Source of the DNA: an uncultured Gammaproteobacteria bacterium
Lineage (GTDB): Bacteria; Patescibacteriota; Microgenomatia; JAMCZE01
Length of the DNA stretch: 64,000 nucleotides
Assembly (NCBI GenBank): GCA_964641255.1
Contig: CAZXMM010000001.1
Span: 409,984 to 473,983, forward strand
Direction: 5' to 3'
Part shown: piece by piece, positions 1 through 64,000 of the stretch
How the letters are laid out: each line of letters starts with the position of its first letter
Numbering within the stretch: the first letter of the stretch is position 1
The notes under the pieces: model-generated
Seen by the model: the letters and a program-made list of their open reading frames with translations, nothing else
Databases searched by the model: none
What the model was told of the DNA's origin: nothing
Position numbers and translations under genes: made by a program

Positions 1-340
1 TAGTGGCCACAAATGAGAATCAGTTGATCTAGCTCACTGTAGCGTCTGGCGGTTTCTTGTCTAAAGGTTTCTCCCCGGGCATCCATTAAGACCACCTTGG
101 TTCGAACATCCGGTTTCTTTATATCCTTGAGGGCGTTGAAAATAGGCTCGATTTGTAAAACCATGCCGACTCCCCCACCAAAGGGCCGGTCATCAACTGT
201 TCCTCGTTCATCAGTAGCCCACTTACGAAGATCATGGATGTTAATAGTAAGAAAAGAGCGATCTTGGGCGCGTTTAATAATGCTCTGATCAAAAGGGCCA
301 GTAAACATTTTGGGGAAAAGAGTAATTATGTCAATCTTCA
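1..340 (-). CDS. trmD: tRNA (guanine37-N1)-methyltransferase TrmD, N-terminal portion (gene continues past window start)
   Basis: Reverse-complement translation from ATG (complement of 338-340) reads MKIDIITLFPKMFTGPFDQSIIKRAQDRSFLTINIHDLRKWATDERGTVDDRPFGGGVGMVLQIEPIFNALKDIKK... with the conserved TrmD motifs ITLFPxMF and VDDRPxGGGxGMV. Open at the window edge, so absent from the ORF track. Confidence 0.9.
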
Positions 341-364
341 TAAGAATATATTATACTAGTCCTC
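341..364. promoter_or_regulatory. 24-bp divergent intergenic spacer between trmD start and the first glycan gene; AT-rich (aagaatatattatactagtcctc), TATA-like
   Basis: Start codons of oppositely oriented genes at 340 (-) and 365 (+). Only a TATATTATACT stretch lies between them, so the promoters must overlap or sit inside coding sequence. Confidence 0.3.
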
Positions 365-1114
365 ATGAAAAATATTGTGGTGGTAATGCCAACCTATAAC
401 GAAGCCGAAAATATTGGCCGAATGATTGACACGCTTGTTGGAGAGGAATTTCCAAAGATTAAAGACCACAAAATGATGCTTCTTGTTGTTGACGATCACT
501 CACCTGATGGTACTTGGAAGATAGTCCAGGAGAAACAAAAGAAGTATAAAAATATTTTCTTGAGTGATTCAGAAACGAAACGCGGTTTAGGTGGAGCCTA
601 TATTGATGGCTTTGGTTACGCGATTAAGGAATTAAAAGCCGATGGTATCATGGAGATGGATGCCGATTTTCAGCACGACCCCAAAGACGTAAAACGTTTT
701 GTGGCCGAATTTGATAAAGGTTATGACTATATTTTAGGCACTCGCTACATTCATGGCGGGTCAATTCCAAAAAACTGGGGATTTAAAAGAAAGTTTCTTT
801 CGGTAGTTGGTAATTGGTTTGGTCGCACAGCGCTCTTGTGGTTTGATATTCACGACCTAACCACTGGTTATCGTTTGGCTCGTGTTAAGGGATTTTTGGA
901 TCAGATGGATTTCAAACGAATTTTTTCTCGTTCCTATTCCTATAAATGGAGACTTATCTACGAGATGAAAAGTAGACGCGCGAAGATCAAAGAGATCGCG
1001 ATTATTTTTTCCCATCGTGAGAAGGGTTGGAGCAAAATGGATAGCGATGATTTTATTGAGAGTTTAAAAATCATTGGGCAAATTTGGCTGATACGACTTG
1101 GGCTACTTCAATGA
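365..1114 (+). CDS. GT2 polyprenyl-phosphate sugar synthase (Dpm1 / GtrB / CsbB-like)
   Basis: 249 aa with Dpm1-family motifs: VVMPTYNEAENI (N-terminal), VVDDHSPDGT (DxD/DDxS), EMDADFQHDP (DAD), and a C-terminal amphipathic/TM tail. Soluble GT-A size. Confidence 0.85.
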   Translation: MKNIVVVMPTYNEAENIGRMIDTLVGEEFPKIKDHKMMLLVVDDHSPDGTWKIVQEKQKKYKNIFLSDSETKRGLGGAYIDGFGYAIKELKADGIMEMDADFQHDPKDVKRFVAEFDKGYDYILGTRYIHGGSIPKNWGFKRKFLSVVGNWFGRTALLWFDIHDLTTGYRLARVKGFLDQMDFKRIFSRSYSYKWRLIYEMKSRRAKIKEIAIIFSHREKGWSKMDSDDFIESLKIIGQIWLIRLGLLQ

Positions 1115-1851
1115 AAACTCCACTTGTGGCGATAGTTGTTCCGACCCTGAATGAAGAAGGAGCCATTGGGGAGTTTCTTCGGTTACTCTTAATAGTTACC
1201 ACCGCGGAAAAAAAATTCCGCTGGCATCTGGTAGTAGTCGATAGTCAATCAGCGGACCGAACTACTGAAATAATTGACGCTTTTAAGCGAAGACACAAAG
1301 ATTTTTTGACCCTGATTAGTGCTCCCAGGGGTCTCGGGAGAAGTCTATTTTTAGGATTAGATTTTTGCTGTTTTAAACTTAAAGCCGATTATGCTATTAC
1401 TCTTGAGGCCGATCTATCAAACGACCCGAAACAGTTACCAGAATTTATCACCCCACTGACCACTGCCGATTTGGTAGTCGGTAGTCGCTATACAGCTGGT
1501 GGAAGAATTGAACACTGGTCATTTTGGCGCAAATTTCTAAGTTTTAGTGCCAACCTGACCTTACGGCTTTTAGTAGGAGGCAAAATTAAAGAGTACACCA
1601 ATCTCTATCGGAGCCTGCGCCTAACTAGCTGGAGAAAATTGCGACTGGGTTTAGTCAATACTACTGATTGGCTGTTTGTGCCCGCTTTAGTCTTTGAGGC
1701 AATTAGGCTCAAGCTTCGTATCAGTGAGATTCCAATTACTTATGCTGATCGAAGAGCGGGTCAGTCGAAGATGGATACCCCGTCTTATACCAAGAGCTTG
1801 CTCTTAGCTGCGATTCGCTTTAGAATGAATAAACATGGAACATTTTCTTAA
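1111..1851 (+). CDS. Dpm1/GtrB-like GT2 paralog with degenerate catalytic motifs
   Basis: ATG at 1111 overlaps the upstream stop (ATGA). Same fold pattern as the upstream gene, but the motifs are altered: VVPTLNEE, VVDSQSAD (instead of DDxSxD) and LEADLSND (instead of DAD). Confidence 0.7.
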   Translation: MKTPLVAIVVPTLNEEGAIGEFLRLLLIVTTAEKKFRWHLVVVDSQSADRTTEIIDAFKRRHKDFLTLISAPRGLGRSLFLGLDFCCFKLKADYAITLEADLSNDPKQLPEFITPLTTADLVVGSRYTAGGRIEHWSFWRKFLSFSANLTLRLLVGGKIKEYTNLYRSLRLTSWRKLRLGLVNTTDWLFVPALVFEAIRLKLRISEIPITYADRRAGQSKMDTPSYTKSLLLAAIRFRMNKHGTFS

Positions 1852-2299
1852 ATTTTTGGTGGTAGGGACGTTGGGTTTTATTATTAACACTCTAGGGCTA
1901 GTTCTGGGGGTAAAGGCTGGCCTTAGGCCCTCAATCGCTGCCCCAATCGGGTCTGAGGTGGCAATTATTTCCAATTTTATTTGGAATAACTTTTGGACAT
2001 TTTCTGACAAAGTAATTACCTCTCCCCAAGACATAGTCTTTAAGTTTATTCAGTTCAACTTTTTGTCCCTTGCTGCAGTGTTAATCCAGTTTGTGGCACT
2101 AAGACTGGGCGAGTTGCTGTTTGGAATGGTTAAATTCAAAGAGCCGTTTGTTAACTTACCCATTTTTGCTACCCTGCCATTTATCAAAAGGATACCGCTT
2201 GCCAAAAAGTTTTCCCTGTACTTTATCTTTTATATCGGTAGTGTTGGTCTCGGACTGGTGGTTAATTTCACTATGTACAGCCTCATTATTTGGCGTTAG
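1835..2299 (+). CDS. GtrA-family small membrane protein (putative polyprenyl-phosphate-sugar flippase)
   Basis: 154 aa with 4 predicted TM helices. N-terminus FLKFLVVGTLGFIINTLGLVL is typical of the GtrA family. It sits directly downstream of the Dpm1/GtrB-like pair. Confidence 0.8.
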   Translation: MEHFLKFLVVGTLGFIINTLGLVLGVKAGLRPSIAAPIGSEVAIISNFIWNNFWTFSDKVITSPQDIVFKFIQFNFLSLAAVLIQFVALRLGELLFGMVKFKEPFVNLPIFATLPFIKRIPLAKKFSLYFIFYIGSVGLGLVVNFTMYSLIIWR

Positions 2300-2306
2300 T
2301 AGCTAA

Positions 2307-3797
2307 ATGCGAAAACTACTCGGAACTACACTTCTTCCCCTTGTGTCCCTCATAGCTGTTGGGGCATTACTCCGGTTATACCGAATAGGCGACTATATTA
2401 GGTTTCTGGGCGATGAGGGTAGAGATGCGTTAGTCGTTAAAAGAATGATAGTGGAACACGACTGGACACTCCTTGGTCCCAACGCTTCGGTTGGTGGGTT
2501 TTATACCGGTCCAATTTACTATTACTTTATGTTGCCCTTTTTATGGTTGTCCAAGCTTGATCCGATTGGTCCGGCGGTAATGTCTGCTCTCTTTGGACTA
2601 CTAGCCATTGGTCTGATTTATTACTTTTGTCGACTGATCTTTAACCCCCGTGTGGCCCTCGTTGCGGCTGCCATTACTACTTTATCTCCGAAGTTTATCG
2701 AGATTTCGCGTTTTTCTTGGAACCCTAACCCCATTCCTGTCTTTGCACTGATAGTAGTCATCAGTCTCTATTTATCTTTCTTGCGCAAAAAATCTTATTA
2801 TGTTTTCTTTGCCGGTCTTGCTCTAGGGATAATGATCCAACTTCATTATTCGGGGCTAGTGTTTGTGGCAGTAATGGCTCCAATCGTGCTACTAATCCTT
2901 CCCCTTCGCAAGCTGCCCTTGACTATCCTGTTTGCCACTTTGGGTTTTGTTGCGGGTGAGTCACTTTTTTTAGTTTTTGAGGCTCGCCACGGATTTCCTA
3001 ATACTCGGACAGTTCTTGAGTTTTTTACGCGCCGCGATGACGGGGCCACTATTTCAGTCCAATTTGATATTTTAGGCAGCGCCAGAGACGTGCTGCGACG
3101 ACTTTATGAGACGGTGATTGGTACTGGTGGAATAGTGGTCGCTCTTTTGGCGACCTCTTCGTTAGTCGCACTAATTACCTGGGTAATTAGTCAGCGGGGA
3201 AAATTAGCTGACCGAGCCAAGGTAGTAGTTATTTTATCCTGGCTTTTAATGGGAACTTTAGGAACTACACTGTATCGGGGTCAGCTACTTGATCACTATT
3301 TCATTTTCCAATACCCTCTTGTCCCAATTTTTATTGCCCTACTTATTGACCGCCTTTTCAGGCTTAATTGGACAAGGTTTGTCTGTTTGGCGATTTTAAT
3401 ATTGGTATTTTACCTAGAAATTAGCCATTTATTTATTTGGTCTAACCCTAACTTTTTGGTCAGGCAGACAAAAGAGGTAGATAAACTGGTTTTAGATTTA
3501 GCTGGAGAGCGGCCCTACAATTTTGCCCTAATTGCCCCAGGTAATAGTGATCACGCATACCGCTATTTTCTAGAAATTCAAAACCGCAAGCCCGTAGTGG
3601 TGGAACCACCAGAGACCGACCCGATGAGGAATTCAATTACCGACCAGCTAATCGTAGTTTGCGAACAGAGAGATTGTAGTCCGCTGGGCTATCCTTTGTG
3701 GGAAGTCGCCGGTTTTGGGCGGGCGGAAATTGTTGATACGGTGATTGGCCCAGCTGGTATTAAAATTTTTAAACTTATCCACTATACTGGTACCTAA
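2307..3797 (+). CDS. Polytopic GT-C-like membrane glycosyltransferase, family A (ArnT/PMT_2-like)
   Basis: 496 aa with about 11-12 hydrophobic segments. First periplasmic loop reads RLYRIGDYIRFLGDEGRDALVVKRMI (DE motif). Paralogous to 28676-30181(-) and 13244-14812(-). Confidence 0.55.
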   Translation: MRKLLGTTLLPLVSLIAVGALLRLYRIGDYIRFLGDEGRDALVVKRMIVEHDWTLLGPNASVGGFYTGPIYYYFMLPFLWLSKLDPIGPAVMSALFGLLAIGLIYYFCRLIFNPRVALVAAAITTLSPKFIEISRFSWNPNPIPVFALIVVISLYLSFLRKKSYYVFFAGLALGIMIQLHYSGLVFVAVMAPIVLLILPLRKLPLTILFATLGFVAGESLFLVFEARHGFPNTRTVLEFFTRRDDGATISVQFDILGSARDVLRRLYETVIGTGGIVVALLATSSLVALITWVISQRGKLADRAKVVVILSWLLMGTLGTTLYRGQLLDHYFIFQYPLVPIFIALLIDRLFRLNWTRFVCLAILILVFYLEISHLFIWSNPNFLVRQTKEVDKLVLDLAGERPYNFALIAPGNSDHAYRYFLEIQNRKPVVVEPPETDPMRNSITDQLIVVCEQRDCSPLGYPLWEVAGFGRAEIVDTVIGPAGIKIFKLIHYTGT

Positions 3798-3798
3798 G

Positions 3799-4584
3799 AT
3801 GAAAAGTATCTACTTATCAGTCATAATTCCCTCCTACAACGAAACCGAGAATCTGAAGCGGGGAGTTTTGGACCAAGTTAACAGTTATCTTTCCAAGCAA
3901 AGCTATACTTGGGAAGTTATTGTGTCTGATGATGGTTCACCAGCTAAAGAATCTCGAGAGCTCGCTAAAGCCTTCTGTGATAATCATAAAGAGTTCACGT
4001 TTTTAGAGAACGCTCACGCCGGCAAACCCTTTGCTGTCTGGGCAGGCATCCAGAAAGCAAGCGGTAAGATTGTTCTTTTTACAGATATGGATCAGTCAAC
4101 TCCCATTACCGAGCTTTCAAAGCTTTTGCCTTATTTTGACCAAGGATACAAAATAGTCATTGGTAGTCGGGGCAGTGCTCGCAAAAATTCTAGCCCGCTG
4201 CGCTTGTTAGCCTCCACTGTATTTAGGGAAGTGCGCCGGACGTTCCTATTGAGAAATATTATCGATACTCAAGCCGGATTTAAAGCGCTTAATCGGGAAG
4301 TGGCACTAGAACTTTTCCCTCTGCTGCAAATTATCAGGCAGGGCGTCGAAGTAAACACCGGCTGGCGGGTTACTTCTTTTGATGTCGAACTACTCTACGC
4401 TGCGGAACGTAGAGGTTATAAGATAGCTGAGGTACCAGTGATTTGGGAAAACGAAGATTTAGCCATGGATACCAAAAAAAGCAGTAATAAGGGGAAATTT
4501 CTCAAAGAGTCGGTAGATATGCTGGGTGAGATTATCCGGGTGAAGAAAAATGCGATGCAGGGTCTTTACGATAAAAATAAATGA
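3799..4584 (+). CDS. GT2 polyprenyl-phosphate sugar synthase (Dpm1/GtrB-like)
   Basis: ATG at 3799 lies 1 nt after the upstream stop. Motifs LSVIIPSYNETENL, VSDDGSPAKES and FTDMDQSTP. Confidence 0.8.
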   Translation: MKSIYLSVIIPSYNETENLKRGVLDQVNSYLSKQSYTWEVIVSDDGSPAKESRELAKAFCDNHKEFTFLENAHAGKPFAVWAGIQKASGKIVLFTDMDQSTPITELSKLLPYFDQGYKIVIGSRGSARKNSSPLRLLASTVFREVRRTFLLRNIIDTQAGFKALNREVALELFPLLQIIRQGVEVNTGWRVTSFDVELLYAAERRGYKIAEVPVIWENEDLAMDTKKSSNKGKFLKESVDMLGEIIRVKKNAMQGLYDKNK

Positions 4585-5705
4585 TTGCGGTCTATTTGGC
4601 TTTACTGGGACTGTTGGGAATCTACACCTACTCTCAGATTGACCTTAACCTCACCCTTTTTCAGGCCCCTGTTTTTTTGACTTTCCAGCAGTACATGATC
4701 CAGTTAGGCTATTATCAAAGAACCTGGTCGGCAGCCCTTTTCCTTGGTCTCATCATTGGGCTCTTTGCACTTTACGGGTATTTTCTCAAGAATTTGCCCC
4801 TACTCACTAAGCGCCAATGGTTTTGTAGCGGGGTGGTTATTGGAATGGTAACACTTCTCTCTTACCCCGCGTTTTCCTACGATTTTTTTAATTATCTTTT
4901 TGACGCTCGTATTGTTACAGCGTATGGCCAAAACCCCTATTTTTTTAAAGCCCTAGACTTTCCTCTTGATCCCTGGATCCGTTTCATGCACTGGATCCAT
5001 CGCACTTATCCCTATGGTCCGGGTTGGCTCCTTATTACTACCCCATTGTCGTTTCTAGGTTTAGGGAAATTTGTTTTGACCGCTGTTTTATTCAAGTTAC
5101 TGTTTATTGCTAACTACTTTCTGGCATTATTTATAATTGGAAAAATCTACTCAATTATTAACCCCGAAAAAAGAACTTGGGCCCTTGTCTTTTTTGGATT
5201 AAACCCTCTTATTATTATAGAGACCCTCATTAGTCCCCATTTGGATGCAATTATGACCAGCTCTCTGTTATTAGGCTTTTACCTCATTTTAAAACAGCGC
5301 AAATGGCTCGCATTTCTGACCTTGATTTTTTCTGGCAGCATCAAGTTTCTGACTTGGGTTCTCATCCCCTTACACGGCATCAAACTTTCTTTTGAGAGAG
5401 GGGTAGAGCTATCCTTATTCTTATTAACACTAATTCTTGTTCCAGTGATTTTGCAGCGAGAGTTTTATCCCTGGTACGCAATTCCTCTGCTAGCCATAGT
5501 TGCGCTGTTGCCTAAAAGAAAATTTCTTCACTACTTGGCACTAGTTTTGTCCCTGGGGCTTCTTTGTCAGTACGGGTCCTTTCTTTACTTTGGAGAGTAC
5601 ACCACTCTTACTAGCTTGGTAAAACTAGGAGCCCTTTTGTTTCCTCTGGTTACTCTTTTGCCTCTCTATTTCGTTTCTAAGTATCCTTTTTCTTTCAAAG
5701 ATTGA
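4581..5705 (+). CDS. Polytopic membrane protein, candidate GT-C-type (possibly GT87/DUF2029-like mannosyltransferase) - function uncertain
   Basis: 374 aa with more than 9 hydrophobic helices. ATGA overlap with the upstream gene. Family assignment is tentative. Confidence 0.4.
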   Translation: MIAVYLALLGLLGIYTYSQIDLNLTLFQAPVFLTFQQYMIQLGYYQRTWSAALFLGLIIGLFALYGYFLKNLPLLTKRQWFCSGVVIGMVTLLSYPAFSYDFFNYLFDARIVTAYGQNPYFFKALDFPLDPWIRFMHWIHRTYPYGPGWLLITTPLSFLGLGKFVLTAVLFKLLFIANYFLALFIIGKIYSIINPEKRTWALVFFGLNPLIIIETLISPHLDAIMTSSLLLGFYLILKQRKWLAFLTLIFSGSIKFLTWVLIPLHGIKLSFERGVELSLFLLTLILVPVILQREFYPWYAIPLLAIVALLPKRKFLHYLALVLSLGLLCQYGSFLYFGEYTTLTSLVKLGALLFPLVTLLPLYFVSKYPFSFKD

Positions 5706-7366
5706 ACAAGAGCTGAAGCCTTATTTTTTTCAAAGTTGAAGTCTTCATCTAAATTGAAGTCTTGGGTTTTTGAACCTTTAAACTGTAAGCTGGGATTCAC
5801 ATCGTTGAGTCGGACATAGTTCTTGTTCAGAAAATCAATAAAGAAAGCATTATAGTCAGCTGAGCCGCCAAAAGCTGAGAAATAACGCTGGTAGACAATA
5901 ATGTCCGCTCGGTTAGCCGTGTAGTCGGCGATTACGCCGGATAAGAGTTTTGGACTGTTCACAAATTGTGGCAATATCCAATGATACTTAGACGGTACCT
6001 TGCAGTTTAGGTAATAGATTTCTTCAAACTGGAAGGGCCCCACCCAACAATAGTGGTCAGTGGGGACGACGGCATTAATTAGGGGTGCGACTTGGGGGCG
6101 GTCGTAAATAAGGGGCATAGTGCCCATATAGCGATTGTAGGTCATTCTCCAAAGCTCCATCGAGAAAAATAGAGTGGTAAATAGCCAGTAGATAAGGAGC
6201 CCGACAAAGGCAAACTTTAAAAACCCCGAAAATAGTGGTCCGTCTTCGCCTTGTTGGTCTTTGGCTATAAACCAGAAGAAGAAACTCGCATGGAAGAAAG
6301 TAATAAAGAAATACACTGCCGACTGGTAGTCGGTAGTTTGTGATGTGAGGGGATTGCCACGAACGGTACTGTAGACAATTAGTAAAAAGGAGAGTAAGAA
6401 CAATAGAAATTTCCGTTTCCATAGTAGGGTGACCCAAAGGACTACATTTGTCACTCCCATGGTGAGATTAAACGGCGTCATCAGATCTGTTCGGGTGATA
6501 CCAGAGAGTAGTACTTGATAGTTATTTAAGAAGTTATTCAAAATCACGATAGCATAGCGGATGGGGTTAAGGGAGGTTGATCCCGGAGGTCGAGGATAGT
6601 TATAGATGTAATAGTTTTTGTTATAGATGATAGCGTCAAAATAGTAGTCGGCTAAAGAGCCAGTGATTAAAAGATAGAGTAGAAAAAGACCATACGGTAG
6701 GCCAAAGATAAGAGCAAACAAAAGAACTTTTTTCACCAAAGCTTTATCGAGTCTAGTCTTTGTGGCCGTAACAAAAGAGACAAAGGTTACCAGGGTGAGG
6801 ATAATTGATTCATATAAATAGGTTGTCGACATGAGCATGGTGAGCGCGGAAAAGATTGACACGACGATAAGGTCAGCCTTCATCAGGGCTTGCCCTCTGT
6901 ACAATTTGACAAAGAGGAGAGTGTAAGCGGGGATCAGCATGTAACCACTTAGTGGATCGGCCAGAAACATATGACCCCAGAAATAGGTGGAAGCCAGGGC
7001 GATGAGGGGGGCGTAAATAAAAAAGAAGCCAGTATCCTGCCGATTTAACCGCTTTCTTAGTAACCATAGAGTTAACCCAAAAATCCCTAGGTAAAAAATT
7101 GCCGTCATAAGACGAAAACGCACGAACGATTGGTCTGAGAATATGCCTAGTAGCGCAGCAAAAAAGTAAGCTAGCGGGCCGTGGTGCGAAAAGAAGTCGC
7201 GATAAGGAAGTTTTCCCTTCAGAATGTCGTGTCCACCCAAAATATTATCAAATTCATCGGGATAACTATTGTGGACGCTATTAACTAAAAGAACAACTAG
7301 AAGACAAAAAAAGAAACTAAGAATTCTACGGTGTCTCTTTACAAAGTTCCACAAGGTGAGAACCAT
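5666..7366 (-). CDS. Polytopic membrane protein (GT-C-like candidate), unknown family
   Basis: 566 aa and highly hydrophobic throughout. Convergent with 4581-5705, overlapping its 3' end by 40 bp. Divergent from the YfhO gene at 7406. Confidence 0.4.
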   Translation of the reverse strand: MVLTLWNFVKRHRRILSFFFCLLVVLLVNSVHNSYPDEFDNILGGHDILKGKLPYRDFFSHHGPLAYFFAALLGIFSDQSFVRFRLMTAIFYLGIFGLTLWLLRKRLNRQDTGFFFIYAPLIALASTYFWGHMFLADPLSGYMLIPAYTLLFVKLYRGQALMKADLIVVSIFSALTMLMSTTYLYESIILTLVTFVSFVTATKTRLDKALVKKVLLFALIFGLPYGLFLLYLLITGSLADYYFDAIIYNKNYYIYNYPRPPGSTSLNPIRYAIVILNNFLNNYQVLLSGITRTDLMTPFNLTMGVTNVVLWVTLLWKRKFLLFLLSFLLIVYSTVRGNPLTSQTTDYQSAVYFFITFFHASFFFWFIAKDQQGEDGPLFSGFLKFAFVGLLIYWLFTTLFFSMELWRMTYNRYMGTMPLIYDRPQVAPLINAVVPTDHYCWVGPFQFEEIYYLNCKVPSKYHWILPQFVNSPKLLSGVIADYTANRADIIVYQRYFSAFGGSADYNAFFIDFLNKNYVRLNDVNPSLQFKGSKTQDFNLDEDFNFEKNKASALVQSLKEKGYLETK

Positions 7367-7405
7367 ACTCGTATATAATATACTATGTGGGTCGGTTAGT
7401 CACTA
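7367..7405. promoter_or_regulatory. Divergent intergenic region with TATATAATATACTAT element
   Basis: Only 39 bp separate the start codons of 5666-7366(-) and 7406-9790(+). The sequence ctcgTATATAATATACTATgtggg resembles overlapping -10 elements. Confidence 0.3.
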
Positions 7406-9790
7406 ATGGTTTTTGGATTTTCCATGAAACAAGGAGAGAAATCTATTTTAGTTGCAAGTCTGTTTGTGATTTTGGTGTTACTTCTTGGCCACTTAGCACA
7501 ATTCTGGAAATTCTATCTGCTGGGTCTTCTTCCGTTTCCAGGCGATACATTGGTGGCTTTTTATTTTCCTTGGAGTAGCGGGGGGTTTCCTGGATTTGAC
7601 CCCTTTACTCAATACAAGGCACAAAATACTGTCGACGTCATTAAACAAATGTTTCCCTGGCGAGATTTTGCTTTTGAAATGATAGCTAAGGGTCAATGGC
7701 CCCTGTGGAATCCCTACAGTTTTTCTGGCATGCCGCTTATAGCCAATTTGCAATCGGCCGTCTTTTTCCCTGGTCACGCTCTGTCTTTGTTCATCTCTTC
7801 TATTGCCGGGTGGATCACCATCGTTGTGGGTGAGCTGCTTTTCTTCGGATGGACCTCCTACCTCTTCCTTAGATCACAAAAACTTTCTCAAGTGGCGGCC
7901 GCATTTGGAGCTCTGGTTTCTATGGGTTTTTCCTACCTAGCTTTGTGGCACGCCCAACTGGTTATTACCGAGAGCTTGTTATTTTTGCCGCTAATTCTTA
8001 CTCTGGTTAATCGTTACATAAGTAGTAAGAAGCCCCACAACTTGCTTCTTGTTTCGTTTTTATTCACTTTCTGTTTGTTTGGTGGCCATGCTCAGACAAT
8101 TATTTATGTGTACCTAATTTTTTTCCTCTTTGCACTCTACCGTCGGGTTGCACTAGTGCCGCTCATCGTCACCTCACTACTTCCCGCCTTATTGGCTGCC
8201 GTCCAGTTACTACCCTCGCTGGAGGCTTATATGCTTTCGGCGCGAGAGGGTCAAGCTTCAAAGGAGCTTTTTGGACCTTTTATTTTCCAGTGGAAACAGA
8301 TGATTACTGTTGTTGCCCCAGATTTTTTCGGTCACCCAACCACTCGGAATTTTTGGGGACGAGATTATCGGGACTTTAACACTTACTTTGGTGTTACCGC
8401 TTTTGTGTTTAGTCTTACCGCACTTTTTAGTTGGCACCGCTTTAAAGATGTTAAATTTTTTGCATTTCTTGCCGGATTTGGGTTGTTACTTGCCACCTGG
8501 CCGTTGGTTTTTGTTTTTGATATTTTAAGTATTCCCATTCTTTCTTCTGGGGTACCCGCTCGGATGATGTTTTTATTTCAGTACGGAGGTGTGATTTTAT
8601 CAGCCTACGGTTTAGAAGCTATCTTGCGAGAGGATCATAAAAATCTTAGCAGCGCTGTGCACCGTACACTTTTTGTCGTCGTGTTAGTTATCGTGGCAAT
8701 TTGGGTGGTAGCCCTTGGGGAACAGGTCCATTTTGCGGTGACGAGAAACAACTTAGTCTTGCCAACGGCGATGCTTCTTATCACTAGCTTATTGATTTTT
8801 CTGCGTTTTACCCTACCCAAATTTAGAGCGGCCATAATCGTTACTATTTTTGGTCTGGTTATCGTCCAATCCACTTATTTCTTTGAAAAATACACAGCTT
8901 TTTCACCAGTTAAATTTACCTTTCCAACCCATCCCGTAATTACCTTTCTAAAACAATCTGGGGGCATTAATCGTTTTTTTGGCGTCGGTAATGCCTATTT
9001 TAATTACGATTTTTCCGTCTACTACCGTCTTTACGACATTCAGGGCTATGACTCACTTTATCCCAAACGCTATGGGGAATTCTCAGGATCGACTGAAAAT
9101 AACGGGAAAATTCCTGAAGCTGTTATGCGTTCCGATGCCGTTTTCCATCCCTGGAGCGAGTCTTACACCAAACGGGCTTTTGATTTGTTGGGGGCGAAAT
9201 ATTTACTAGAAAAGGATGACGATCCAGTGCAAAAATGGACTACCAACTCGTTAGTTTTTCATCCCGCTGAATATAATTTGGTTTGGCAACAAGATAAATG
9301 GAAGATATACGAACGGTATTCTGCCTTACCACGAGTAGCCCTGATGGATTCCTATATTAAAAGAAGTGATAAACAGGCAATCTTAGACGCTCTTTATGAA
9401 GACGCTTTCCCTTATCGCTCGACCCTCGTTTTAGAACAAGATCCCAAGATTACACCACAAAAAGCGCTGCTTAAAACGCTTACTATACTAAGTTATACAC
9501 CCAATGAAATTCAGGTGAAAACCCAAAGTGATGCTCCACAGCTGCTGTACCTATCCGATAATTTTTATCCTGGATGGTATGCTAGTGTTGATGGTAAGGA
9601 CTCTCCAATTTACCGCGCCAATTATACTTTCCGGGCCGTAGCTTTGCCTGCCGGCGAGCACCAAGTTAGAATGTCTTACGCTCCTCTCAGCTTTAGTCTG
9701 GGACTAGTCACTTCTCTAATCTCAGCTGTCTTAGCTACTGGAGTTCTCGGTTATCTCTTATTAAGAGATCGCCATCTGGGTGGTAGTTAA
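7406..9790 (+). CDS. YfhO-family polytopic membrane glycosyltransferase (GT-C)
   Basis: 794 aa. Many TM helices are followed by a C-terminal extracytoplasmic domain ending ...YLSDNFYPGWYASVDGKDSPIYRANYTFRAVALPAGEHQVRMSY, the characteristic YfhO C-terminus. The true start may instead be the ATG at 7424. Confidence 0.75.
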   Translation: MVFGFSMKQGEKSILVASLFVILVLLLGHLAQFWKFYLLGLLPFPGDTLVAFYFPWSSGGFPGFDPFTQYKAQNTVDVIKQMFPWRDFAFEMIAKGQWPLWNPYSFSGMPLIANLQSAVFFPGHALSLFISSIAGWITIVVGELLFFGWTSYLFLRSQKLSQVAAAFGALVSMGFSYLALWHAQLVITESLLFLPLILTLVNRYISSKKPHNLLLVSFLFTFCLFGGHAQTIIYVYLIFFLFALYRRVALVPLIVTSLLPALLAAVQLLPSLEAYMLSAREGQASKELFGPFIFQWKQMITVVAPDFFGHPTTRNFWGRDYRDFNTYFGVTAFVFSLTALFSWHRFKDVKFFAFLAGFGLLLATWPLVFVFDILSIPILSSGVPARMMFLFQYGGVILSAYGLEAILREDHKNLSSAVHRTLFVVVLVIVAIWVVALGEQVHFAVTRNNLVLPTAMLLITSLLIFLRFTLPKFRAAIIVTIFGLVIVQSTYFFEKYTAFSPVKFTFPTHPVITFLKQSGGINRFFGVGNAYFNYDFSVYYRLYDIQGYDSLYPKRYGEFSGSTENNGKIPEAVMRSDAVFHPWSESYTKRAFDLLGAKYLLEKDDDPVQKWTTNSLVFHPAEYNLVWQQDKWKIYERYSALPRVALMDSYIKRSDKQAILDALYEDAFPYRSTLVLEQDPKITPQKALLKTLTILSYTPNEIQVKTQSDAPQLLYLSDNFYPGWYASVDGKDSPIYRANYTFRAVALPAGEHQVRMSYAPLSFSLGLVTSLISAVLATGVLGYLLLRDRHLGGS

Positions 9791-9791
9791 T

Positions 9792-11354
9792 ATGATTGCG
9801 CTGCTGCGAAAAAATATTGTCTGGGGGATCTTAGTTTTGGCCCTGCTGCCATTTGTAACTCTAATTTTTACTCGCGGGTTTGGGTACACTGATGGTGGGT
9901 GGATGGTGGTACGGCAAATGTCCTTTCACGAGACCCTTCGCAGTGGTCAGTTTCCGGTTCGCTTTTTGGAAAACATCAACCATGGCTATGGTTACCCGGT
10001 GTTGAATTTTTTGTACCCCCTGCCTTTTTACTTGGGTGAGGCACTTCATCTGATGGGAGCGGACTTTGTTACGACTATAAAACTACTTTTTGCCTTGTCA
10101 TTCTTTGGGGGAGCGGTAGGGATGTTGCTGTTTGTCCGGCGGCACTTTGGCGACTGGGCAGGGGTTTTTGCCGCCATAATTTACTCACTCTTTCCCTACC
10201 ATCTGTTCGATATCTTTACTCGCGGGTCTTTAGGAGAGGTGGTAGCGTTTTTTTTCTTACCCCTGGTTTTCTTTTTTGCCGACGGCGTTTGTTATGGGGG
10301 TAAAAGGTCGCTACCAATTGTACTGCTTGGATTTGGTTTGGCTGGACTGATCACTAGCCACAACACCCTTACACTTCTATTTTTACCGGTAATACTCGGC
10401 TATTTTTTCATTCTTATTTACTTCACTCGAGCAGTTGCTGGTCTCATGCTAGCTGGGATTTTGGGATTACTTTTATCCGCTTTTTTTTGGCTCCCAGCTT
10501 TACTGGAACTTTCCCTGACTCGGGCTAGTAGTGTTCAGGTGGCGCAGTATTATAACTATTTTTTAACGGGTGTTAACTTTCCTGATTTATTAGGTGTGCC
10601 GTTTCTTTTCATCGTAATCGCTCTTACTGTTTTGGCAGTCAAAAGAGATTGGAAAATAACAATTACGACTAAGACTGTTGTTTTGACCCTCTTTCTTAGT
10701 GTTTCGCTCATAGCCGTTGCCCTGAGCACTCAATTTTTGGAATTTCTTTGGCAAGCAAAGTTTCTACCACAACTGGTGCAGTTTCCGTGGCGCTTCCTTG
10801 CTGTTCCTACCTTCACACTTAGTGTTATAGGCGGAGTGATTTTGGCACGGGACAAGAGGGTGGGTAGTGTTGCTATTATCCTGCTTGTTTTGGTCCAATT
10901 GGCTCGAATTAAAATAGAGTCAGCGCCAATGGAGGATACTTTTTACCAGTCAATTGACGAAACGACTACAGTAAAAAATGAATACATGCCACTGACAGTT
11001 AAAACTGATCCGCTTTTTCGACCCAACAAACAAATAGAAATTGTCGAGGGAAAAGGCGAAATTAATGACCTAGGAGAAGTTACCGCTAGTACTCCTAGCG
11101 TAGTGCAAATTAATAAAGTCTATTTTCCTGGAACTAAAGTTTTCGTGAATGGACAAGAGACTACTTTTGACTATGAGACCACTGGGTATATTCGTCTGGT
11201 CGTTCCCGCCGGGCGTCATCAAATAGTCAGGAAGTTTTCTGAGACCCCCCTTCGGTTGGCAGCTGATTTGCTTACAGCGCTCGGATTCTTGGTGTCCGGG
11301 GTGATACTAGTTTTGACCTATCGAAAAAACGGTGTCGTTGCCCGCCTGAAATAA
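9792..11354 (+). CDS. Polytopic membrane protein, family D (YfhO-like; tentatively COG5617 / PTPS-related membrane protein family)
   Basis: ATG at 9792 immediately follows the upstream TAA. Conserved N-terminal loop SFHETLRSGQFPVRFLENINHGYGYPVLNFLYPLPFYLGEA. C-terminal domain VYFPGTKVFVNGQETTFDYETTGYIRLVVPAGRHQIV resembles the YfhO C-terminus. Paralogs at 14855 and 34975. Confidence 0.5.
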   Translation: MIALLRKNIVWGILVLALLPFVTLIFTRGFGYTDGGWMVVRQMSFHETLRSGQFPVRFLENINHGYGYPVLNFLYPLPFYLGEALHLMGADFVTTIKLLFALSFFGGAVGMLLFVRRHFGDWAGVFAAIIYSLFPYHLFDIFTRGSLGEVVAFFFLPLVFFFADGVCYGGKRSLPIVLLGFGLAGLITSHNTLTLLFLPVILGYFFILIYFTRAVAGLMLAGILGLLLSAFFWLPALLELSLTRASSVQVAQYYNYFLTGVNFPDLLGVPFLFIVIALTVLAVKRDWKITITTKTVVLTLFLSVSLIAVALSTQFLEFLWQAKFLPQLVQFPWRFLAVPTFTLSVIGGVILARDKRVGSVAIILLVLVQLARIKIESAPMEDTFYQSIDETTTVKNEYMPLTVKTDPLFRPNKQIEIVEGKGEINDLGEVTASTPSVVQINKVYFPGTKVFVNGQETTFDYETTGYIRLVVPAGRHQIVRKFSETPLRLAADLLTALGFLVSGVILVLTYRKNGVVARLK

Positions 11355-13247
11355 GGGGTCAAGCTGTAAATTGTCTTCACAAGGTAGTGATTTACTTGTC
11401 GGGCGAATAAGGATGGTTGCTTGACTAACTTTAATAAGCTTGGCAACCTCAGCACAGTTGGTAGACTCGATGATTGTCTGATTTGCTTTAATCCTTGCCT
11501 CCAGCCCGACTACTCCGTGGTCACTGGTGCCAGCCAAGTAGACCGAGCGTTTAGAAAAGAGTGGTAGGCTCATTGCGGTGGCACTAAATGCTTCATTACT
11601 ACCAATAAGGAGAATGGAGTTCTTTTGGGTGCCATCTGCTAAGAAGGCGGCAATTTTCAGTCGGTCGGAAGAAAACAGGAACTTCTCACGCGTAGAGTAA
11701 CTGATGATATTACCCAGTCCTTCATGGAGAGTGCGGGTGGCGGCCAAAATAATAATTAATCCCAGTAACAATCTAAAAACCAGCTTGGGTAAACGTTTAA
11801 AATGACTGTCTATACTTAGCGCTAGAGGTAGTGCCGCCAAAGTAAGATATTGAATAATGAACTGAATCGTATTGGCGCCGCCAGTTGCTTGTACAAAAAA
11901 CAGACCCAAGAGCAAGCTACTAGTAAGGACTGCCAAATAAAATCCGACTAGCTCCAGGGGAATCCTTTTAAGGGTATGTTTGGTTTGCCAAAAGGCTAAA
12001 AGAGCTACCCCCAGCATGGATATGAGATAGGTTGCCGCATAAAAGAGTTCAATGCCAAGTACTTTTAAGTGCTGGCCTTGACCAATGAGGCTCAGTCGGG
12101 TTAGTTCCAAAGTTTGGAAGTGGAAAATTGATTGAGCCATGAAATTGTCAAATCTCCAGGTGCCAGAAAAAATTAACCCGCCCGCCCTATCGTTTATTGG
12201 TAAAAAGGTAAGCAGGCTAGTCGCCAGTGCTAAGAAAGCTATTCCCAGGGAATACCAGTCTTTTTTGTACAGACGAACTAGTACTAGTGTGCCAAGGCCG
12301 GCAAAGGCCACAATTCCGGTATAGACTTTAAATTCCAGTAAGATTCCGGTAACAATGCCAACTAGCAGGCCCAAAATCAGCTTTTTATCTCTTAACCACA
12401 CAAGAATAAGGGCAACTAATCCCAAAAAAAGCGCCAAGGAAAACGACCTAGGCGGACCCGTTAGTAGCTTACTGGCATCATCAATAATCGTGTAGTCTAA
12501 ATTGATTGTTTTAGTGCGGAGAAAAACAAGGATGTAGAGAAGATCACCGGCAAAAAATGTAAAGAAAAGAAACAGCCGCTGAAAGTTTTTACCTAAAGCT
12601 AGCAGTTGACTGATAGCAATAACAGCGGCTGCCATAAACCCAATTAAAAACACCGATGAGTATTGGTAAACAGTGGGAATGAGGGGGGGTCTGAAAATTC
12701 TCGCCAAATCAGCAAGAGCCAGATTAGATAGATAATGGTAGTTTTTTACTACAATCCCGGCTGACCCTGGCTCCATGGGGGGGAAATGATTGACCAGTTC
12801 GCTGGTGAGTGCTAAATGATAAATACCATCGGGGACACTACGGCAGCAAAAAAGAATATCGCCACTGCTGGTTTGAAATCCCATCAACCACACAGCAGCA
12901 AGCTGTAAGAAGCCACCACTTAAGATAATGACTAGTGAAAGAATATCCAACGTTCCGGGCGCTTTGGGAAAAGTTAGTTTAAATTTTACCCCTCGTTTTA
13001 GTAGCCACAGGCCACTCACAACCAAAAGATAGAGATAAGTTAAATCTCGTAGTCCCAACTGACCAAAGATGAAGCCCTGCAGAGCCCACAAAGCTATTCC
13101 AATTGTGAATGAAAGGGTCACACGCTGTGCAGTGGTCAACGGGACCGTTCTTAGTAGTAAGTCCCCTGGTAAGAAAAATGCTACCACCAGAGCCAAGACA
13201 TAAACGGGAATAAAAAGGAAGAAAGCAGAATCAGGGAAAAGGATCAT
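11307..13247 (-). CDS. Large polytopic membrane protein (GT-C-like candidate), unknown family
   Basis: 646 aa with more than 12 hydrophobic segments. Overlaps the 3' end of 9792-11354 by 48 bp (convergent). Start overlaps the upstream minus-strand gene (ATGA on - strand). Contains two C7 tracts on its coding strand. Confidence 0.4.
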   Translation of the reverse strand: MILFPDSAFFLFIPVYVLALVVAFFLPGDLLLRTVPLTTAQRVTLSFTIGIALWALQGFIFGQLGLRDLTYLYLLVVSGLWLLKRGVKFKLTFPKAPGTLDILSLVIILSGGFLQLAAVWLMGFQTSSGDILFCCRSVPDGIYHLALTSELVNHFPPMEPGSAGIVVKNYHYLSNLALADLARIFRPPLIPTVYQYSSVFLIGFMAAAVIAISQLLALGKNFQRLFLFFTFFAGDLLYILVFLRTKTINLDYTIIDDASKLLTGPPRSFSLALFLGLVALILVWLRDKKLILGLLVGIVTGILLEFKVYTGIVAFAGLGTLVLVRLYKKDWYSLGIAFLALATSLLTFLPINDRAGGLIFSGTWRFDNFMAQSIFHFQTLELTRLSLIGQGQHLKVLGIELFYAATYLISMLGVALLAFWQTKHTLKRIPLELVGFYLAVLTSSLLLGLFFVQATGGANTIQFIIQYLTLAALPLALSIDSHFKRLPKLVFRLLLGLIIILAATRTLHEGLGNIISYSTREKFLFSSDRLKIAAFLADGTQKNSILLIGSNEAFSATAMSLPLFSKRSVYLAGTSDHGVVGLEARIKANQTIIESTNCAEVAKLIKVSQATILIRPTSKSLPCEDNLQLDPLFQAGNDTVFSIGQN

Positions 13248-14812
13248 CTGGCTTTAAGGTGTAACCGCTCAAGAATATAGCTATCAAGCGAGAAGGGTGA
13301 CGGCAGTTTGTTTCGTTCCGACCAGGTAATGAGATCATCGAACAGATCTTCTGCATTGGCTTTATGCCAGTGATCTTGGGTCATTTGACTCGGAGTGGCG
13401 TTTGCAATGTCAACAATTTTATAGTCCTCGAAAGAGACAAGAATAGGGTAGCTCTGACAATTCTCACAGATTCCAATTGGATAGCCACCTGGGGCCGTTA
13501 GCCCGCGATTGTGGGCTAGAAAACTCATAGCTTGGCTAATATGACCGGGTCTGGTGTCCTGGTCATGAATCAAAAACTTTTTATCTGGATAGGTCTTTTG
13601 AAGGATATCAATATTTCGTTCAAATTCAGCGACTCGATTATTTGATAGTTTGGCTTGAGAAACGCTAACCATAAGACTGCCGATGAGAGCTACCATGCAA
13701 ACTAAAAAGCCCAAAGCCCGGTTCAGGCGAATTAAAGAAATGAGTAGGATGGTCGTAAAAATGAGAATAAAAGGAGCAAAATAGATTAAATAGCCCTCGA
13801 ATCGCTCTCCTTTGTAAAAACGGTTGAGAATCAGAAGGAGACCAAAAATTGCTCCAAGAATGTTGAGTGGTGTTCGAGCCAGTTTGGTTGTTATGACTCT
13901 TCCAAGAATGAGTGCTGCTACTCCGCTTAAAAGAGCCATACCTATTAACCAGACTCCTCCTACCACTAAGGCCCAATAGTTGGGGACTGCGGAAAAAATG
14001 AAAAGCTTCCAACTACTGGCGACATAAAACCGATGTTGACCAATTAAAAAGAAGTCCATGATGTTTCTAGTGTTGGCAAAGCTTTGGTTGCTGTCCCAAA
14101 GAAGCAGGGGTAGGGCTGGCACAAGAGATCCCAGCCCCGCCGCAACCATTAAGAATAACCGCGTTTTAAGGGTAGTCTTGGGAATAATTAGGAGGGGTAA
14201 CACTAGCACCATGAGATTGATGGCTTGATAATGAAGACTAATTCCAATCCCCAGAGAGATACCCATGGCAAAGGCAAAAAAAGCGCGTTTCTTTTGCCAG
14301 GCTAAAATTAAAAAGAAAAGTGTAGCGGCTGTCGCAATGCCAACAAACGTATGCTGCGTTAACACCAGTGAGCGATGGACTAGTTGTGGTGACACGGCCG
14401 CGACTAGTCCCATGAGAAGAGCTGTTCGTCTTCCGCCTAACAGCCTCCCAATAGCCACCATTAAAAAAACCAGGGCGAGGCCAAAGCCTAGGGTCACAAT
14501 CCAGGGAGCTGTAGGCACGCTTGGCAGAAGAAGATAAGTTCCCGCTATATACCAATAAAATAACGGACCGAATACAAACGGGCCGGCCGAGCTAAATGAG
14601 CCAATCAGGGGTAAATGCCCCCTCCTTAGAGTTTCTAGACCGATCATTGCATCCCGGGAGTCGTCAGATCCGAGCCCCCAGCGGGTAGGAAACTGGTAGA
14701 CCCGAAGAGCTAGAGATAAAAAAAACAAACAAATTAATGCTACTGGATAGGCATAAAGGGTAATAAAACCCCGAAATCGTACAAGCAGACTCATCACATT
14801 AAATTCTAACAC
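13244..14812 (-). CDS. Polytopic GT-C-like membrane glycosyltransferase, family A paralog
   Basis: 522 aa. N-terminal loop RVYQFPTRWGLGSDDSRDAMIGLETLRRGHLPLIGSFSSAGPFVFGPLFYWY parallels the 2307 and 28676 proteins. Confidence 0.5.
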   Translation of the reverse strand: MLEFNVMSLLVRFRGFITLYAYPVALICLFFLSLALRVYQFPTRWGLGSDDSRDAMIGLETLRRGHLPLIGSFSSAGPFVFGPLFYWYIAGTYLLLPSVPTAPWIVTLGFGLALVFLMVAIGRLLGGRRTALLMGLVAAVSPQLVHRSLVLTQHTFVGIATAATLFFLILAWQKKRAFFAFAMGISLGIGISLHYQAINLMVLVLPLLIIPKTTLKTRLFLMVAAGLGSLVPALPLLLWDSNQSFANTRNIMDFFLIGQHRFYVASSWKLFIFSAVPNYWALVVGGVWLIGMALLSGVAALILGRVITTKLARTPLNILGAIFGLLLILNRFYKGERFEGYLIYFAPFILIFTTILLISLIRLNRALGFLVCMVALIGSLMVSVSQAKLSNNRVAEFERNIDILQKTYPDKKFLIHDQDTRPGHISQAMSFLAHNRGLTAPGGYPIGICENCQSYPILVSFEDYKIVDIANATPSQMTQDHWHKANAEDLFDDLITWSERNKLPSPFSLDSYILERLHLKAR

Positions 14813-14854
14813 ATGTACCGAGCAGGGCTCCTCACAGTAGGATATAATTGCTCA
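14813..14854. promoter_or_regulatory. Short divergent region with TATAAT hexamer (14841-14846) between the minus-strand gene start (14812) and the probable + gene start (14855)
   Basis: The sequence aggaTATAATtgctcaATGtccATG places a -10-like hexamer 8-14 nt upstream of the candidate ATGs. This would imply a leaderless or very short-leader mRNA. Confidence 0.25.
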
Positions 14855-16585
14855 ATGTCCATGACCATCCGGTTTCTTAAGCAGTACGGAGTTTATCTGA
14901 TTCTTTTTGTTGTCAGTTTCTTTACTTGGGCGCCCCTGCTGCAACCAGGTTTTTTCTCTTTCCACGACTTTCAGCACGTAGCTCGGTTGTTTGCAATGGA
15001 TAAGGCACTTTGGGCCGGCCAATTTCCCGTTCGTTTTGTCAGCGGTTTGGGTTTTGGATACGGTTATGCCCTGTATAATTTTTACCCTCCTTTTGTCTAC
15101 TACTTAGGCGAGCTTTTCCACCTTTTTGGAGCCTCCTTTGTCGATTCAATTAAACTTGTCTGGGCCACCGCCCTAATTGGATCGGGACTTACAATGTATT
15201 TTTTAGGGAAAGAGTTCTGGGGAAAATCTGGTGGATTTCTTAGCGCTGTCCTTTATCTTTATATTCCCTACCACGCGGTTGATGCCTATGTCCGTGGCGC
15301 CCTAGCTGAACTGTTTACCTTCGTTTGGCTACCGCTGATTTTGCTCTTTTCTTACAAATTAATTCACACCAGCGAGCGTAAATATCTCTTATGGACCGGT
15401 GTTATCCTAGCCCTGTTAATGATTACCCATAACTTAATTTTTTTACCCTTTTTTGGCTTGTTTACCCTGTGGTTCTTTGCTTTATGTATTTTACATAAGC
15501 GACCCATTGCTCTCTTAGCTGTCCACTTTACGCTATCTGTTTTGGTATGTTTTGGCTTGTCTGCCTTTTTTTGGCTTCCAGCCCTAGCGGAAAAACAATT
15601 CACTCTGGTTGACCAAATTCTGCTTAAGAATCTGGCGTCTTACCAAATTCATTTTGTTTGCCCGGAGCAACTCTGGAACAGCTTATGGGGCTATGGGGGC
15701 TCAACGGCAACTTGTCTTGACGGGTTGTCGTTCAAAATTGGAAAAATTCATCTCCTGCTTGGGGTCGGTACCATTCTAGCCGTCTTAATTGTTACCATCA
15801 AACAAAAAAGTCTGGGGAAAAAGAGTCGGGTGGTTATTCTCTCTCTCGCCCTAGGGCTGTTTTCTGCTTTTATGACTACTGGCCTGTCGGCACCGCTTTG
15901 GACAGTGTTGTCGCCTTTGTGGTATCTACAATTTCCCTGGCGGTTTCTAGTTTTTGTGGCACTTTTTTTGTGTCTAGCAATTGGCATATTGCCTTCGCTT
16001 TTTAAGTGGCAAGCCCACCGTTACATGGCTTTAGTGTTGCTGGTTGGTTTGGTCGTCTGGCACAGTGCTAAAACTTTTCAACCGCAAACTTATTTTCCTG
16101 ACTGGAATGATGACCGAGCGACGAATAATCGAGAAATAATGGAGCGTGTTAGTAGTTCCTCTTTTGAATATTTACCCAAGGGGGTAGCTACCCATTTTGA
16201 TGACAAAGGTGATCTTAAGGTCAATGTCTCTTTCGATTTACGAGACAGGTACGAACTTTATATTGCCAATGATCAGGCAAAAACAGAAGCGAAGATTATT
16301 TTTCCTAATTCTTGGCGAGTTAGGGTAGTCAGTCCTGAGCCAACTACTGTACGATTTCCCATTGCAGTTTTTCCGGGTTGGCGAGCTTATGTTGATGGGG
16401 TGAGCACCCCCATCGAAACTAATAATGATCTAAAATTACTGACCGTACCAGTTGCTAAAGGTACCCACGATATTATTGTCAATTTTCAAGATACCCCAGT
16501 GCGGACAGTTGCCAATTTACTTACACTTAGCACCACCCTAGCGGTGGTAGCGGCTCTTTATGGATCCAGAAGAAGTCAAACATAA
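14855..16585 (+). CDS. Polytopic membrane protein, family D paralog (YfhO-like / COG5617-like)
   Basis: The ORF is open from 14813, but 14855 (MSMTIRF) is preferred because it leaves a divergent promoter. Conserved loop FHDFQHVARLFAMDKALWAGQFPVRFVSGLGFGYGYALYNFYPPFVYYLGE. C-terminal domain FPGWRAYVDGVSTPIETNNDLKLLTVPVAKGTHDII. Confidence 0.5.
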   Translation: MSMTIRFLKQYGVYLILFVVSFFTWAPLLQPGFFSFHDFQHVARLFAMDKALWAGQFPVRFVSGLGFGYGYALYNFYPPFVYYLGELFHLFGASFVDSIKLVWATALIGSGLTMYFLGKEFWGKSGGFLSAVLYLYIPYHAVDAYVRGALAELFTFVWLPLILLFSYKLIHTSERKYLLWTGVILALLMITHNLIFLPFFGLFTLWFFALCILHKRPIALLAVHFTLSVLVCFGLSAFFWLPALAEKQFTLVDQILLKNLASYQIHFVCPEQLWNSLWGYGGSTATCLDGLSFKIGKIHLLLGVGTILAVLIVTIKQKSLGKKSRVVILSLALGLFSAFMTTGLSAPLWTVLSPLWYLQFPWRFLVFVALFLCLAIGILPSLFKWQAHRYMALVLLVGLVVWHSAKTFQPQTYFPDWNDDRATNNREIMERVSSSSFEYLPKGVATHFDDKGDLKVNVSFDLRDRYELYIANDQAKTEAKIIFPNSWRVRVVSPEPTTVRFPIAVFPGWRAYVDGVSTPIETNNDLKLLTVPVAKGTHDIIVNFQDTPVRTVANLLTLSTTLAVVAALYGSRRSQT

Positions 16586-18008
16586 ACTTGTTCGCAGTGT
16601 AGTAGCTCTTACGGGAAGAAGTCTGTTCCTGCAGCTTATTAATGGAGCGGCCCTTTTTTTGTTGGGTGCTTTTCTATCGCCCTCGGCTGTAGGAGTCTAT
16701 CTGGTGGTTTCCGCAGTGATTAGAATTTTTAACCTTTTTACTGATGTGGGTTTAGGAGCCGCTCTAATTCAGAAGAAACAAGATCTCGATGAAAACGATA
16801 TTAAAGTAGCCTTCACTATTCAAGAGATACTAGTCATAGGAACCGTCACTGTGGGTTTTTTGTTAACCCCGGTAGTAAAGTCGCAGGCAAATCTTTCCCC
16901 AGATGGGGTAGTTCTTTACTACGTTTTACTACTGACGCTATTTATTTCTTCCCTCAAAGTGATTCCGTCAATTCTACTAGAGCGGAAAATCGCTTTTGAA
17001 AAACAAATCTTCCCCCAAATCGTTGAAGCGATAGTCTTTGATATTGTGGTAGTGTTTCTCGCAATGCGGGGACTCGAGGTTCAAGCCTACAGCTGGGCCA
17101 TTATTCTATCGGCTCTGGCCGGACTTCCCATCTACTATTTGATCTCACCCTGGCGAATTGGTTTTGCGTTCTCGTGGGCTAAAGCTAAGCATTTGTTTTC
17201 TTATGGCCTTGCCTTTCAAGGTAAAAGTGTCCTGGCGGTCATCAAAGACGATCTGCTCACTTTCTTTCTTTCTGGTCTGGTCGGGACCAGTGGGGTGGGC
17301 TATTGGGGTACGGCTCAGCGCTGGGCTTATTTTCCCTACCGATTTCTTGTCGATTCAATAACCAAAGTCACTTTTCCGGCTTACTCTCGGGTACAGGATA
17401 ACACCGCAGCTTTGCGCTCAGGAATTGAAAAGTCATTGTTTCTTGTGAGCCTAATACTCTTTCCAGTCTTAACTGCCATGATCATGCTCGTTCGTGAATT
17501 GATTTTTCTGATTCCTCGGTACGGCAAGTGGGAGCCAGCACTATTATCATTCTATTTTTTGTGCGCCCAGGCCGGACTGGCAGCTCTCACCAATATCCTG
17601 GTTAACGTGCTTGATGCTACCGGTCGAGTTCGAACCACCCTATACTTAATGGTCTTGTGGATTATTACTACCTGGATTCTTACCATTGTGCTTGTGGGTC
17701 GCCTGGGCTTTACTGGTATTGCCTTGGCCCAATTCTTAGTAGCCTTTTCCCTCATTTTGGTGGTCTATCTTACCAAGCGGGTGGTGGCTTTTTCATTCTG
17801 GGCTCAAGTTTACAAACCATTTATAGCGAGCGTGGTTATGGCTCTAGGTATAGGAATTTTGCAAGGGATCTTACCTAATAGCTCATCTCTTAGTGTTGTC
17901 GCCGAAGCGGTGAGTGGCGCTATAATATATGGGATGGTTATCCTACTGTTAGCCCGGAGACAAATTAAAGAGAATATGCACACCATACTTTCAGCCTACA
18001 AGCACTAG
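16560..18008 (+). CDS. Wzx-type oligosaccharide flippase (polysaccharide biosynthesis protein, MOP superfamily)
   Basis: 482 aa with about 12-14 TM helices. N-terminal LVRSVVALTGRSLFLQLINGAALFLLGAFLSPSAVGVY is typical of the PST/Wzx family. Confidence 0.7.
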   Translation: MDPEEVKHKLVRSVVALTGRSLFLQLINGAALFLLGAFLSPSAVGVYLVVSAVIRIFNLFTDVGLGAALIQKKQDLDENDIKVAFTIQEILVIGTVTVGFLLTPVVKSQANLSPDGVVLYYVLLLTLFISSLKVIPSILLERKIAFEKQIFPQIVEAIVFDIVVVFLAMRGLEVQAYSWAIILSALAGLPIYYLISPWRIGFAFSWAKAKHLFSYGLAFQGKSVLAVIKDDLLTFFLSGLVGTSGVGYWGTAQRWAYFPYRFLVDSITKVTFPAYSRVQDNTAALRSGIEKSLFLVSLILFPVLTAMIMLVRELIFLIPRYGKWEPALLSFYFLCAQAGLAALTNILVNVLDATGRVRTTLYLMVLWIITTWILTIVLVGRLGFTGIALAQFLVAFSLILVVYLTKRVVAFSFWAQVYKPFIASVVMALGIGILQGILPNSSSLSVVAEAVSGAIIYGMVILLLARRQIKENMHTILSAYKH

Positions 18009-18011
18009 ACT

Positions 18012-18824
18012 ATGGCAACGATTTCGGCGATTGTTTTTATCTTTTGGCCAGACGAAAGGGACTACCTAACGGCTTGCTTAGAAAGTGTAAAGTGGACCGA
18101 TGAAATTATTGTTATTGACAACGGCGCCAATGAAGAAACCGTAGCCGTTGCCAAAAAATATTCCAAGAAAATATATAAAACCGAAGATAAAAGCTTTGCT
18201 GGGCGGCATAATTTAGCGAGTCAAAAAGCTACGGGAGACTGGCTTCTTTTTATTGACGCCGATGAACGCATTTCCATGTCCCTTCGGGAAGAGATAAAAA
18301 AGACCATCAGTGAAGAAACGCCTTTAGCCGCTTTTGAGCTTAGACGCGTTAACTATTATTTGGCTAAGCCCTTTCGTTATGGGGATAGATACCCAGATTT
18401 TGTAACCAGATTATTTAAAAAAGATCGGTTACAGAATTGGACAGGAACAATTCATGAGTCTTCACAGGTAGCTGGTAATATAGCCCGACTAAATAGTCCC
18501 TTTTATCATTTCACTCACCGAAACATTGAGACAATGGTACAAAAAACCTTGGTTTTTTCTGATGCCGAAGCTCATCTTCGGCTGGCAGTTAATCATCCGC
18601 CGGTTGTTTGGTGGAGACTAATTCGAGTATTCCTTACCGAGTTTGTAAGGAGACTTTTTAGACTTCAGGGCTACCGAGAGGGCACGGAGGGCTGGATTGA
18701 CGGTATCTTACAGGCCTTTTCATTATTTATTATTTACGCTAGGTTATGGGAATTGCAGCGTAAAGTAAGCCTGGAAGCAAGCTACAAAAAACTTGATAAC
18801 CAGGTGCTTGCTGGAGAGATTTAA
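18012..18824 (+). CDS. GT2 family glycosyltransferase
   Basis: Motifs IIVIDNGANEET and LLFIDADERIS (DxD). Soluble, about 270 aa. Same subtype as 37407-38189. Confidence 0.75.
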   Translation: MATISAIVFIFWPDERDYLTACLESVKWTDEIIVIDNGANEETVAVAKKYSKKIYKTEDKSFAGRHNLASQKATGDWLLFIDADERISMSLREEIKKTISEETPLAAFELRRVNYYLAKPFRYGDRYPDFVTRLFKKDRLQNWTGTIHESSQVAGNIARLNSPFYHFTHRNIETMVQKTLVFSDAEAHLRLAVNHPPVVWWRLIRVFLTEFVRRLFRLQGYREGTEGWIDGILQAFSLFIIYARLWELQRKVSLEASYKKLDNQVLAGEI

Positions 18825-18827
18825 ACT

Positions 18828-19901
18828 ATGACAGTTGGTATCCAAAGTCCTTATTTAGATACTTTGGGCGGTGGGGAGCGTTATATTCTGACCATTGCTG
18901 AGTTTTTTTTGAAGCGTGGTGATAGTGTTGAAATTCTCTGGGATAAGGGCGGGGACCTAGCGAAAATGGGTGAGAGATTTGGATTAGATCTTCGTCGGGC
19001 GCGCTTTGTCCCCAATATTCTTGCAGCGAGTGGAACGCTACTAACGAGGCTGCTCGGCTCGCGCCACTATGATCTAATGGTGATACTATCGGACGGTAGT
19101 GTTCCCCTATGCGCAGCCAAACGCAATTGGATTCATTTGCAGGTTCCGTTTCAAATCTCCAATCGTCCAAAAATTATTAACAAACTCAAGCTTCTGGCTT
19201 ACGAGAGGGTTCTTTGTAACTCACAATTTACTAAAAAAATTATTGATACCACTTTTGGCATAAAAAGCACTACTCTCTATCCACCTGTCGATGTAACTAG
19301 TTTCACCCCGAGCAAGAAAGAGAATATCATTTTATCTGTGGGTCGTTTCTTTTCTCCAGCTCACGTACGAAATTTTGCTCCGAAAAAGCAGAAAGAAATG
19401 ATAGCGATTTTCAAAAAAATGGTAGACACCGGACTGACAGGTTGGGAGCTGGTCCTTATGGGGGCGGCGGCCGCAGGCCACGAGAATGAATTAAAGCAAC
19501 TTCGTCAGCAGGCTAGAGGCTACCCTGTTTCTTTTCTTACGGATGTTACCTACCAAATACTTAGAGAACAATTCGGCAAGGCGAGTATTTATTGGCATGC
19601 AGCCGGCTTTGGTGAGAATCTGGCTAAACATCCAGAAAGAGCTGAGCATTTTGGAATCACAACCGTTGAGGCAATGGCCTCGGGCTGCGTTCCTATTGTC
19701 TTTGCTGGGGGCGGACAAAAAGAAATCATTGTGGACGGGGAGACTGGGTTTTTCTGGACCACCGCCAATCAGTTAATAGTTAAGACTAATGAAGTAATTG
19801 CTGATAAGAAATTGCAAAGTTACATAAGTCAGAGGGCGAAGAACCGCTCACTAGATTTTGGCAAGGAAAAGTTTTATGAGGCACTTTATAAGCTGGCTTA
19901 A
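18828..19901 (+). CDS. GT4 family glycosyltransferase (GT-B)
   Basis: C-terminal EHFGITTVEAMASGCVPIVFAGGGQKEIIVDGETGF is the GT4 E-x7-E signature. Confidence 0.8.
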   Translation: MTVGIQSPYLDTLGGGERYILTIAEFFLKRGDSVEILWDKGGDLAKMGERFGLDLRRARFVPNILAASGTLLTRLLGSRHYDLMVILSDGSVPLCAAKRNWIHLQVPFQISNRPKIINKLKLLAYERVLCNSQFTKKIIDTTFGIKSTTLYPPVDVTSFTPSKKENIILSVGRFFSPAHVRNFAPKKQKEMIAIFKKMVDTGLTGWELVLMGAAAAGHENELKQLRQQARGYPVSFLTDVTYQILREQFGKASIYWHAAGFGENLAKHPERAEHFGITTVEAMASGCVPIVFAGGGQKEIIVDGETGFFWTTANQLIVKTNEVIADKKLQSYISQRAKNRSLDFGKEKFYEALYKLA

Positions 19902-22071
19902 CAAATTGTGGCCGATTATTGTCTTAACTTTGTTTGTGGGGTTTACCTATCGTCAGTTTTTTTGGAACCAGCTTCTACCCATCCCCGCAGACACGATTGT
20001 CGGACTCTACCATCCCTGGCGGGATTTTTATCTGGAACAGTATCCGAGCGGCATACCTTATAAAAATCACTTAGTTACCGACGCGGTGCGTCAACTTTAC
20101 CCCTGGCGGTTTTTGGCTATCTCTCAACTTAAGGAGGGAGTAGCTCCACTTTGGAATTCATTTAGTTTTTCCGGGATGCCACTGGCCGCCAATCTTCAGG
20201 CGGCAACCTATTATCCCCTCAACGGTTTATACTGGTTAACCGACTTTGCTACCGCGTGGAGTTTGCAAGTAGTGTTGCAAACTATCCTGGGGGGCGTCTT
20301 TATGATGCTTTTCTTGCGGCAGCTCAAATTACAGTCGGCGGCTATTGCTCTGGGTACTCTGGCGTGGGTGGGAAGTGGTTTTTTTGTTGCCTGGCTGACT
20401 TCCAATACGCTTGTCCAGGTAGCTATTTGGCTACCGCTTCTTTTTACAGGCATTGAGATTGTCACTAACCAGAAAAAAAACCTCTGGGGAGGAGCCATTA
20501 TCGCAGTGGCAATTTGTTGCAGTTTCCTAGCCGGAGCGCTCCAAATTTTTGGTTACTGCTTGGTGGCTGGTGTGGCTTACACTCTCTACCAGGATTTTAC
20601 TAGGCGCTCAATTAGGACGAGTTCAATTGTTCTCATTGGTAGTGCCTTGGGTCTTGGGTTAGCTTTTCCACAGTGGCGGGTGTTACTGCCCTTTTCTTTT
20701 GAGGTGGTTCGTAGTGTTAGTGATGCCGCCTGGATGGAACCGGGTTGGTTTTTGCCCTGGCAAAATCTAATTCAATTTATAGCTCCGGATTTTTTTGGTA
20801 ACCCGGCTACCCTAAATTACTTTGGGGTGTGGAACTACATGGAGTTTGTAGGCTATGTGGGGCTGGTCCCACTAGTGTTTTCTGTCAGCGCTGCTTTGTT
20901 TCAGTTTAGAAAAAATGTTTTCTGGGTGGGCCTCATAATCATCGCTGTTCTTTTGGCTACACCTAACCCCATTTCTGCTTTGCCGTTTGCCTGGAAATTT
21001 CCTTTTTTCAGTTTGGGACAACCCACTCGTCTCCTCGTTCTCATCGATTTTTCCTTAGCAATCCTCGCTGCGAAAGGATTACAGAGTATGCTCACAAAAG
21101 AGCTTAAGTTAAGTAAAATTATTGCTACCTCTGGGGTTATCGCGGGAATAATTGGTACTTTGTATGGTGTAGCGCTATTTTTTAATTTGGCTGTTAGCCG
21201 GCAAAACCTTATTCTTCCTACCGTACTTATTATTGTTGTTGTCCTACTATTATTTTTAGCAACGAAATCAAAATTTACTTTGGTTGCTGTTAGCTGCTTG
21301 GTAATAATCACGATTGCCGATTTGGGTCGATTTATGACTAAATTCACACCCTTCACTAGCCGCGACCAGCTTTATCCCCAAACACAGATAACAAAGTACT
21401 TATCAGACCAAGCCAAAAGTAACCCAATTCGGGTAGTAGCGCTCGATGATCGGATAATGCCCCCAAATTTCTCCATCATGTACGGCATTCCTATGGCTTC
21501 TGGTTATGATTCCTTTTTCTTAAAAGATTACGCGCTGCTGTTGGGTAAAATTGAAGGCACCAATAACTTTAACCGGATCATTACACCCAAAAACCTTGCC
21601 CACCCTCTATTTCCACTTTTAGGAGTGAACTATGTTTTGTCCTTTGATCCGTTACTACCAAGTGATGGGGCTAGTGGCACTTTTGCGCCTATCAGGTTGA
21701 CGTATACTATGAACGAGGGGCAAACCCATCTTTATCAAGTAATGAGCAGCTTACCGCGAGCTTTTTTTGTCTCAAACATTTTTCCAGAAAGAGACGAATT
21801 TATTCCTAGCGACCAAGCAATTGCGGAGGGGGTAGTGGAACAAGAGTTTTTGCCAGGAGGAATGGCGAAAATTGTTTCTTATTCTAACAACGAAGTAAAA
21901 ATAGAAGTGGTTAATGAAACCGATGGGTTTTTGGTTTTATTGGATACTTATTATCCTTCCTGGCAGGCAACGGTGGATGGAAAACCAACCAAAATCTATC
22001 GGACCGATTATGCTTTTAGAGGAGTTTTTGTGCCAGCAAATAGCCACCAGGTAATTTTTACAGTGAGGTAA
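19858..22071 (+). CDS. YfhO-family polytopic membrane glycosyltransferase (second copy)
   Basis: 737 aa. N-terminal loop IVGLYHPWRDFYLEQY...LYPWRF parallels the 7406 protein (LVAFYFPWSSGGF...MFPWRDF). C-terminus LLDTYYPSWQATVDGKPTKIYRTDYAFRGVFVPANSHQVIF. Confidence 0.75.
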   Translation: MARKSFMRHFISWLNKLWPIIVLTLFVGFTYRQFFWNQLLPIPADTIVGLYHPWRDFYLEQYPSGIPYKNHLVTDAVRQLYPWRFLAISQLKEGVAPLWNSFSFSGMPLAANLQAATYYPLNGLYWLTDFATAWSLQVVLQTILGGVFMMLFLRQLKLQSAAIALGTLAWVGSGFFVAWLTSNTLVQVAIWLPLLFTGIEIVTNQKKNLWGGAIIAVAICCSFLAGALQIFGYCLVAGVAYTLYQDFTRRSIRTSSIVLIGSALGLGLAFPQWRVLLPFSFEVVRSVSDAAWMEPGWFLPWQNLIQFIAPDFFGNPATLNYFGVWNYMEFVGYVGLVPLVFSVSAALFQFRKNVFWVGLIIIAVLLATPNPISALPFAWKFPFFSLGQPTRLLVLIDFSLAILAAKGLQSMLTKELKLSKIIATSGVIAGIIGTLYGVALFFNLAVSRQNLILPTVLIIVVVLLLFLATKSKFTLVAVSCLVIITIADLGRFMTKFTPFTSRDQLYPQTQITKYLSDQAKSNPIRVVALDDRIMPPNFSIMYGIPMASGYDSFFLKDYALLLGKIEGTNNFNRIITPKNLAHPLFPLLGVNYVLSFDPLLPSDGASGTFAPIRLTYTMNEGQTHLYQVMSSLPRAFFVSNIFPERDEFIPSDQAIAEGVVEQEFLPGGMAKIVSYSNNEVKIEVVNETDGFLVLLDTYYPSWQATVDGKPTKIYRTDYAFRGVFVPANSHQVIFTVR

Positions 22072-22072
22072 A

Positions 22073-23737
22073 ATGAGAATCAAACTACTACTTAAAAATC
22101 ACTACCTAATTCTACTTATCATTCTTCTGGGGTTTTTGTTGCGGTTTTATCAACTGGGAAGTACCCCCCCCTCAATGAATATTGACGAAGTCAGTATTGG
22201 CTACAATGCTTATTCAATTTTAAAAACAGGCCATGACGAATTTGGCAAATTTTTCCCCTTATCTTTTCGCTCTTATGATGATTACAAGCCACCGCTTTAT
22301 ATCTATTTGGTGGTGCCCGCGATTGCTATTTTGGGGCTGACTGATTTTGCGGTGCGTTTCCCCGCGGCACTGATGGGAACACTAGCAATTCTTACGACAT
22401 ACTTATTCGTTCGGGAACTATTTCCCCACAAAAAATCGATCGCTATGTTTTCGGCCCTACTTCTAGCCATTACCCCTTGGCATCTGCAGTTTACAAGAAC
22501 CGCGTTTGAAGTCGGAGGCATGGCCTTTTTGACCACTTTGGGACTTTTTCTCTACCTTAAAGGACTGCGAAGAAAACAATTGTTACTTATCGCTCTATCT
22601 GGTCTAATTCTTGCCTTGGAGGGATTTTTATATCAAGCGGCCAGACTGTTTACCCCACTACTGGGACTAGTTCTCTTGGCCATCTATCTCATCCCCCTGA
22701 TCTGGCAAAAGCAGTGGAAAAGACTACTTACTGTGGGATTTAGCTTTGGAATTGTTTTTTTACTTTTATTTGGTCCAATTATTTTCTTGACTCTTAGTCC
22801 AGAGGGACAAGCGCGTTTTCAAGGAACAAGTATTTTTCAGGATTTTGAGCCCCATGCTCAAGGAGTCGCTTTTCAGACCACAGACTGGCTAAGTGCGGAT
22901 CGGCTGGTGGTTTTAGCCTTTCATCAGGAGCCCCTATTCTATCTGCAAAAAATAGCCGTTGGGTACTTTACTCATCTTCGCCTGGATTTTCTTTATCTCG
23001 GTCTGGGAGGAGTCAAGGTTAATCTGATTCCTCATGTGGGTTTGGAGCTTCTTTGGACACTGCCGTTTTTACTCATTGGCCTTTTCTACCTTTTTGACTA
23101 TCACGACAAACGAGTAATTGGTCTTCTTTTGGGCTGGCTACTGATAAGTCCCATTCCTGCGGCATTGACTTGGGACATTCCTACTTCAATTCGTACTGCT
23201 GTTATGCTGCCGGTATTGGAGATTATTGTCTCTCTGGGCATAGTCATGATTGTTTCCAAGCTGCATAAAACACCTCGACTTCGTTTGCCCGCGCTGCTTT
23301 TTATCGCTGCAACCGGGGTTTATTTTTTTGCTTACATGCTTCATATGCTGTTTTTTCACCTGCCCGAGTATCTAAGTAAGCAGTGGTACGCGCCTTACCG
23401 AGAAGTGGTTGAGACAACCATGCGTTTGGCACCAAATTACGACAAAGTAATCGTTGGCACTAATCTTGATCAACCCCATGGTTTTTTTCTTTACTATAGT
23501 CACTATGACCCCAAGACCTACTTGGACAAGGATGGGGGAACGGTATCGGGTAGTTACACCACCACTGCCAATCATCTGGCTAACATCTATTTTGAACATC
23601 TTGGTTTTGATCAGATTAAAGAAAAAAACGTGCTAGTTGTTGGACACCGGGGGGATTTTCCAAGGGAGCTTAAACCACTCTTTGTGTTTCCCGTTGGAAC
23701 TGCTGAAAATGACATCGTAATTGTAGAGAAACAATGA
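22073..23737 (+). CDS. ArnT/PMT-like GT-C membrane glycosyltransferase, family B paralog 1
   Basis: 554 aa. Signature first loop RFYQLGSTPPSMNIDEVSIGYNAYSILKTGHDEFGKFFPLSFRSYDDYKPP (DE motif). Contains a C8 tract at 22164-22171. Confidence 0.7.
   Translation: MRIKLLLKNHYLILLIILLGFLLRFYQLGSTPPSMNIDEVSIGYNAYSILKTGHDEFGKFFPLSFRSYDDYKPPLYIYLVVPAIAILGLTDFAVRFPAALMGTLAILTTYLFVRELFPHKKSIAMFSALLLAITPWHLQFTRTAFEVGGMAFLTTLGLFLYLKGLRRKQLLLIALSGLILALEGFLYQAARLFTPLLGLVLLAIYLIPLIWQKQWKRLLTVGFSFGIVFLLLFGPIIFLTLSPEGQARFQGTSIFQDFEPHAQGVAFQTTDWLSADRLVVLAFHQEPLFYLQKIAVGYFTHLRLDFLYLGLGGVKVNLIPHVGLELLWTLPFLLIGLFYLFDYHDKRVIGLLLGWLLISPIPAALTWDIPTSIRTAVMLPVLEIIVSLGIVMIVSKLHKTPRLRLPALLFIAATGVYFFAYMLHMLFFHLPEYLSKQWYAPYREVVETTMRLAPNYDKVIVGTNLDQPHGFFLYYSHYDPKTYLDKDGGTVSGSYTTTANHLANIYFEHLGFDQIKEKNVLVVGHRGDFPRELKPLFVFPVGTAENDIVIVEKQ
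22164..22171. repeat. C8 homopolymeric tract inside the 5' end (codons about 31-33) of the family B GT-C gene
   Basis: Sequence gtaCCCCCCCCtcaatg, read directly. It encodes the TPPS segment. Confidence 0.9.
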
Positions 23738-25377
23738 AAAAGTTTTTGCTACTAGCATGGGCGATTTTTCTCTTAGGGGCAGTCCTAAGACTATATCGGT
23801 TGCCAACCATTCCAGCTGGCTTAAATCTTGATGAGGTGGCCATGGGTTACAATGCCTATTCCCTTCTTAAAACTGGCCACGACGAATATGGAGCCGTCTT
23901 GCCAATCTATTTTCGCTCGCATGATGATTATAAACCGCCCTTTATCATCTATACCCAGGTGCCATCGGTGGCTATTTTTGGGCTAAATGCTTTAGCCGTC
24001 AGGTTACCCTCCGCTTTAATGGGAATTTTGGGAATTGTTTTGACATACCATTTAGTTACTGAACTGTTTCCGAAGCGGAAAAAAACAGCGCTGCTAGCGA
24101 GCTTTTTGTTTGCCATTTCCCCTTGGGCCCTCCAGTTCAATCGCACGGCCTACGAGGTGGGCATGCAACCGACTCTGACGACAGGTGCTCTCTATTTTTT
24201 CCTTAGCGGTCTGAGACTTAAATCGTGGCTGAGAATGATACTAGCGGGAGTCTTTTTTGGACTGGGACCACATCTTTACACCGCTTCACGGGTCTTTGTT
24301 CCCACTCTTTTGGTGGCAAGCAGTCTCTTGTATCGCAAAGAGTTGTGGGGTAATCGGAAGTTGGCCATCGCTTTTGCTACCGCCTTGCTCATTTTTCTTC
24401 TGCCCGCTTTTTATTTATTAACCACTCCAGCTGGTCAAGTGCGTTTTAAAGGAACCAGTATCTTGCAAGATTATGGCCCCCATGCGCAGAATCTCGCTTG
24501 GCAAACAGCAGATTGGTTGAGGCGAGACCGCATCGGCGCAATGTTGTTTCACTCGGAAAAGATTGAGTTTTATCCTCAGATTCTAAGCGGCTATTTTGCC
24601 CATCTGCGCCTTGATTATCTCTTCTTGGGTAATTCCCACTCCAGCACCAATTATGTTCCCAATGCCGGGCTTATTTACGCGTGGGAATTACCCTTTATAG
24701 TGGCCGGATTTTTCTTTCTCTTTAAACAGAAAAACAAACGCATAGCTCTGTTGTTAACAGCCTGGATTATATTGGCGCCACTGCCAGCTTCTGTCACCTC
24801 GGGTATTCCCAGTTCCATTCGTACCACCATCTTTTTGCCCGCTTGGCAAATTATTTCCGCTTTTGGAATCCTAACACTTTACGCCAGGCTTATTACAGTT
24901 CGGAAAACGGTTAAATTAATTGTTTTGGGAGGATTTTGTGGGGTTGCTACCTACGCCCTTGGCTACTACTTGCACATGTATTACATTCATGCTCCCATAG
25001 CGCGGGGTAAGTTTTGGTACAGTTCTTATCCTGCTGTTGTTACGGTTACACAATCGCTTGCAAGCCAGTACCAAAAGGTCATAGTTTCTAATCGACTTGA
25101 TCAACCCCAAAGTTTTTTTCTGTTTTACACACACTATGATCCTAAGACGTACTTTGAAAAGGATGGTGGCACTGTTTCTGGAAGTTTTTCTGAGGATCGT
25201 AATCATTTCGGAAATTTTGAATTTAAGCCAATTCATTATTCCGAAATGTCTAAGGATACCGACTATTTGTACGTTGGTGTTGCTGACGACTTTCCCAAGA
25301 GTGCGCCATTAATCCAGAAATTCCTTAACCCAGATGGCAGCGACGGGGTCTATATAGTGGGAAATAAGAAAAATTGA
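23734..25377 (+). CDS. ArnT/PMT-like GT-C membrane glycosyltransferase, family B paralog 2
   Basis: ATGA overlap with the upstream gene. Loop RLYRLPTIPAGLNLDEVAMGYNAYSLLKTGHDEYGAVLPIYFRSHDDYKPP. Confidence 0.7.
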   Translation: MKKFLLLAWAIFLLGAVLRLYRLPTIPAGLNLDEVAMGYNAYSLLKTGHDEYGAVLPIYFRSHDDYKPPFIIYTQVPSVAIFGLNALAVRLPSALMGILGIVLTYHLVTELFPKRKKTALLASFLFAISPWALQFNRTAYEVGMQPTLTTGALYFFLSGLRLKSWLRMILAGVFFGLGPHLYTASRVFVPTLLVASSLLYRKELWGNRKLAIAFATALLIFLLPAFYLLTTPAGQVRFKGTSILQDYGPHAQNLAWQTADWLRRDRIGAMLFHSEKIEFYPQILSGYFAHLRLDYLFLGNSHSSTNYVPNAGLIYAWELPFIVAGFFFLFKQKNKRIALLLTAWIILAPLPASVTSGIPSSIRTTIFLPAWQIISAFGILTLYARLITVRKTVKLIVLGGFCGVATYALGYYLHMYYIHAPIARGKFWYSSYPAVVTVTQSLASQYQKVIVSNRLDQPQSFFLFYTHYDPKTYFEKDGGTVSGSFSEDRNHFGNFEFKPIHYSEMSKDTDYLYVGVADDFPKSAPLIQKFLNPDGSDGVYIVGNKKN

Positions 25378-27038
25378 TGAGAAGGATTTTACTGCTCTTA
25401 GCCGTTCTTTTGTTGGCGTTTTTTGTACGACTTTACCAAGTGCAAGTGATTCCGGTCTCGCTCTATTGGGATGAAGTGGCAATTGGGTACAATGCTTATG
25501 CCGTTTCGGAGACAGGCAAGGACGAGTATGGTTCCTCTTTTCCATTGCTGTTCAGGTCTTTTGATGACTATAAACTGCCAGGTCAAGTTTATCTCACGGC
25601 ACCCTTCGTTAAAATATTGGGTCTGAGTGAACTTGCTGTTCGCCTGCCAGCGGTACTCATGGGCACACTTGCTGTTTTAGCAACCTACGCTTTTACTCTA
25701 CAACTCTTTTCAAAACGAACCAAACTGGCACTGTTGAGCGGTTTTTTCTTAGCCATCTCGCCCTGGCACATACACTTTACTCGTGCCTCCTTTGAAGCGG
25801 GAAGTGCCCTGACACTGCTCATAGCGGGTGCTGCTTGTATCCTCAAGGGATTAAAAGCGAGACAACTTCCCGCCCTTATTATTGGCATCCTACTCCTAGC
25901 GGGGAGCACCTATTTTTACCGCTCTGCTCAAGTATTTGCCCCGCTCCTTGTTTTAGGTTTGTTACTTTTTTCGTGGAAGAAAACTATCCTTTCTATTAAA
26001 AAACCGCTACTGGTGGTAGTTATTTTTTCCGCTTTAGTAGCTTTAATTTACTTCGTTTCTTTTTTTGGTGTCGGCAATGTGCGCATTAATCAGGTCGGAG
26101 TAGCAAGTGAAACTTTTGATCAAACTGTTGAGAGTGCCAAACTTATTGAGCAAAGTGGTAGTACCGCACTTTCGCGAATTATCTACAACAGGCGTTTCAT
26201 TTATGCTCTCCAGTTTGCTAAAAACTATGCCGCCCATTTTAATCCGAATTTTCTGTTTTGGTCAGGAGATCCGTTTGGGCGACACCAAACGCCGGGTATG
26301 GGACAACTTTATTTTTGGGAAATTATCACACTGCCCCTTGGCCTTTTGGGCTTGTGGCTGTTTTCTAAAAAGAAGTTTGGGCTTCTTAGTTGGTGGGTTG
26401 TCTCGGCAATTGTTCCGGCAGCCCTTGCCTCACCCAGTCCTCATGCCCTGCGTAGTTTGAATATCCTTCCGATTCCACAAATACTTTCTGCCTGGGGCAT
26501 AATTTTTGTTAGTAGTTTGACAAAGAGTCACTGGGCTAAACTGAGTAGTAGTCTGGCCATAGCTGGAATTATTGCAGTCTTCCTCCATCGCTATTTGTCG
26601 CTTTACTTTATTTTGTCGCCGAGCTACAGTTCCTTTTCCTGGGGGGATCCTAATAAAGAGCTAGTTGCATACTTAACCCCACTGGAGAGTAAATATGACA
26701 AGGTCATTGTCACTGGCTTTAATTGGCAACCCTATATTTATTTTTTGTTTTATCAAAAAGTAAATCCCAAGGAGTTTCAAAACTCAGGAACCAGTTTTGA
26801 ATTTAAAAAGTATTGGTTTGGTTCGCCCGATTGGGACCCCCAAAATCCCTACCGTCAACTGCGTAATATTAATTTGGCCGACTTTAATAGATATGGCCAG
26901 AAGCTGCTTTTTGTGTTGTCTGAGGAAGAATATAAGCTTAAGAAAAGTGAGGTAGCAGTTTTGCGAGAAATGCGGGCTAAAAATAGCAGGTTAGTCTTTG
27001 TGCTAGCGCAGCCGATCACAACCTCAGATCTTCAGTGA
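25374..27038 (+). CDS. ArnT/PMT-like GT-C membrane glycosyltransferase, family B paralog 3
   Basis: ATGA overlap with the upstream gene. Loop RLYQVQVIPVSLYWDEVAIGYNAYAVSETGKDEYGSSFPLLFRSFDDYKLPG. Confidence 0.7.
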   Translation: MMRRILLLLAVLLLAFFVRLYQVQVIPVSLYWDEVAIGYNAYAVSETGKDEYGSSFPLLFRSFDDYKLPGQVYLTAPFVKILGLSELAVRLPAVLMGTLAVLATYAFTLQLFSKRTKLALLSGFFLAISPWHIHFTRASFEAGSALTLLIAGAACILKGLKARQLPALIIGILLLAGSTYFYRSAQVFAPLLVLGLLLFSWKKTILSIKKPLLVVVIFSALVALIYFVSFFGVGNVRINQVGVASETFDQTVESAKLIEQSGSTALSRIIYNRRFIYALQFAKNYAAHFNPNFLFWSGDPFGRHQTPGMGQLYFWEIITLPLGLLGLWLFSKKKFGLLSWWVVSAIVPAALASPSPHALRSLNILPIPQILSAWGIIFVSSLTKSHWAKLSSSLAIAGIIAVFLHRYLSLYFILSPSYSSFSWGDPNKELVAYLTPLESKYDKVIVTGFNWQPYIYFLFYQKVNPKEFQNSGTSFEFKKYWFGSPDWDPQNPYRQLRNINLADFNRYGQKLLFVLSEEEYKLKKSEVAVLREMRAKNSRLVFVLAQPITTSDLQ

Positions 27039-28701
27039 CCTGGGTTTTATCAATGAGAATCTTGGCTCCAATACTTCCGTTGGCCATGGGAATAGGGATT
27101 ACTGTTGCCCAATCGGGCTCGTCACAGTAGGAACTGTCCAGATAAATTTGATACTCGGTGTGTTCCACCATTTTGCTGGCACACGGACCAGCACCAGTGA
27201 AGCGGTAATTAAGAAAACTCATCTCATTATTTTTGGCATTTTTGTAAGCTTCTTGGGCGATTTTTGGATCAATCTTTTCAAAGAACAATGAATATATGTG
27301 AGTATCTAGGAAATAGGTAGTGGCGAGAACTTGATACTTTTTAGGTACTTTACTTAATTTTTGGGCAGCAATTCGGGATGGGTAATTGCGATTTAGCCAC
27401 TCATCTCCCCGTGCGTGGACACTATACTCGTGCCAGAAATATGCAAAGTGCCAAAGGGAGATTCCAAGCAGGAGAACAAAACAAATGCGCTTGAGATTTA
27501 GTTTTATTAAACCAGTAAGAGAACTAAGCCCCATAGCTCCTAAAATAACTAAAGGAACTATCATATTACTGGCCCTACTCATATTAGGATGACCGTCAGA
27601 GGTGATGGCGGCAACAAGAGGACCAACAAGTAGCCAGCCCCCCACAAGAATTAAAATTGGCCGAATTTTTGGTTGTCGCCAGCTGGCGGCGAGGCCCAGT
27701 AGCCAGATACCTATTCCAATTACGGTGACAAAGTTAACTACTCCTGACTTAGGGATTTGATAGCGACCGGCGCTGCCCCCTTCAAACAGCAGGAATTTTC
27801 CACTGAAGTAGTCAGTATAACGTTCAGTCACCGTCTGAAGAATGATTATTGGCTTATTATGAAACAGCCTGGTTACGTATGTAGAAGTTCCGTCTAATTC
27901 TTGGGAGATAAATTTGTCGATTTGCTGCTGGCTATAGAGATTCACTACTTGCCTGGCTCTACTAGTGGCAGGACCAAGAAAAACAATTGTAGCCACTGGA
28001 AAGATCAGATAGGCCGCTACCACGACGAGCCATAGTCTCAGTTTTTTCTTGTTCGAAGCCTTTAGGTAAAGGTAAAGCGTCAAGAAGGGTAAAAAAAGAA
28101 TAATGAACGGATTGGTTCCAGTATAAGTCCAAAAAGAAAGAAGCAGAGTCAGATAAGTAAAAAACCACCAAAATGGTTTCCGCTCGAGCGCAAAGATGGC
28201 CAGATTGGTAATAAGTAGTGTCATAAAGATTCCCACGACTTGCTCGGCGGTGGCTCGGGAAAGAATAATGTGCCAGGGAGAGATAGCGAGGAGGAGGCCA
28301 GACAAAACGGCCACAGATCGCTTTTTAAACAGTTGCCAAACCAAAAAATAAAGCAGGACTGGGCTAAACGCTCCAAAAATTGCTGCCGGTAATCTGACGG
28401 CCTCTTCATTTAGTCCCAGCAGTGCTACCACCGGCACAATTAAATAGACTATCCCCATAGGGCGATAGTCACCGAAAGTATCAACGTATAGAGCCAAGTA
28501 TTGGCTATAAACATTGCTACCGGTCTTTAAGACCGAGTAGGCGTTGTATCCGGCAACCGCCTCATCAAACTGAAAACCAGCGGGTAAGTGGCCTAGATCC
28601 CAAAGGCGGAAAAAAAGGGCAATGCTAAGGATGGCTAGGCAAGCGATTAAATGCTTTCTCATTTTGCTTCTAATCTCATCTAAAGAAAATCCCCAGCTCA
28701 A
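27016..28701 (-). CDS. ArnT/PMT-like GT-C membrane glycosyltransferase, family B paralog 4 (inverted orientation)
   Basis: Loop RLWDLGHLPAGFQFDEAVAGYNAYSVLKTGSNVYSQYLALYVDTFGDYRPMG. 3' end overlaps the convergent + gene by 23 bp. Start may be the internal ATG at 28662. Confidence 0.65.
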   Translation of the reverse strand: MSWGFSLDEIRSKMRKHLIACLAILSIALFFRLWDLGHLPAGFQFDEAVAGYNAYSVLKTGSNVYSQYLALYVDTFGDYRPMGIVYLIVPVVALLGLNEEAVRLPAAIFGAFSPVLLYFLVWQLFKKRSVAVLSGLLLAISPWHIILSRATAEQVVGIFMTLLITNLAIFALERKPFWWFFTYLTLLLSFWTYTGTNPFIILFLPFLTLYLYLKASNKKKLRLWLVVVAAYLIFPVATIVFLGPATSRARQVVNLYSQQQIDKFISQELDGTSTYVTRLFHNKPIIILQTVTERYTDYFSGKFLLFEGGSAGRYQIPKSGVVNFVTVIGIGIWLLGLAASWRQPKIRPILILVGGWLLVGPLVAAITSDGHPNMSRASNMIVPLVILGAMGLSSLTGLIKLNLKRICFVLLLGISLWHFAYFWHEYSVHARGDEWLNRNYPSRIAAQKLSKVPKKYQVLATTYFLDTHIYSLFFEKIDPKIAQEAYKNAKNNEMSFLNYRFTGAGPCASKMVEHTEYQIYLDSSYCDEPDWATVIPIPMANGSIGAKILIDKTQVTEDLRL

Positions 28702-30181
28702 TGTTTTTGTCGTGGGGAATTTTCATTTCTTCCACTGACAAATTGTATCTTAGGAGAGTATAGCCGTTAGGAAATGTTTTGGTAGAGACTGGTGGCTGTT
28801 TGATTCTTACCATGTTTTCAATCCACCACTGATAACCCATGTAGGGGTTATCAACTGGCGGTTGTTGGGCGATGACATAGGTGGTGGGTAGTTTGGTATA
28901 TTCACGACCAAAATTGCCTGCCGTTTCAAAGTTATAAATCATGGCATAACGCGGTTGATAGGCAAAAGCATCTGGTGAGTAGACAAAGTAGCCAAATTCC
29001 TTCCCCTCTTGTCCGGTGAGCACGCTTTTAGCAACTTGCGACAGCCCAAGCCAAGAGTTTGGATCTTTAAAGAAGAAATCCTTTTGCAGCCTTTGTAAAT
29101 AAACTGTGCTGCCTTGTAAATTAAGAGCTACCAAAATTATTGTTAAGCCAATGACAAGTTTTTTTAATCGCCCTTGAGCCAGTGAAACAAACCACAGGGT
29201 CGTTAAGGGCATCATGGGAAAATAGTAGTGATAGAGAAGTGTCCCTTTATTGAAAAATGTTGACCCCATAAATCCAAAATAGCAGAGTGCAAAAAGAAGA
29301 TGAGGTATGCGGCTTTTGACTAGAGTTTTGATTTGAAAAAGCGCACCTAATAGCGTGGTGATAAACAGCCCGAATACTAACTGCGACGGTAACCACCACC
29401 CCAGTTGCAAATTCATTATTTGATTAACTCGCTGACTGACGAAATTTGCGGGAGGCTGGGCTTTTGGGGAGAGGGCATAGTCAAAGAGTGCTTTGGCCAT
29501 TTGGTGATCGTGGCGGAAATCAAAAATTACAAAGTTGACCAACAGCAGGGGGACAATAATAAAAGTGAACCAGTGACGAAAAAGTCTCCTTCGAATTATT
29601 ACGATAGCAGTTACAACAAACGTGATCCCAAAAAGAGGTAGCATTGCCAACATGAACTGAACCATGAGGGCGCAAACAATAATATTAAGAAGCAGGAATT
29701 TCCATTGGGCACTTTGACAGTAACGAAGGAGAGTATAGTAATAAGCCCCACTAAGAAAAACGGTAGCGTGGCCATGAAAGAAGGCGTCATTATTGCGAAA
29801 GATCATGTTGCCTGACAGCAAAATGGCGTAAAGACAAGCGGGGACTAGTCCAAAAAGTTTTTTGGCAATAAAAAATCCCAAAGCAACCATCAAAATTGTT
29901 AATAAAATCCAAAACCAACCCTGGACTACTGGATTACCTTGACCCAGTAAAAAGGTGGGGTAGTTAAGATAGGACCACAGCGGTCCGTGATATAACCCGG
30001 CTATGTTGGAGCGCGGTCCAATAAAGACTAGTGTTTTTTCACTGATCTCCCGGTAAAGAAGAAAATCGCGGGCCACATCATTAAATAAATTAACTTCGCC
30101 GTGCAAGAGAGAGAAACTTGCAAGACCTATATGTAGCGTCGTTAGTATGATGGTTACTCCCAATAATACCTTTTTCCACAT
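28676..30181 (-). CDS. Polytopic GT-C-like membrane glycosyltransferase, family A paralog (inverted orientation)
   Basis: 501 aa. Loop EVNLFNDVARDFLLYREISEKTLVFIGPRSNIAGLYHGPLWSYLNY parallels the 2307 protein. Confidence 0.5.
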   Translation of the reverse strand: MWKKVLLGVTIILTTLHIGLASFSLLHGEVNLFNDVARDFLLYREISEKTLVFIGPRSNIAGLYHGPLWSYLNYPTFLLGQGNPVVQGWFWILLTILMVALGFFIAKKLFGLVPACLYAILLSGNMIFRNNDAFFHGHATVFLSGAYYYTLLRYCQSAQWKFLLLNIIVCALMVQFMLAMLPLFGITFVVTAIVIIRRRLFRHWFTFIIVPLLLVNFVIFDFRHDHQMAKALFDYALSPKAQPPANFVSQRVNQIMNLQLGWWLPSQLVFGLFITTLLGALFQIKTLVKSRIPHLLFALCYFGFMGSTFFNKGTLLYHYYFPMMPLTTLWFVSLAQGRLKKLVIGLTIILVALNLQGSTVYLQRLQKDFFFKDPNSWLGLSQVAKSVLTGQEGKEFGYFVYSPDAFAYQPRYAMIYNFETAGNFGREYTKLPTTYVIAQQPPVDNPYMGYQWWIENMVRIKQPPVSTKTFPNGYTLLRYNLSVEEMKIPHDKNIELGIFFR

Positions 30182-30184
30182 ATA

Positions 30185-31807
30185 ATGTATGGTAGCATGA
30201 AGCTAGTAAAAATACCTTTGGTCCTCATTATTTTTTTAGCCATTCTCCTTCGGCTTTTTCAGCTAAACTCTGTCCCGTTGGGTCTATCTTGGGACGAAGC
30301 CTCCCTTGGCTATAACGCCTATGCAATTGCCACTACGCTTCATGATGAGCACGGGGAATTTTTGCCCGTGGCCAGATTTATGGCCTTTGGTGACTATAAA
30401 CCGCCAGGGTACATTTATGTTTCCGCCGTAGCGGTAAAACTTTTGGGATTGTCGGAGTTTTCCACTAGACTGCCTTCGGCTCTAGCAGGAACGCTTCTGG
30501 TTGTAGTGGCCTACTTTTTAGTCAAAGAACTGCTCAGGCGCGAGTCAGTAGCGCTATTAACCGCGTTTGTAGTCGCGATTTCGCCCTGGGCACTACAGTT
30601 TTCTCATGCCGCTTTCGAGGCAAATTTAGCTACCGCTTTCTCGGCCACTGGCATTTTGTTTTTCTTGGTTGCCCTGCGAAAAAAACCGTGGGTCTTTTTT
30701 TCCTTGGCCAGTGTCTTTCTAGTTGCCTCGACCTATACTTTTAACAGTCATCGCATTTTTGTCCCCCTTATTTTGGTGGCTCTTACGCTTATTTACTTTA
30801 AAGCCGCACTTAAAAATTGGAAAGTTTTTATTGTTTTATACGGACTATTCTTTATTCTGTTCCTGCCCCAAGTACCCTTCCTTCTTTCCCAAGAGGGCAA
30901 GCTCCGCTTTAACGAAGTTGCCTGGATTAATGATCTTGAGCCTCTTGAAGAGGCCAATCTCCGAGTTGCGATAGATGACAATAGTGTCCTGGGGAAAATT
31001 GTCCACAACCGCCGTGTAGTCTATGGACTACAGTTCTTGGAACATTACACTGATACCTTTCGCTCTCAGTTCCTCTTTATCTCGGGCGACGTTAACCCAC
31101 GGTTGTCGATTCAATCTGTGGGAGAAATGTATTTATTAGAACTACCGCTGTTACTTTTGGGGATTTTCTTCTTAGCTAAAAAACACTCTAAATCTGGGCT
31201 CGTTCTTTTAGCGTGGACACTTTTGGCCCCATTACCAGGAGCGTTAGCCAGGGAAACCCCCCACGCCCTACGAACTCTGACCCTGCTACCTGTGCCGCAA
31301 ATATGTGTGGCGGCGGGGGTGTTTTTTTTAGCAGATTTATTAAGGAAATATGGGGCGAGCAAAAAAGTGGCCACCCTAATTATCCTTGGCGGTTATACTA
31401 TCTCGTTTGCTGTTTACTTACACGACTTTTATATAGCTTATCCCCAAATATCAGCTCTAGAGTGGCAATATGGGTATAAACAAATGGTAAAAAAAGTCAG
31501 TAGCCTAGCCAGTAACTACGATTCGATTTCAGTGACTGAGACCTATGGTCGACCCTACATTTACTTTTTGTTTCACGAGAATCATGCACCAAAGGATTAT
31601 TTAATTAGTCGGAATGTTGATCGGGACTGGTACGGATTTTGGTATGTGCGTTCTTTTGGTCCTTATGTTTTTGGCGCCCAAGCTCCTAAAGGGTCTAGGG
31701 TTTTATACGTCAGGGGACCAAACGAACCGGCCGAAAATACTCGGGAAATTGGTACTATTAATAACACCGACGGGGAAGTGATATTTGTTTTATCAGAAAG
31801 TAAATGA
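30185..31807 (+). CDS. ArnT/PMT-like GT-C membrane glycosyltransferase, family B paralog 5
   Basis: Loop RLFQLNSVPLGLSWDEASLGYNAYAIATTLHDEHGEFLPVARFMAFGDYKPPGY. Start is 3 bp from the divergent minus-strand start; an alternative ATG lies at 30197. Confidence 0.7.
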   Translation: MYGSMKLVKIPLVLIIFLAILLRLFQLNSVPLGLSWDEASLGYNAYAIATTLHDEHGEFLPVARFMAFGDYKPPGYIYVSAVAVKLLGLSEFSTRLPSALAGTLLVVVAYFLVKELLRRESVALLTAFVVAISPWALQFSHAAFEANLATAFSATGILFFLVALRKKPWVFFSLASVFLVASTYTFNSHRIFVPLILVALTLIYFKAALKNWKVFIVLYGLFFILFLPQVPFLLSQEGKLRFNEVAWINDLEPLEEANLRVAIDDNSVLGKIVHNRRVVYGLQFLEHYTDTFRSQFLFISGDVNPRLSIQSVGEMYLLELPLLLLGIFFLAKKHSKSGLVLLAWTLLAPLPGALARETPHALRTLTLLPVPQICVAAGVFFLADLLRKYGASKKVATLIILGGYTISFAVYLHDFYIAYPQISALEWQYGYKQMVKKVSSLASNYDSISVTETYGRPYIYFLFHENHAPKDYLISRNVDRDWYGFWYVRSFGPYVFGAQAPKGSRVLYVRGPNEPAENTREIGTINNTDGEVIFVLSESK

Positions 31808-33315
31808 GATTAAAACTTAAACTCTTTTTTTTAAGTCACTGGATTTTTCTAATCCTACTTACTTTGTATTTTGTTACTCGTCTTTACAAGTTGACGATTT
31901 TACCGCTGTTTACGGATGAATCGATCTACCTGTATTGGGCTAAAGTGATCGTTAGTACCAATAGTCAGTTTTTTATCTCTCTGACTGATGGCAAGCCGCC
32001 GATTCTCATTTGGCTCATGGCTTTGTTTCTTAAGGTGTTACCTGCTGACTGGTATCTCGTGGCTGGTAGACTACCATCAGTTCTAGCAGGAAGTGTCGGC
32101 CTGGCCTGTTTTTACGGTTTGGCACTGCAACTTTTTAACAGTAAAAAGGTCGCTGTTATGGCGGCAATTTTGTTGTTGATTTCTCCATTTCAGCTGCTTT
32201 ATGACCGGATGGCGCTTTTTGACGGATTGTTATCAGCAATGCTTCTGGCCACCTGTTTCCTGGCCGTTAAAACGGCAAAAAATCTATCTCTTAAATACAC
32301 CCTCTTATGGGGACTAGCCATTGGTTTGGCACTGCTGTCCAAGCCAACCGCCCTTATTGTCGCGGTCATAACACCGCTCCTGGGACTATTCGGTTTGGAG
32401 CAGGTTCTTGGGGGCAAGAAATTAGAAAAGTTTATATTACTTTCCCTGGTGGCCCTCGCACTTGGCGTAGGGCTTGAATACCTACAGCATTTTTCGTCAG
32501 TGTACTACCTCATGGTGGGCAAGAATGCCCAGTTTCAGCAACCACTCGAGGAGCTTATTCGTTCTCCCCTGGCACTTACTAGCGGGAATTTACAAGGATT
32601 TTTTCAGTGGCTTATCCCCTATTACACTAGTCCTGTTTTCGTTTTGGGTCTACTCAGCTTCGTAATTCTATTTTTCAAAAGATTCCGGCTTGGGCTAATT
32701 CTTCTCTCCTTGTGGCTGCTACCCATTGTGGCCCTAGCTACGGTGGGGCGGATCATTTTCCCCCGCTACATTCTTTTTACCACGCCCTATTTTCTTTTGC
32801 CCATCGCCTACGCGGTAGTCTGTTTGTTGGAACAAAGAAAACCGGTAGTAAAAATTGCCCTAGGAATTATCGTGGTTCTAACTTTCTTGCCCCAACTGAG
32901 TGTTGCTAAATTAATTCTAACTGACCCACCCAAGGCCCCTTTGCCAGACACTGACTATCAACAGTATATTTCTGAGCACCCCTCCGGTTATGGTCTAGAC
33001 CGGATATTTAGTTTCATTGATAAGGAAGCCCAAACAAAGCCGGTAACAGTAGTAACGCAGGGAACATTCGGTTTATATCCCTACGCTTTTACTTTGCACT
33101 ATTGGGGTAGTCCTAACGTGACAATCATGTCCCGTTGGCCACTGTCAGTTATTGATGAAGACATTTATGTCGCCAGCCGAAAAGGCCCGACCTTTATTAT
33201 TCTTAAGGAACATGACACTATTCCGAGTAATTTACCTCTAACACTCGTTTTAAAAAGCGAGAAACCAGGGGGGAAATATCCAATTCTAGTTACTATCCTT
33301 AGCGATCCAAAATGA
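31804..33315 (+). CDS. PMT_2/ArnT-like GT-C membrane glycosyltransferase (divergent subtype)
   Basis: 503 aa and polytopic. Loop RLYKLTILPLFTDESIYLYWAKVIVS (DE motif after TM1), the typical ArnT/PMT arrangement. Confidence 0.6.
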   Translation: MRLKLKLFFLSHWIFLILLTLYFVTRLYKLTILPLFTDESIYLYWAKVIVSTNSQFFISLTDGKPPILIWLMALFLKVLPADWYLVAGRLPSVLAGSVGLACFYGLALQLFNSKKVAVMAAILLLISPFQLLYDRMALFDGLLSAMLLATCFLAVKTAKNLSLKYTLLWGLAIGLALLSKPTALIVAVITPLLGLFGLEQVLGGKKLEKFILLSLVALALGVGLEYLQHFSSVYYLMVGKNAQFQQPLEELIRSPLALTSGNLQGFFQWLIPYYTSPVFVLGLLSFVILFFKRFRLGLILLSLWLLPIVALATVGRIIFPRYILFTTPYFLLPIAYAVVCLLEQRKPVVKIALGIIVVLTFLPQLSVAKLILTDPPKAPLPDTDYQQYISEHPSGYGLDRIFSFIDKEAQTKPVTVVTQGTFGLYPYAFTLHYWGSPNVTIMSRWPLSVIDEDIYVASRKGPTFIILKEHDTIPSNLPLTLVLKSEKPGGKYPILVTILSDPK

Positions 33316-34973
33316 AAAAACATTCAATTGTTTTGCTAACTTTGGTTGTGGTCTTGGGGTTGGTACTGCGCTTTTGGCATTTGGGCCAAGTGCCTCCTAG
33401 CTTGGATTGGGATGAAGCCTCACTCGGCTGGAATGCTTATTCGCTTTTAAAAACGGGGACTGATGAGTACGGGGTGAGCACTCCGTTGACCATTCGCTCC
33501 TTTAATGACTACAAGCCACCGGTTTATGTGTATGGCTTGACTTTGGTGCTCTTTTTTTTGGGACTTTCGGATTTTTCCATCCGTTTTTTATCGGCCCTCG
33601 CCGGGTCACTATCGGTGCTAGGTGTCTATTTTCTCGTTAGGGAATTAGTTCAAATTGGTAGGCGTGACAATTCTGTCACTAGCCTTCCCCTCCTATCTGC
33701 TTTGCTTCTAGCAATTTCCCCGTGGTCGGTCGGTTTTAGTCGCGTTGCCTTTGAGGCCAATCTGGCGCAATTATTTATTATTAGTGGTGCACTGTGGCTG
33801 TTAGTATTTTTGAGAAAACAAGCCTCTTGGCAGCTTTTTTTAGCACTTGGGAGCTACCTTGTTGCTTTTTACTGCTACCACAGCAGCCGCTTATTTGTCC
33901 CTTTGTTTTTGGTAAGTAGTGCACTTTGTTTACCACTTTTAAGTAAAGTTAGAAAACTACTACTCGTTGGGCTGGTGATTTTTGCCCTTTTTTTATTACC
34001 CGCTTTTAAAAGTGTGGTTACGGGGGATGGTACGGCCGCTCGGTTTGGGTCCGTCAGCATCTTTGCCCCGGAAGCCTACAAAGAACAAAAAGCTGTGCAA
34101 GAAAAAAGTTATCAGGAAGCTAAATCCCAGTCTGATCTGATCGGTAGCCTTAAAAATCACCGCTTTACTTTTTTTCCTCGGCAGTTTCTGGCCAATTATT
34201 TGTCCTATTTTGATTTTCGCTTCCTATTTTTACAAGCCGATGATAATAACCGTCATCACGCCCCCGATGTGGGATTACTGCCGCTTTGGGAGTCCCCGTT
34301 TTTAATTCTGGGTTTATTTTTTCTGTTTAGCAAAAGACCAGCCTGGAAAAGATTTCTTCTCATTTGGTTTCTTGCTGCCCCCGTTGCTGGGGCACTCGCC
34401 AGCCCCTCACCCCATGCGATTAGGTCTTTTGTTTTTTTGCCGACTTGGCAAATTATTACCGCTTTTGGGCTGCTATCAATTATCCAGATTTTATTTGGTT
34501 GGAAACGTAAACTTCTTGTTATGGCAATAGCCTGCTTAGCAATTGTTAACATTTATTATTTTGCTCATCAATATTTTATTCATGAACCTAAAGAGTATGC
34601 GGCCGATTTTCAATACGGCTATAAGCAAACTGTTCAAGTCGTAAAACCCCTTGAGCCCAACTACAAGGAAATATTTGTCACCAATTATTATGACCAGCCC
34701 TATATTTATTTTCTCCTCTATGGTGGGAGCGATCCGACTGTTAAAAATGACGGCACACTGGGAGAAAAGTATGGCAAAATTCGCTTTCTTAACTTTAGAA
34801 ATTTAAATAGTGAGGAAAAAAGACAGCTTCCCAAAGACGCTCTTTTTGTTGTCGCTCCTGGGGACGAAATTGCTCTATCGGTTGTAAAGGTTATCGTTAG
34901 GAGCCAGGACGGTAGACCACTCTTTATTGTGGGCGAGCAAGTTACCGATCTTGGATGGGGTAGTAGTCTTTAG
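33312..34973 (+). CDS. ArnT/PMT-like GT-C membrane glycosyltransferase, family B paralog 6
   Basis: Loop RFWHLGQVPPSLDWDEASLGWNAYSLLKTGTDEYGVSTPLTIRSFNDYKPPVY. Confidence 0.7.
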   Translation: MKKHSIVLLTLVVVLGLVLRFWHLGQVPPSLDWDEASLGWNAYSLLKTGTDEYGVSTPLTIRSFNDYKPPVYVYGLTLVLFFLGLSDFSIRFLSALAGSLSVLGVYFLVRELVQIGRRDNSVTSLPLLSALLLAISPWSVGFSRVAFEANLAQLFIISGALWLLVFLRKQASWQLFLALGSYLVAFYCYHSSRLFVPLFLVSSALCLPLLSKVRKLLLVGLVIFALFLLPAFKSVVTGDGTAARFGSVSIFAPEAYKEQKAVQEKSYQEAKSQSDLIGSLKNHRFTFFPRQFLANYLSYFDFRFLFLQADDNNRHHAPDVGLLPLWESPFLILGLFFLFSKRPAWKRFLLIWFLAAPVAGALASPSPHAIRSFVFLPTWQIITAFGLLSIIQILFGWKRKLLVMAIACLAIVNIYYFAHQYFIHEPKEYAADFQYGYKQTVQVVKPLEPNYKEIFVTNYYDQPYIYFLLYGGSDPTVKNDGTLGEKYGKIRFLNFRNLNSEEKRQLPKDALFVVAPGDEIALSVVKVIVRSQDGRPLFIVGEQVTDLGWGSSL

Positions 34974-34974
34974 T

Positions 34975-36693
34975 ATGAATATTTTGTCCTTACTGCGGCG
35001 TCTTTTTCCTGTGACAATCGTTGTAGTGTCTACTCTTTTGGCGCTCCAAGCTAGTATCCAAAATCCTTTTTATACCTCCCACGATGGGTTTTTGCATCTG
35101 GCCAGAATGGCGGCCTACTATCAAAGTCTTGAGGATGGTCAGTTTCCACCCCGGTGGGCCACCGGACTTAACGGCAACATGGGGTCACCTATCTTTGTCT
35201 TTATCTATCCTCTACCGTACCTCTTGGGCGCTTTAACTCACTTCTTAGGGTTAACTTACATTAACTCTTACCAGTTTTGGACAGTTGCCGGGACAGTAAT
35301 TTCCGCCATAGCCATGTACGCTTGGTTGCGGCAATCCTTTGACAGGGTAGCTAGTATGGTTGGAGCGATAGCTTATGTCTGGGTACCTTACCGGTTTCTA
35401 AACCTTTACGTCCGGGGGGCTTTTGCCGAAAATTTAGCTTTCACCCTGCCACCGCTAGTGTTGCTGTGTCTGGGTAACTTACTAAGTCGGAAGAGAAAAC
35501 TCCTGTGGTGGAGCCTATTCTCTTTATCACTGGCTGCGCTACTACTCATGCATAGTCAAATTGCGGCTCTTGCCCTGCCACTCATTATTGGGTTTGGGAC
35601 TATTCAAATGATTATCGCCAGGGACAAAAAAATAGTAGTGCCAGTGGTACTAGCTTTGGTTACCTCGTTTTTACTGGCCAGCTTTGTTTACCTTCCCGAT
35701 TTGTTTGAGCGCTCACTTGTTAACTTTGACAACAGCTTTTTCTTTTACAAAGATTACTTCGTGACTCCCTGGCAACTAGTAAGCAGTCCGTGGGGCTTTG
35801 GTTTTGATCTTCCTGGCACTATCCATGACGAAATGTCCTTTAAAATTGGCCAAACTCAAATTGCTGCCATGTTTGGATCGGCGGTGCTAATTAGTTGGCA
35901 GCTAGTCAAAAGAAAAAAGACTTTAGCTGTCGCAGCGCCTTTGCTTTTTCTGTTAGCCTCACTAGGCGCTCTTTTTTTGATGGTTGAGAGCCTGTTGGGG
36001 AAACTTATCTGGGAGTATTTACCAATTATTAAAACCATTGTTGATTATCCCTGGCGCCTTTTCTTTGTGGTGGTTTTTTCTGGGTCTTTTCTCCTAGCTT
36101 TTGTTCTTAGTCGGTTGTCTTTTAAGTATTTAATGGCCACGGTAGCAATTGTCTTTTTAATAATTTCCAATCGTAACCACACTCGAATTAACCTGCCGCA
36201 AAGTTTTACAAACAAACAGATAGAGAGCTATCGGGGTAGTGCCACAGCCGCAACGAATGAATACAAGCCCAGAGTTCACGTTAACGAGACGTTTGTAGAA
36301 AGACAATCAGCGGTTGAGGCGGTGCGGGGTGAGGTTTTTGTTTCTGGCGTCTGGCAAAGTGCTCTCGGCCTTGGTTTTACGACCCGGGCGACAATGTCTG
36401 GGCTAGTGCGAATTAACCGGTTTTATTTTCCTGAAACCATTATCAAGCGTAGCTCCCAGACCCTAGAATTGGGTCAAGATTATTTTGTGATTACTCCAGG
36501 TAAGACCGTACCAGACAACGACACCGGACTTATAAATCTCCTTGTCGTACCGGGGGAGTCTAGGTATACTCTTTCTTTTGAAGATAGTAAAATTCGTAAA
36601 GTCGGAAATATTCTTAGCCTGATAACCGTGCTGGGACTGGGTAGTATCCTGGCATTTGAACTGGCGCGGTGGGGTTTTTCTAAACGTGTATGA
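34975..36693 (+). CDS. Polytopic membrane protein, family D paralog 3 (YfhO-like / COG5617-like)
   Basis: ATG at 34975 follows the upstream TAG (the ORF is open from 34927). Loop SHDGFLHLARMAAYYQSLEDGQFPPRWATGLNGNMGSPIFVFIYPLPYLLG. Confidence 0.5.
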   Translation: MNILSLLRRLFPVTIVVVSTLLALQASIQNPFYTSHDGFLHLARMAAYYQSLEDGQFPPRWATGLNGNMGSPIFVFIYPLPYLLGALTHFLGLTYINSYQFWTVAGTVISAIAMYAWLRQSFDRVASMVGAIAYVWVPYRFLNLYVRGAFAENLAFTLPPLVLLCLGNLLSRKRKLLWWSLFSLSLAALLLMHSQIAALALPLIIGFGTIQMIIARDKKIVVPVVLALVTSFLLASFVYLPDLFERSLVNFDNSFFFYKDYFVTPWQLVSSPWGFGFDLPGTIHDEMSFKIGQTQIAAMFGSAVLISWQLVKRKKTLAVAAPLLFLLASLGALFLMVESLLGKLIWEYLPIIKTIVDYPWRLFFVVVFSGSFLLAFVLSRLSFKYLMATVAIVFLIISNRNHTRINLPQSFTNKQIESYRGSATAATNEYKPRVHVNETFVERQSAVEAVRGEVFVSGVWQSALGLGFTTRATMSGLVRINRFYFPETIIKRSSQTLELGQDYFVITPGKTVPDNDTGLINLLVVPGESRYTLSFEDSKIRKVGNILSLITVLGLGSILAFELARWGFSKRV

Positions 36694-37406
36694 AGAAGCT
36701 ATCAATTATTATTCCAGTCTATAACGAAGAAGCTACGCTCAAAGCGGTTTTGGAGCGGGTGGTAAGCGTGAAGTATTTAGTCCCGTTTGAAGTAATTATC
36801 GTTAATGACGGGTCTCGAGATAGAAGCGGAGTGATTGCGGAAAAATTCGTCCAAGGTAACAAAAGCGCCCGCTATATTTCCCACGAGAAGAATCAGGGGA
36901 AAGGCGCAGCGGTGAGGACCGGTGCCAAGGCAGCTAGTGGTGATTATCTAATTATCCAAGATGCGGACCTAGAATATGACCCCCAGGATATTGTTCGTTT
37001 GATAAGAGAGCTAGGAAATCATCCAAAAGACGCGGTAATCTATGGGTCCAGACTGATGCAGCCGCCAGTCTTATTTGGACCAGATAAAACCCCATTGCTA
37101 CTCCATTATTTTGGTAACCGCTTCTTAAGTCTAGTGACTAGTCTGCTCTATGGCGAGTGGATCACTGATATGGAGACGTGTTTTAAACTCATTCCTGCCA
37201 GCTTTATGCAAACAGTAAAGCTTAATGCTCGTGGTTTTGAACTAGAACCAGAGCTAACGGCCAAGCTTCTTAAGGGGGGATACGACATTTTCGAGATCTC
37301 TATCCAAACCAAACCTCGCGGGTTTGATGAGGGCAAGAAACTCCGGACTTTTTATGATGGCCGTAAGGCTCTATGGGCGCTCATTAAGTACCGGTTCACA
37401 AATTAG
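36690..37406 (+). CDS. GT2 polyprenyl-phosphate sugar synthase (Dpm1/GtrB-like)
   Basis: Motifs LSIIIPVYNEEATL, IVNDGSRDRSG and IQDADLEYDP. Confidence 0.8.
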   Translation: MKKLSIIIPVYNEEATLKAVLERVVSVKYLVPFEVIIVNDGSRDRSGVIAEKFVQGNKSARYISHEKNQGKGAAVRTGAKAASGDYLIIQDADLEYDPQDIVRLIRELGNHPKDAVIYGSRLMQPPVLFGPDKTPLLLHYFGNRFLSLVTSLLYGEWITDMETCFKLIPASFMQTVKLNARGFELEPELTAKLLKGGYDIFEISIQTKPRGFDEGKKLRTFYDGRKALWALIKYRFTN

Positions 37407-38189
37407 ATGGCTACTTTATCAGTCACCCTAGCCACATTTAACGAAGAAAAATTTTTGGCGCGGTGTTTAAAAGCGGTAAAAAATATTGCCGACGAAATTG
37501 TTGTTGTTGACGGGCACTCTACCGATAAGACAGTCGCGATTGCCAAGAGGTTTGGGGCCAAAGTAATAAGCAAGCCCAACGATCCCATAAATTTTCACAT
37601 TAACAAGCGGGCAGCTAATGACGCTGCTCAATCTGAGTGGATTTTGCAGCTCGATGCCGATGAAGTAGTCAGCCCCGCTTTAGCTAAAGAGATTAAAGAT
37701 AAGATTAGTAGTAATCCTTCTGAAAATGGCTACTGGCTACCCAGAGCCAACTTTTTTTTGGGACGCTTTCTCAGGAAAGGGGGGGCCTATCCTGACTACA
37801 CCATGCGTTTGTACCGGAAAAGTCAAGGTAATTTGCCAGCTTTAAATGTTCATGAACAGGCGGTCGTTAATGGGGCAGTTGGTTTTTTAAAAAATGATCT
37901 TCTTCACTACAGTAACCCAACTTTCGCTGACTATATTGAAAAGCGCTTCAATCGCTATACCGATGTGATGGCTAGAGATTTGCCAGGGGGGTTTGTCCGT
38001 AATGTGATTTGGCGGCCGTTATTTGATCCCCATCAGGGATTTCTTTCAATTTATTTTCGCCATTTGGGGTTTTTAGATGGATTTCCTGGCTATACTTGGG
38101 CTCTTTTTTCTGCTTTGCATTTTCCTATCGCTTATTTCAAAAAATTGGATCTAGAAAGGCTAGGGAAAGATGAAAGTAGCACTCATTAG
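37407..38189 (+). CDS. GT2 family glycosyltransferase (same subtype as 18012)
   Basis: Motifs IVVVDGHSTDKT and LQLDADEVVS. Contains T8 and G7 homopolymer runs (37754-37761, 37779-37785). Confidence 0.7.
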   Translation: MATLSVTLATFNEEKFLARCLKAVKNIADEIVVVDGHSTDKTVAIAKRFGAKVISKPNDPINFHINKRAANDAAQSEWILQLDADEVVSPALAKEIKDKISSNPSENGYWLPRANFFLGRFLRKGGAYPDYTMRLYRKSQGNLPALNVHEQAVVNGAVGFLKNDLLHYSNPTFADYIEKRFNRYTDVMARDLPGGFVRNVIWRPLFDPHQGFLSIYFRHLGFLDGFPGYTWALFSALHFPIAYFKKLDLERLGKDESSTH

Positions 38190-39219
38190 GGCTCCCCAGG
38201 TGCAAAGCCACGTTAGGGGGGTGGGTTTTTACGCCGATCGACTTCTTAGTCATCTTAATACGATTGACGGCGTAGTGGCCAAGCTCCTACCCTTTTCTAG
38301 GAATCCGATTTCCTACCTTTCTTATGATATTGTGCACTACTCGTATTTTGACCTCACCTTTCCAACTTATCTGCCAACTCTAGGTAAACCGACGGTAGTT
38401 ACTCTTCACGATGTTGTTCCCTTGCGGTTCCCCGGGGCTTTTCCGCTGGGGAAGCGGGGCCGGGTGGTTTGGCCAGTGCAGCGGCTACTTCTTAGGACTG
38501 CCTCGGCGGTAATTACTGACTCTAAAACGTCTCAAGTTGATATCGCTGAGTTAGCGGGGGTGCCAAGGAATAAAATTTATCCCATTTATTTGGCGGCGGA
38601 CCCAGCCTATAAGCCAGTAACTAGCGAAATAGTTAAGCAGCAGATTCGTAGGAAGTATCACTTGGGCCAAAACTTTGTGCTGTATGTAGGGGGGGTTAAC
38701 TGGAATAAAAATCTGCCTACACTCGCCAAAGCTTGTGAGCTTGGTCGGCTAGAGCTAGTCATTGTTGGAAAGGAAGCGCTTGGTGAAAGTCTGGATCCGG
38801 CGCACCATGAGAGTCAACCCTTTAGGGAATTTATGACGGTCGCTACCCGGTATCCCCAGATCAAAAGAGTGGGGTTTGTCCCCCTGGAGGAGCTGGCCGC
38901 TCTTTATAGTCTGGCTATGGTCTACGTTCAGCCCTCCTTTTATGAAGGATTTGGACTGCCTGTCCTTGAAGCCATGTCCTGCGGCTGTATCGTCATGAGT
39001 GGGAAAAACAGTAGTTTGGCTGAAATTGGAGGTGAGGCTACCTTATACAGCGATATTGATTCGCCAGAAAATTTGCAAAAAAAGATAGAATTTGTAAAAA
39101 CGCTTAGTCCCAAAGACAGGGCCCTACTTAGTGCTAAGTCCCGCGCCAGGGCGGCCGAGTTTACTTGGGAGAAAACGGCCAAAGAGACCTATGAAATTTA
39201 TAAAAAAGTTTTGGCATAA
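38170..39219 (+). CDS. GT4 family glycosyltransferase
   Basis: C-terminal FYEGFGLPVLEAMSCGCIVMSGKNSSLAEIGGEATLY is the E-x7-E signature. A G6 run lies at 38216-38221 near the 5' end. Confidence 0.8.
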   Translation: MKVALIRAPQVQSHVRGVGFYADRLLSHLNTIDGVVAKLLPFSRNPISYLSYDIVHYSYFDLTFPTYLPTLGKPTVVTLHDVVPLRFPGAFPLGKRGRVVWPVQRLLLRTASAVITDSKTSQVDIAELAGVPRNKIYPIYLAADPAYKPVTSEIVKQQIRRKYHLGQNFVLYVGGVNWNKNLPTLAKACELGRLELVIVGKEALGESLDPAHHESQPFREFMTVATRYPQIKRVGFVPLEELAALYSLAMVYVQPSFYEGFGLPVLEAMSCGCIVMSGKNSSLAEIGGEATLYSDIDSPENLQKKIEFVKTLSPKDRALLSAKSRARAAEFTWEKTAKETYEIYKKVLA

Positions 39220-40303
39220 TTACCATTTTGTCCTTCTCGTCGTTATCGTTTGGCGGGCGTATTTGTTTGCCGTTGGTTTTTTGGGATTTTCTCTACTCAC
39301 TTTCAAAGCCAGTTTCCCCTACATCGACCAACACTTAATTGCCAGCACTTTTCCCCAGTGGTTTTGGCACTGGGGTAATTTTGACGGAGTCCACTATCTT
39401 GATTTAGCTACCCACGGGTATCATGCGCAGGGACTGCACGTATTTTTCCCCATGTACCCCATAATTGTCAGTGGCCTAGAAAAAGTAATCGGTAATTACT
39501 TCTTGGCTGGGTTTATAGTTTCTCATGCCGCCATTGTTCTGGCGGCCCTACTTTTTTACAAGTTTTTAAAGACTTCCTATTCTGAGTCAGTAGCTAAATG
39601 GGCGATTGTTCTTTTGTTTGCCTTTCCGACCTCCTTTTTCTTTGGGAGTTTGTATACCGAGAGTCTATTTTTTCTCTTAATAGTGTTATCAATTAGTACT
39701 ACGGGTTATGTTAGTGCGGTTGTTAATTTTTTTGCGGGACTAACAAGGTTGGTGGGAGTTTTTTTAAGTTTGGGTAGTTTGTGGCCAAAAACCAAATGGA
39801 AATACTTTCTGATTTCTATCTCCGGGTTAATCGTGCTTCTGCTATATAGTTGGTATTTCTACTTTTCACCGCTACTGATTATTTCCGATCAAGCCAATTT
39901 TCAAAATGCCCGGGCTACCACTCTTTCTGGGCTTGTCACTCCCTTTCAGGTAGTGTTTCGCTATCTTAAGATTTTTACGACCGCTAACCCCACCCATTAT
40001 GACTATCTACTCGCTGTTTTAGAATTTTTAGCTTTTGGTCTGGGGACGGTGGTCCTCGCCCTTCTGACCTGGAAACGCAGATTTAAGGCTGAGTGGTTGG
40101 CCTTTGGCTGGTTATCGCTACTGTTACCTACGTTGTCAGGAACATTTTCCTCCATGCCCAGATATCTGCTGATCGTCTTCCCGCTCTTTATTGCCTTTGG
40201 ACAATTAAAAAACCGCTGGCTTAAATTAACAATACTGGCTCTGAGTACAATGCTGCTTAGTGTGTTGACCATGCTTTTCGTACGTGGTTATTTTGTAAGC
40301 TAA
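39191..40303 (+). CDS. Polytopic membrane protein resembling PIG-V / Mannosyl_trans2-type GT-C mannosyltransferase
   Basis: ATG at 39191 (the ORF is open from 39131). Loop FPQWFWHWGNFDGVHYLDLATHGYHAQGLHVFFPMYP matches the DG-HY...GY...FFP pattern of GPI mannosyltransferase 2-like proteins. Confidence 0.45.
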   Translation: MKFIKKFWHNYHFVLLVVIVWRAYLFAVGFLGFSLLTFKASFPYIDQHLIASTFPQWFWHWGNFDGVHYLDLATHGYHAQGLHVFFPMYPIIVSGLEKVIGNYFLAGFIVSHAAIVLAALLFYKFLKTSYSESVAKWAIVLLFAFPTSFFFGSLYTESLFFLLIVLSISTTGYVSAVVNFFAGLTRLVGVFLSLGSLWPKTKWKYFLISISGLIVLLLYSWYFYFSPLLIISDQANFQNARATTLSGLVTPFQVVFRYLKIFTTANPTHYDYLLAVLEFLAFGLGTVVLALLTWKRRFKAEWLAFGWLSLLLPTLSGTFSSMPRYLLIVFPLFIAFGQLKNRWLKLTILALSTMLLSVLTMLFVRGYFVS

Positions 40304-41760
40304 TGAAACGTTACATTCCTTACTGGCTATTTTGGTTATTATTTATTTTTTTAGCTCTAGTTTTTAGAGACTCTTTCACCCACTTCTTCTTGGCAGATGA
40401 CTTTTTTCATATCATTCTCTCCAGAGGTGAAGCGCTCATTGGGGCGTTTAATATCTTTGAGCGCGCTTTTCGGGAGTATTATATTTACCGCCCCCTAACT
40501 ACTCAGTTATTTTGGACGGTGGGAGAGTCTCTCTTTGGATTAAACCCACTCCCTTATCACGTAATAAATTTTGCTTTTTACCTGGTTAATATCATTTTAG
40601 CTTATAAAGTTGGAAGGTTACTTTTGGGGTCGCCGCGCAGAGCCGGGCTAGTCACCCTTGTTTACGCCCTATCAGGGTCTCACTTTTACCGGCTTTTCTT
40701 TCTGTCTACTATTCAGGATACGGTTATGGCCACGCTGGTTATGTCAACACTCCTGCTGTATGCCAAAAACAGGAAGTTAGCTTTTGTGGCCTTTACTTTA
40801 GCACTAACCGCTAAAGAGACAGCGGTGACTACCCCAGCGATGCTTTTTGCTTATGACCTCTTAATCAACAAAAAATTTGCCCCCCGCGTCATTAGCTACG
40901 GCATAATTTCGGTTCTTTATTTTGCCGCCCACAAATACTTTTTTGGATTTTATCAAGGCGGGCTTTACACCTATGAATTTGGCTTACGAAGTACCATCAC
41001 CAATTATCTTTGGTACTACTTCTGGTCATTTGGCCTTCCCGAAGATTTTGTAAACGTTGGAGTGTTATCTCGTACTTTTTTTACGGGGGGGCAAGTACTT
41101 CAGACTTACGGCTGGTTTGGGCAAATCATTTTTTATCTTTTTCTCGCCCTTCAATCTTTGCTGGCTGTTGGGGCAACGCTCTGGTTAAAAACCCGTTTGC
41201 AGTGGCGCACCGTTCTTTTTGGGATAGCTGTGTTTATAGCCTTTGTGTTGCCGGTGGGCTTTTTCCCCTTTCACAAGTTTGCAATTAATTTGGCGGCCCC
41301 GCTGTTGGGGGTGGCACTGGTAGTTAGTGTGATCGTTGGCAGGATAAAATGGCTAACTTTTCTGGTGATTTTAGTTATGGCTATACTCCTTAGTCTTACG
41401 GTCGACTTTAACACTAATAATCACTGGATTAGTAAACGGGGCAAAATAGCCAGGGATACACTTACTCAGCTCAAAGAGCGCTATCCGCAGGGACTGGACG
41501 GCCAAACGATTTACGTTCGCAATAACTTCCAGTATCATTGTAAAATTGACCCAGGCGAGCAAAAGAACTCGGCCGAAATTGCCTATAGCCTGGCCTACCG
41601 CGACGGTCTGGACGTCTTTTATCCGAGAGATAACTTTAGTGTCTATTTCGAGGACTTTGATCAGAATGCCCACTGTGATATGTCTGTCGCCCTCGTTGAT
41701 GGTTGTAGAATTATCCGCACGGTTAAAGCCGATAGGGATCACTGTCCGAAAGGAGAATAA
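40303..41760 (+). CDS. Polytopic membrane protein with C-terminal extracytoplasmic domain, unknown function (GT-C-like or polymerase/ligase candidate)
   Basis: 485 aa. About 11 TM helices are followed by a roughly 130 aa hydrophilic C-terminal domain. TAATG overlap with the upstream gene. Confidence 0.4.
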   Translation: MKRYIPYWLFWLLFIFLALVFRDSFTHFFLADDFFHIILSRGEALIGAFNIFERAFREYYIYRPLTTQLFWTVGESLFGLNPLPYHVINFAFYLVNIILAYKVGRLLLGSPRRAGLVTLVYALSGSHFYRLFFLSTIQDTVMATLVMSTLLLYAKNRKLAFVAFTLALTAKETAVTTPAMLFAYDLLINKKFAPRVISYGIISVLYFAAHKYFFGFYQGGLYTYEFGLRSTITNYLWYYFWSFGLPEDFVNVGVLSRTFFTGGQVLQTYGWFGQIIFYLFLALQSLLAVGATLWLKTRLQWRTVLFGIAVFIAFVLPVGFFPFHKFAINLAAPLLGVALVVSVIVGRIKWLTFLVILVMAILLSLTVDFNTNNHWISKRGKIARDTLTQLKERYPQGLDGQTIYVRNNFQYHCKIDPGEQKNSAEIAYSLAYRDGLDVFYPRDNFSVYFEDFDQNAHCDMSVALVDGCRIIRTVKADRDHCPKGE

Positions 41761-41762
41761 CG

Positions 41763-42455
41763 ATGAATAAAACTAAACCTGCCAAAAACAGCGAAGTTCT
41801 GGTTGTCATTCCCGCTTTTAATGAGGAGCAAACCCTTCCGGGAGTAATCAGGGATTTAAAAGAACACGGCTACTTTACGATCTTAGTGGTTGATGACGGT
41901 TCAGGCGATGCTACCAGTGCTGTAGCAAAAGAAAATGACGTCATGATGGTGCGCCATGTGGTTAACAGGGGTCTCGGAGCTGCTCTAGGAACTGGGTTTT
42001 CTTTTGCTAAACAAAATAACTTCAATTATCTTGTTACCTTTGACGGCGATGGCCAACATGAGGGCCGTAAGGTCAAGAAGCTGCTGGAGCCCATCATTAG
42101 TAACCAGGCTGATGTGGTAATCGGCAGTCGGCTCATTGACAGAAAAAGTGCGCCTTTTAAGATAAGAGTCCTTAATTATATAGCTAACTTGATCACCTTT
42201 GTTTTATATGGGGTGTGGACTACCGACTCGTTGTCTGGGTTACGAGCTTTTAATAAAGTGGCCTTAGAAAAAATTCATATTAAAACCGATCGCATGGAAG
42301 TGAGCAATGAGTTTTTTAAAGAAATCAGGCGTAATAAATTGCGCTTTATTGAAGTGCCGATAAAAGCGATTTATACTGACTACAGTAAAGCGCACACTCA
42401 CAATTTGGATCCGTGGTCAGTAGGGTTTAAAATGGTTTTGCGACTCTTTAGATGA
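41763..42455 (+). CDS. GT2 polyprenyl-phosphate sugar synthase (Dpm1/GtrB-like)
   Basis: Motifs VLVVIPAFNEEQTL, VVDDGSGDAT and TFDGDGQHE. Confidence 0.8.
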   Translation: MNKTKPAKNSEVLVVIPAFNEEQTLPGVIRDLKEHGYFTILVVDDGSGDATSAVAKENDVMMVRHVVNRGLGAALGTGFSFAKQNNFNYLVTFDGDGQHEGRKVKKLLEPIISNQADVVIGSRLIDRKSAPFKIRVLNYIANLITFVLYGVWTTDSLSGLRAFNKVALEKIHIKTDRMEVSNEFFKEIRRNKLRFIEVPIKAIYTDYSKAHTHNLDPWSVGFKMVLRLFR

Positions 42456-42796
42456 CAATGATGGGAATTTTGCAACTGCTACTTTTAATTTTTTTGGCCT
42501 TTGCTTTAAGCAGAGTGGTGCTTCGTTTCAAAGATGGGCTCATTAAACTCCCGGAATTTGTTTTTTGGGGACTGCTTTTTACTTCCGCAATTGTTGGAGT
42601 AGTTCTACCCCAGGAAACCACTAGATTAGCAAAACTACTGGGTATTGGCAGGGGGGCGGATTTGATTGTCTATGCTTCGCTAGCTACATTGTTTTACCTA
42701 GTCTTTCGCATTTATGTCCTGATGGAGGATATTCGCCATGAGATTACTAGTGTAGTTCGTAAGATTGCCCTAGAGAAACAGAGTAAAAGTAGATGA
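42452..42796 (+). CDS. Small 3-TM membrane protein (DUF2304-like), partner of the upstream Dpm1-like GT2
   Basis: 114 aa with three hydrophobic helices. Translationally coupled (ATGA) to the GT2, an arrangement typical of DUF2304 proteins. Confidence 0.5.
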   Translation: MTMMGILQLLLLIFLAFALSRVVLRFKDGLIKLPEFVFWGLLFTSAIVGVVLPQETTRLAKLLGIGRGADLIVYASLATLFYLVFRIYVLMEDIRHEITSVVRKIALEKQSKSR

Positions 42797-43896
42797 ATAT
42801 TCTCTATCTTCTTGATTTTTTTCCAAAGACGAGTAAGGGTGGTGATGAATTGGCAGGTGGCGTCGAATCGCGCTATTTCTATCTAGTAGAGGAACTGCGA
42901 AAAAGGGGACATACAGTTTCTGTTATAGCCCGTTCTGGTTTATTGACCGAAGTGGCAAAGTCATACCAACCAAACATTTTTGATCGTCTCTTTATCTTTC
43001 AGTGGCGAGCCATTAAAGAGGGCTTGGCAATCGATTTTGATGTAGTCGAAGGGGGGAGTTGGATTACCTATTTTGCCGCCTATATGCTCGGGAAATTAAA
43101 GCGAAAGCCAGTAGTCTTTTGCTACCATGATGTAGCCATTGGCAAGTGGTCCATGCTTTTTGGAAAGCTTGGCTTTATCGGAGAACTGGGAGAGCGATTT
43201 ATTCTCGCCCTCAGACCGGACGCTTTTGTAGCTGTTAGCGAAAGCACCAAGGAAGCATTAATCCAAAACGGAGTCGTCGCCAGCCGGGTAAGAGTAGTTC
43301 ATAATGGCGTAAGTTACCAGGATTTAGCTAAGGTTAAAGTAGCAGGTAAAAAGTATGACATTTGCTGTGTGGCCCGCCTGGTGCCTTACAAAAATGTTGC
43401 CGATTTGCTAGCGGCGATTGCCAAGTTGATAAAGCGTCACCCCAAGTTGTCAGTGGCCATTGTGGGCCAAGGCCCACAGGAAAATGAACTTAAAAAGTTG
43501 GCGACAAAACTGGGGATAAGTAAGTTGGTTGATTTCAAGGGTCATCTACCCAGTCACCTTGACGTTTTGCGCCTAATCAAATCGTCAAAGATCTTTTGTT
43601 TACCATCGAGTTTTGAGGGTTTTGGCATCAGTGTCATTGAGGCTCAAGCTTTGGGCGTGCCGGTGGTGGTGTCAGATATCCCCGCCCTTAAAGAAGTAAG
43701 TCAAAATGGAAAAGCTGGCGTGGTGTTTAAACTTGGTGATACCAAGGAGTTAGCCCTAAAACTGGAAAATTTGTTGCACGACCAAAAATTATCACAAAGT
43801 TTGCAAATAGAGGGCCGAAAGAGCGCCCAAAGGTATTCTTGGCCAGTACTAGCAAGGAGGTTGAGTATACTCTATGAAAATTTGCGTACTCACTGA
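42793..43896 (+). CDS. GT4 family glycosyltransferase
   Basis: SSFEGFGISVIEAQALGVPVVVSDIPALKEV (E-x7-E). Confidence 0.8.
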   Translation: MNILYLLDFFPKTSKGGDELAGGVESRYFYLVEELRKRGHTVSVIARSGLLTEVAKSYQPNIFDRLFIFQWRAIKEGLAIDFDVVEGGSWITYFAAYMLGKLKRKPVVFCYHDVAIGKWSMLFGKLGFIGELGERFILALRPDAFVAVSESTKEALIQNGVVASRVRVVHNGVSYQDLAKVKVAGKKYDICCVARLVPYKNVADLLAAIAKLIKRHPKLSVAIVGQGPQENELKKLATKLGISKLVDFKGHLPSHLDVLRLIKSSKIFCLPSSFEGFGISVIEAQALGVPVVVSDIPALKEVSQNGKAGVVFKLGDTKELALKLENLLHDQKLSQSLQIEGRKSAQRYSWPVLARRLSILYENLRTH

Positions 43897-44932
43897 CGCC
43901 TGGACACCGGTTTGGGGTGGTGGCCAGGAGCATATTTGGCAAGTCTACACGCGCTTAGCGGTCCAAGGCCACCAGGTTGATATTGTAGTGCCAAATCTGA
44001 CTGCTCAGGATAAAAAAAACCTTCGGAGAGTGGAAAACCACGGCAATCTACGAATCATCAGGTTTGGCCCTGCTTTTATCTTTCCCAACCTCTTCGGTCG
44101 TTTCCTTTTTGTGCTTAACACTTTCTACTTTACCCTCAGTACTAAATATGATTGGTACCACAGTCATAGCCCATCAACATCACTATGTCTGCCATTATTA
44201 AAATTACTGGGCAGAAGAGTGGCCTATACGGTTCATGGAAAAGGCAAAGATCTTTTGGGGGGTGGGCTAGTTAATAAGTTAGGGGTTCTTTCCCTACTAA
44301 ACAATCTATTGGTTTATTGGATGCCGTATGACGTTCTTTTTTCAGCGGCGGCTTCGTCAATTGAAAGAAAACCCCGTGCCAGAAAGCTTATCATCATTGG
44401 TAATGGCGTAGATGTGGCCGAGTTTGATAAAGAAAAAGCCACTCCCGATCCTAAACATTTTACGATTCTTTGTATTGGTCGGAGAGACCCAGTAAAAGGT
44501 CTGGAACTACTTGAGCAAGCAGTTATTCTAGTGCAAAAGAAGTACCCCCAGGTTAGACTAAATCTTGTTTCCGGGAGAAAAAGAACTGCCAGAGACTTCA
44601 AAACTGCAGACCTGTATGTTTTACCATCACTATCAGAAGGGTTACCCATTGTGATCTTGGAAGCAATGGCTGCCAGTTTGCCAATTGTTGCCACGGCTGT
44701 GGGTGATGTCCCGAAGCTTCTCAGCGAATCAGGTGCGGGTCAAGTAGTTAAACCAGGAGAAATTTCTGCACTCGCGATTGGGATCGAACAAAGTATCAGG
44801 AGGGAAGCAAAACTCAGAGAAATGGGGACCCAAGGCTACCACTACGTCAAAAAACATTTTACTTGGAAAGAAGTAACAAAACTTGTGTTTGAGGGCTATC
44901 AGTCCTTGAAGCCTACAAAGACTAACGAGTAG
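43874..44932 (+). CDS. GT4 family glycosyltransferase
   Basis: PSLSEGLPIVILEAMAASLPIVATAVGDVPKLL (E-x7-E). Confidence 0.8.
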   Translation: MKICVLTDAWTPVWGGGQEHIWQVYTRLAVQGHQVDIVVPNLTAQDKKNLRRVENHGNLRIIRFGPAFIFPNLFGRFLFVLNTFYFTLSTKYDWYHSHSPSTSLCLPLLKLLGRRVAYTVHGKGKDLLGGGLVNKLGVLSLLNNLLVYWMPYDVLFSAAASSIERKPRARKLIIIGNGVDVAEFDKEKATPDPKHFTILCIGRRDPVKGLELLEQAVILVQKKYPQVRLNLVSGRKRTARDFKTADLYVLPSLSEGLPIVILEAMAASLPIVATAVGDVPKLLSESGAGQVVKPGEISALAIGIEQSIRREAKLREMGTQGYHYVKKHFTWKEVTKLVFEGYQSLKPTKTNE

Positions 44933-45675
44933 CTAAGGTATTGGTCTAGTGGGGTTCCTCGCTCTAACTTTAAGCTCTTGATATCCGTGGTCTGTTTCCT
45001 TCCGAGAAGTTTTCTGACGATAACAATAGGATTAATAAAATTAAGCGAGTACCAGAGGTTATCTCCTAAGAATCGGTAGTGTTTTATTCCAAGTTTTAGG
45101 GCCAATTGTCGCCACTCAGATCTAGTGTAGGGATACTCTTCTCCTACTTTCCAAAGTTTGGCCATTTCAGCCGCTACCTTAAAGAAACGATAGGGCAGGT
45201 TATAGGCATTTGGGACCGAGATAATAGCGATGCCCTGTGGTTTGAGCAGATCAAAATGAGCTTGATTGATTGTCAGACGCCTTTCACCACTAAAATGTTC
45301 GGTGAGGCCAAATGACATGGCTATATCAAATTTTCCCTTCAGTTCTTTAGGCAGATTAAGGGCATCGGCCTGAATGAATGTGGCCTGTAGTCCATTATGT
45401 TTAAAGAAGGATTTTGCCCTTGATAGTGCTTTGGGAGAATAATCCAGGATCGTTACTTTAGCGCCGTTTTTGGCCATGAGAGCCGCGTTGGTACCAGCTC
45501 CCGCTCCTATTTCAATCACTTGTAAGTCCTTTGCAAAGCTAAAGTGGCTATTGACTAAGGAAAGAATCCGTTGCCAGCGAATCGACAGTTCTTCTTGAGC
45601 TAAGTTAAATCGGTCTTCATTAGGCGTGACATCTCTCCATAGTTTATCCCATAGCTCAGGTGAGTTTTGTGTCAT
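44899..45675 (-). CDS. Class I SAM-dependent methyltransferase
   Basis: Motif I VIEIGAGAGTNAALMAKNGAKVTILDYS, then FDIAMSFGLTEHF. Start placed at the internal ATG (MTQNSPELW; the ORF is open to 45852) to leave a 51-bp divergent spacer before the ABC permease gene. Confidence 0.75.
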   Translation of the reverse strand: MTQNSPELWDKLWRDVTPNEDRFNLAQEELSIRWQRILSLVNSHFSFAKDLQVIEIGAGAGTNAALMAKNGAKVTILDYSPKALSRAKSFFKHNGLQATFIQADALNLPKELKGKFDIAMSFGLTEHFSGERRLTINQAHFDLLKPQGIAIISVPNAYNLPYRFFKVAAEMAKLWKVGEEYPYTRSEWRQLALKLGIKHYRFLGDNLWYSLNFINPIVIVRKLLGRKQTTDIKSLKLERGTPLDQYLSYSLVFVGFKD

Positions 45676-45726
45676 AAGACTTACTAGAGATAATACACCA
45701 AAATCGCTATACTTACGCCTGAGAAT

Positions 45727-46548
45727 ATGATTAAGCCGATTATCATTCGTCCTAGTGAGCCGTGGTGGAAAATTGATTTTGCCGAAATTTGGCAGTATAA
45801 AAATTTGTTGTATGTTCTGGCTTGGCGTGATGTAACTGTTAGGTATAAGCAAACAGTTCTCGGGATTCTCTGGGCAGTTTTTCAGCCGTTGGTGACGACA
45901 GGTATTTTTAGCATCTTCTTTGGAACCATCGCCAAAATTCCTTCCGATGGACTGCCTTACCCACTGTTCACTTTCATCGGCCTTGCTTTGTGGAATTTTT
46001 TTTCAAGTGGAATAGCAAATGCCAGCAACAGTCTCATTACTAACGCGAGTATAATTACTAAGGTATATTTTCCCAGGTTTTTAGTTCCCTTTGCTTCAAT
46101 TGCTACATCTGGTGTCGATTTTGCCATTACACTTTTATTAGTTCTGGTAGCAATTTTATTATATGGCTACATACCCTCGATCCAAACTTTATACGTCTTT
46201 CCCATGCTTTTAGTAATTCTTGTTTTAGCCATGGGAGGACTGGGTCTAATGACAGCAGCGATCAATATTAAATTCCGCGATGTCCGTTATATTCTGCCTT
46301 TCTTCATTCAAATTGGTTTGTACATTACGCCAATTATTTATCCATTATCTGTGATTCATGATTATAGGCGGTGGATTTTAATGTTGAATCCTATGACGGC
46401 AGTTATTGAGAGTAGCCGTGCTTTGGTTAATTCAGCCTCATTGGATTGGCTAATGATTTCGATTGGGTTTTTAGTTGCCTTGGGGTTATTTATCCTTGGG
46501 CTCTATTTATTTAGGAAAACAGAATATTTATTTGTTGATATATCCTAA
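45727..46548 (+). CDS. ABC-2 type polysaccharide/teichoic-acid exporter permease (Wzm/TagG-like)
   Basis: 273 aa with 6 TM helices. N-terminal WRDVTVRYKQTVLGILWAVFQPL is the ABC-2 family signature. Confidence 0.8.
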   Translation: MIKPIIIRPSEPWWKIDFAEIWQYKNLLYVLAWRDVTVRYKQTVLGILWAVFQPLVTTGIFSIFFGTIAKIPSDGLPYPLFTFIGLALWNFFSSGIANASNSLITNASIITKVYFPRFLVPFASIATSGVDFAITLLLVLVAILLYGYIPSIQTLYVFPMLLVILVLAMGGLGLMTAAINIKFRDVRYILPFFIQIGLYITPIIYPLSVIHDYRRWILMLNPMTAVIESSRALVNSASLDWLMISIGFLVALGLFILGLYLFRKTEYLFVDIS

Positions 46549-46550
46549 CA

Positions 46551-47768
46551 ATGCAACCTATTATTGAAGTTAAAAATCTATCAAAGAAATATAGCTTAGG
46601 TTCATATCAACCTTACGAAACCCTTCGAGATACTATAGTAAGCTTATTTAATAAGCAGGGACTACACTCTAATAAATTAAAAAAACAAGAATTCTGGGCA
46701 CTAAAGGACATTAATTTTGAAGTACAAAAAGGCGAAGTTATTGGCATTATCGGCAGAAATGGGGCAGGCAAAAGTACCCTTCTTAGAATTCTAAGTCGAA
46801 TAACGCTTCCGACAGAAGGCGAAGCAATTATGCATGGACGGGTGGCCAGTCTGTTGGAGGTGGGAACGGGATTTAGTCCCGAGCTAACAGGCCGGGAAAA
46901 CATTTTTTTAAATGGTGCAGTTTTAGGGATGGGGCGCAAAGAAATCCAACGAAAATTTCAGGCTATCGTTAATTTTGCTGAAATAGGCAAGTTCATTGAC
47001 ACACCAGTCAAATACTATTCATCAGGGATGTATACCAGGCTAGCTTTTGCAGTAGCGGCTCATCTAGAGCCCGAGATTTTGATCGTTGACGAAGTATTGT
47101 CAGTTGGGGATTTAAGATTTCAAAAGAAGTCTTTAGGAAAGATTGAAGATTTGACCCATGCGGAAGGAAGGACAGTTTTGTTTGTTAGCCATAATATGGG
47201 AGCTGTAAACCAATTATGTCGTCATACTATTCTTTTGGATGGTGGAAAAGTGGTGTTTTATGGAGCTACAGAGGAAGCCATTCGGTTGTATTCGCTGCAG
47301 AGCTTTGATAAAAACCAATTTAAAACTGTGCTTCAGGGGGATTTAGCGACTACACTAAAGCTAACCCAGATTTTTATTAACAATAAAGAGGCTAATAATC
47401 AGGTGCTATTGCCGAATCAAAGCATTGAATTTAAGGCGAAATTTAAGAGTAAGAAGAAAAACTCTAACCTAGTCATTAATTTTTCGTTATATAAAGATGG
47501 TCAGAGGCTTTTTACATTAAGTGATACAGAAAACCCGAGAGATCAACCCACAGGAAATTTTATCTCCGAATTTCAAATTCCAAGCTACTTATTACGTCCA
47601 GGTTATTATTCCATTGCCTTGGGTGGGTATCGTGTGGGCAGTGGTGAGTGGTGCTGGGGTACCGATTTAGCAGGATTTACCATAGCAGAGGTTTGGGACA
47701 GGAAAAATATACAAACTAACTTAGGAATTTTCAATCTACCCAATTATGGGCAACGAAAAAATGAATAA
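46551..47768 (+). CDS. ABC exporter ATP-binding protein (Wzt/TagH-like) with about 150 aa C-terminal extra domain
   Basis: Walker A GRNGAGKST, signature YSSGMYTRLAFAVA, Walker B ILIVDEVLSVGD. The C-terminal 150 aa (YKDGQRLFTLSD...GYYSIALGGYRV) is beta-rich, as in Wzt carbohydrate-binding domains. Confidence 0.8.
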   Translation: MQPIIEVKNLSKKYSLGSYQPYETLRDTIVSLFNKQGLHSNKLKKQEFWALKDINFEVQKGEVIGIIGRNGAGKSTLLRILSRITLPTEGEAIMHGRVASLLEVGTGFSPELTGRENIFLNGAVLGMGRKEIQRKFQAIVNFAEIGKFIDTPVKYYSSGMYTRLAFAVAAHLEPEILIVDEVLSVGDLRFQKKSLGKIEDLTHAEGRTVLFVSHNMGAVNQLCRHTILLDGGKVVFYGATEEAIRLYSLQSFDKNQFKTVLQGDLATTLKLTQIFINNKEANNQVLLPNQSIEFKAKFKSKKKNSNLVINFSLYKDGQRLFTLSDTENPRDQPTGNFISEFQIPSYLLRPGYYSIALGGYRVGSGEWCWGTDLAGFTIAEVWDRKNIQTNLGIFNLPNYGQRKNE

Positions 47769-48492
47769 ACAAAGAAAGGTAATTACGAGAAGAACATGCT
47801 TTCCCCTTTGGGATGTAATTTTATTACACAACAAAATAGAAAACTTACCTCGTTTATTTAGGGCTATGGAATTATTTTTATGGGAATTCGCCTTCTTTAC
47901 CAGCGTCAATCGTCACGAACCAGTTGATAAAAACTTACAGCCTGTCCCGTGGTTAACGTATCCTGCTATCGAATTTTTAAACAGATTAAATTTTAAATCT
48001 AAATCGGTTTTTGAATTTGGGGCAGGTAATTCCTCACTTTATTTTTCAGGAAAGGGTGCTAGTGTTTTCAGTGTTGAGAGTGATTTACACTGGTATAATA
48101 GGCTTAGTCTCAGGATAGCTAATAATAACAAGCTTTATTACGCCAAAACCAAGAAGGAATATCTAGAGTCAATTAAAAAACCAAGGACAAAATTTGATGT
48201 AGTTCTAATCGATGGGCTTTATAGGTATAGCAGTTCTTCATTAGCAATCAAATATCTCAAACCAACCGGTTTTATTATTTTGGATAATAGCGAGTGGTTT
48301 CCTAGGGCGTTTGCCCAGCTCGAAAGTTGTGGGTTTACGCACGTCGACTTTAGTGGCTTTAGCCCATTTAATGACTACACACTTACCACCTCAATTTTTT
48401 TTAAAAAGTCTAGTTCCTTTGATTTTGATTCTGATAAAAATGCTCACTACTCGATTGGCTCGATAAAGCACATTTCCCCCGAGGACCGTTAA
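47761..48492 (+). CDS. Putative SAM-dependent methyltransferase (class I fold)
   Basis: FEFGAGNSSLYFSGKGASVFSVESD (G-x-G motif I) and VVLIDGLY (motif post-I/II). ATG at 47761 overlaps the ABC ATPase stop (ATGAATAA). Confidence 0.5.
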   Translation: MNKQRKVITRRTCFPLWDVILLHNKIENLPRLFRAMELFLWEFAFFTSVNRHEPVDKNLQPVPWLTYPAIEFLNRLNFKSKSVFEFGAGNSSLYFSGKGASVFSVESDLHWYNRLSLRIANNNKLYYAKTKKEYLESIKKPRTKFDVVLIDGLYRYSSSSLAIKYLKPTGFIILDNSEWFPRAFAQLESCGFTHVDFSGFSPFNDYTLTTSIFFKKSSSFDFDSDKNAHYSIGSIKHISPEDR

Positions 48493-48502
48493 GTTATTAA
48501 TC

Positions 48503-49375
48503 ATGAAGATTTATATTTTGCCAGTCGATAAGGAATTGCAACCGCACAAACAACCTTTTAAGTATCCAAAACATAACAATTTTTATGGTGTTGAGCAGGA
48601 CTTTTATGCATTTTTAACTACACATCGTCAGTTGTTGACAACTGATGAAAATAAGGCTGATTGGCATTATCTACCGATTTATTGGACACGACGACATCAT
48701 AATAAAGGTACTAGCAATGCGGCCCTTAAAGAATTGCAAGAAAAAGTTGACAAAATCATAGTAAACTCAAAAAAAACCTTTACCATTTGCCAGTATGATG
48801 ATGGACCTATGGTCAAATTAGGCAAAGGACAAGTTTTTCTATCCTCAAGAAAGTCGTACGTTGGCCTTGATATTCCTTTATTATCCGCGACTCATCGGTT
48901 TCCGCTGTTTAAACAATCAAAAAAGTATTTAGCTTCCTTCGTTGGAAGATTCTCAACACACCCTATACGACAGAGAATGGCTGAAAAGCTGAGTAACAGA
49001 CCTGGTCTTTTTATTAAAGACGGTGAGATCTCAGAAGGCGACTTTGTTAAGTTGATTCTAAGATCATATGTTTCGCTTTGCCCCCGAGGCTATGGGGGAA
49101 GTTCTTTTAGATTTTTTGAATCTCTGCAGTTAGGTGTTGTTCCTTTAATGATAGGTAATGTAGATACGAGACCCTTTAAAGAGTTTATTGACTGGAATGC
49201 TATTTCTTTTTTTGCTCGCGACGAAAACTCTGCCCTAGCTATTTTAGAAAAAGCAAATCTTAAACAGCTACTCAATATGGGTCAGAGAGCGCTGTCATTT
49301 TATCGATCAGATCTAGACTATGGCAAATGGTGTAAATACGTTATTATGGAACTGAAAAGGAGACAGTCTCAATAG
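48503..49375 (+). CDS. Exostosin-like (GT47 family) glycosyltransferase
   Basis: C-terminal LCPRGYGGSSFRFFESLQLGVVPLMI matches the exostosin-family consensus C-P-x-G...S-x-R-x-x-E-x-x-x-x-G-C/V-x-P-V. Confidence 0.5.
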   Translation: MKIYILPVDKELQPHKQPFKYPKHNNFYGVEQDFYAFLTTHRQLLTTDENKADWHYLPIYWTRRHHNKGTSNAALKELQEKVDKIIVNSKKTFTICQYDDGPMVKLGKGQVFLSSRKSYVGLDIPLLSATHRFPLFKQSKKYLASFVGRFSTHPIRQRMAEKLSNRPGLFIKDGEISEGDFVKLILRSYVSLCPRGYGGSSFRFFESLQLGVVPLMIGNVDTRPFKEFIDWNAISFFARDENSALAILEKANLKQLLNMGQRALSFYRSDLDYGKWCKYVIMELKRRQSQ

Positions 49376-49496
49376 TCTAGACCTTACTAAACATTATCGC
49401 CGGCACATGCCAGCAAAATTGTGAAAGTTCGAGTCCTGAAAAGAAATATAAAATAATTGTTATTAGTCAAACTGTTTTTATAGAAATCATAAAAAG
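49376..49496. promoter_or_regulatory. Largest intergenic spacer in the locus (121 bp, AT-rich); putative internal promoter / operon boundary
   Basis: Sequence ...gaaatataaaataattgttattagtcaaactgtttttatagaaatcataaaaagATG. The flanking genes are otherwise overlapping or separated by fewer than 15 bp. Confidence 0.35.
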
Positions 49497-50366
49497 ATGA
49501 TAAATCTAAGTTTTTTTATCCCTGCCTATAACTGCGCGACAACCATTGCAGAAGCTGTTGATTCAATTTTCAAGGCTAATTTTGTTAAGGGCGATGAAGT
49601 AATTATTGTGGACGACTGTTCAACTGATCGGACACTAAGAGCTATAACGGCTCAGATGAAAAAGCACCCCGAAATTTTATTGCTAAAACATCCGTTCAAT
49701 AAGGGCGCTGGTGCGGCACGGAACACGGCAATTGAACAAGCTCGGAACAAGCTAGTCTTTTGTTTAGACTCGGACAATTTGCTAGTTCCCAATAGCGTAA
49801 GACCGCTACTTGCCTATCATATCGAAACTAAGTCTGACGCCAGTGCCTTTCAACAGTTGCATTTTTTCAAGAAAACTCCCAGGCATGTTACCCATAAATG
49901 GACATTTCATCCTGGTGTGTATACTCTATCTGAACATCTTTCAAAGTCACAGCTTCCTGGAGCAAGTGGTAATTATTTATTCTCGAAGCAGGCTTGGCTT
50001 AGGGCGGGTCGTTATCCAGAGTTTGTTGGGGCATTAGATTCTTGGTCTTTTGGCTTGCGTCTTCTCGCCACCGGTTCGAAGATGTCAGTCTTTGAGAATA
50101 CGCATTACTTCCATCGCTTTGGCCATGAATCAGATTGGGTGCGGTATTCTCAAAAAAAACACTTTTTTTCTTTAGCTGCTTTGCAGGTAATTATTCCTTT
50201 CCTGGACTTGCTTGATCCGAAGGACATTGAATATATTATGAGTAAAAAAGGAAGGTACAATTGGTTTGAGCACATAGAAAAAAGGCCAATTCGCCTCAGA
50301 AAAACACCGATACAAAGTAGCCGTATCAGAGAGCTAATAAATAAATTAGGTAGTATTAAATCATGA
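49497..50366 (+). CDS. GT2 family glycosyltransferase
   Basis: FIPAYNCATTIAEAVDSI, VIIVDDCSTDRT and CLDSDN. Confidence 0.75.
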   Translation: MINLSFFIPAYNCATTIAEAVDSIFKANFVKGDEVIIVDDCSTDRTLRAITAQMKKHPEILLLKHPFNKGAGAARNTAIEQARNKLVFCLDSDNLLVPNSVRPLLAYHIETKSDASAFQQLHFFKKTPRHVTHKWTFHPGVYTLSEHLSKSQLPGASGNYLFSKQAWLRAGRYPEFVGALDSWSFGLRLLATGSKMSVFENTHYFHRFGHESDWVRYSQKKHFFSLAALQVIIPFLDLLDPKDIEYIMSKKGRYNWFEHIEKRPIRLRKTPIQSSRIRELINKLGSIKS

Positions 50367-51010
50367 GACTACATTTAGGATGTGGAGAAAATTATTTGAA
50401 GGGCTATTGTAATATCGATTTTTCATCGACGCATCATACAGTTCAAAAAAAAGGTGTGGCTGACAGATATGCCAATATTCTCAACTTAAAATATAAGAAA
50501 AGTTCAATTGAAGAAATACGACTGCATCATGTTTTTGAGCACTTTTCTCGAGCTATAGCTTGTGCATTATTGGTTAGTTGGCATTCATGGCTAGAGATTG
50601 GGGGACTTCTCAGAGTTGAAGTTCCTGATTTTGAAAATACTAGTAAGATTTTTGGTAGACTCCTTTCTACTGAACACCAAAGAAATGTCGCAATGCGACA
50701 TATTTTCGGGTCACAGGAAGCTAGCTGGGCAGTGCATTATACAGGTTGGACTGAAAAGACCCTGACTGCTCTTCTTAATAAGCTCGGGTATTCCATTGAG
50801 AAAGTAAATAGATTTACATACAAAGGAACATCAAATCTGGAAGTTTTCGCGCGTAAAGCGCAAAATGATCTTTCAAACGACGCTTCCACTAAAGTAGTCA
50901 AAAGTTTTCTGAAATCTTTCACTCTTGACGGATCTACATCTGAAAAAGAGATTTTATCTGTTTGGCTAAGTGAGTTTAAAAGCCAAGTAGCTAAAGGAGT
51001 ACGGAAGTGA
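50363..51010 (+). CDS. Putative class I SAM-dependent methyltransferase
   Basis: N-terminal MRLHLGCGENYLKGYCNIDF (LxLGCG motif I), then HVFEHF. Confidence 0.5.
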   Translation: MRLHLGCGENYLKGYCNIDFSSTHHTVQKKGVADRYANILNLKYKKSSIEEIRLHHVFEHFSRAIACALLVSWHSWLEIGGLLRVEVPDFENTSKIFGRLLSTEHQRNVAMRHIFGSQEASWAVHYTGWTEKTLTALLNKLGYSIEKVNRFTYKGTSNLEVFARKAQNDLSNDASTKVVKSFLKSFTLDGSTSEKEILSVWLSEFKSQVAKGVRK

Positions 51011-51741
51011 AAGGTGTCAGCGTGGTTATCCCCACTTATAATCGGGAAAAGTTTTTAACGGCAACCATAAATAGTGTACTTAAACAGACTGTCCCCGTTT
51101 TGGAGATTCTGGTTTGTGATGATGGGTCAATGGACCACAGTCGTCAGGTGATAAAGAAAATTGGCAGTACAAAGGTCCACTGGATTGCTGGATCCCACAC
51201 CGGATTGCCAGCTGTAGCAAGAAATCGAGGTATTGAACGGTCAAAAGGGGAGTTGATTGCATTTTTGGACAGTGATGATACCTGGCTACCAGAAAAAATG
51301 GCCAGGCAACTACCTTTTTTTGACGACCCCAAAGTACTAGGGGTAAGCGCGAATGCTTTACGGATGGTGAAAACTATTGAGAGTGGTCGTGTTATCGTTG
51401 GAAACAATAGCAATCTTTCTGTTGCTTCTCTTTTGTTCCAAAATTCAGTCATCTGCAGTTCAATGGTGGTTCGTCGATCTGCCTTGGAAGCTACTGGGGA
51501 CTTCTCTGAAAAAAATTCACTACGAGGATTTGAAGACTATGCCCTTTGGCTTAGGGTGGCAGCCCTTTTTCCGATCAGCTTTGTTGCCGAGCCGCTAGTT
51601 CGTTATCGTGACGAGTTTCAAGACAGTCTGCGTTATGAGTCCGAAAGGGATGTTGTGAAGCAAAAACTTGAAGTATTAAAAAATTTTCTTCCCTGGCTAA
51701 TTTACCATTTTCCATTAATTATTTCATACCACATGCAATGA
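51007..51741 (+). CDS. GT2 family glycosyltransferase
   Basis: GTG start. VSVVIPTYNREKFL, LVCDDGSMDHS and FLDSDDTWLPEK. Confidence 0.75.
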   Translation: MKGVSVVIPTYNREKFLTATINSVLKQTVPVLEILVCDDGSMDHSRQVIKKIGSTKVHWIAGSHTGLPAVARNRGIERSKGELIAFLDSDDTWLPEKMARQLPFFDDPKVLGVSANALRMVKTIESGRVIVGNNSNLSVASLLFQNSVICSSMVVRRSALEATGDFSEKNSLRGFEDYALWLRVAALFPISFVAEPLVRYRDEFQDSLRYESERDVVKQKLEVLKNFLPWLIYHFPLIISYHMQ

Positions 51742-53450
51742 TTGAGATTGGATTATTGGTTGTGGCAACAGGTAAATATATTCAATTTGTCGATCCTTTA
51801 TGGAAGTCAACTAAAAGGTACTTTCTTAAGCAACGCAATATCAGAGTAACTATGTTTGTTTTTACTGATTCTGATACTGTTCCAGCTGGAACTAAACGCC
51901 TGTTTTGGGAACATCGCGCCTTCCCCTTCGCCACTCTTCTTAGGTACCATGTGTTTACAAAGTACCAAAAGACCCTAAAGAAGATGGACTACCTCTTCTA
52001 TTGCGATGCTGACATGGAATTTGTTTCACTAGTAGGCGAAGAGATTCTTGGTAAACGAGTCGCCACCCTTCACCCAGGCTTTTATACTAAAGCTCGAAAA
52101 GATTTTACTTATGAAAATAATTCTAAGTCGACTGCCTATATTTCTCCTGATCAAGGGAAAGCGTATTATTGCGGTGGTTTCAATGGGGGAGAGGTAAAAG
52201 AATTTTTGAATATTGCCCGGATTCTAAAAAGGAATATTGATAAAGATTTGAAAAATGGCATTATCGCTTCACATAACGATGAAAGCCACTATAATTGGTA
52301 TCTCGCTAAACACCTTCCCACGTTGGTTCTTTCACCCTCATACTGCTATCCAGAAGATCTCTTACCAGCGGTTCGGGCGAAAGATCTGAAAAGCGGGATT
52401 AATAAGTTAATTTGGTTTCCGAAGCAACTGTTGGAACTAAAACCAAAATTAATCGCCAGAAGCAAAGACCATAGCAAAATTCGGTATACCGGGATTCGAC
52501 TGTTAATCGAAACACTTATCCAGTCTAAAGAAGTTCTTTTCCTGAAGGGTTTTACTATTCTTAACAGGGTTAGAGTTGAATGGGTTAGGCTAAAATGGCA
52601 CTACTTAAGATTGAAGGAGCAAAGCTATCGTAATTATCTTTTGCAACCGCCTATAAAGGTTATTCAGGTCTCACAAAATAGCGCTGCTAACAGAATGCTC
52701 CTCGTCACAGTGGCCTTTAATTGCGTCTGGACTATAGAGGCGCAAATAGATGCTTTAAAAAAGAACCTTCAGGATCCTTTTACTCACATAATAATTGATA
52801 ATTCTAGTGATAGTGCTAGACGATCAGAAATAGAACAAGTGGCTCGCACAAAGGGGGTGGGTTACATCTCTTTGCCGAAAACACCTTCACATATTTCACC
52901 GAGCATGTCTCATGGACTAGCTCTCAATTATGCTTGCAACTGGACTAGTAAGCACCTTGCGAAGTATGTAGTAATTGGCTTTTTGGATCATGATATTTAT
53001 CCATTCAAGTCGACAAATCTATTTCCAATTATGAAAAAGCAGCCCTTTTACGGCCTCTTACAAAATAGAGAAGAAAAGTGGTACTTATGGCCGGGCTTCA
53101 TGTTTTTTAATAGAGATTTCAGCAACAGTAAGCAAATAAATTTTCTTCCTCAAAATGGTCTTGATACTGGTGGAAGGAATTGGGAATCTATCTACCGCCA
53201 CATAGAAAAATCTTCAATTGAATTTCCCCAGCAGTTTTACGTATCCCTCAGTGACTATAAAAAGCTTCGCAATATTAATGCATTTCCTAAAATACCAATT
53301 TCCAAAAAGAATCAGCTAGTGAAAAAAGATCAATTAATAGAGATAATAGATAGCTGGGTGCATGTGTTTAATGCGTCGAATTGGCGAAAAGCAAATGATA
53401 AGGAAAAAGAAGTTAAAGAATTCTTACTATGGCTAAACAAGCATTCATAA
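51738..53450 (+). CDS. Two-domain glycosyltransferase: N-terminal GT6 domain (ABO blood-group / alpha-1,3-Gal(NAc) transferase family) fused to a C-terminal GT-A (GT2-like) domain
   Basis: N-terminal half aligns motif by motif with mammalian/bacterial GT6: FVFTDSD, DYLFYCDADMEFVSLVGEEILGKRVATLHPGFY, FTYENNSKSTAYISPDQGKAYYCGGFNGGEV and NDESHYNWYLAKHLPTLVLSPSY. C-terminal half (from about aa 300) reads LLVTVAFNCVWTIEAQI...IIIDNSSDSARR...YVVIGFLDHDIYPF, which looks GT-A. Confidence 0.8.
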   Translation: MIEIGLLVVATGKYIQFVDPLWKSTKRYFLKQRNIRVTMFVFTDSDTVPAGTKRLFWEHRAFPFATLLRYHVFTKYQKTLKKMDYLFYCDADMEFVSLVGEEILGKRVATLHPGFYTKARKDFTYENNSKSTAYISPDQGKAYYCGGFNGGEVKEFLNIARILKRNIDKDLKNGIIASHNDESHYNWYLAKHLPTLVLSPSYCYPEDLLPAVRAKDLKSGINKLIWFPKQLLELKPKLIARSKDHSKIRYTGIRLLIETLIQSKEVLFLKGFTILNRVRVEWVRLKWHYLRLKEQSYRNYLLQPPIKVIQVSQNSAANRMLLVTVAFNCVWTIEAQIDALKKNLQDPFTHIIIDNSSDSARRSEIEQVARTKGVGYISLPKTPSHISPSMSHGLALNYACNWTSKHLAKYVVIGFLDHDIYPFKSTNLFPIMKKQPFYGLLQNREEKWYLWPGFMFFNRDFSNSKQINFLPQNGLDTGGRNWESIYRHIEKSSIEFPQQFYVSLSDYKKLRNINAFPKIPISKKNQLVKKDQLIEIIDSWVHVFNASNWRKANDKEKEVKEFLLWLNKHS

Positions 53451-54070
53451 ATGTAACATACGAATCTCTTGTCACACCACCACTTGCTATTGGTGCGTGG
53501 ATACGAAAGGATTTTCCTGGTTTTGATAGGGATTACTTGGCAATCCATTGTTTAATCAGAAAGTATCAGCCCAAAACTTTCCTTGAAATTGGAACAAGCA
53601 CGGGGTTGGGAACCAAAGTAATTTGTACAGCTATTGGGATTAGGAAAGCCCATTGGTGGAATTTATTTGGTTCCCACGACGTATCAACACCAAAGGTTTT
53701 TTCAATCGATGTACCTCCAGGTACTGATCCAACAATTATTTATCCCGCAAAAGAAGACGGTCACCCAGATAAGACAGGAAAATACTGCAAATTTCCCTTC
53801 ACGCAGCTATTTGGCGACTCCCAAACATTTAATTTTAAACCGTACTATCCATTAGATGGTTGGTTCATCGATGGCAAACATAACTTTGAATTTGCTAGTA
53901 AGGATACAAGACAGGCTTTGAAGGCTAAAGCTAAGATAATTATCTGGCATGATATGCAAATCGAAGATGTTGCTCGTGCTGTAGAAATCGTTATGAGAAA
54001 GCAGAAACGATATAGCTGTTATCGTGTTGCGCAAACTCGAATCGCTTTCGCTGTACGCAAGATATCATAA
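53429..54070 (+). CDS. Class I SAM-dependent methyltransferase (CmcI/TylF-like O-methyltransferase fold)
   Basis: FLEIGTSTGLGTKVI (motif I), DGWFIDGKHNFE and IIIWHDM. Confidence 0.55.
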   Translation: MAKQAFINVTYESLVTPPLAIGAWIRKDFPGFDRDYLAIHCLIRKYQPKTFLEIGTSTGLGTKVICTAIGIRKAHWWNLFGSHDVSTPKVFSIDVPPGTDPTIIYPAKEDGHPDKTGKYCKFPFTQLFGDSQTFNFKPYYPLDGWFIDGKHNFEFASKDTRQALKAKAKIIIWHDMQIEDVARAVEIVMRKQKRYSCYRVAQTRIAFAVRKIS

Positions 54071-54957
54071 TGATTATTGTCAAATTAGTGGGTGGCCTGG
54101 GAAACCAAATGTTTCAATACGCGACCGCCCGCGCTCTTGCCGAAAGACACCGTTGTGAATTAAAGCTAGATACTAGTTGGTTCCGCAAGCCTGGATCAGA
54201 TACCCGCCGTTCTTACGGTCTAAGAGTTTTCAATACCGTTAAGGCCCAAGCCACGAAACGGGAAATTAATGCTGTCAAACATCGGAGCGGAAACAAATTG
54301 GACCGAATATTAAGAAGCCATTTTCGGGGTTTTTTTCCGTTGCGTAAAAGCTATTTCTTTGAAGAAAGCGCTCTTCATTTTAGCCCGGAAGTCCTTAAAC
54401 TGACCGATAATTCTTATTTGGAAGGCTTCTTTCAGTATTTGGCGTATTTTCAATCGATTGAAAAAATATTGCAGGATGAATTTCAGTTTATTAAGCAACC
54501 CAACAAGAAAAACAAGCTAATTTTAGATAAAATAGAGATACAAAATTCAGTGTCTGTCCATATCAGGAGAAAAGACTATATTTCTAATAAAAATTATCGT
54601 AGTTATTTTGCCCATCCTAGTAGGCTATATTATAAAAAGGCTATGGAAATGATTAATCGAAAAGTGCCCAGTCCTGACTTCTATATTTTTTCTGATGATA
54701 TACCTTGGGTAAAAAAGCATTTTAAAAATAATCATAACATGCATTTTATTTCCCATAATAAAGGGAAAAACGATTTTGAAGACATGAGACTTATGCAAAG
54801 CTGTAAACACAATATCACTGCCAATAGCTCCTTTAGCTGGTGGGCAGCATGGTTGAACCAAAATCCTCACAAGATCGTAATTACCCCCCGTAAATGGTAC
54901 CAAGACAAATTAGCCGAAATGACTGGGAAGTTTCCTCCTAATTGGACAAAGCTATAA
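54070..54957 (+). CDS. GT11 family alpha-1,2-fucosyltransferase
   Basis: Diagnostic GT11 motifs: MIIVKLVGGLGNQMFQYATARALA, SVHIRRKDYIS and ANSSFSWWAAWLN. Confidence 0.85.
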   Translation: MIIVKLVGGLGNQMFQYATARALAERHRCELKLDTSWFRKPGSDTRRSYGLRVFNTVKAQATKREINAVKHRSGNKLDRILRSHFRGFFPLRKSYFFEESALHFSPEVLKLTDNSYLEGFFQYLAYFQSIEKILQDEFQFIKQPNKKNKLILDKIEIQNSVSVHIRRKDYISNKNYRSYFAHPSRLYYKKAMEMINRKVPSPDFYIFSDDIPWVKKHFKNNHNMHFISHNKGKNDFEDMRLMQSCKHNITANSSFSWWAAWLNQNPHKIVITPRKWYQDKLAEMTGKFPPNWTKL

Positions 54958-54960
54958 ATT

Positions 54961-55764
54961 ATGAAACCACTCATTTCTTATAAGAAAAACGTGTTCTCCC
55001 AGAATGGTGAAGACGGAATTATTGCAGAAATTTTTAGACGTTTGAGGGTGGATAGTGGAGTTTGTATCGAATTTGGGGCTTGGGATGGAATTCATCTAAG
55101 TAATATCCGTAATCTGGTTATAAACGGTTGGACTGGAATATTTATTGAATCCGATAAGGAAAGGTTTAATCAACTAAAAAAGAATTATGCACAAAATAAA
55201 AATGTTATAAGCATTAACGCTACTGTCGGCTCTGGTATAAATAGCCTCCGAGCTATCTTTAGAAGAAAAGGTATCTCACTTTATTTAAATAAAATAGATT
55301 TTTTGAGCATAGATATTGATGGCCTGGATCATCATATTTTTGAGTCGTTAGATTTTAATCCTAAATTAATCTGTATTGAAGCAAATTCTGCCTTTTCACT
55401 AAATGAAAGTCTAAACCAAACTCTCTATTCGAAGGAAACGGGGAGATCTCTTCAATGCTTAACCACGATTGGTGAGTCTAAAAACTATGTTCTCATTTGC
55501 TTCACGGGCAATTGCCTTTTTTTAAGAAAGGATTTATTGGAGCAAACCAATTTGGAAGAGTTGTCTGTTAAAGAAGCTTACACAGCTTTCTTGGACTACC
55601 TAACAGAAAATGAGCGCCAATGGTTATTTCTAGTAAATCTAGGTTTAGTATTTCCGTACCGCCATTTCAAAAATACTTATCTTTCTCTTCAAAGTTTACA
55701 TTTATTGCCTCATCAAATTGCCCTCGCTATTGGCAAACTCTTAAGAGCTAAATTACTCGGATAA
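54961..55764 (+). CDS. FkbM-family methyltransferase (putative)
   Basis: N-terminal FSQNGEDGIIAEIF...GVCIEFGAWDG resembles the FkbM-domain start (SQxGED...DxGA). Confidence 0.45.
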   Translation: MKPLISYKKNVFSQNGEDGIIAEIFRRLRVDSGVCIEFGAWDGIHLSNIRNLVINGWTGIFIESDKERFNQLKKNYAQNKNVISINATVGSGINSLRAIFRRKGISLYLNKIDFLSIDIDGLDHHIFESLDFNPKLICIEANSAFSLNESLNQTLYSKETGRSLQCLTTIGESKNYVLICFTGNCLFLRKDLLEQTNLEELSVKEAYTAFLDYLTENERQWLFLVNLGLVFPYRHFKNTYLSLQSLHLLPHQIALAIGKLLRAKLLG

Positions 55765-55771
55765 TGGATTT

Positions 55772-56848
55772 ATGAATCGTTTTAAACCAGTAAAACTATC
55801 GGTAATAATGCCTGTATATAATGGTGCACTTTATCTACGAGAATCTATTGATAGCGTTCTTCGTCAGACCTTCACAAATTTTGAATTCATCATTATTGAT
55901 GATGGTTCTACTGATAAAACACAAGAAATTGTTGAGTCTTATTCTGATTTACGAATTAAGCTAGTAAAAAACTCTAAGAATTTAGGAATAGTTGACAGCC
56001 TGAATATTGGTCTGGTTAAAGCAACTGGTGAGTACGTCATCAGAGTAGACGCCGATGATATCTGTGTTAGAACTCGTTTTGAGAAGCAGGTTAAGTTTAT
56101 GGATGGTCACCCTACAGTGGGTGTTTGTGGAAGTGCCATAAGGATTTTTTCTAGAATTCCTGTGATTGGTATGACAATTGTAAAGCCTGTTAGCCATCGT
56201 GAGATCGTCTCGGAAATGCTTTTTCGCAATGTTATCCAACACCCAACTGTCATTTTGAGGAAAAACCTTTTCCAAAAGTACAAGCTTCGCTACCGGAGTT
56301 TATATCCACATGCGGAAGATTATGATTTGTGGTCCCGGGCCGGTAGGCTTTTTGATTTGGCAAATCTTCGTGAAGCCTTGTTGTATTACCGCTATCATTC
56401 AAAATCGATAGGCGCTACTTCTAATATCGTTCAACAAGCTAATGTTAGACAAGTCAGGCAAGAATATTGGAAATCATTGGGCATCAAACTTGATCCCGAC
56501 GAAATTGCTTTATTGCACAGTGTCTGCGACCTGTCTGTTGCTCCGATAGACGAGTTTACAGCTGCAAAGGTAGGAGCAGCCTTGTTAAGCTTTCAGTCCC
56601 AAGTGAATAAAAAAAATCTCTTTCCGCCGAAGTTTATTTCTAAACATACCTCCAAGCAGTGGTACGCTTTTTGTGCCAAACTCTCCACTCTTGGCCTAGT
56701 GGCCTGGAGATTATATTGGCAGTCTCCTCTTAGCAAAGCGGCAGCTTTGAGCATTTCAGATCGATTAATTTTCCTAATGCATTGTTCATTAAAAATGAGC
56801 GACTTTACTCTCCAAAGGAAACTTGCCAGACTGATTGCCGGTTGGTAG
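55772..56848 (+). CDS. GT2 family glycosyltransferase with about 120 aa C-terminal extension
   Basis: LSVIMPVYNGALYL, FIIIDDGSTDKT and RVDADDI. Confidence 0.8.
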   Translation: MNRFKPVKLSVIMPVYNGALYLRESIDSVLRQTFTNFEFIIIDDGSTDKTQEIVESYSDLRIKLVKNSKNLGIVDSLNIGLVKATGEYVIRVDADDICVRTRFEKQVKFMDGHPTVGVCGSAIRIFSRIPVIGMTIVKPVSHREIVSEMLFRNVIQHPTVILRKNLFQKYKLRYRSLYPHAEDYDLWSRAGRLFDLANLREALLYYRYHSKSIGATSNIVQQANVRQVRQEYWKSLGIKLDPDEIALLHSVCDLSVAPIDEFTAAKVGAALLSFQSQVNKKNLFPPKFISKHTSKQWYAFCAKLSTLGLVAWRLYWQSPLSKAAALSISDRLIFLMHCSLKMSDFTLQRKLARLIAGW

Positions 56849-56857
56849 TCTCAATAT

Positions 56858-58033
56858 ATGAAAATACATACGATAGAGAAAATTGGCTCCGAAAACAGTT
56901 TACGGCTGCAATTTCCCATAACCTTTGACGGCAAGGAAAGGAACTTCCCTACTGCTTTGTATTATCAAATAGAGAAAAAATTTGAATCCTTGTTAAGTTT
57001 AAATAGCGACAGTGCTCTGGTGGCCATGCTCCTTTTGGCAATGAACCTTAAAGAGGATATCTTTGTGGAAGGATCCGTTTCAGAACAATTGATTAATAAT
57101 TTGCTGAAATATCAAGATATTGTTCATGAATGGTTTCCCAAAACCTTCTACAAAATAAAAATATCTGCCGAGCACATTGTTAGCGAAACTAAATTGAAGA
57201 ACAAAGCCGTGGGGATGGGTTTCTCTGGAGGTGTAGATTCCTTCTACACTCTTTGGAGCCATCTTGCCCCGCAAGAAAAAGATGCTTCAAAGAGGGTGAC
57301 CCACGGGATCTTTGTTCATGGTTTTGATTTTTCTCTGCCTAAAAGAGCCAGCTATGATCGCGCCTATGAGGCCTACAAGGTAATGCTTGAAAGCCTTGGC
57401 CTTACTCTAATTGGTGTGGAGACTAACATCAGGCAGTTCACTGATTATTACAGTTGGGAGATGGCCCATGGCTCCGCCCTGGGAAGTTGTGCCTTACTGT
57501 TTGAAAAAGTTTTTGGCACTTTTTACATTGCCTCGTCAGATGTTCCAGCGGCACTTAAGCCACTTGGCTCGCACCCCGACCTTGATCCACTGTTATCTAG
57601 CAATCAGATGACGGTAGTTCATGATGGATTGCAAAGTTCAAGGGTAAAAAAGATAAAAGCCCTTATCACCTGGCCACTCACTTACGATAATCTTCGGACT
57701 TGTTGGAGAAATCAGGACGGAGTGAAGAATTGTGGGCGGTGTGATTATTGTCTGCGGGTAATGGCAATCCTGGAAGCATTTGGAGTTTTAGGAAAGTACA
57801 CAACCTATCCTCCCTCGTTCTCTTATAACAGCTTAATAAATGCTCAATTTGTCTCAAAAAATCGCCAAATAATTGCCGACGAGATTATTGCTCTGGCTAA
57901 GAAGAATCATAATGAAAAACTCGCCGGTGCAGTAAAACGGGCTAAAGAGCGTGGTGCCCTGCTTTTTAAAATCAAACCACTTACTGACTTTGTTGACCAG
58001 ACGATTTATCACCTTATGCATAAGTACCAATGA
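56858..58033 (+). CDS. QueC/ExsB-like PP-loop ATP pyrophosphatase with C-terminal Cys cluster and about 110 aa N-terminal extension; putative sugar amidotransferase/amidoligase
   Basis: PP-loop GMGFSGGVDSFYTL (SGGxDS). C-terminus TCWRNQDGVKNCGRCDYCLRVMAILEAFG matches the QueC zinc-site pattern C...CGxCxxCxxR...G. Confidence 0.5.
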   Translation: MKIHTIEKIGSENSLRLQFPITFDGKERNFPTALYYQIEKKFESLLSLNSDSALVAMLLLAMNLKEDIFVEGSVSEQLINNLLKYQDIVHEWFPKTFYKIKISAEHIVSETKLKNKAVGMGFSGGVDSFYTLWSHLAPQEKDASKRVTHGIFVHGFDFSLPKRASYDRAYEAYKVMLESLGLTLIGVETNIRQFTDYYSWEMAHGSALGSCALLFEKVFGTFYIASSDVPAALKPLGSHPDLDPLLSSNQMTVVHDGLQSSRVKKIKALITWPLTYDNLRTCWRNQDGVKNCGRCDYCLRVMAILEAFGVLGKYTTYPPSFSYNSLINAQFVSKNRQIIADEIIALAKKNHNEKLAGAVKRAKERGALLFKIKPLTDFVDQTIYHLMHKYQ

Positions 58034-59223
58034 CAATCATTCTTGACTGTGGTAGTTATCATTTGCAAAACCTCGGTGATATCGCCATGCTCCAAGTGAC
58101 TGAGCAGCAGATGAGAAAGTTTTGGCCCGAAGCAGGGATCTATGTTCTGACTCTCGTCCCCAAACGGTTGGCAGAATTTTGTCCACTAGCTTTGCCCTTG
58201 TCCACAGCGAGCCGTTATTTGTGGTTGGAACAACACCTCAAACGCATCAGCCATAAAGAACAGTGGGAGCAATTTCTTCATACCGCTGGTGCTCAAATTA
58301 CGGCTAAACCTGAAGAATTTAACCAAGTTTTTGCAAAGACCGATGCGGTAGTAGTCAGTGGCGGGGGCTTTATGAACGACATTTTTATCGATCACGCCAT
58401 TGATGTTTTAGATATGCTTGGGGAAGCCCAAAATCAGGGAAAGTGTACCGCGATGTTTGGTCAAGGATTTGGACCAGTGACTAATCCTGCTTTACTTGAG
58501 CGGATGAACCAGGTATTACCCCGTCTGGCAGTAGTAGGGCTACGGGAGAAATTATCCGGTCGTTCCTTAGTTAAAAATTTGGGGGTAACCGATCCCCAGA
58601 TTTTTGTGACCGGGGACGACTCTCTGGCTTTGGCTCCAAACAGAGAAAAACCAGGGGAGAGTATTGGGGTCAACTTGCGACTCTCCTACTATTCTGAGGT
58701 GACCCATAATCAAAGGCGAGCGGTAAAAGAAGCTGTTTTGGCTTTAACCGGGGAACTAGAAACTAAACTCGTTCCCTTGCCCATCTCTTTTTACCCGCAA
58801 GAGTCAGATGTTAAGAGTTTAACGTCTCTGTTTCCGGCCCAACTCTATCGCTACCCACTAGAGCGGGACGAAGAGTCGACTGTTCAATCAGCCTTGGCGC
58901 GCGCAGCTAGCTGTCGTACTGTTATTACTGGGAGTTATCATGGGGCGGTGTTTGCCCTGGCTTGCGGGGTTCCAGTAGTGGCACTGTCAGGCTCAACCTA
59001 TTATTTGGATAAATTTTTGGGTTTGGCAGATTTGTTTCCCGAAGGAGCGGTTCAAATTGTAGGTTTGGCCGATCGTTTTTTGCGTCTAAATCTGCAGTCG
59101 GCGACCAGAAAGGCCTGGGCTAAAGCCCATCTGCTAAAAGAGAAAATTTTACAAAGCGCAAAAGAACAAGCCCAACTGAGAGACCAAGCATATGAGAGGT
59201 TTTACGCTATACTTGAGCCATGA
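58030..59223 (+). CDS. Polysaccharide pyruvyl transferase family protein (CsaB/WcaK-like)
   Basis: N-terminal YHLQNLGDIAMLQV, then DAVVVSGGGFMNDIF. Both are characteristic of the PS_pyruv_trans family. Confidence 0.5.
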   Translation: MTIILDCGSYHLQNLGDIAMLQVTEQQMRKFWPEAGIYVLTLVPKRLAEFCPLALPLSTASRYLWLEQHLKRISHKEQWEQFLHTAGAQITAKPEEFNQVFAKTDAVVVSGGGFMNDIFIDHAIDVLDMLGEAQNQGKCTAMFGQGFGPVTNPALLERMNQVLPRLAVVGLREKLSGRSLVKNLGVTDPQIFVTGDDSLALAPNREKPGESIGVNLRLSYYSEVTHNQRRAVKEAVLALTGELETKLVPLPISFYPQESDVKSLTSLFPAQLYRYPLERDEESTVQSALARAASCRTVITGSYHGAVFALACGVPVVALSGSTYYLDKFLGLADLFPEGAVQIVGLADRFLRLNLQSATRKAWAKAHLLKEKILQSAKEQAQLRDQAYERFYAILEP

Positions 59224-60683
59224 AATCATTTTGGTTTGTTGCGCTTCTTTTGGTGGTCTCATTTAAACAATTGTTGTGGATTTCTGCTCTGCCAATCTTT
59301 CAGACGCCCGATGAACAGGCACACCTTGCCCAGCTGGCGTACTTAGCCGAACACCAGGTAACTAAAGTGCCAACCAATGTCGATTTATCCTTAGAAATTG
59401 CCACCACAGAAGAACTGCTTGGTACAAGACGTGATTCGTACGGCAATAATAAATTTACCTATCACCCTGAATTTAATATTACCTACAGTAAGGACCAAAC
59501 TGGAATCTTTGAAGTGGCGATGGCTACCCTTTCTGGGTCAGCAAGAACGGTATATGTGGGTGGGGAAGCAGCTCACTATCCACCACTCGGCTATGTGACT
59601 TCTCTACCATTCTATTATTTAGCCTATGATAGCTCGCTTATTGAGCGAATCTTTGCCTCTCGACTTCTTAATCTGATCATCCATCTTCTTCAGGTGCTGG
59701 TCGCCTATAAAATAGGTAAAACCATTTGGAAAAAGGAAAGGGAGGCTCTAGTGTTAGGCATTCTGGTTTCTTTTCAACCAATGATCTCCTTCGTGGCAGC
59801 GGGAATTCATCCGGATAACCTGCTTAATCTTTTGTACAGTTTGGGACTACTGTTTTTGTTGCGAGTTATCCGTGACGGGCTGCGCCTAAAACATCTTGTC
59901 GGCCTGGGTATAGTTCTAGTACTGGGTTTTTACACCAAACAACTCATTTTTCCGTTTTTTCCCCTAGCTCTGGCGACTCTGACCTATGTTCTACTTAAGA
60001 AAAAACGCCTGTTAGCTCTCGGCAGCTCCTTAGTCGTTCTTTTGGGACCAATCCCGCTATTTTTTGTTCCCATCTCGCTGCCCTATCTGCCTTTGGCTAC
60101 GGTCCATCATATTACGTTGCCCGAGTACCTTAATTTCCGGCTTAAGCGCCTAGTGTTTGAAATGTGGCCTTGGTACTGGGGAGTGTTTCGCTGGTTAAGT
60201 CTCGCCTTGCCCCGAGAAGTCATGCGACTAATTACCCGGGTGGCCCTGCTGGCAAGTGTAGGAATAGGTATCTATTTTTTGAAAGTAGTCACTAAAAGAC
60301 AACCGCTAACTTTTGAGGCCAAGGCGGCGATTCTTTTTCTGGTCTCGACCCTAACCTATATTATTTACCTATTCCTATGGGATTTTCGCTTAATGGACTA
60401 CTTGGGTTTTTCTCAGGGCCTCCAGGGCCGTTATCTATTCCCCAATATTGTGGCTCATCTAGCCCTGTTCCAACTAGGAATCATGACCTTGTTTAGCTTT
60501 AGAAAAAGACTGCAACAAGCGGTACTGGGTGTTTTAGCTGCCGCGATGGTGGGGCTAAATGTCGTTTCTTGGTGGCTCCTCTCCACGAGCTATTACGGAA
60601 CTGAGTGGCAGATGTTTCTGTTGCGCGCCTCACAGTACAAACCCGACTGGATTAAAGAAATGATCGGACTCCTGATACAATAA
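59220..60683 (+). CDS. Polytopic membrane protein (GT-C-like; PDE-motif loop), unknown family
   Basis: 487 aa with about 11 TM helices. First loop LPIFQTPDEQAHLAQLAYLAEHQ has the D-E pair typical of GT-C first loops. Confidence 0.4.
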   Translation: MKSFWFVALLLVVSFKQLLWISALPIFQTPDEQAHLAQLAYLAEHQVTKVPTNVDLSLEIATTEELLGTRRDSYGNNKFTYHPEFNITYSKDQTGIFEVAMATLSGSARTVYVGGEAAHYPPLGYVTSLPFYYLAYDSSLIERIFASRLLNLIIHLLQVLVAYKIGKTIWKKEREALVLGILVSFQPMISFVAAGIHPDNLLNLLYSLGLLFLLRVIRDGLRLKHLVGLGIVLVLGFYTKQLIFPFFPLALATLTYVLLKKKRLLALGSSLVVLLGPIPLFFVPISLPYLPLATVHHITLPEYLNFRLKRLVFEMWPWYWGVFRWLSLALPREVMRLITRVALLASVGIGIYFLKVVTKRQPLTFEAKAAILFLVSTLTYIIYLFLWDFRLMDYLGFSQGLQGRYLFPNIVAHLALFQLGIMTLFSFRKRLQQAVLGVLAAAMVGLNVVSWWLLSTSYYGTEWQMFLLRASQYKPDWIKEMIGLLIQ

Positions 60684-60688
60684 CTTTA

Positions 60689-61906
60689 ATGCGTAGTCTG
60701 ACTCAAAGCATCATCCTAACCGGCGGTACCGTCGTTAACTCTGTCTTGGGATTAGTATTTTACATTGTTATCGGCCGCACACTTTCTCTTGAGGCAGTAG
60801 GTTATTTTTCCTTTCTTTTAGGAATTGGGGTGCTTGCCGCTGACATTGGCGATCTAGGGGTGAGCCCCAGCATTATCCGCTTTGGACACGGTGACAGATT
60901 CCGAGCGGTTTTTTCAGTCGCTCTCCTTCAGCGAACTATGGTTGGTGCCATTTTTTTTGCCACTGCGCTGATAGCCCAACAATTCTATCCCGCTAATTTC
61001 TTTCTATCAGCGCTAGTGGCCTCATGCTTACTGCTCCTTTCTACAATCCTGCAGTCATTTTTAGCCAAACAAAGGTATGGTCTTTATGTTGGCGCCAGTC
61101 TTCTGAGCAATATTTTTCGCTTAGGAGCGGTACTAGGGCTCATCTCAGGGAGTCTGCTGACGATAGACAGCGCCCTCCTAGCTATGGTGGCCGCCAATCT
61201 CCTAGCTCTTAGTCTTGGGTTTATCGCCCTTTGTCTTTTAGAGAGAGGGCTTCCTTTGGTAAGGTCGGGTTTGAGCAAAATGTTGGGAGAAATGGCCCGT
61301 TTTGGCAGCTTTCTCGGTTTTTCGCTTTCGGTTAGCGCCCTAGCCTCCAAACTGGATAATCCCTTAGTCTTTTCGCTGGCTGGTCCCCAAGCGGCGGGGC
61401 TGTATTTTACCGCTCAGCGCTTAAGTTCCATTGTTCCCCAGGTAGCCGGCTCTCTTGATGGTGTCTTTGCCCCGAAGTTTTCTAAAGGCGAGGAAATTCG
61501 CAAACACTTTCGGGAATACGTGCTTTTTGCCGGTGTAGCAGCGCTAGGAATCTTGGTCGTGGTACCTTTCACTCCCTTGTTGCTTGCCTTTATCTTCGGT
61601 CCCAAATACGAGCTGGCAGCTCGGCTGCTTCAGGTTCTGTTTGTGGGAATGAGCCTTTTTATCTTTTCTGGTCCCTTCACTTCCTCACTGATATACCGGT
61701 TTAGTCAGACCAAGCTCCATTTTTTTACATCTCTTGTGCAACTGGCACTGAGCGTCGCCTTTATGGCTCTGCTAATTCCCCATTTTGCGGCCACTGGGGC
61801 GGCTTTGGCCTTTGTCATTGTCCAAGGACTGGATCTAGTAGCCATGATCAGTTTATATATAATCTTTAATTCGCGTGATCAAAATAACCACTCACACTCT
61901 CGTTAA
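60689..61906 (+). CDS. Wzx-type flippase / polysaccharide biosynthesis membrane protein (second copy)
   Basis: 405 aa with about 12 TM helices. N-terminus SIILTGGTVVNSVLGLVFYIVIGRTLSLEAVGYFSFLLGIGVLAADIGDLGVS is typical of the Wzx/PST family. Confidence 0.6.
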   Translation: MRSLTQSIILTGGTVVNSVLGLVFYIVIGRTLSLEAVGYFSFLLGIGVLAADIGDLGVSPSIIRFGHGDRFRAVFSVALLQRTMVGAIFFATALIAQQFYPANFFLSALVASCLLLLSTILQSFLAKQRYGLYVGASLLSNIFRLGAVLGLISGSLLTIDSALLAMVAANLLALSLGFIALCLLERGLPLVRSGLSKMLGEMARFGSFLGFSLSVSALASKLDNPLVFSLAGPQAAGLYFTAQRLSSIVPQVAGSLDGVFAPKFSKGEEIRKHFREYVLFAGVAALGILVVVPFTPLLLAFIFGPKYELAARLLQVLFVGMSLFIFSGPFTSSLIYRFSQTKLHFFTSLVQLALSVAFMALLIPHFAATGAALAFVIVQGLDLVAMISLYIIFNSRDQNNHSHSR

Positions 61907-62663
61907 AAACGAGGAAAACTTTATCTGGTTTGCCCTCAATTCCGTTCGCAAATTCGCCACTGAGATGCTCGTCTTTGATGATAATTCCACTGACAAGACC
62001 GCTGAAATTTTGAACTCAATCCGCGACCCTAAACTGAAAGTTACTAGAGGGACCTTAACCACGGCAGGAGACATTCGTAATACTATGCTTAAGGAAACCA
62101 AAACAGATTGGTTTCTTTTGCTGGATGGAGATGAAGTCTGGAATGAAAAGACACTTGAGAAACTACTGGATTTCTTGGAGGATTGTCCTCGGGATGTTTG
62201 GGGAGTTGTGATGAGAACAAGAAATTGTATCGGAGACGTCTATCATTATCAGCCCGAAAGTGCGGGACAATACACCCTGTTAGGTAGAAAGGGTAATCTA
62301 AATATTCGCGCCTATCGGAAACTTCCCAACCTACAGTGGTGTTGGGATTATCCCAGGGAAACTTACTGTGATTTGAGAGAAAATCCTATCAATAACCAAG
62401 ATGCTCATTTGCGTTTTTTTGATGACCACTATTGGCATATGACCTATTTGCCAAGGACGAGTAGCACGGCAGAGCGCAAACATCCCCAGCGACTCAAGAC
62501 GGAATGGGGAATTAAAATTAAAAATGTATCGGAATTACCAGAAGTTTTTTTTGTTGATCGGCCGTCCATGGTTCCTAATCCCTTACAAAATAGGAGGTCT
62601 AGCTACACATTGCGTGCCAGCCTAGTGAGCCCACTGTTGCGCTTGAAAAGGAGTCTACAATGA
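61875..62663 (+). CDS. GT2-like (GT-A) glycosyltransferase
   Basis: HTLVKNEENFI, LVFDDNSTDKT and LLLDGDEVW. Confidence 0.65.
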   Translation: MIKITTHTLVKNEENFIWFALNSVRKFATEMLVFDDNSTDKTAEILNSIRDPKLKVTRGTLTTAGDIRNTMLKETKTDWFLLLDGDEVWNEKTLEKLLDFLEDCPRDVWGVVMRTRNCIGDVYHYQPESAGQYTLLGRKGNLNIRAYRKLPNLQWCWDYPRETYCDLRENPINNQDAHLRFFDDHYWHMTYLPRTSSTAERKHPQRLKTEWGIKIKNVSELPEVFFVDRPSMVPNPLQNRRSSYTLRASLVSPLLRLKRSLQ

Positions 62664-63445
62664 AACGAGCGGCGATTAAGAGAAAGATTTGGCAAAATGA
62701 AAGGTATTACCAACATATTGCCACCATTGACCGATTTGATCATCCGGGATTTCTTTTCATAAAAGCGAAAAGTAAAACTGCTAGTGCCATTTTAGATGTA
62801 GGCTGTGGTGATGGCAGTAAATTGTCGAATTTCGGAAGCGCGCAGTCTCGCTTATTTGGGTGTGACATCAGCAGTGCGGGGATTGCTCGGGGGAAAAAAT
62901 TGTATCCCCAAATCAAGTTTTCGGTATTTGACGGGCTGACACTGCCGTACGAGGATAATTTCTTTGATTTGGTGACGACGATGTTTGTTTTGGAACACAC
63001 CAGCAATCCAGAGCCATTAATTAACGAAATGGTAAGAGTGACAAAAATAGGTGGCTATATAGCCTTTCTGGCACCTAATTTTGGCGCTCCCAATAGAGCC
63101 TCGCCAAACTTTGTGGGATCAAGATGGAAAAAACTAGCTTGTGGACTGCTTAATTTCTTTTTGATCAGTGGGAAAAACTTAAACTGGCAACTTGTCGAAC
63201 CCAAGGCGCTATCTATGGATTCATTTACTATTGACAGTGATACGACTGTCGAGCCTTATGTTTACTCGCTGCAGCATTTTGTAAAAAATTTAAATTGTCA
63301 CATTGTTTTTAGCTCCTCTTATTGGGAAATGGAGCAACCGGGGGCAAAATTTCTGCAAAGACTGTTTAAATTCTTAGGAACGAGCGGGCTTGCCCCATTT
63401 AAATATTTCGGCCCCCACCTTTTTGTATTTGCACAAAAGAAATGA
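62660..63445 (+). CDS. Class I SAM-dependent methyltransferase (Methyltransf_11-like)
   Basis: ILDVGCGDGSKLSNF, LFGCDIS and FDLVTTMFVLEHT. Confidence 0.8.
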   Translation: MKRAAIKRKIWQNERYYQHIATIDRFDHPGFLFIKAKSKTASAILDVGCGDGSKLSNFGSAQSRLFGCDISSAGIARGKKLYPQIKFSVFDGLTLPYEDNFFDLVTTMFVLEHTSNPEPLINEMVRVTKIGGYIAFLAPNFGAPNRASPNFVGSRWKKLACGLLNFFLISGKNLNWQLVEPKALSMDSFTIDSDTTVEPYVYSLQHFVKNLNCHIVFSSSYWEMEQPGAKFLQRLFKFLGTSGLAPFKYFGPHLFVFAQKK

Positions 63446-64000
63446 AAATAGCCTTTTTAAGCTTATATATGGGACATGTACCAAGGGGGGTAGAAACTTT
63501 TGTATTTGAAGTAGCTAATAGGCTCGCTAAAAAACACGAGGTGACCGTTTATCAGGGTGGACCCACGCTAAAAGGTGCGGTCTACAAAACAGTGGAAGTA
63601 ACTACAGAAATTGATTGGAACCAAAAAGATTCTCGAGGAACCCTATTGAAATTGTTTTTAATAGATTACTGGAGCCTTCTTCTTAAAAAATTCACCCTGG
63701 CAACCCTAAAGCTGTTCGATTCCTCTGTAGACATCGTCTTCCCCACGAATGGAGGCTGGCAAAGTGTGTTGATCAGGCTCTGGTCTATGGTAAAAGGTAT
63801 ACCCATGGTCATTGCCGGCCAATCTGGTCCCGGAGTCGATGATAGGATTAATCTCCTCTGTCGTCCCAATACCTTTATCAGTTTGACAGACTATCAAAGC
63901 CAGTGGGCCAAGCGAAATGGTTTCGGTGTTCCGGTAATAAAAATTCCGAATGGAGTGGATTTAGGGGTGTTTAATCCCAAGATTACACCAGCCAAAGTCG
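63442..64000 (+). CDS. GT4 family glycosyltransferase, N-terminal part (continues beyond window end)
   Basis: ATG at 63442 overlaps the upstream TGA (ATGA). Open frame to the window end, MKIAFLSLYMGHVPRGVETFVFEVANRLAKKHEVTVYQGG..., typical of a GT4 N-terminal domain. Not in the ORF track because it is unterminated. Confidence 0.6.
   Translation, partial: MKIAFLSLYMGHVPRGVETFVFEVANRLAKKHEVTVYQGGPTLKGAVYKTVEVTTEIDWNQKDSRGTLLKLFLIDYWSLLLKKFTLATLKLFDSSVDIVFPTNGGWQSVLIRLWSMVKGIPMVIAGQSGPGVDDRINLLCRPNTFISLTDYQSQWAKRNGFGVPVIKIPNGVDLGVFNPKITPAKV

Follow-up and report, generated by a model that had tools for sequence, protein, structure and literature searches.

A probable two-module glycosyltransferase joining a GT6 domain to an unclassified GT-A domain within a Wzm/Wzt surface-polysaccharide operon

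Introduction

Glycosyltransferase family 6 (GT6) enzymes produce blood-group A/B mimics in bacteria, and all bacterial members characterised so far have a single catalytic domain. A preliminary description of the window (the whole 64-kb stretch of DNA analysed here, to which all nucleotide positions refer) proposed that one of its genes joins a GT6 domain in frame to a second GT-A domain, and that the product adds two consecutive sugars. Is this a genuine two-module enzyme, and what might each module do? Our analysis indicates that the locus is likely to encode a genuine two-module glycosyltransferase (GT6 plus GT-A) in a Wzm/Wzt surface-polysaccharide operon, with both modules acting as transferases. 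GT6 thus occurs in a two-module form as well.

Results

The fusion is a single intact reading frame

The gene and its parts are as follows.

51738..53450, + strand: two-module glycosyltransferase ORF of 570 aa, comprising a GT6 domain, a helical linker and an unclassified GT-A domain, without internal stops
51738..52487, + strand: GT6 catalytic domain, residues 1-250 (PF03414 match, BoGT6a and human ABO alignments; pLDDT mostly >90)
52491..52643, + strand: linker helix, residues 252-302 (AF2 full-length model, pLDDT 52-82)
52653..53447, + strand: C-terminal GT-A-fold domain (C-domain), residues 306-570, of an unannotated family (AF2, Foldseek, hhalign)

The proposed in-frame fusion was borne out by a single unbroken ORF whose only stop is terminal, and the three quoted motifs were found at residues 321-328 (LLVTVAFN), 351-359 (IIIDNSSDS) and 414-422 (GFLDHDIYP). 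The protein was a 100% match to database protein P0001; its closest match among GTDB species representatives had 42% identity.

We considered whether two separate genes had been joined in error during sequencing or assembly, through a missed stop, a frameshift or chimerism of the contig. Separate, adjacent GT6 and C-domain genes do occur, in either order, at loci L009, L028, L041 and L066, lying 4 nt apart in L009 and 72 nt apart in L028. Against an artefact, the frame was continuous across the junction, as the preliminary description had stated, and no homopolymer runs of >=6 were found in 52380-52700. GC content was uniform along the gene (0.391 in GT6, 0.388 in the linker and 0.370 in the C-domain), and the linker region was present and alignable in relatives. 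The fusion was also kept in independent assemblies: the same architecture was found in 28 non-redundant database proteins from independent projects and in 8 species genomes of Gammaproteobacteria and Patescibacteria, one of which (locus L001) encodes a protein of the same 570 aa. A missed stop or chimeric join is therefore very unlikely, and we regard an artefactual origin as hardly credible.

The N-terminal module is a GT6 domain

The N-terminal module matched PF03414 over residues 2-210 (E 7.8e-43; 146.9 bits, cut-off 25), the BoGT6a structure 4ayj over residues 3-209 (E 4.5e-40) and the human ABO transferases (E 1e-36). Its score against NCBIfam NF041524, 'family 6 glucosyltransferase', was 196.2 bits, below the cut-off of 250, which places it in GT6 and outside that named subfamily. 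The preliminary description had put the end of GT6 at about residue 230-260; this agrees with a domain that, once its conserved C-terminal Lys/Arg tail is counted, runs past the Pfam match to about residue 250. In this tail, K243 was invariant in the alignment of fused homologues and R249 was present in the query's clade. They resemble the donor-diphosphate-binding K231 and R243 of BoGT6a, the correspondence of the Arg being by spacing only. Three motifs were compared with BoGT6a.

52005..52013, + strand: DxD motif D90-A91-D92, aligned to N95-A-N97 of BoGT6a
52170..52181, + strand: C145-G-G-F148, aligned to the BoGT6a donor-specificity segment A155-G-G-L158
52272..52283, + strand: H179-N180-D181-E182, aligned to W189-H190-D191-E192 of BoGT6a

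The module carries DxD at the end of beta4, where most characterised bacterial GT6 enzymes carry NxN. DxD is tied to metal dependence in GT6 (PMC3961637, PMC3516806), and we predict from this motif that module 1 is metal-dependent. The A155-G-G-L158 segment of BoGT6a has a role in donor specificity (PMC3516806), and the likeness of C-G-G-F to it points to a preference for UDP-GalNAc. The catalytic Glu and the preceding Asp were retained (D181-E182); E182, the counterpart of E303 in human ABO and E192 in BoGT6a, was invariant in 23 fused homologues. The acceptor-stacking Trp W189 and the donor-contacting His H190 of BoGT6a, whose roles along with those of D191 and E192 have been described (PMC3961637), are replaced by H179 and N180, so the specificity of the GT6 module, and even its activity, may differ from the A/B synthase model. 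H112 and G114 match fucosylated-acceptor enzymes, and the predicted acceptor is a fucosylated beta-Gal. Judged by sequence, module 1 would be a retaining alpha-1,3-Gal/GalNAc transferase of GT6.

The linker is basic and hydrophobic

Residues 250-305 were basic and hydrophobic, with 27 of 56 residues hydrophobic and 10 K/R against 4 D/E. An amphipathic linker was considered and rejected, as the helical hydrophobic moment was ordinary (0.1-0.4, with a protein mean of 0.23). The full-length AF2 model had a pTM of 0.53 and left the placement of the two domains relative to each other undefined. By analogy with the BoGT6a literature, the linker may associate with the membrane. Its approximately 50 residues probably combine two segments of the stand-alone proteins, the membrane-association tail of bacterial GT6 and the N-terminal helix of the C-domain family.

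The C-terminal module has a GT-A fold and belongs to an unannotated family

The AF2 model of the C-domain had a pLDDT of 91.8, a pTM of 0.90 and a Rossmann-like alpha/beta/alpha GT-A fold. A Foldseek search of the PDB gave 318 matches at E<=1e-3, and the best 50 of these were almost all GT-A glycosyltransferases, including members of GT31, GT13, GT43, GT25, GT2 and GT8. The likeness to solved GT-A enzymes was moderate to distant (TM 0.34-0.47, identity 9-16%). A non-glycosyltransferase fold had been named beforehand as the finding that would speak against the second module; structure prediction and Foldseek gave a GT-A fold instead, with the DHD triad aligned with the GT2 DxD.

Pfam and NCBIfam contained no model for the C-domain. 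PF00535 (GT2) scored 14-15 bits, below its threshold of 23.3, and matched 13 of 45 family members weakly (best 1.2e-6), while NCBIfam gave only three weak TuaG matches. PF00535, PF10111 and TuaG, all of GT2, were the only sequence-profile affinities of the family. Alignment of the family with GT2 by hhalign (E 6e-5, probability 65%, 88 columns) covered the N-terminal half only and paired AFN with PxYN, DNS with DDGS and LDHD with LDSDD. The acceptor-side half aligned with nothing in the GT2 profile or in solved glycosyltransferases, so the catalytic base and stereochemistry given below are guesses. A profile search of PDB sequences returned nothing meaningful (best E 0.66), and a literature search on the signature motifs of the C-domain yielded no papers and no characterised family member. 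These motifs are listed below.

52797..52805, + strand: D354-N355-S356; Asp and Asn invariant among family members; aligned to GT2 'DDGS', which holds the nucleotide-binding Asp
52986..52994, + strand: D417-H418-D419; invariant among family members; aligned to GT2 DxD
53079..53099, + strand: W448-Y-L-W-P-G-F454; nearly invariant beta-hairpin motif of the family
53160..53174, + strand: L475-D476-T-G-G479; D476 and G478 invariant; D476 is a candidate catalytic base
53355..53363, + strand: W540-V-H542; invariant Trp and His; candidate GT-A C-terminal metal-binding His

Across 45 diverse members, D354/N355, H392, D417-H-D419, G439, W451/G453, D476/G478 and W540/H542 were invariant. As in GT-A enzymes generally, the nucleotide-binding Asp follows beta2 and the DxD follows beta4. 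The family comprised 288 clusters at 90% identity and 1,919 at 50% identity (E<=1e-3). Its members were mostly stand-alone proteins of about 270 aa, a pattern expected of an autonomous catalytic module. We suggest that module 2 is a GT-A-fold, DxD-type (DHD417-419) nucleotide-sugar transferase of a family distantly related to GT2. It would most likely be inverting and add a different sugar onto the same glycan as module 1.

Two other readings of the C-domain were weighed. The nucleotide-diphospho-sugar transferase fold is common to several non-glycosyltransferase enzyme classes, and the C-domain could be active with another chemistry, such as transfer of sugar phosphate, of glycerol or ribitol phosphate, or of nucleotidyl groups. 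The cluster includes methyltransferases and a pyruvyl transferase as decorating enzymes, which would suit this reading. However, no nucleotidyltransferase or phosphotransferase appeared among the Foldseek matches listed, the best 50 of 318 being almost all glycosyltransferases; the profile affinities were to GT2 only, and the fusion partners were other glycosyltransferases. We consider another chemistry improbable.

Alternatively, the C-domain may be a GT-A pseudo-enzyme that serves as a scaffold, binds acceptor or product, or recruits GT6 and its partners, leaving the protein monofunctional. In keeping with this, the domain scores too low for every curated glycosyltransferase model and has an acceptor-side half unlike any solved glycosyltransferase, and scaffold roles of non-catalytic regions are known from ABC-dependent O-polysaccharide assembly complexes (PMC11231755). 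Yet the nucleotide-binding Asp, the DxD, the candidate base Asp and the candidate metal His were invariant in the 45 diverse members and in 23 fused proteins, and such motifs are usually lost by pseudo-enzymes. Most family members also stand alone with no catalytic partner in cis. A pseudo-enzyme is about as improbable as another chemistry, and the intact motifs suggest that a transferase is present in each module and that the fusion protein is bifunctional.

Fusions of GT6 and of the C-domain are recurrent

The preliminary description held bacterial GT6 enzymes to be single-domain. This is correct for the characterised enzymes (PMC3516806) but not for the sequence databases, where GT6 frequently shares a polypeptide with GT2, GT11, GT8, a methyltransferase or an epimerase. 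The C-domain is likewise fused to GT2, GT8, Methyltransf_24 and MT24-GT6, and these fusions mirror the gene order of the window. Protein P0284 joins Methyltransf_24 to the C-domain, and P0006 joins it to both GT6 and the C-domain. The GT6/C-domain fusion is recurrent across many bacterial phyla, usually beside a fucosyltransferase gene.

In a crude neighbour-joining tree without support values, fusions of the NxN type grouped together and those of the DxD type were scattered among stand-alone proteins. A single fusion event was considered; this support-free tree is compatible with one event or with several. Plasmid and phage collections contained no fused relatives. Cyanophage GT6 proteins were single-domain, and the one plasmid C-domain homologue was annotated 'hypothetical protein'.

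The fusion gene lies in a Wzm/Wzt operon and is linked to GT11

The fusion gene is part of a tightly packed, same-strand Wzm/Wzt polysaccharide operon.

45727-46548, + strand: Wzm (ABC-2 permease), head of the operon
46551-47768, + strand: Wzt (ABC ATPase), head of the operon
51007..51741, + strand: GT2 gene, overlapping the fusion start by 4 nt
53429..54070, + strand: Methyltransf_24-like gene, downstream of the fusion
54070..54957, + strand: GT11 (alpha-1,2-fucosyltransferase family) gene (PF01531, E 5.7e-35)

The fusion ORF and the GT2 gene before it share the sequence ATGA, in which the start codon of the one overlaps the stop codon of the other, and homologues of this GT2 adjoin the C-domain, or are fused to it, in other genomes. 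GT11 follows two genes after the fusion. A Wzm/Wzt pair was also found upstream of the fused genes in L001 and L003-L008, and Wzt lay within 6 kb in seven of eight fused loci. When the count was limited to loci with 4 kb or more of flanking sequence, GT11 occurred within 6 kb in all six fused loci, in 8 of 9 split loci and in 10 of 19 loci with the C-domain only. No tRNA genes were found within the 64-kb window. In L040, a gene of 391 aa separates the C-domain from GT11; compared with the window's unannotated 391-aa ORF (56858-58033), it proved unrelated and was a GT4.

The proposal that the protein adds two consecutive sugars is doubtful: the match of H112/G114 to fucosylated-acceptor enzymes and the linked GT11 gene indicate that a fucosylation step probably intervenes. 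Together with GT11, the neighbouring GT2s and the methyltransferases, the fusion may help to build a fucosylated, blood-group-A/B-like, methylated glycan, which would be assembled on the inner side of the membrane on intermediates linked to undecaprenyl.

Discussion

The linkage of GT6, the C-domain and GT11, and the Rosetta-stone fusions of the C-domain to GT2, GT8 and Methyltransf_24, give an unannotated family a testable pathway context. A broader reading, which we offer tentatively as a possibility, is that the C-module is the first recognised representative of an undescribed glycosyltransferase family dedicated to fucosylated (H/A/B-like) glycans. Its genes would spread horizontally among Patescibacteria, Bacteroidota, Proteobacteria, Verrucomicrobiota and Firmicutes as part of a Wzm/Wzt cassette that also carries GT11 and either GT6 or GT4. 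Such a family would have a GT2-like nucleotide half and a unique acceptor half (WYLWPGF, LDTGG, W-x-H), in about 1,900 clusters at 50% identity. If so, the GT6 fusion would give uncultured bacteria a route to histo-blood-group-like epitopes through one polypeptide. Defining the activity of module 2 could add an enzyme, and possibly a new CAZy family, for the synthesis of fucosylated and blood-group-type oligosaccharides, and could allow the surface-glycan clusters of CPR bacteria and of gut Bacteroidota to be annotated better.

Comparison with known systems

BoGT6a of Bacteroides ovatus (PDB 4AYJ, 4AYL, 4CJ8) shares with module 1 the fucosylated-acceptor residues (H122/G124, here H112/G114), an xGGx donor segment, the Asp-Glu pair (D191-E192, here D181-E182) and a C-terminal Lys. 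Both proteins continue past the catalytic domain with a segment that is basic and hydrophobic. However, BoGT6a, as is typical of characterised bacterial GT6 enzymes, consists of one catalytic domain and a short membrane tail (PMC3516806), whereas the fusion runs on into a second GT-A domain. BoGT6a also has NxN and is metal-independent (PMC3961637), in contrast to D90-A-D92 here; its W189-H190 is H-N in the fusion, which further carries a 24-residue insertion at about 211-234. PaGT6 of Parachlamydia acanthamoebae is a bacterial GT6 with DxD and is metal-dependent (PMC3516806). By analogy with PaGT6, we predict that module 1 needs Mg2+ or Mn2+ and uses UDP-GalNAc on H-type acceptors. PaGT6 differs in being a single-domain protein of about 27 kDa.

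A protein with several transferase modules is not new in principle: such proteins are already standard where O-polysaccharides are assembled by ABC-transporter-dependent pathways (PMC11231755). WbdA, WbbB, WbbM and Klebsiella pneumoniae O7 ORF6 carry at least two glycosyltransferase modules per polypeptide beside wzm/wzt and methyltransferases (PMC11231755), and related clusters differ in how their modules are divided between single- and multi-module proteins, much as fused and split forms occur here. Their modules are of GT4, GT2 and GT99 type, in contrast to GT6 plus an unclassified GT-A domain, and the fusion has no sign of a coiled-coil molecular ruler or of repeat-unit polymerase activity.

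The GT2 enzymes SpsA (1QG8/1H7Q) and TarP (6H1J) share the GT-A fold with the C-domain (Foldseek E ~1e-5), and the order of motifs in the N-terminal half, beta1-xN, DxS and DxD, is that of GT2 (hhalign E 6e-5). However, the TM scores to SpsA and TarP were only about 0.35-0.41, the C-domain falls below the Pfam gathering score, and nothing in the GT2 profile corresponds to the half that lies beyond its DxD (WYLWPGF, LDTGG, W-x-H).

In Escherichia coli O86, the blood-group-B mimic is made by WbnI (GT6), WbnK (GT11) and WbnJ (GT2), which are separate proteins of a Wzx/Wzy pathway. By analogy, the presence of GT6, GT11 and GT2 in one surface-glycan cluster suggests an H/A/B-type epitope. Unlike in E. 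coli O86, the GT6 described here is fused to an extra module and is encoded in a methyltransferase-rich Wzm/Wzt operon.

Integrity and recurrence of the fusion

The ORF listing of the window revealed a single uninterrupted reading frame for the fusion.

51738-53450 (+), GT6 and C-domain fusion gene, 570 aa
Residues 321-328, LLVTVAFN motif
Residues 351-359, IIIDNSSDS motif
Residues 414-422, GFLDHDIYP motif

Scans of the ORF sequence found neither in-frame stops nor homopolymer runs at the proposed junction, and the continuous frame and the three motifs agree with the preliminary description. An ATGA overlap links the start codon to the stop of the GT2 gene upstream, and GC content is even along the gene (GT6 0.391, linker 0.388, C-domain 0.370). 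The same order, GT6 then C-domain, was observed in 28 non-redundant proteins, 8 of which carry DxD as the GT6 motif, as the query does, and 20 the usual NxN. When GTDB species genomes were scanned, the fusion turned up in 8 species. Among them are L001, a metagenome-assembled genome of Gammaproteobacteria whose fusion is likewise 570 aa long, an unclassified bacterium, and members of Nomurabacteria, Parcubacteria, Saccharibacteria, and Paceibacterota. The fusion is real and recurrent, and an assembly artefact is a very improbable explanation compared with a genuine two-module enzyme.

The modules also occur as separate adjacent genes, with GT6 first in loci L009 (Bacteroidales) and L028 and the C-domain first in L041 (Lachnospiraceae) and L066 (Neisseriaceae). 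In other proteins, the C-domain is fused behind GT8, behind a GT2 part homologous to the window's upstream gene, or ahead of Methyltransf_24, the type of the window's downstream gene; a triple MT24-GT6-C-domain protein also exists. A crude neighbour-joining tree, which carries no support values, hints that fusion or fission happened more than once. For loci flanked by 4 kb or more, a GT11 gene was located within the 6 kb distance limit in 6 of 6 fused, 8 of 9 split, 10 of 19 C-domain-only, and 7 of 20 GT6-only loci. In L040, a Bacteroidota cassette without GT6, a GT4 gene lies between the C-domain gene and GT11.

The GT6 module

Pfam GT6 (PF03414) matched residues 2-210 (E 7.8e-43). Residues 3-209 aligned with BoGT6a, the Bacteroides ovatus enzyme of solved structure (E 4.5e-40), and the human A/B transferases also aligned with the module (E about 1e-36). 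The query scored below the cut-off of the NCBIfam subfamily model NF041524 (196 bits vs 250). Residue roles were taken from PMC3961637 and PMC3516806 and transferred by the BoGT6a alignment.

GT6 residues of the query and their BoGT6a equivalents
D90-A-D92; N95-A-N97; DxD type
H112, G114; H122, G124; associated with 2'-fucosylated acceptors
C145-G-G-F148; A155-G-G-L158; xGG pattern of GalNAc transferases
D181-E182; D191-E192; catalytic Glu kept
K243 (invariant); K231; C-terminal tail Lys

The module is predicted to be metal-dependent, like the rare DxD-type Parachlamydia enzyme. At the H122/G124 positions, alpha3GT has Gln and Trp (PMC3961637, PMC3516806). In the query's sub-clade, H179 and N180 stand in place of BoGT6a W189 and H190, so the finer points of specificity may differ. 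Counting the conserved tail, the domain ends at about residue 250, within the range of 230-260 proposed earlier. Just ahead of the conserved Lys tail, in the C-terminal part of the domain, the query and the related proteins P0003-P0005 carry a 24-residue insertion:

52368-52439 (+), residues 211-234, insertion AVRAKDLKSGINKLIWFPKQLLEL

It was modelled at low confidence (pLDDT 54-57) and was absent from the remaining fused proteins of the alignment; the BoGT6a alignment ends before this region.

Metagenomic GT6 domains (P0030-P0118) are fused to a wide range of partners, among them GT2, GT11, GT8, GT29-like (PF00777), GT92, class I methyltransferase, NAD-dependent epimerase/dehydratase, and radical-SAM domains. 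Among relatives retrieved with the query, GT6 proteins lacking the C-domain comprised 35 DxD vs 4 NxN, with 46 unassigned. Because these fusions are varied and DxD is common, the view that bacterial GT6 enzymes have one domain and an NxN motif, of which the preliminary description had adopted the first half, looks outdated. GT6 has been stated as not found in archaea (PMC3961637). We observed that a Candidatus Woesearchaeota genome (L011/L012) contains a GT6 homologue, 50% identical over residues 2-249, and that a Methanomassiliicoccales genome (L054) contains a C-domain homologue; both genomes are metagenome-assembled.

The C-domain

Pfam gave the query C-domain only a sub-threshold GT2 match (14-15 bits vs 23.3), no NCBIfam model matched, a family-profile search found no sequence relative in the PDB, and full-text literature searches found no papers on the family. 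At the 90% identity level, 288 clusters matched residues 300-570; almost all are stand-alone proteins of 240-300 aa, labelled "hypothetical protein" and lacking a Pfam domain. Among clusters at 50% identity, an exhaustive profile search retrieved 1,919 at E<=1e-3, 540 of them at E<=1e-30. These searches show the region to be an autonomous, widespread domain.

Invariant in 45 diverse members were D354/N355 (DNS), H392 (SHG), D417-H-D419, G439, W451/G453 (WYLWPGF), D476/G478 (LDTGG), and W540/H542. Set beside an active second glycosyltransferase, a pseudo-enzyme or scaffold is an unlikely role for this domain. Weak PF00535 matches were obtained for 13 of the 45 (best 1.2e-6). In profile-profile comparison with canonical GT2 proteins, only the N-terminal half aligned (E 6e-5), pairing AFN with PxYN, DNS with DDGS, and LDHD with LDSDD.

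An AlphaFold2 model built on the family alignment (pLDDT 91.8, pTM 0.90) showed the beta-alpha-beta order of the GT-A fold, with DHD directly after the fourth strand. Foldseek returned 318 PDB matches at E<=1e-3, and the best 50 were almost all GT-A glycosyltransferases (B3GalT5, GnT-I, GlcAT-P, COLGALT1, TarP, glycogenin, SpsA), at a distance (TM only 0.34-0.47, identity 9-16%). The predicted fold, these matches, and the GT2 profile alignment together identify the C-domain as a DxD-type, GT2-related domain of predicted GT-A fold, the fold first proposed, with no sign of a non-GT fold. Its acceptor-side half resembles no curated or solved family. Transfer of a group other than a sugar is similarly doubtful compared with glycosyl transfer.

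The linker

In the full-length model, one helix (residues 252-302) connects two well-folded domains; the model's pTM was 0.53, and the relative orientation of the domains is therefore undefined. The segment 250-305 has a basic, hydrophobic composition (27 of 56 residues hydrophobic; 10 K/R vs 4 D/E), with an ordinary helical hydrophobic moment. Stand-alone bacterial GT6 enzymes terminate in a basic-hydrophobic-basic membrane-association segment (PMC3516806), and stand-alone C-domain proteins begin with a similar helix. We infer that the linker unites the GT6 tail with the C-domain N-terminal helix and would hold the enzyme at the membrane.

Genomic context

The fusion gene belongs to a same-strand operon with close gene spacing (45.7-63.4 kb; intergenic gaps -32 to +10 nt, with one exception of 121 nt). 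The order is (1) Wzm and Wzt, (2) unknown-function gene, (3) GT47-like, (4) GT2, (5) 215-aa protein, (6) GT2, (7) fusion, (8) Methyltransf_24-like, (9) GT11, (10) FkbM-type methyltransferase, (11) GT2, (12) unknown-function gene, (13) pyruvyl transferase, (14) DUF2142, and (15) Wzx-like protein. The L001 locus is arranged along the same lines: Wzm, Wzt with a Wzt_C domain, GT2, CmcI-type methyltransferase and the fusion, followed by more methyltransferases and GT11. The Wzm/Wzt-to-GT2 part coincides with a low-GC segment (45727-56848; 0.34-0.42, mean 0.384, vs 0.429 for the window and 0.42-0.48 in the flanks). The low GC fits a horizontally acquired cassette, and the cassette also recurs across phyla.

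Other features of the window were as follows.

2307-36693, both strands, about 20 large ORFs (480-800 aa)
39131-40303 (390 aa) and 40303-41760 (485 aa), operon-embedded ORFs without any Pfam match
45727-47768, Wzm/Wzt (ABC)
47746-48492 (248 aa) and 56858-58033 (391 aa), operon-embedded ORFs without any Pfam match
48503-49375, GT47 exostosin-like protein (PF03016, E 4.8e-20)
50363-51010, 215-aa protein without a Pfam match
60689-61906, Polysacc_synt Wzx-like flippase protein

GT47 is a mainly eukaryotic family; homologues of this protein occur in related cassettes L002, L006, and L027. The 215-aa protein starts MRLHLGCGENY, which looks like SAM-methyltransferase motif I. Related cassettes L010, L038, L040, L050, and L068 conserve this protein, and in L013 it is one section of a giant multidomain ORF. 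The four Pfam-less ORFs could be further unannotated glycan-modifying enzymes. Two export-type components, together with pyruvyl transferase and DUF2142, in one gene string suggest either two side-by-side glycan pathways or a hybrid system. Upstream of the operon, 7 of 10 sampled ORFs of 2307-36693 were membrane proteins of GT-C type (PMT_2, YfhO, PTPS_related); so dense a run of paralogous genes for membrane glycosyltransferase-like proteins is unusual.

Proposed function and comparison with known systems

We propose that the fusion is a two-module glycosyltransferase working at the cytoplasmic membrane face on a lipid-linked glycan exported by Wzm/Wzt. Module 1 would add alpha-1,3-GalNAc or alpha-1,3-Gal onto a Fuc-alpha-1,2-Gal epitope built by the linked GT11, and module 2 would add another sugar from a metal-bound nucleotide sugar. 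Because of its GT2 affinity, module 2 is probably inverting, with D476 as the candidate catalytic base. Motifs and fold thus bear out two glycosyltransferase modules, but the earlier proposal of two consecutive sugars is doubtful, since fucosylation probably intervenes and one module would not have to act directly after the other.

The result is sound and of use to annotation and enzyme discovery, if conceptually unsurprising. In the ABC-transporter pathway, multi-module glycosyltransferases are typical and the distribution of modules between proteins is variable (PMC11231755). Dual-module glycosyltransferases are already known; the novelty lies in joining GT6 to a module whose family is unannotated.

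Follow-up and report, generated by a model that had tools for sequence, protein, structure and literature searches.

The locus and the gene pair

The gene under study occupies positions 56858..58033 on the forward strand of the window, i.e., the whole stretch of 64,000 nucleotides that was analyzed. Its open reading frame starts with ATG and translates into a PP-loop/QueC-fold enzyme of 391 aa, and the label PPL is used here for the unannotated family of this protein. A GT2 glycosyltransferase gene (55772..56848, forward strand; PF00535, E 1e-37) lies upstream, and its TAG stop at 56846-48 ends 9 nt before the PPL ATG. Downstream, a PS_pyruv_trans gene encoding 397 aa (58030..59223, forward strand) was identified by PF04230 (E 3e-31), by its junction with PPL, and by motif comparison. 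The stop of PPL overlaps the ATG of this pyruvyl transferase in an ATGA at 58030-33. The position between a GT2 and a pyruvyl transferase given in the initial annotation was recovered; as for the translational coupling it also claimed, the ATGA overlap is compatible with coupling and is no proof of it. PPL is a real gene and no chance ORF, since a word-indexed search found at least 494 homologs, an exhaustive profile search found at least 10,149 representatives at 50% identity (5,694 of them with E <= 1e-30), and the AF2 model reached a pLDDT of 94.7.

The window forms a single, very large glycan locus. It encodes several GT-C-type membrane proteins, GT2, GT4, GT6, GT11, and GT47-like transferases, a Wzm/Wzt ABC exporter, methyltransferases, a DUF2142 protein, and a flippase. 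The ORFs annotated in the window (34.9-64 kb and two upstream ORFs) include no UDP-sugar dehydrogenase, and neither a QueC nor a second PP-loop ORF was found in the window. A PF10131 “PTPS_related” match at 34927-36693 belongs to a membrane-protein family and is no QueD. The GC content of the window is 42.9%, no tRNAs were found in it, and it carries a single PPL copy.

The PP-loop core and its flanking domains

The AF2 model of PPL (pLDDT 94.7, pTM 0.91) predicts three parts: an alpha/beta extension at the N-terminus, a QueC-like core that holds the Cys4 site, and a helical extension at the C-terminus. The N-terminal alpha/beta domain covers aa 1-112 (56858..57193, forward strand) in the full and in a separate model, in which these 112 residues fold confidently alone (pLDDT 94.9). 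A fold search of this domain alone against the PDB returned no match, with a best TM of about 0.3, and its conserved residues in the family alignment are M62, S75, and W92. That the extension of ~110 aa is real follows from the start of the PP-loop at residue 122, compared with residues 9-11 in QueC. The PP-loop ATP-pyrophosphatase motif F-S-G-G-V-D-S-F-Y spans aa 122-130 (57221..57247, forward strand). With FSGGVDS at 122-128 following a strand at 117-121, and with PP-loop enzymes as Foldseek matches, the protein qualifies as a PP-loop (AANH-like) member. A QueC-type Cys4 (putative Zn) motif, C282-x9-C292-x2-C295-x2-C298, follows at 57701..57751 on the same strand and was defined from sequence and alignment; in the window protein, it reads C282...N291-C292-G-R-C295-D-Y-C298-L-R. 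This region is the sole part matched by Pfam QueC (aa 271-300) and by PHROG 1550 (aa 268-311). The C-terminal helical extension, delimited by DSSP of the AF2 model, comprises aa ~323-391 (57824..58030, forward strand), ends in a long basic helix, and may serve a membrane or partner role. The length of 391 aa, the SGGVDS PP-loop, the QueC-type Cys motif, and the N-domain of about 110 aa had all been listed in the initial annotation and were borne out by the ORF, the sequence, and the model.

Residues F122, G125, D127, D157, D243, R280, C282, N291, C292, C295, and C298 are invariant in a 42-sequence PPL alignment. Among 96 family ORFs, the four Cys, G125, D127, and N291 each occurred in 96/96 and S123 in 86/96. 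The window protein carries Y297 at a position that is K in 95/96, the only Tyr at the near-invariant Lys of C-x-K-C in this set. Because the PP-loop, D157, D243, R280, and the Cys4 are invariant or nearly so, PPL bears an active-enzyme signature and is predicted to be an active PP-loop ATP-pyrophosphatase. The family signature proposed here consists of the N-domain, FSGGVDSFY, D157/D243/R280, and NCGxCxKC, together with adjacency or fusion to PF04230. The window protein conforms to it except at K297, where it has Y, and its adjacent PF04230 gene is joined by the ATGA overlap.

The closest solved fold was that of B. subtilis QueC (3bl5), with a TM of 0.60 normalised to QueC over 208 columns at 15% identity (Foldseek), followed by TtuA, NcsA, GMP synthetase, TilS, and Cap9 (TM 0.59). 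PPL and QueC (PF06508) share the SGGxDS PP-loop, and neither has a fused glutaminase. The QueC zinc motif is C(x)8CxxCxxC (PMC13329287), so that the spacing of C-x9-C-x2-C-x2-C in PPL is one residue longer than the C-x8-C-x2-C-x2-C of QueC. At the profile level, PPL scored 12 bits against a Pfam cut-off of 22, the best Pfam QueC match across 42 PPL members remained sub-threshold at E 0.0011, and hhalign aligned only 22 PP-loop columns at a probability of 6%, the QueC alignment being shallow. The YxQxHxxE, VPxRN, and Y131/Y189-type CDG residues of QueC lie in regions aligned by neither hmmscan nor hhalign; the stretches FVHGFD and VETN would take the positions of the QueC substrate motifs in PPL if the topology is equivalent. 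PPL has 391 aa and carries additional domains at both termini, while QueC is a single domain of about 220-230 aa, and PPL lies among glycan and pyruvyl-transferase genes, while QueC is accompanied by queD/queE/queF. No QueC-like ORF was found in the window or in 84 PPL loci. A canonical housekeeping QueC, which the initial annotation had set against its own proposal, was rejected given the sub-threshold Pfam score, the hhalign match to the PP-loop only, and the lack of a QueC ORF in the window. Comparisons of the window protein with HMMs of the QueC, WbuX, and AsnB families gave no match above threshold.

QatC and Cap9 resemble PPL in having a QueC core with a Cys4 Zn site (putative in PPL), and QatC also has N-terminal alpha/beta and C-terminal helical extensions, with no detectable homology between these extensions and those of PPL. 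QatC cannot function without its extensions, and its C-terminal helices bind a dedicated partner protein (PMC13279940). Sequence and profile searches of the PDB returned no significant match, the non-significant ones being to QatC and a nitrile synthetase over the PP-loop or the Cys motif. The profile match of PPL to QatC had an E of 0.18, the PPL N-domain is unmatched in the PDB, and the partner is a pyruvyl transferase instead of QatB or a CD-NTase. Identity with the QatC/Cap9 defence ligases was rejected, with 0 PADLOC matches and glycan genes as neighbours.

Family distribution and pyruvyl-transferase partners

PPL is encoded in at least 575 GTDB species genomes from many bacterial phyla and some archaea, and a phage tblastn found no phage homologs. 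The relatives are mostly named “hypothetical protein” in annotated sources. None of the curated libraries recognised PPL, with no NCBIfam match at E up to 10 and 0 PADLOC matches. A 2026 survey of PF06508 described QueC, QatC, Cap9, LarE, WbpG-like, and GMPS-like clusters and no glycan or pyruvyl-transferase group (PMC13329287); the PPL family falls outside this survey because it scores below the PF06508 threshold. Nothing relevant was found in the literature that ties QueC-like or PP-loop enzymes to a pyruvyl transferase or a polysaccharide, and nothing relevant was found on amidated pyruvate ketals or DUF6395. Within the PP-loop/QueC-fold superfamily, the PPL family is an unannotated variant whose conserved partner is a pyruvyl transferase.

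The genomic context was surveyed in 84 PPL loci, with neighbourhoods of about 12 kb, by Pfam scans of the direct neighbours and a broader pyruvyl-transferase family HMM. By Pfam, PS_pyruv_trans was the commonest direct neighbour, occurring downstream in 20/77 and upstream in 7/76 cases, and in the window and three long contigs the PF04230 gene stands immediately 3' of PPL. With the family HMM, a pyruvyl transferase was found within about 6 kb in 46/84 loci and within 300 bp in 29/84, of which 23/29 were co-directional, often with a stop/start overlap. This coupling is scattered over the whole PPL tree, the same-state fraction among nearest homologs being 0.57 against an expected 0.50. Natural fusions join PPL and pyruvyl transferase domains in one chain (P0125 and P0127). 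In RefSeq annotation, which shows the pair independently, Azospirillum brasilense plasmid p4 holds an isolated two-gene module of PPL and pyruvyl transferase surrounded by efflux, copper-oxidase, and molybdate-transport genes, Gloeothece PCC 7424 has the pair in an EPS locus, and Priestia aryabhattai has one pyruvyl transferase followed by two PPL copies. The Azospirillum pair bears the locus tags D3869_RS27260/RS27265 in strain MTCC4039. The pyruvyl transferase beside PPL is a conserved, sometimes fused functional partner, a point that the initial annotation had missed. A UDP-glucose/GDP-mannose-type dehydrogenase was present in only 1/84 loci.

The remaining 38/84 loci lack a pyruvyl transferase up to a distance of about 6 kb, and their contexts are heterogeneous and mostly non-glycan. 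A conserved partner of these solo loci, a small ORF or otherwise, was sought and none was found. The family may have another or a broader substrate, given these loci without a nearby pyruvyl transferase. No obvious congruence was seen between PPL clades and pyruvyl-transferase subtypes. The window partner has S-Y-H where most pyruvyl transferases have R-L-H, which removes the R306/R337-equivalent arginine, and it keeps the R148- and H308-equivalents. It shares the S-Y-H subgroup with the partners in L003, L012, L023, L064, L072, and L075. The PEP site of ketal-pyruvyltransferases involves the equivalents of CsaB R148, H308, R306, and K328, as mapped on CsaB/Pvg1p residues (PMC10435577).

Tandem PPL paralogs in 2-4 copies occurred in 12 loci, and nearly all of these copies keep their catalytic motifs. 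In L002, L064, and Priestia, a single pyruvyl transferase is accompanied by two copies of PPL. Apparent fusions of ~800 aa are fused tandem PPL duplications that contain no other Pfam domain. Other PPL fusions involve amide- or acyl-handling and glycan enzymes, namely FemAB/Acetyltransf_6, GNAT, AsnB-like, and GT2 partners, and a class-A beta-lactamase-like domain was found as well. An AsnB-like neighbour occurred in 12/84 loci, was full-length (~600 aa) in nine, and was fused to PPL once (L081). These neighbours have an intact SGGLDS, and “MANF” replaces the glutaminase “MCG”; as they have no glutaminase Cys, they were rejected as ammonia donors. The initial annotation had advised a search for an ammonia or glutamine donor partner; no glutaminase or other such donor was found in the neighbourhoods. 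An apparent homology between PPL and the AsnB-like neighbours was traced to the single fusion ORF in L081 and dismissed.

Proposed activity and alternatives

On the surface glycans of bacteria, pyruvate ketals serve as major epitopes that bear charge and mediate recognition, for example in SLH-domain anchoring, in the rheology of xanthan and succinoglycan, and in the capping of O-antigens. The general reaction of PP-loop enzymes is the adenylation of a carboxylate or carbonyl oxygen, followed by its displacement by a nucleophile. From the conserved motifs and the neighbourhoods, PPL is likely an active ATP-pyrophosphatase that works as a module with the pyruvyl transferase, and it probably makes a so-far undescribed chemical edit of the pyruvate group on cell-surface sugars. 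In QueC, the carboxylate is adenylated and an amide is made with free ammonia (PMC13329287), and in Cap9 and QatC the same fold ligates a carboxylate to a protein amine (PMC13329287, PMC13279940). The logic of PPL is probably that of QueC, with carboxylate adenylation followed by nitrogen attack, and QueC-type chemistry on a glycan substituent, as proposed in the initial annotation, is still the most reasonable activity.

Ketal-pyruvyltransferases act in the cytoplasm on PEP and lipid-PP-linked precursors (PMC6801904). The substrate carboxylate, the nucleophile, and the order of steps that we infer would then be as follows. At the cytoplasmic membrane face, the pyruvyl transferase would use PEP to set a 1-carboxyethylidene group (pyruvate ketal) on the lipid-PP-linked glycan. 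PPL would use ATP to adenylate the new ketal carboxylate with release of PPi, and a nitrogen nucleophile, either free ammonia or an amine or amino acid, would displace AMP to give an amide, so that the pyruvate group would be neutralised or extended. Amidation of the pyruvate ketal is the most economical model because the pyruvyl transferase is the only carboxylate-installing enzyme consistently tied to PPL. The carboxylate is likelier to come from pyruvate than from a uronic acid, since a dehydrogenase occurs in 1/84 loci and in none of the annotated window. As a whole, amidation by adenylation of the PEP-derived ketal on a lipid-linked glycan is held tentatively, at somewhat less than an even chance. 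An amidated pyruvate ketal is not mentioned in a 2019 review of pyruvylated glycoconjugates (PMC6801904); the product is therefore without chemical precedent there, which limits confidence in the amidation model and also defines its novelty. Counted against the model were Y297 in the window protein and the partner without the R306/R337-equivalent arginine, as well as the 38/84 solo loci and the PPL clades and pyruvyl-transferase subtypes, which are not obviously congruent. The pyruvyl transferases of the dioxanopeptin and carenaemin papers act on lipid or secondary-metabolite diols, leave free carboxylates, and have no PP-loop partner.

The alternatives differ mainly in the group that PPL would activate. 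The initial annotation had suggested a uronamide or other amidated sugar; for a uronamide, the C6 carboxylate of a uronic acid (or of another acidic sugar) would be adenylated and amidated, and the pyruvyl transferase would be merely co-located. QueC and AsnB enzymes share this class of chemistry, the glycan locus would suit it, and in L001 a UDP-glucose/GDP-mannose dehydrogenase gene lies 3 kb upstream. However, such a dehydrogenase was found in 1/84 loci compared with 46/84 for the pyruvyl transferase in the neighbourhoods of about 12 kb, PPL fusions are to pyruvyl transferases and not to dehydrogenases, and the Azospirillum pair has no uronic-acid genes nearby, which makes a uronamide synthase unlikely. 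AsnB-type amidotransferases (PF00733, e.g., WbpS-like) share with PPL a PP-loop carboxylate adenylation, predicted for PPL, in polysaccharide loci. They differ in that the window protein has no PF00733 match and no glutaminase domain, and the AsnB-like neighbours are a separate family; PF00733 matched 2/42 PPL members weakly, and BLASTP of PPL against the adjacent AsnB-like protein gave an E of 0.026 over the PP-loop only. The other glycan-directed activity named in the initial annotation, that of the acetamidino-forming N-acetyl-sugar amidotransferases of the WbpG/WbuX/PseA type (TIGR03573; QueC-family cluster 5), would activate an acetamido carbonyl. These are likewise stand-alone PP-loop enzymes of 300-400 aa from surface-polysaccharide loci, and the SGGxDSxY P-loop variant is common to PPL and the WbpG cluster (PMC13329287). 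Their CxxC(x)6CxC and YDC motifs, however, contrast with the C-terminal QueC-type Cys4 of PPL in type and position, motif order and neighbours differ, no NCBIfam match was obtained, and aminotransferase or N-acetyltransferase neighbours are not recurrent, so that this identity is very unlikely.

Two further alternatives retain the pyruvyl transferase as partner. PPL could be a stepwise amino-acid or peptide ligase with an amino acid or diamine as nucleophile, and tandem paralogs could lengthen a short peptide attached to the pyruvate carboxylate. Such a scheme would resemble the logic of MurA/MurB and MurC-F but with PP-loop chemistry: in MurA/MurB and MurC, a PEP-derived carboxylate is set on a sugar and an ATP-dependent ligase forms an amide there. 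The analogy is one of logic only, as Mur ligases have unrelated folds, form ADP, and take a nucleotide sugar as substrate in place of a lipid-linked glycan. The tandem arrays of 2-4 copies, in which nearly all paralogs keep their catalytic motifs, the cases of one pyruvyl transferase beside two copies of PPL (L002, L064, and Priestia), the fusions to FemAB/Acetyltransf_6, GNAT, and the class-A beta-lactamase-like domain, and the use of a peptide amine by the QueC fold of Cap9 and QatC all speak for such a ligase. It is nevertheless unlikely, as tandem or fused duplicates fit hetero- or pseudo-dimers of a normally dimeric enzyme equally well, the window has a single copy, and amino-acid-supplying genes are not consistently nearby. 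Alternatively, PPL could act on the donor side or earlier, activating pyruvate or another 2-oxo or carboxylic acid or modifying the acceptor, and the partner would then transfer a group other than plain pyruvate. The S-Y-H partners, which lose an arginine implicated in PEP binding, are in line with this, and PS_pyruv_trans enzymes also act on non-sugar diols (PMC12964715). Many directly adjacent partners retain the canonical D-R-L-H, however, and the window partner keeps the experimentally critical R148- and H308-equivalents, which leaves donor-side action distinctly improbable. A role outside glycans, either conjugation of a protein or small molecule as in Cap9/QatC defence or canonical preQ0 synthesis, would fit the QatC-like layout of N-extension, QueC core, and C-terminal helices, the best, non-significant PDB sequence match to QatC, and the 38 solo loci in mixed contexts. 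The 0 PADLOC matches, the lack of phage homologs and of a conserved partner in the solo loci, an N-domain unlike anything solved, QatC included, the absent QueC substrate motifs, and the window without a QueC-like ORF stand against it and make it highly improbable.

Beyond the simple amide of the amidation model, PPL might catalyse an undescribed ATP-dependent derivatisation of pyruvate-ketal carboxylates, which is improbable and could take either of two forms. Tandem paralogs could attach amino acids or peptides stepwise in the manner of Mur ligases, or a QueC-style conversion of carboxylate to amide to nitrile could give a 1-cyanoethylidene sugar. If either were true, a widespread hidden layer of cell-surface modification would exist, with about 10,000 clusters across Bacteria and Archaea. 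If PPL edits ketals, many “pyruvylated” glycans would be further edited, with changes in charge, antigenicity, and recognition by phages and lectins, and the QueC scaffold, whose repurposing for defence is a recent finding, would gain a glycan branch. A defined PPL function would lead to the re-annotation of thousands of genes, since these have no Pfam or NCBIfam model and are mostly called “hypothetical protein”. The isolated two-gene module in Azospirillum brasilense, which is cultivable, makes the question directly testable.

Pyruvyl transferase partners of the PP-loop genes

The polysaccharide pyruvyl transferase encoded directly behind the PP-loop gene (window 58030-59223) belongs to a subgroup in which S-Y-H replaces the canonical (D)R-L-H. 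The same replacement was found in six further loci of the PP-loop family (L003, L012, L023, L064, L072, and L075), and the arginine equivalent to CsaB R306 and Pvg1p R337 is lost in the subgroup. Every pyruvyl transferase of the S-Y-H subgroup directly adjoins a PP-loop gene. The pairing also occurs in isolation on plasmid p4 of Azospirillum brasilense MTCC4039 (L084:7863-10248), where a pyruvyl transferase and a PP-loop gene lie between a multicopper oxidase on one side and molybdate-transport genes on the other, with other glycan genes distant. This pair offers a cultivable and convenient system for testing the two-gene module.

In L001 and L003, the pair occurs together with Wzm/Wzt exporters bearing Wzt_C carbohydrate-binding domains. 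This raises the possibility that the modified pyruvate caps and terminates the chain and that the exporter recognises this cap. A Wzm/Wzt exporter is also encoded in the window (45727-47768), where no Wzt_C domain was seen.

AsnB-like neighbours and architectures of the PP-loop family

An Asn_synthase-like family of about 602 aa recurs among the family loci (L003:6164-7975, L023, L036, L039, L047, L048, L051, and L068). Its members begin with MANF, placing Ala where the glutaminase Cys would stand, while SGGLDS is intact. The family is apparently a glutaminase-dead AsnB paralog restricted to these glycan loci. In an Akkermansia sp. MAG, a single 988-aa ORF (L081:4018-6981) combines an AsnB-like protein of about 600 aa, which has SGGADS but no glutaminase Cys, with a domain of the PP-loop family; the other strand carries, at a distance of 27 nt, an 849-aa pyruvyl-transferase-like ORF.

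In other fusions, the PP-loop family domain is joined to a domain resembling class-A beta-lactamases (P0235, 662 aa; PF13354, E 3e-36) or to a GNAT acetyltransferase domain (P0219, 625 aa). Tandem paralogs were found in a Chloroflexi MAG (four copies, L005:5914-10926) and in a Woesearchaeota MAG (three copies, L006:224-3978, followed by a sulfotransferase), with catalytic motifs intact in all of them. Of 96 family ORFs, the window protein alone departs from the C-x-K-C portion of the Cys4 motif, reading CDYC rather than CEKC: codon 297 (window 57746-57748) encodes Tyr, and the other 95 ORFs carry Lys.

Weak, sub-threshold matches to Pfam DUF6395 (PF19932) were obtained from 17 of the 42 aligned family members; in P0124, the sole case with positions shown, the match covers aa 263-296, around the Cys-motif region. 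DUF6395 is an uncharacterised family that may be related, and the literature search found no mention of it.

Glycosyltransferases and membrane proteins in the window

GT6 enzymes are uncommon among prokaryotes, and together with GT11 enzymes they make histo-blood-group A/B-like epitopes. In the window, a GT6 domain (E 8e-43) forms the N-terminal part of a 570-aa protein (51738-53450) that also has a weak GT2-like region; its gene is followed about 0.6 kb downstream, with one gene in between, by a GT11 gene of the alpha-1,2-fucosyltransferase family (54070-54957, E 6e-35). A 290-aa exostosin/GT47-domain protein (48503-49375, E 5e-20) represents a mainly eukaryotic family.

About 15 consecutive ORFs of 480-800 aa each occupy approximately 5666-36693, and the three sampled match GT-C-type or membrane families (YfhO, PMT_2/GtrII, and PTPS_related). 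Membrane glycosyltransferase-like paralogs seem to have expanded here to an unusual degree. PF10131, the PTPS_related family, comprises membrane proteins, and the match to it does not denote QueD.
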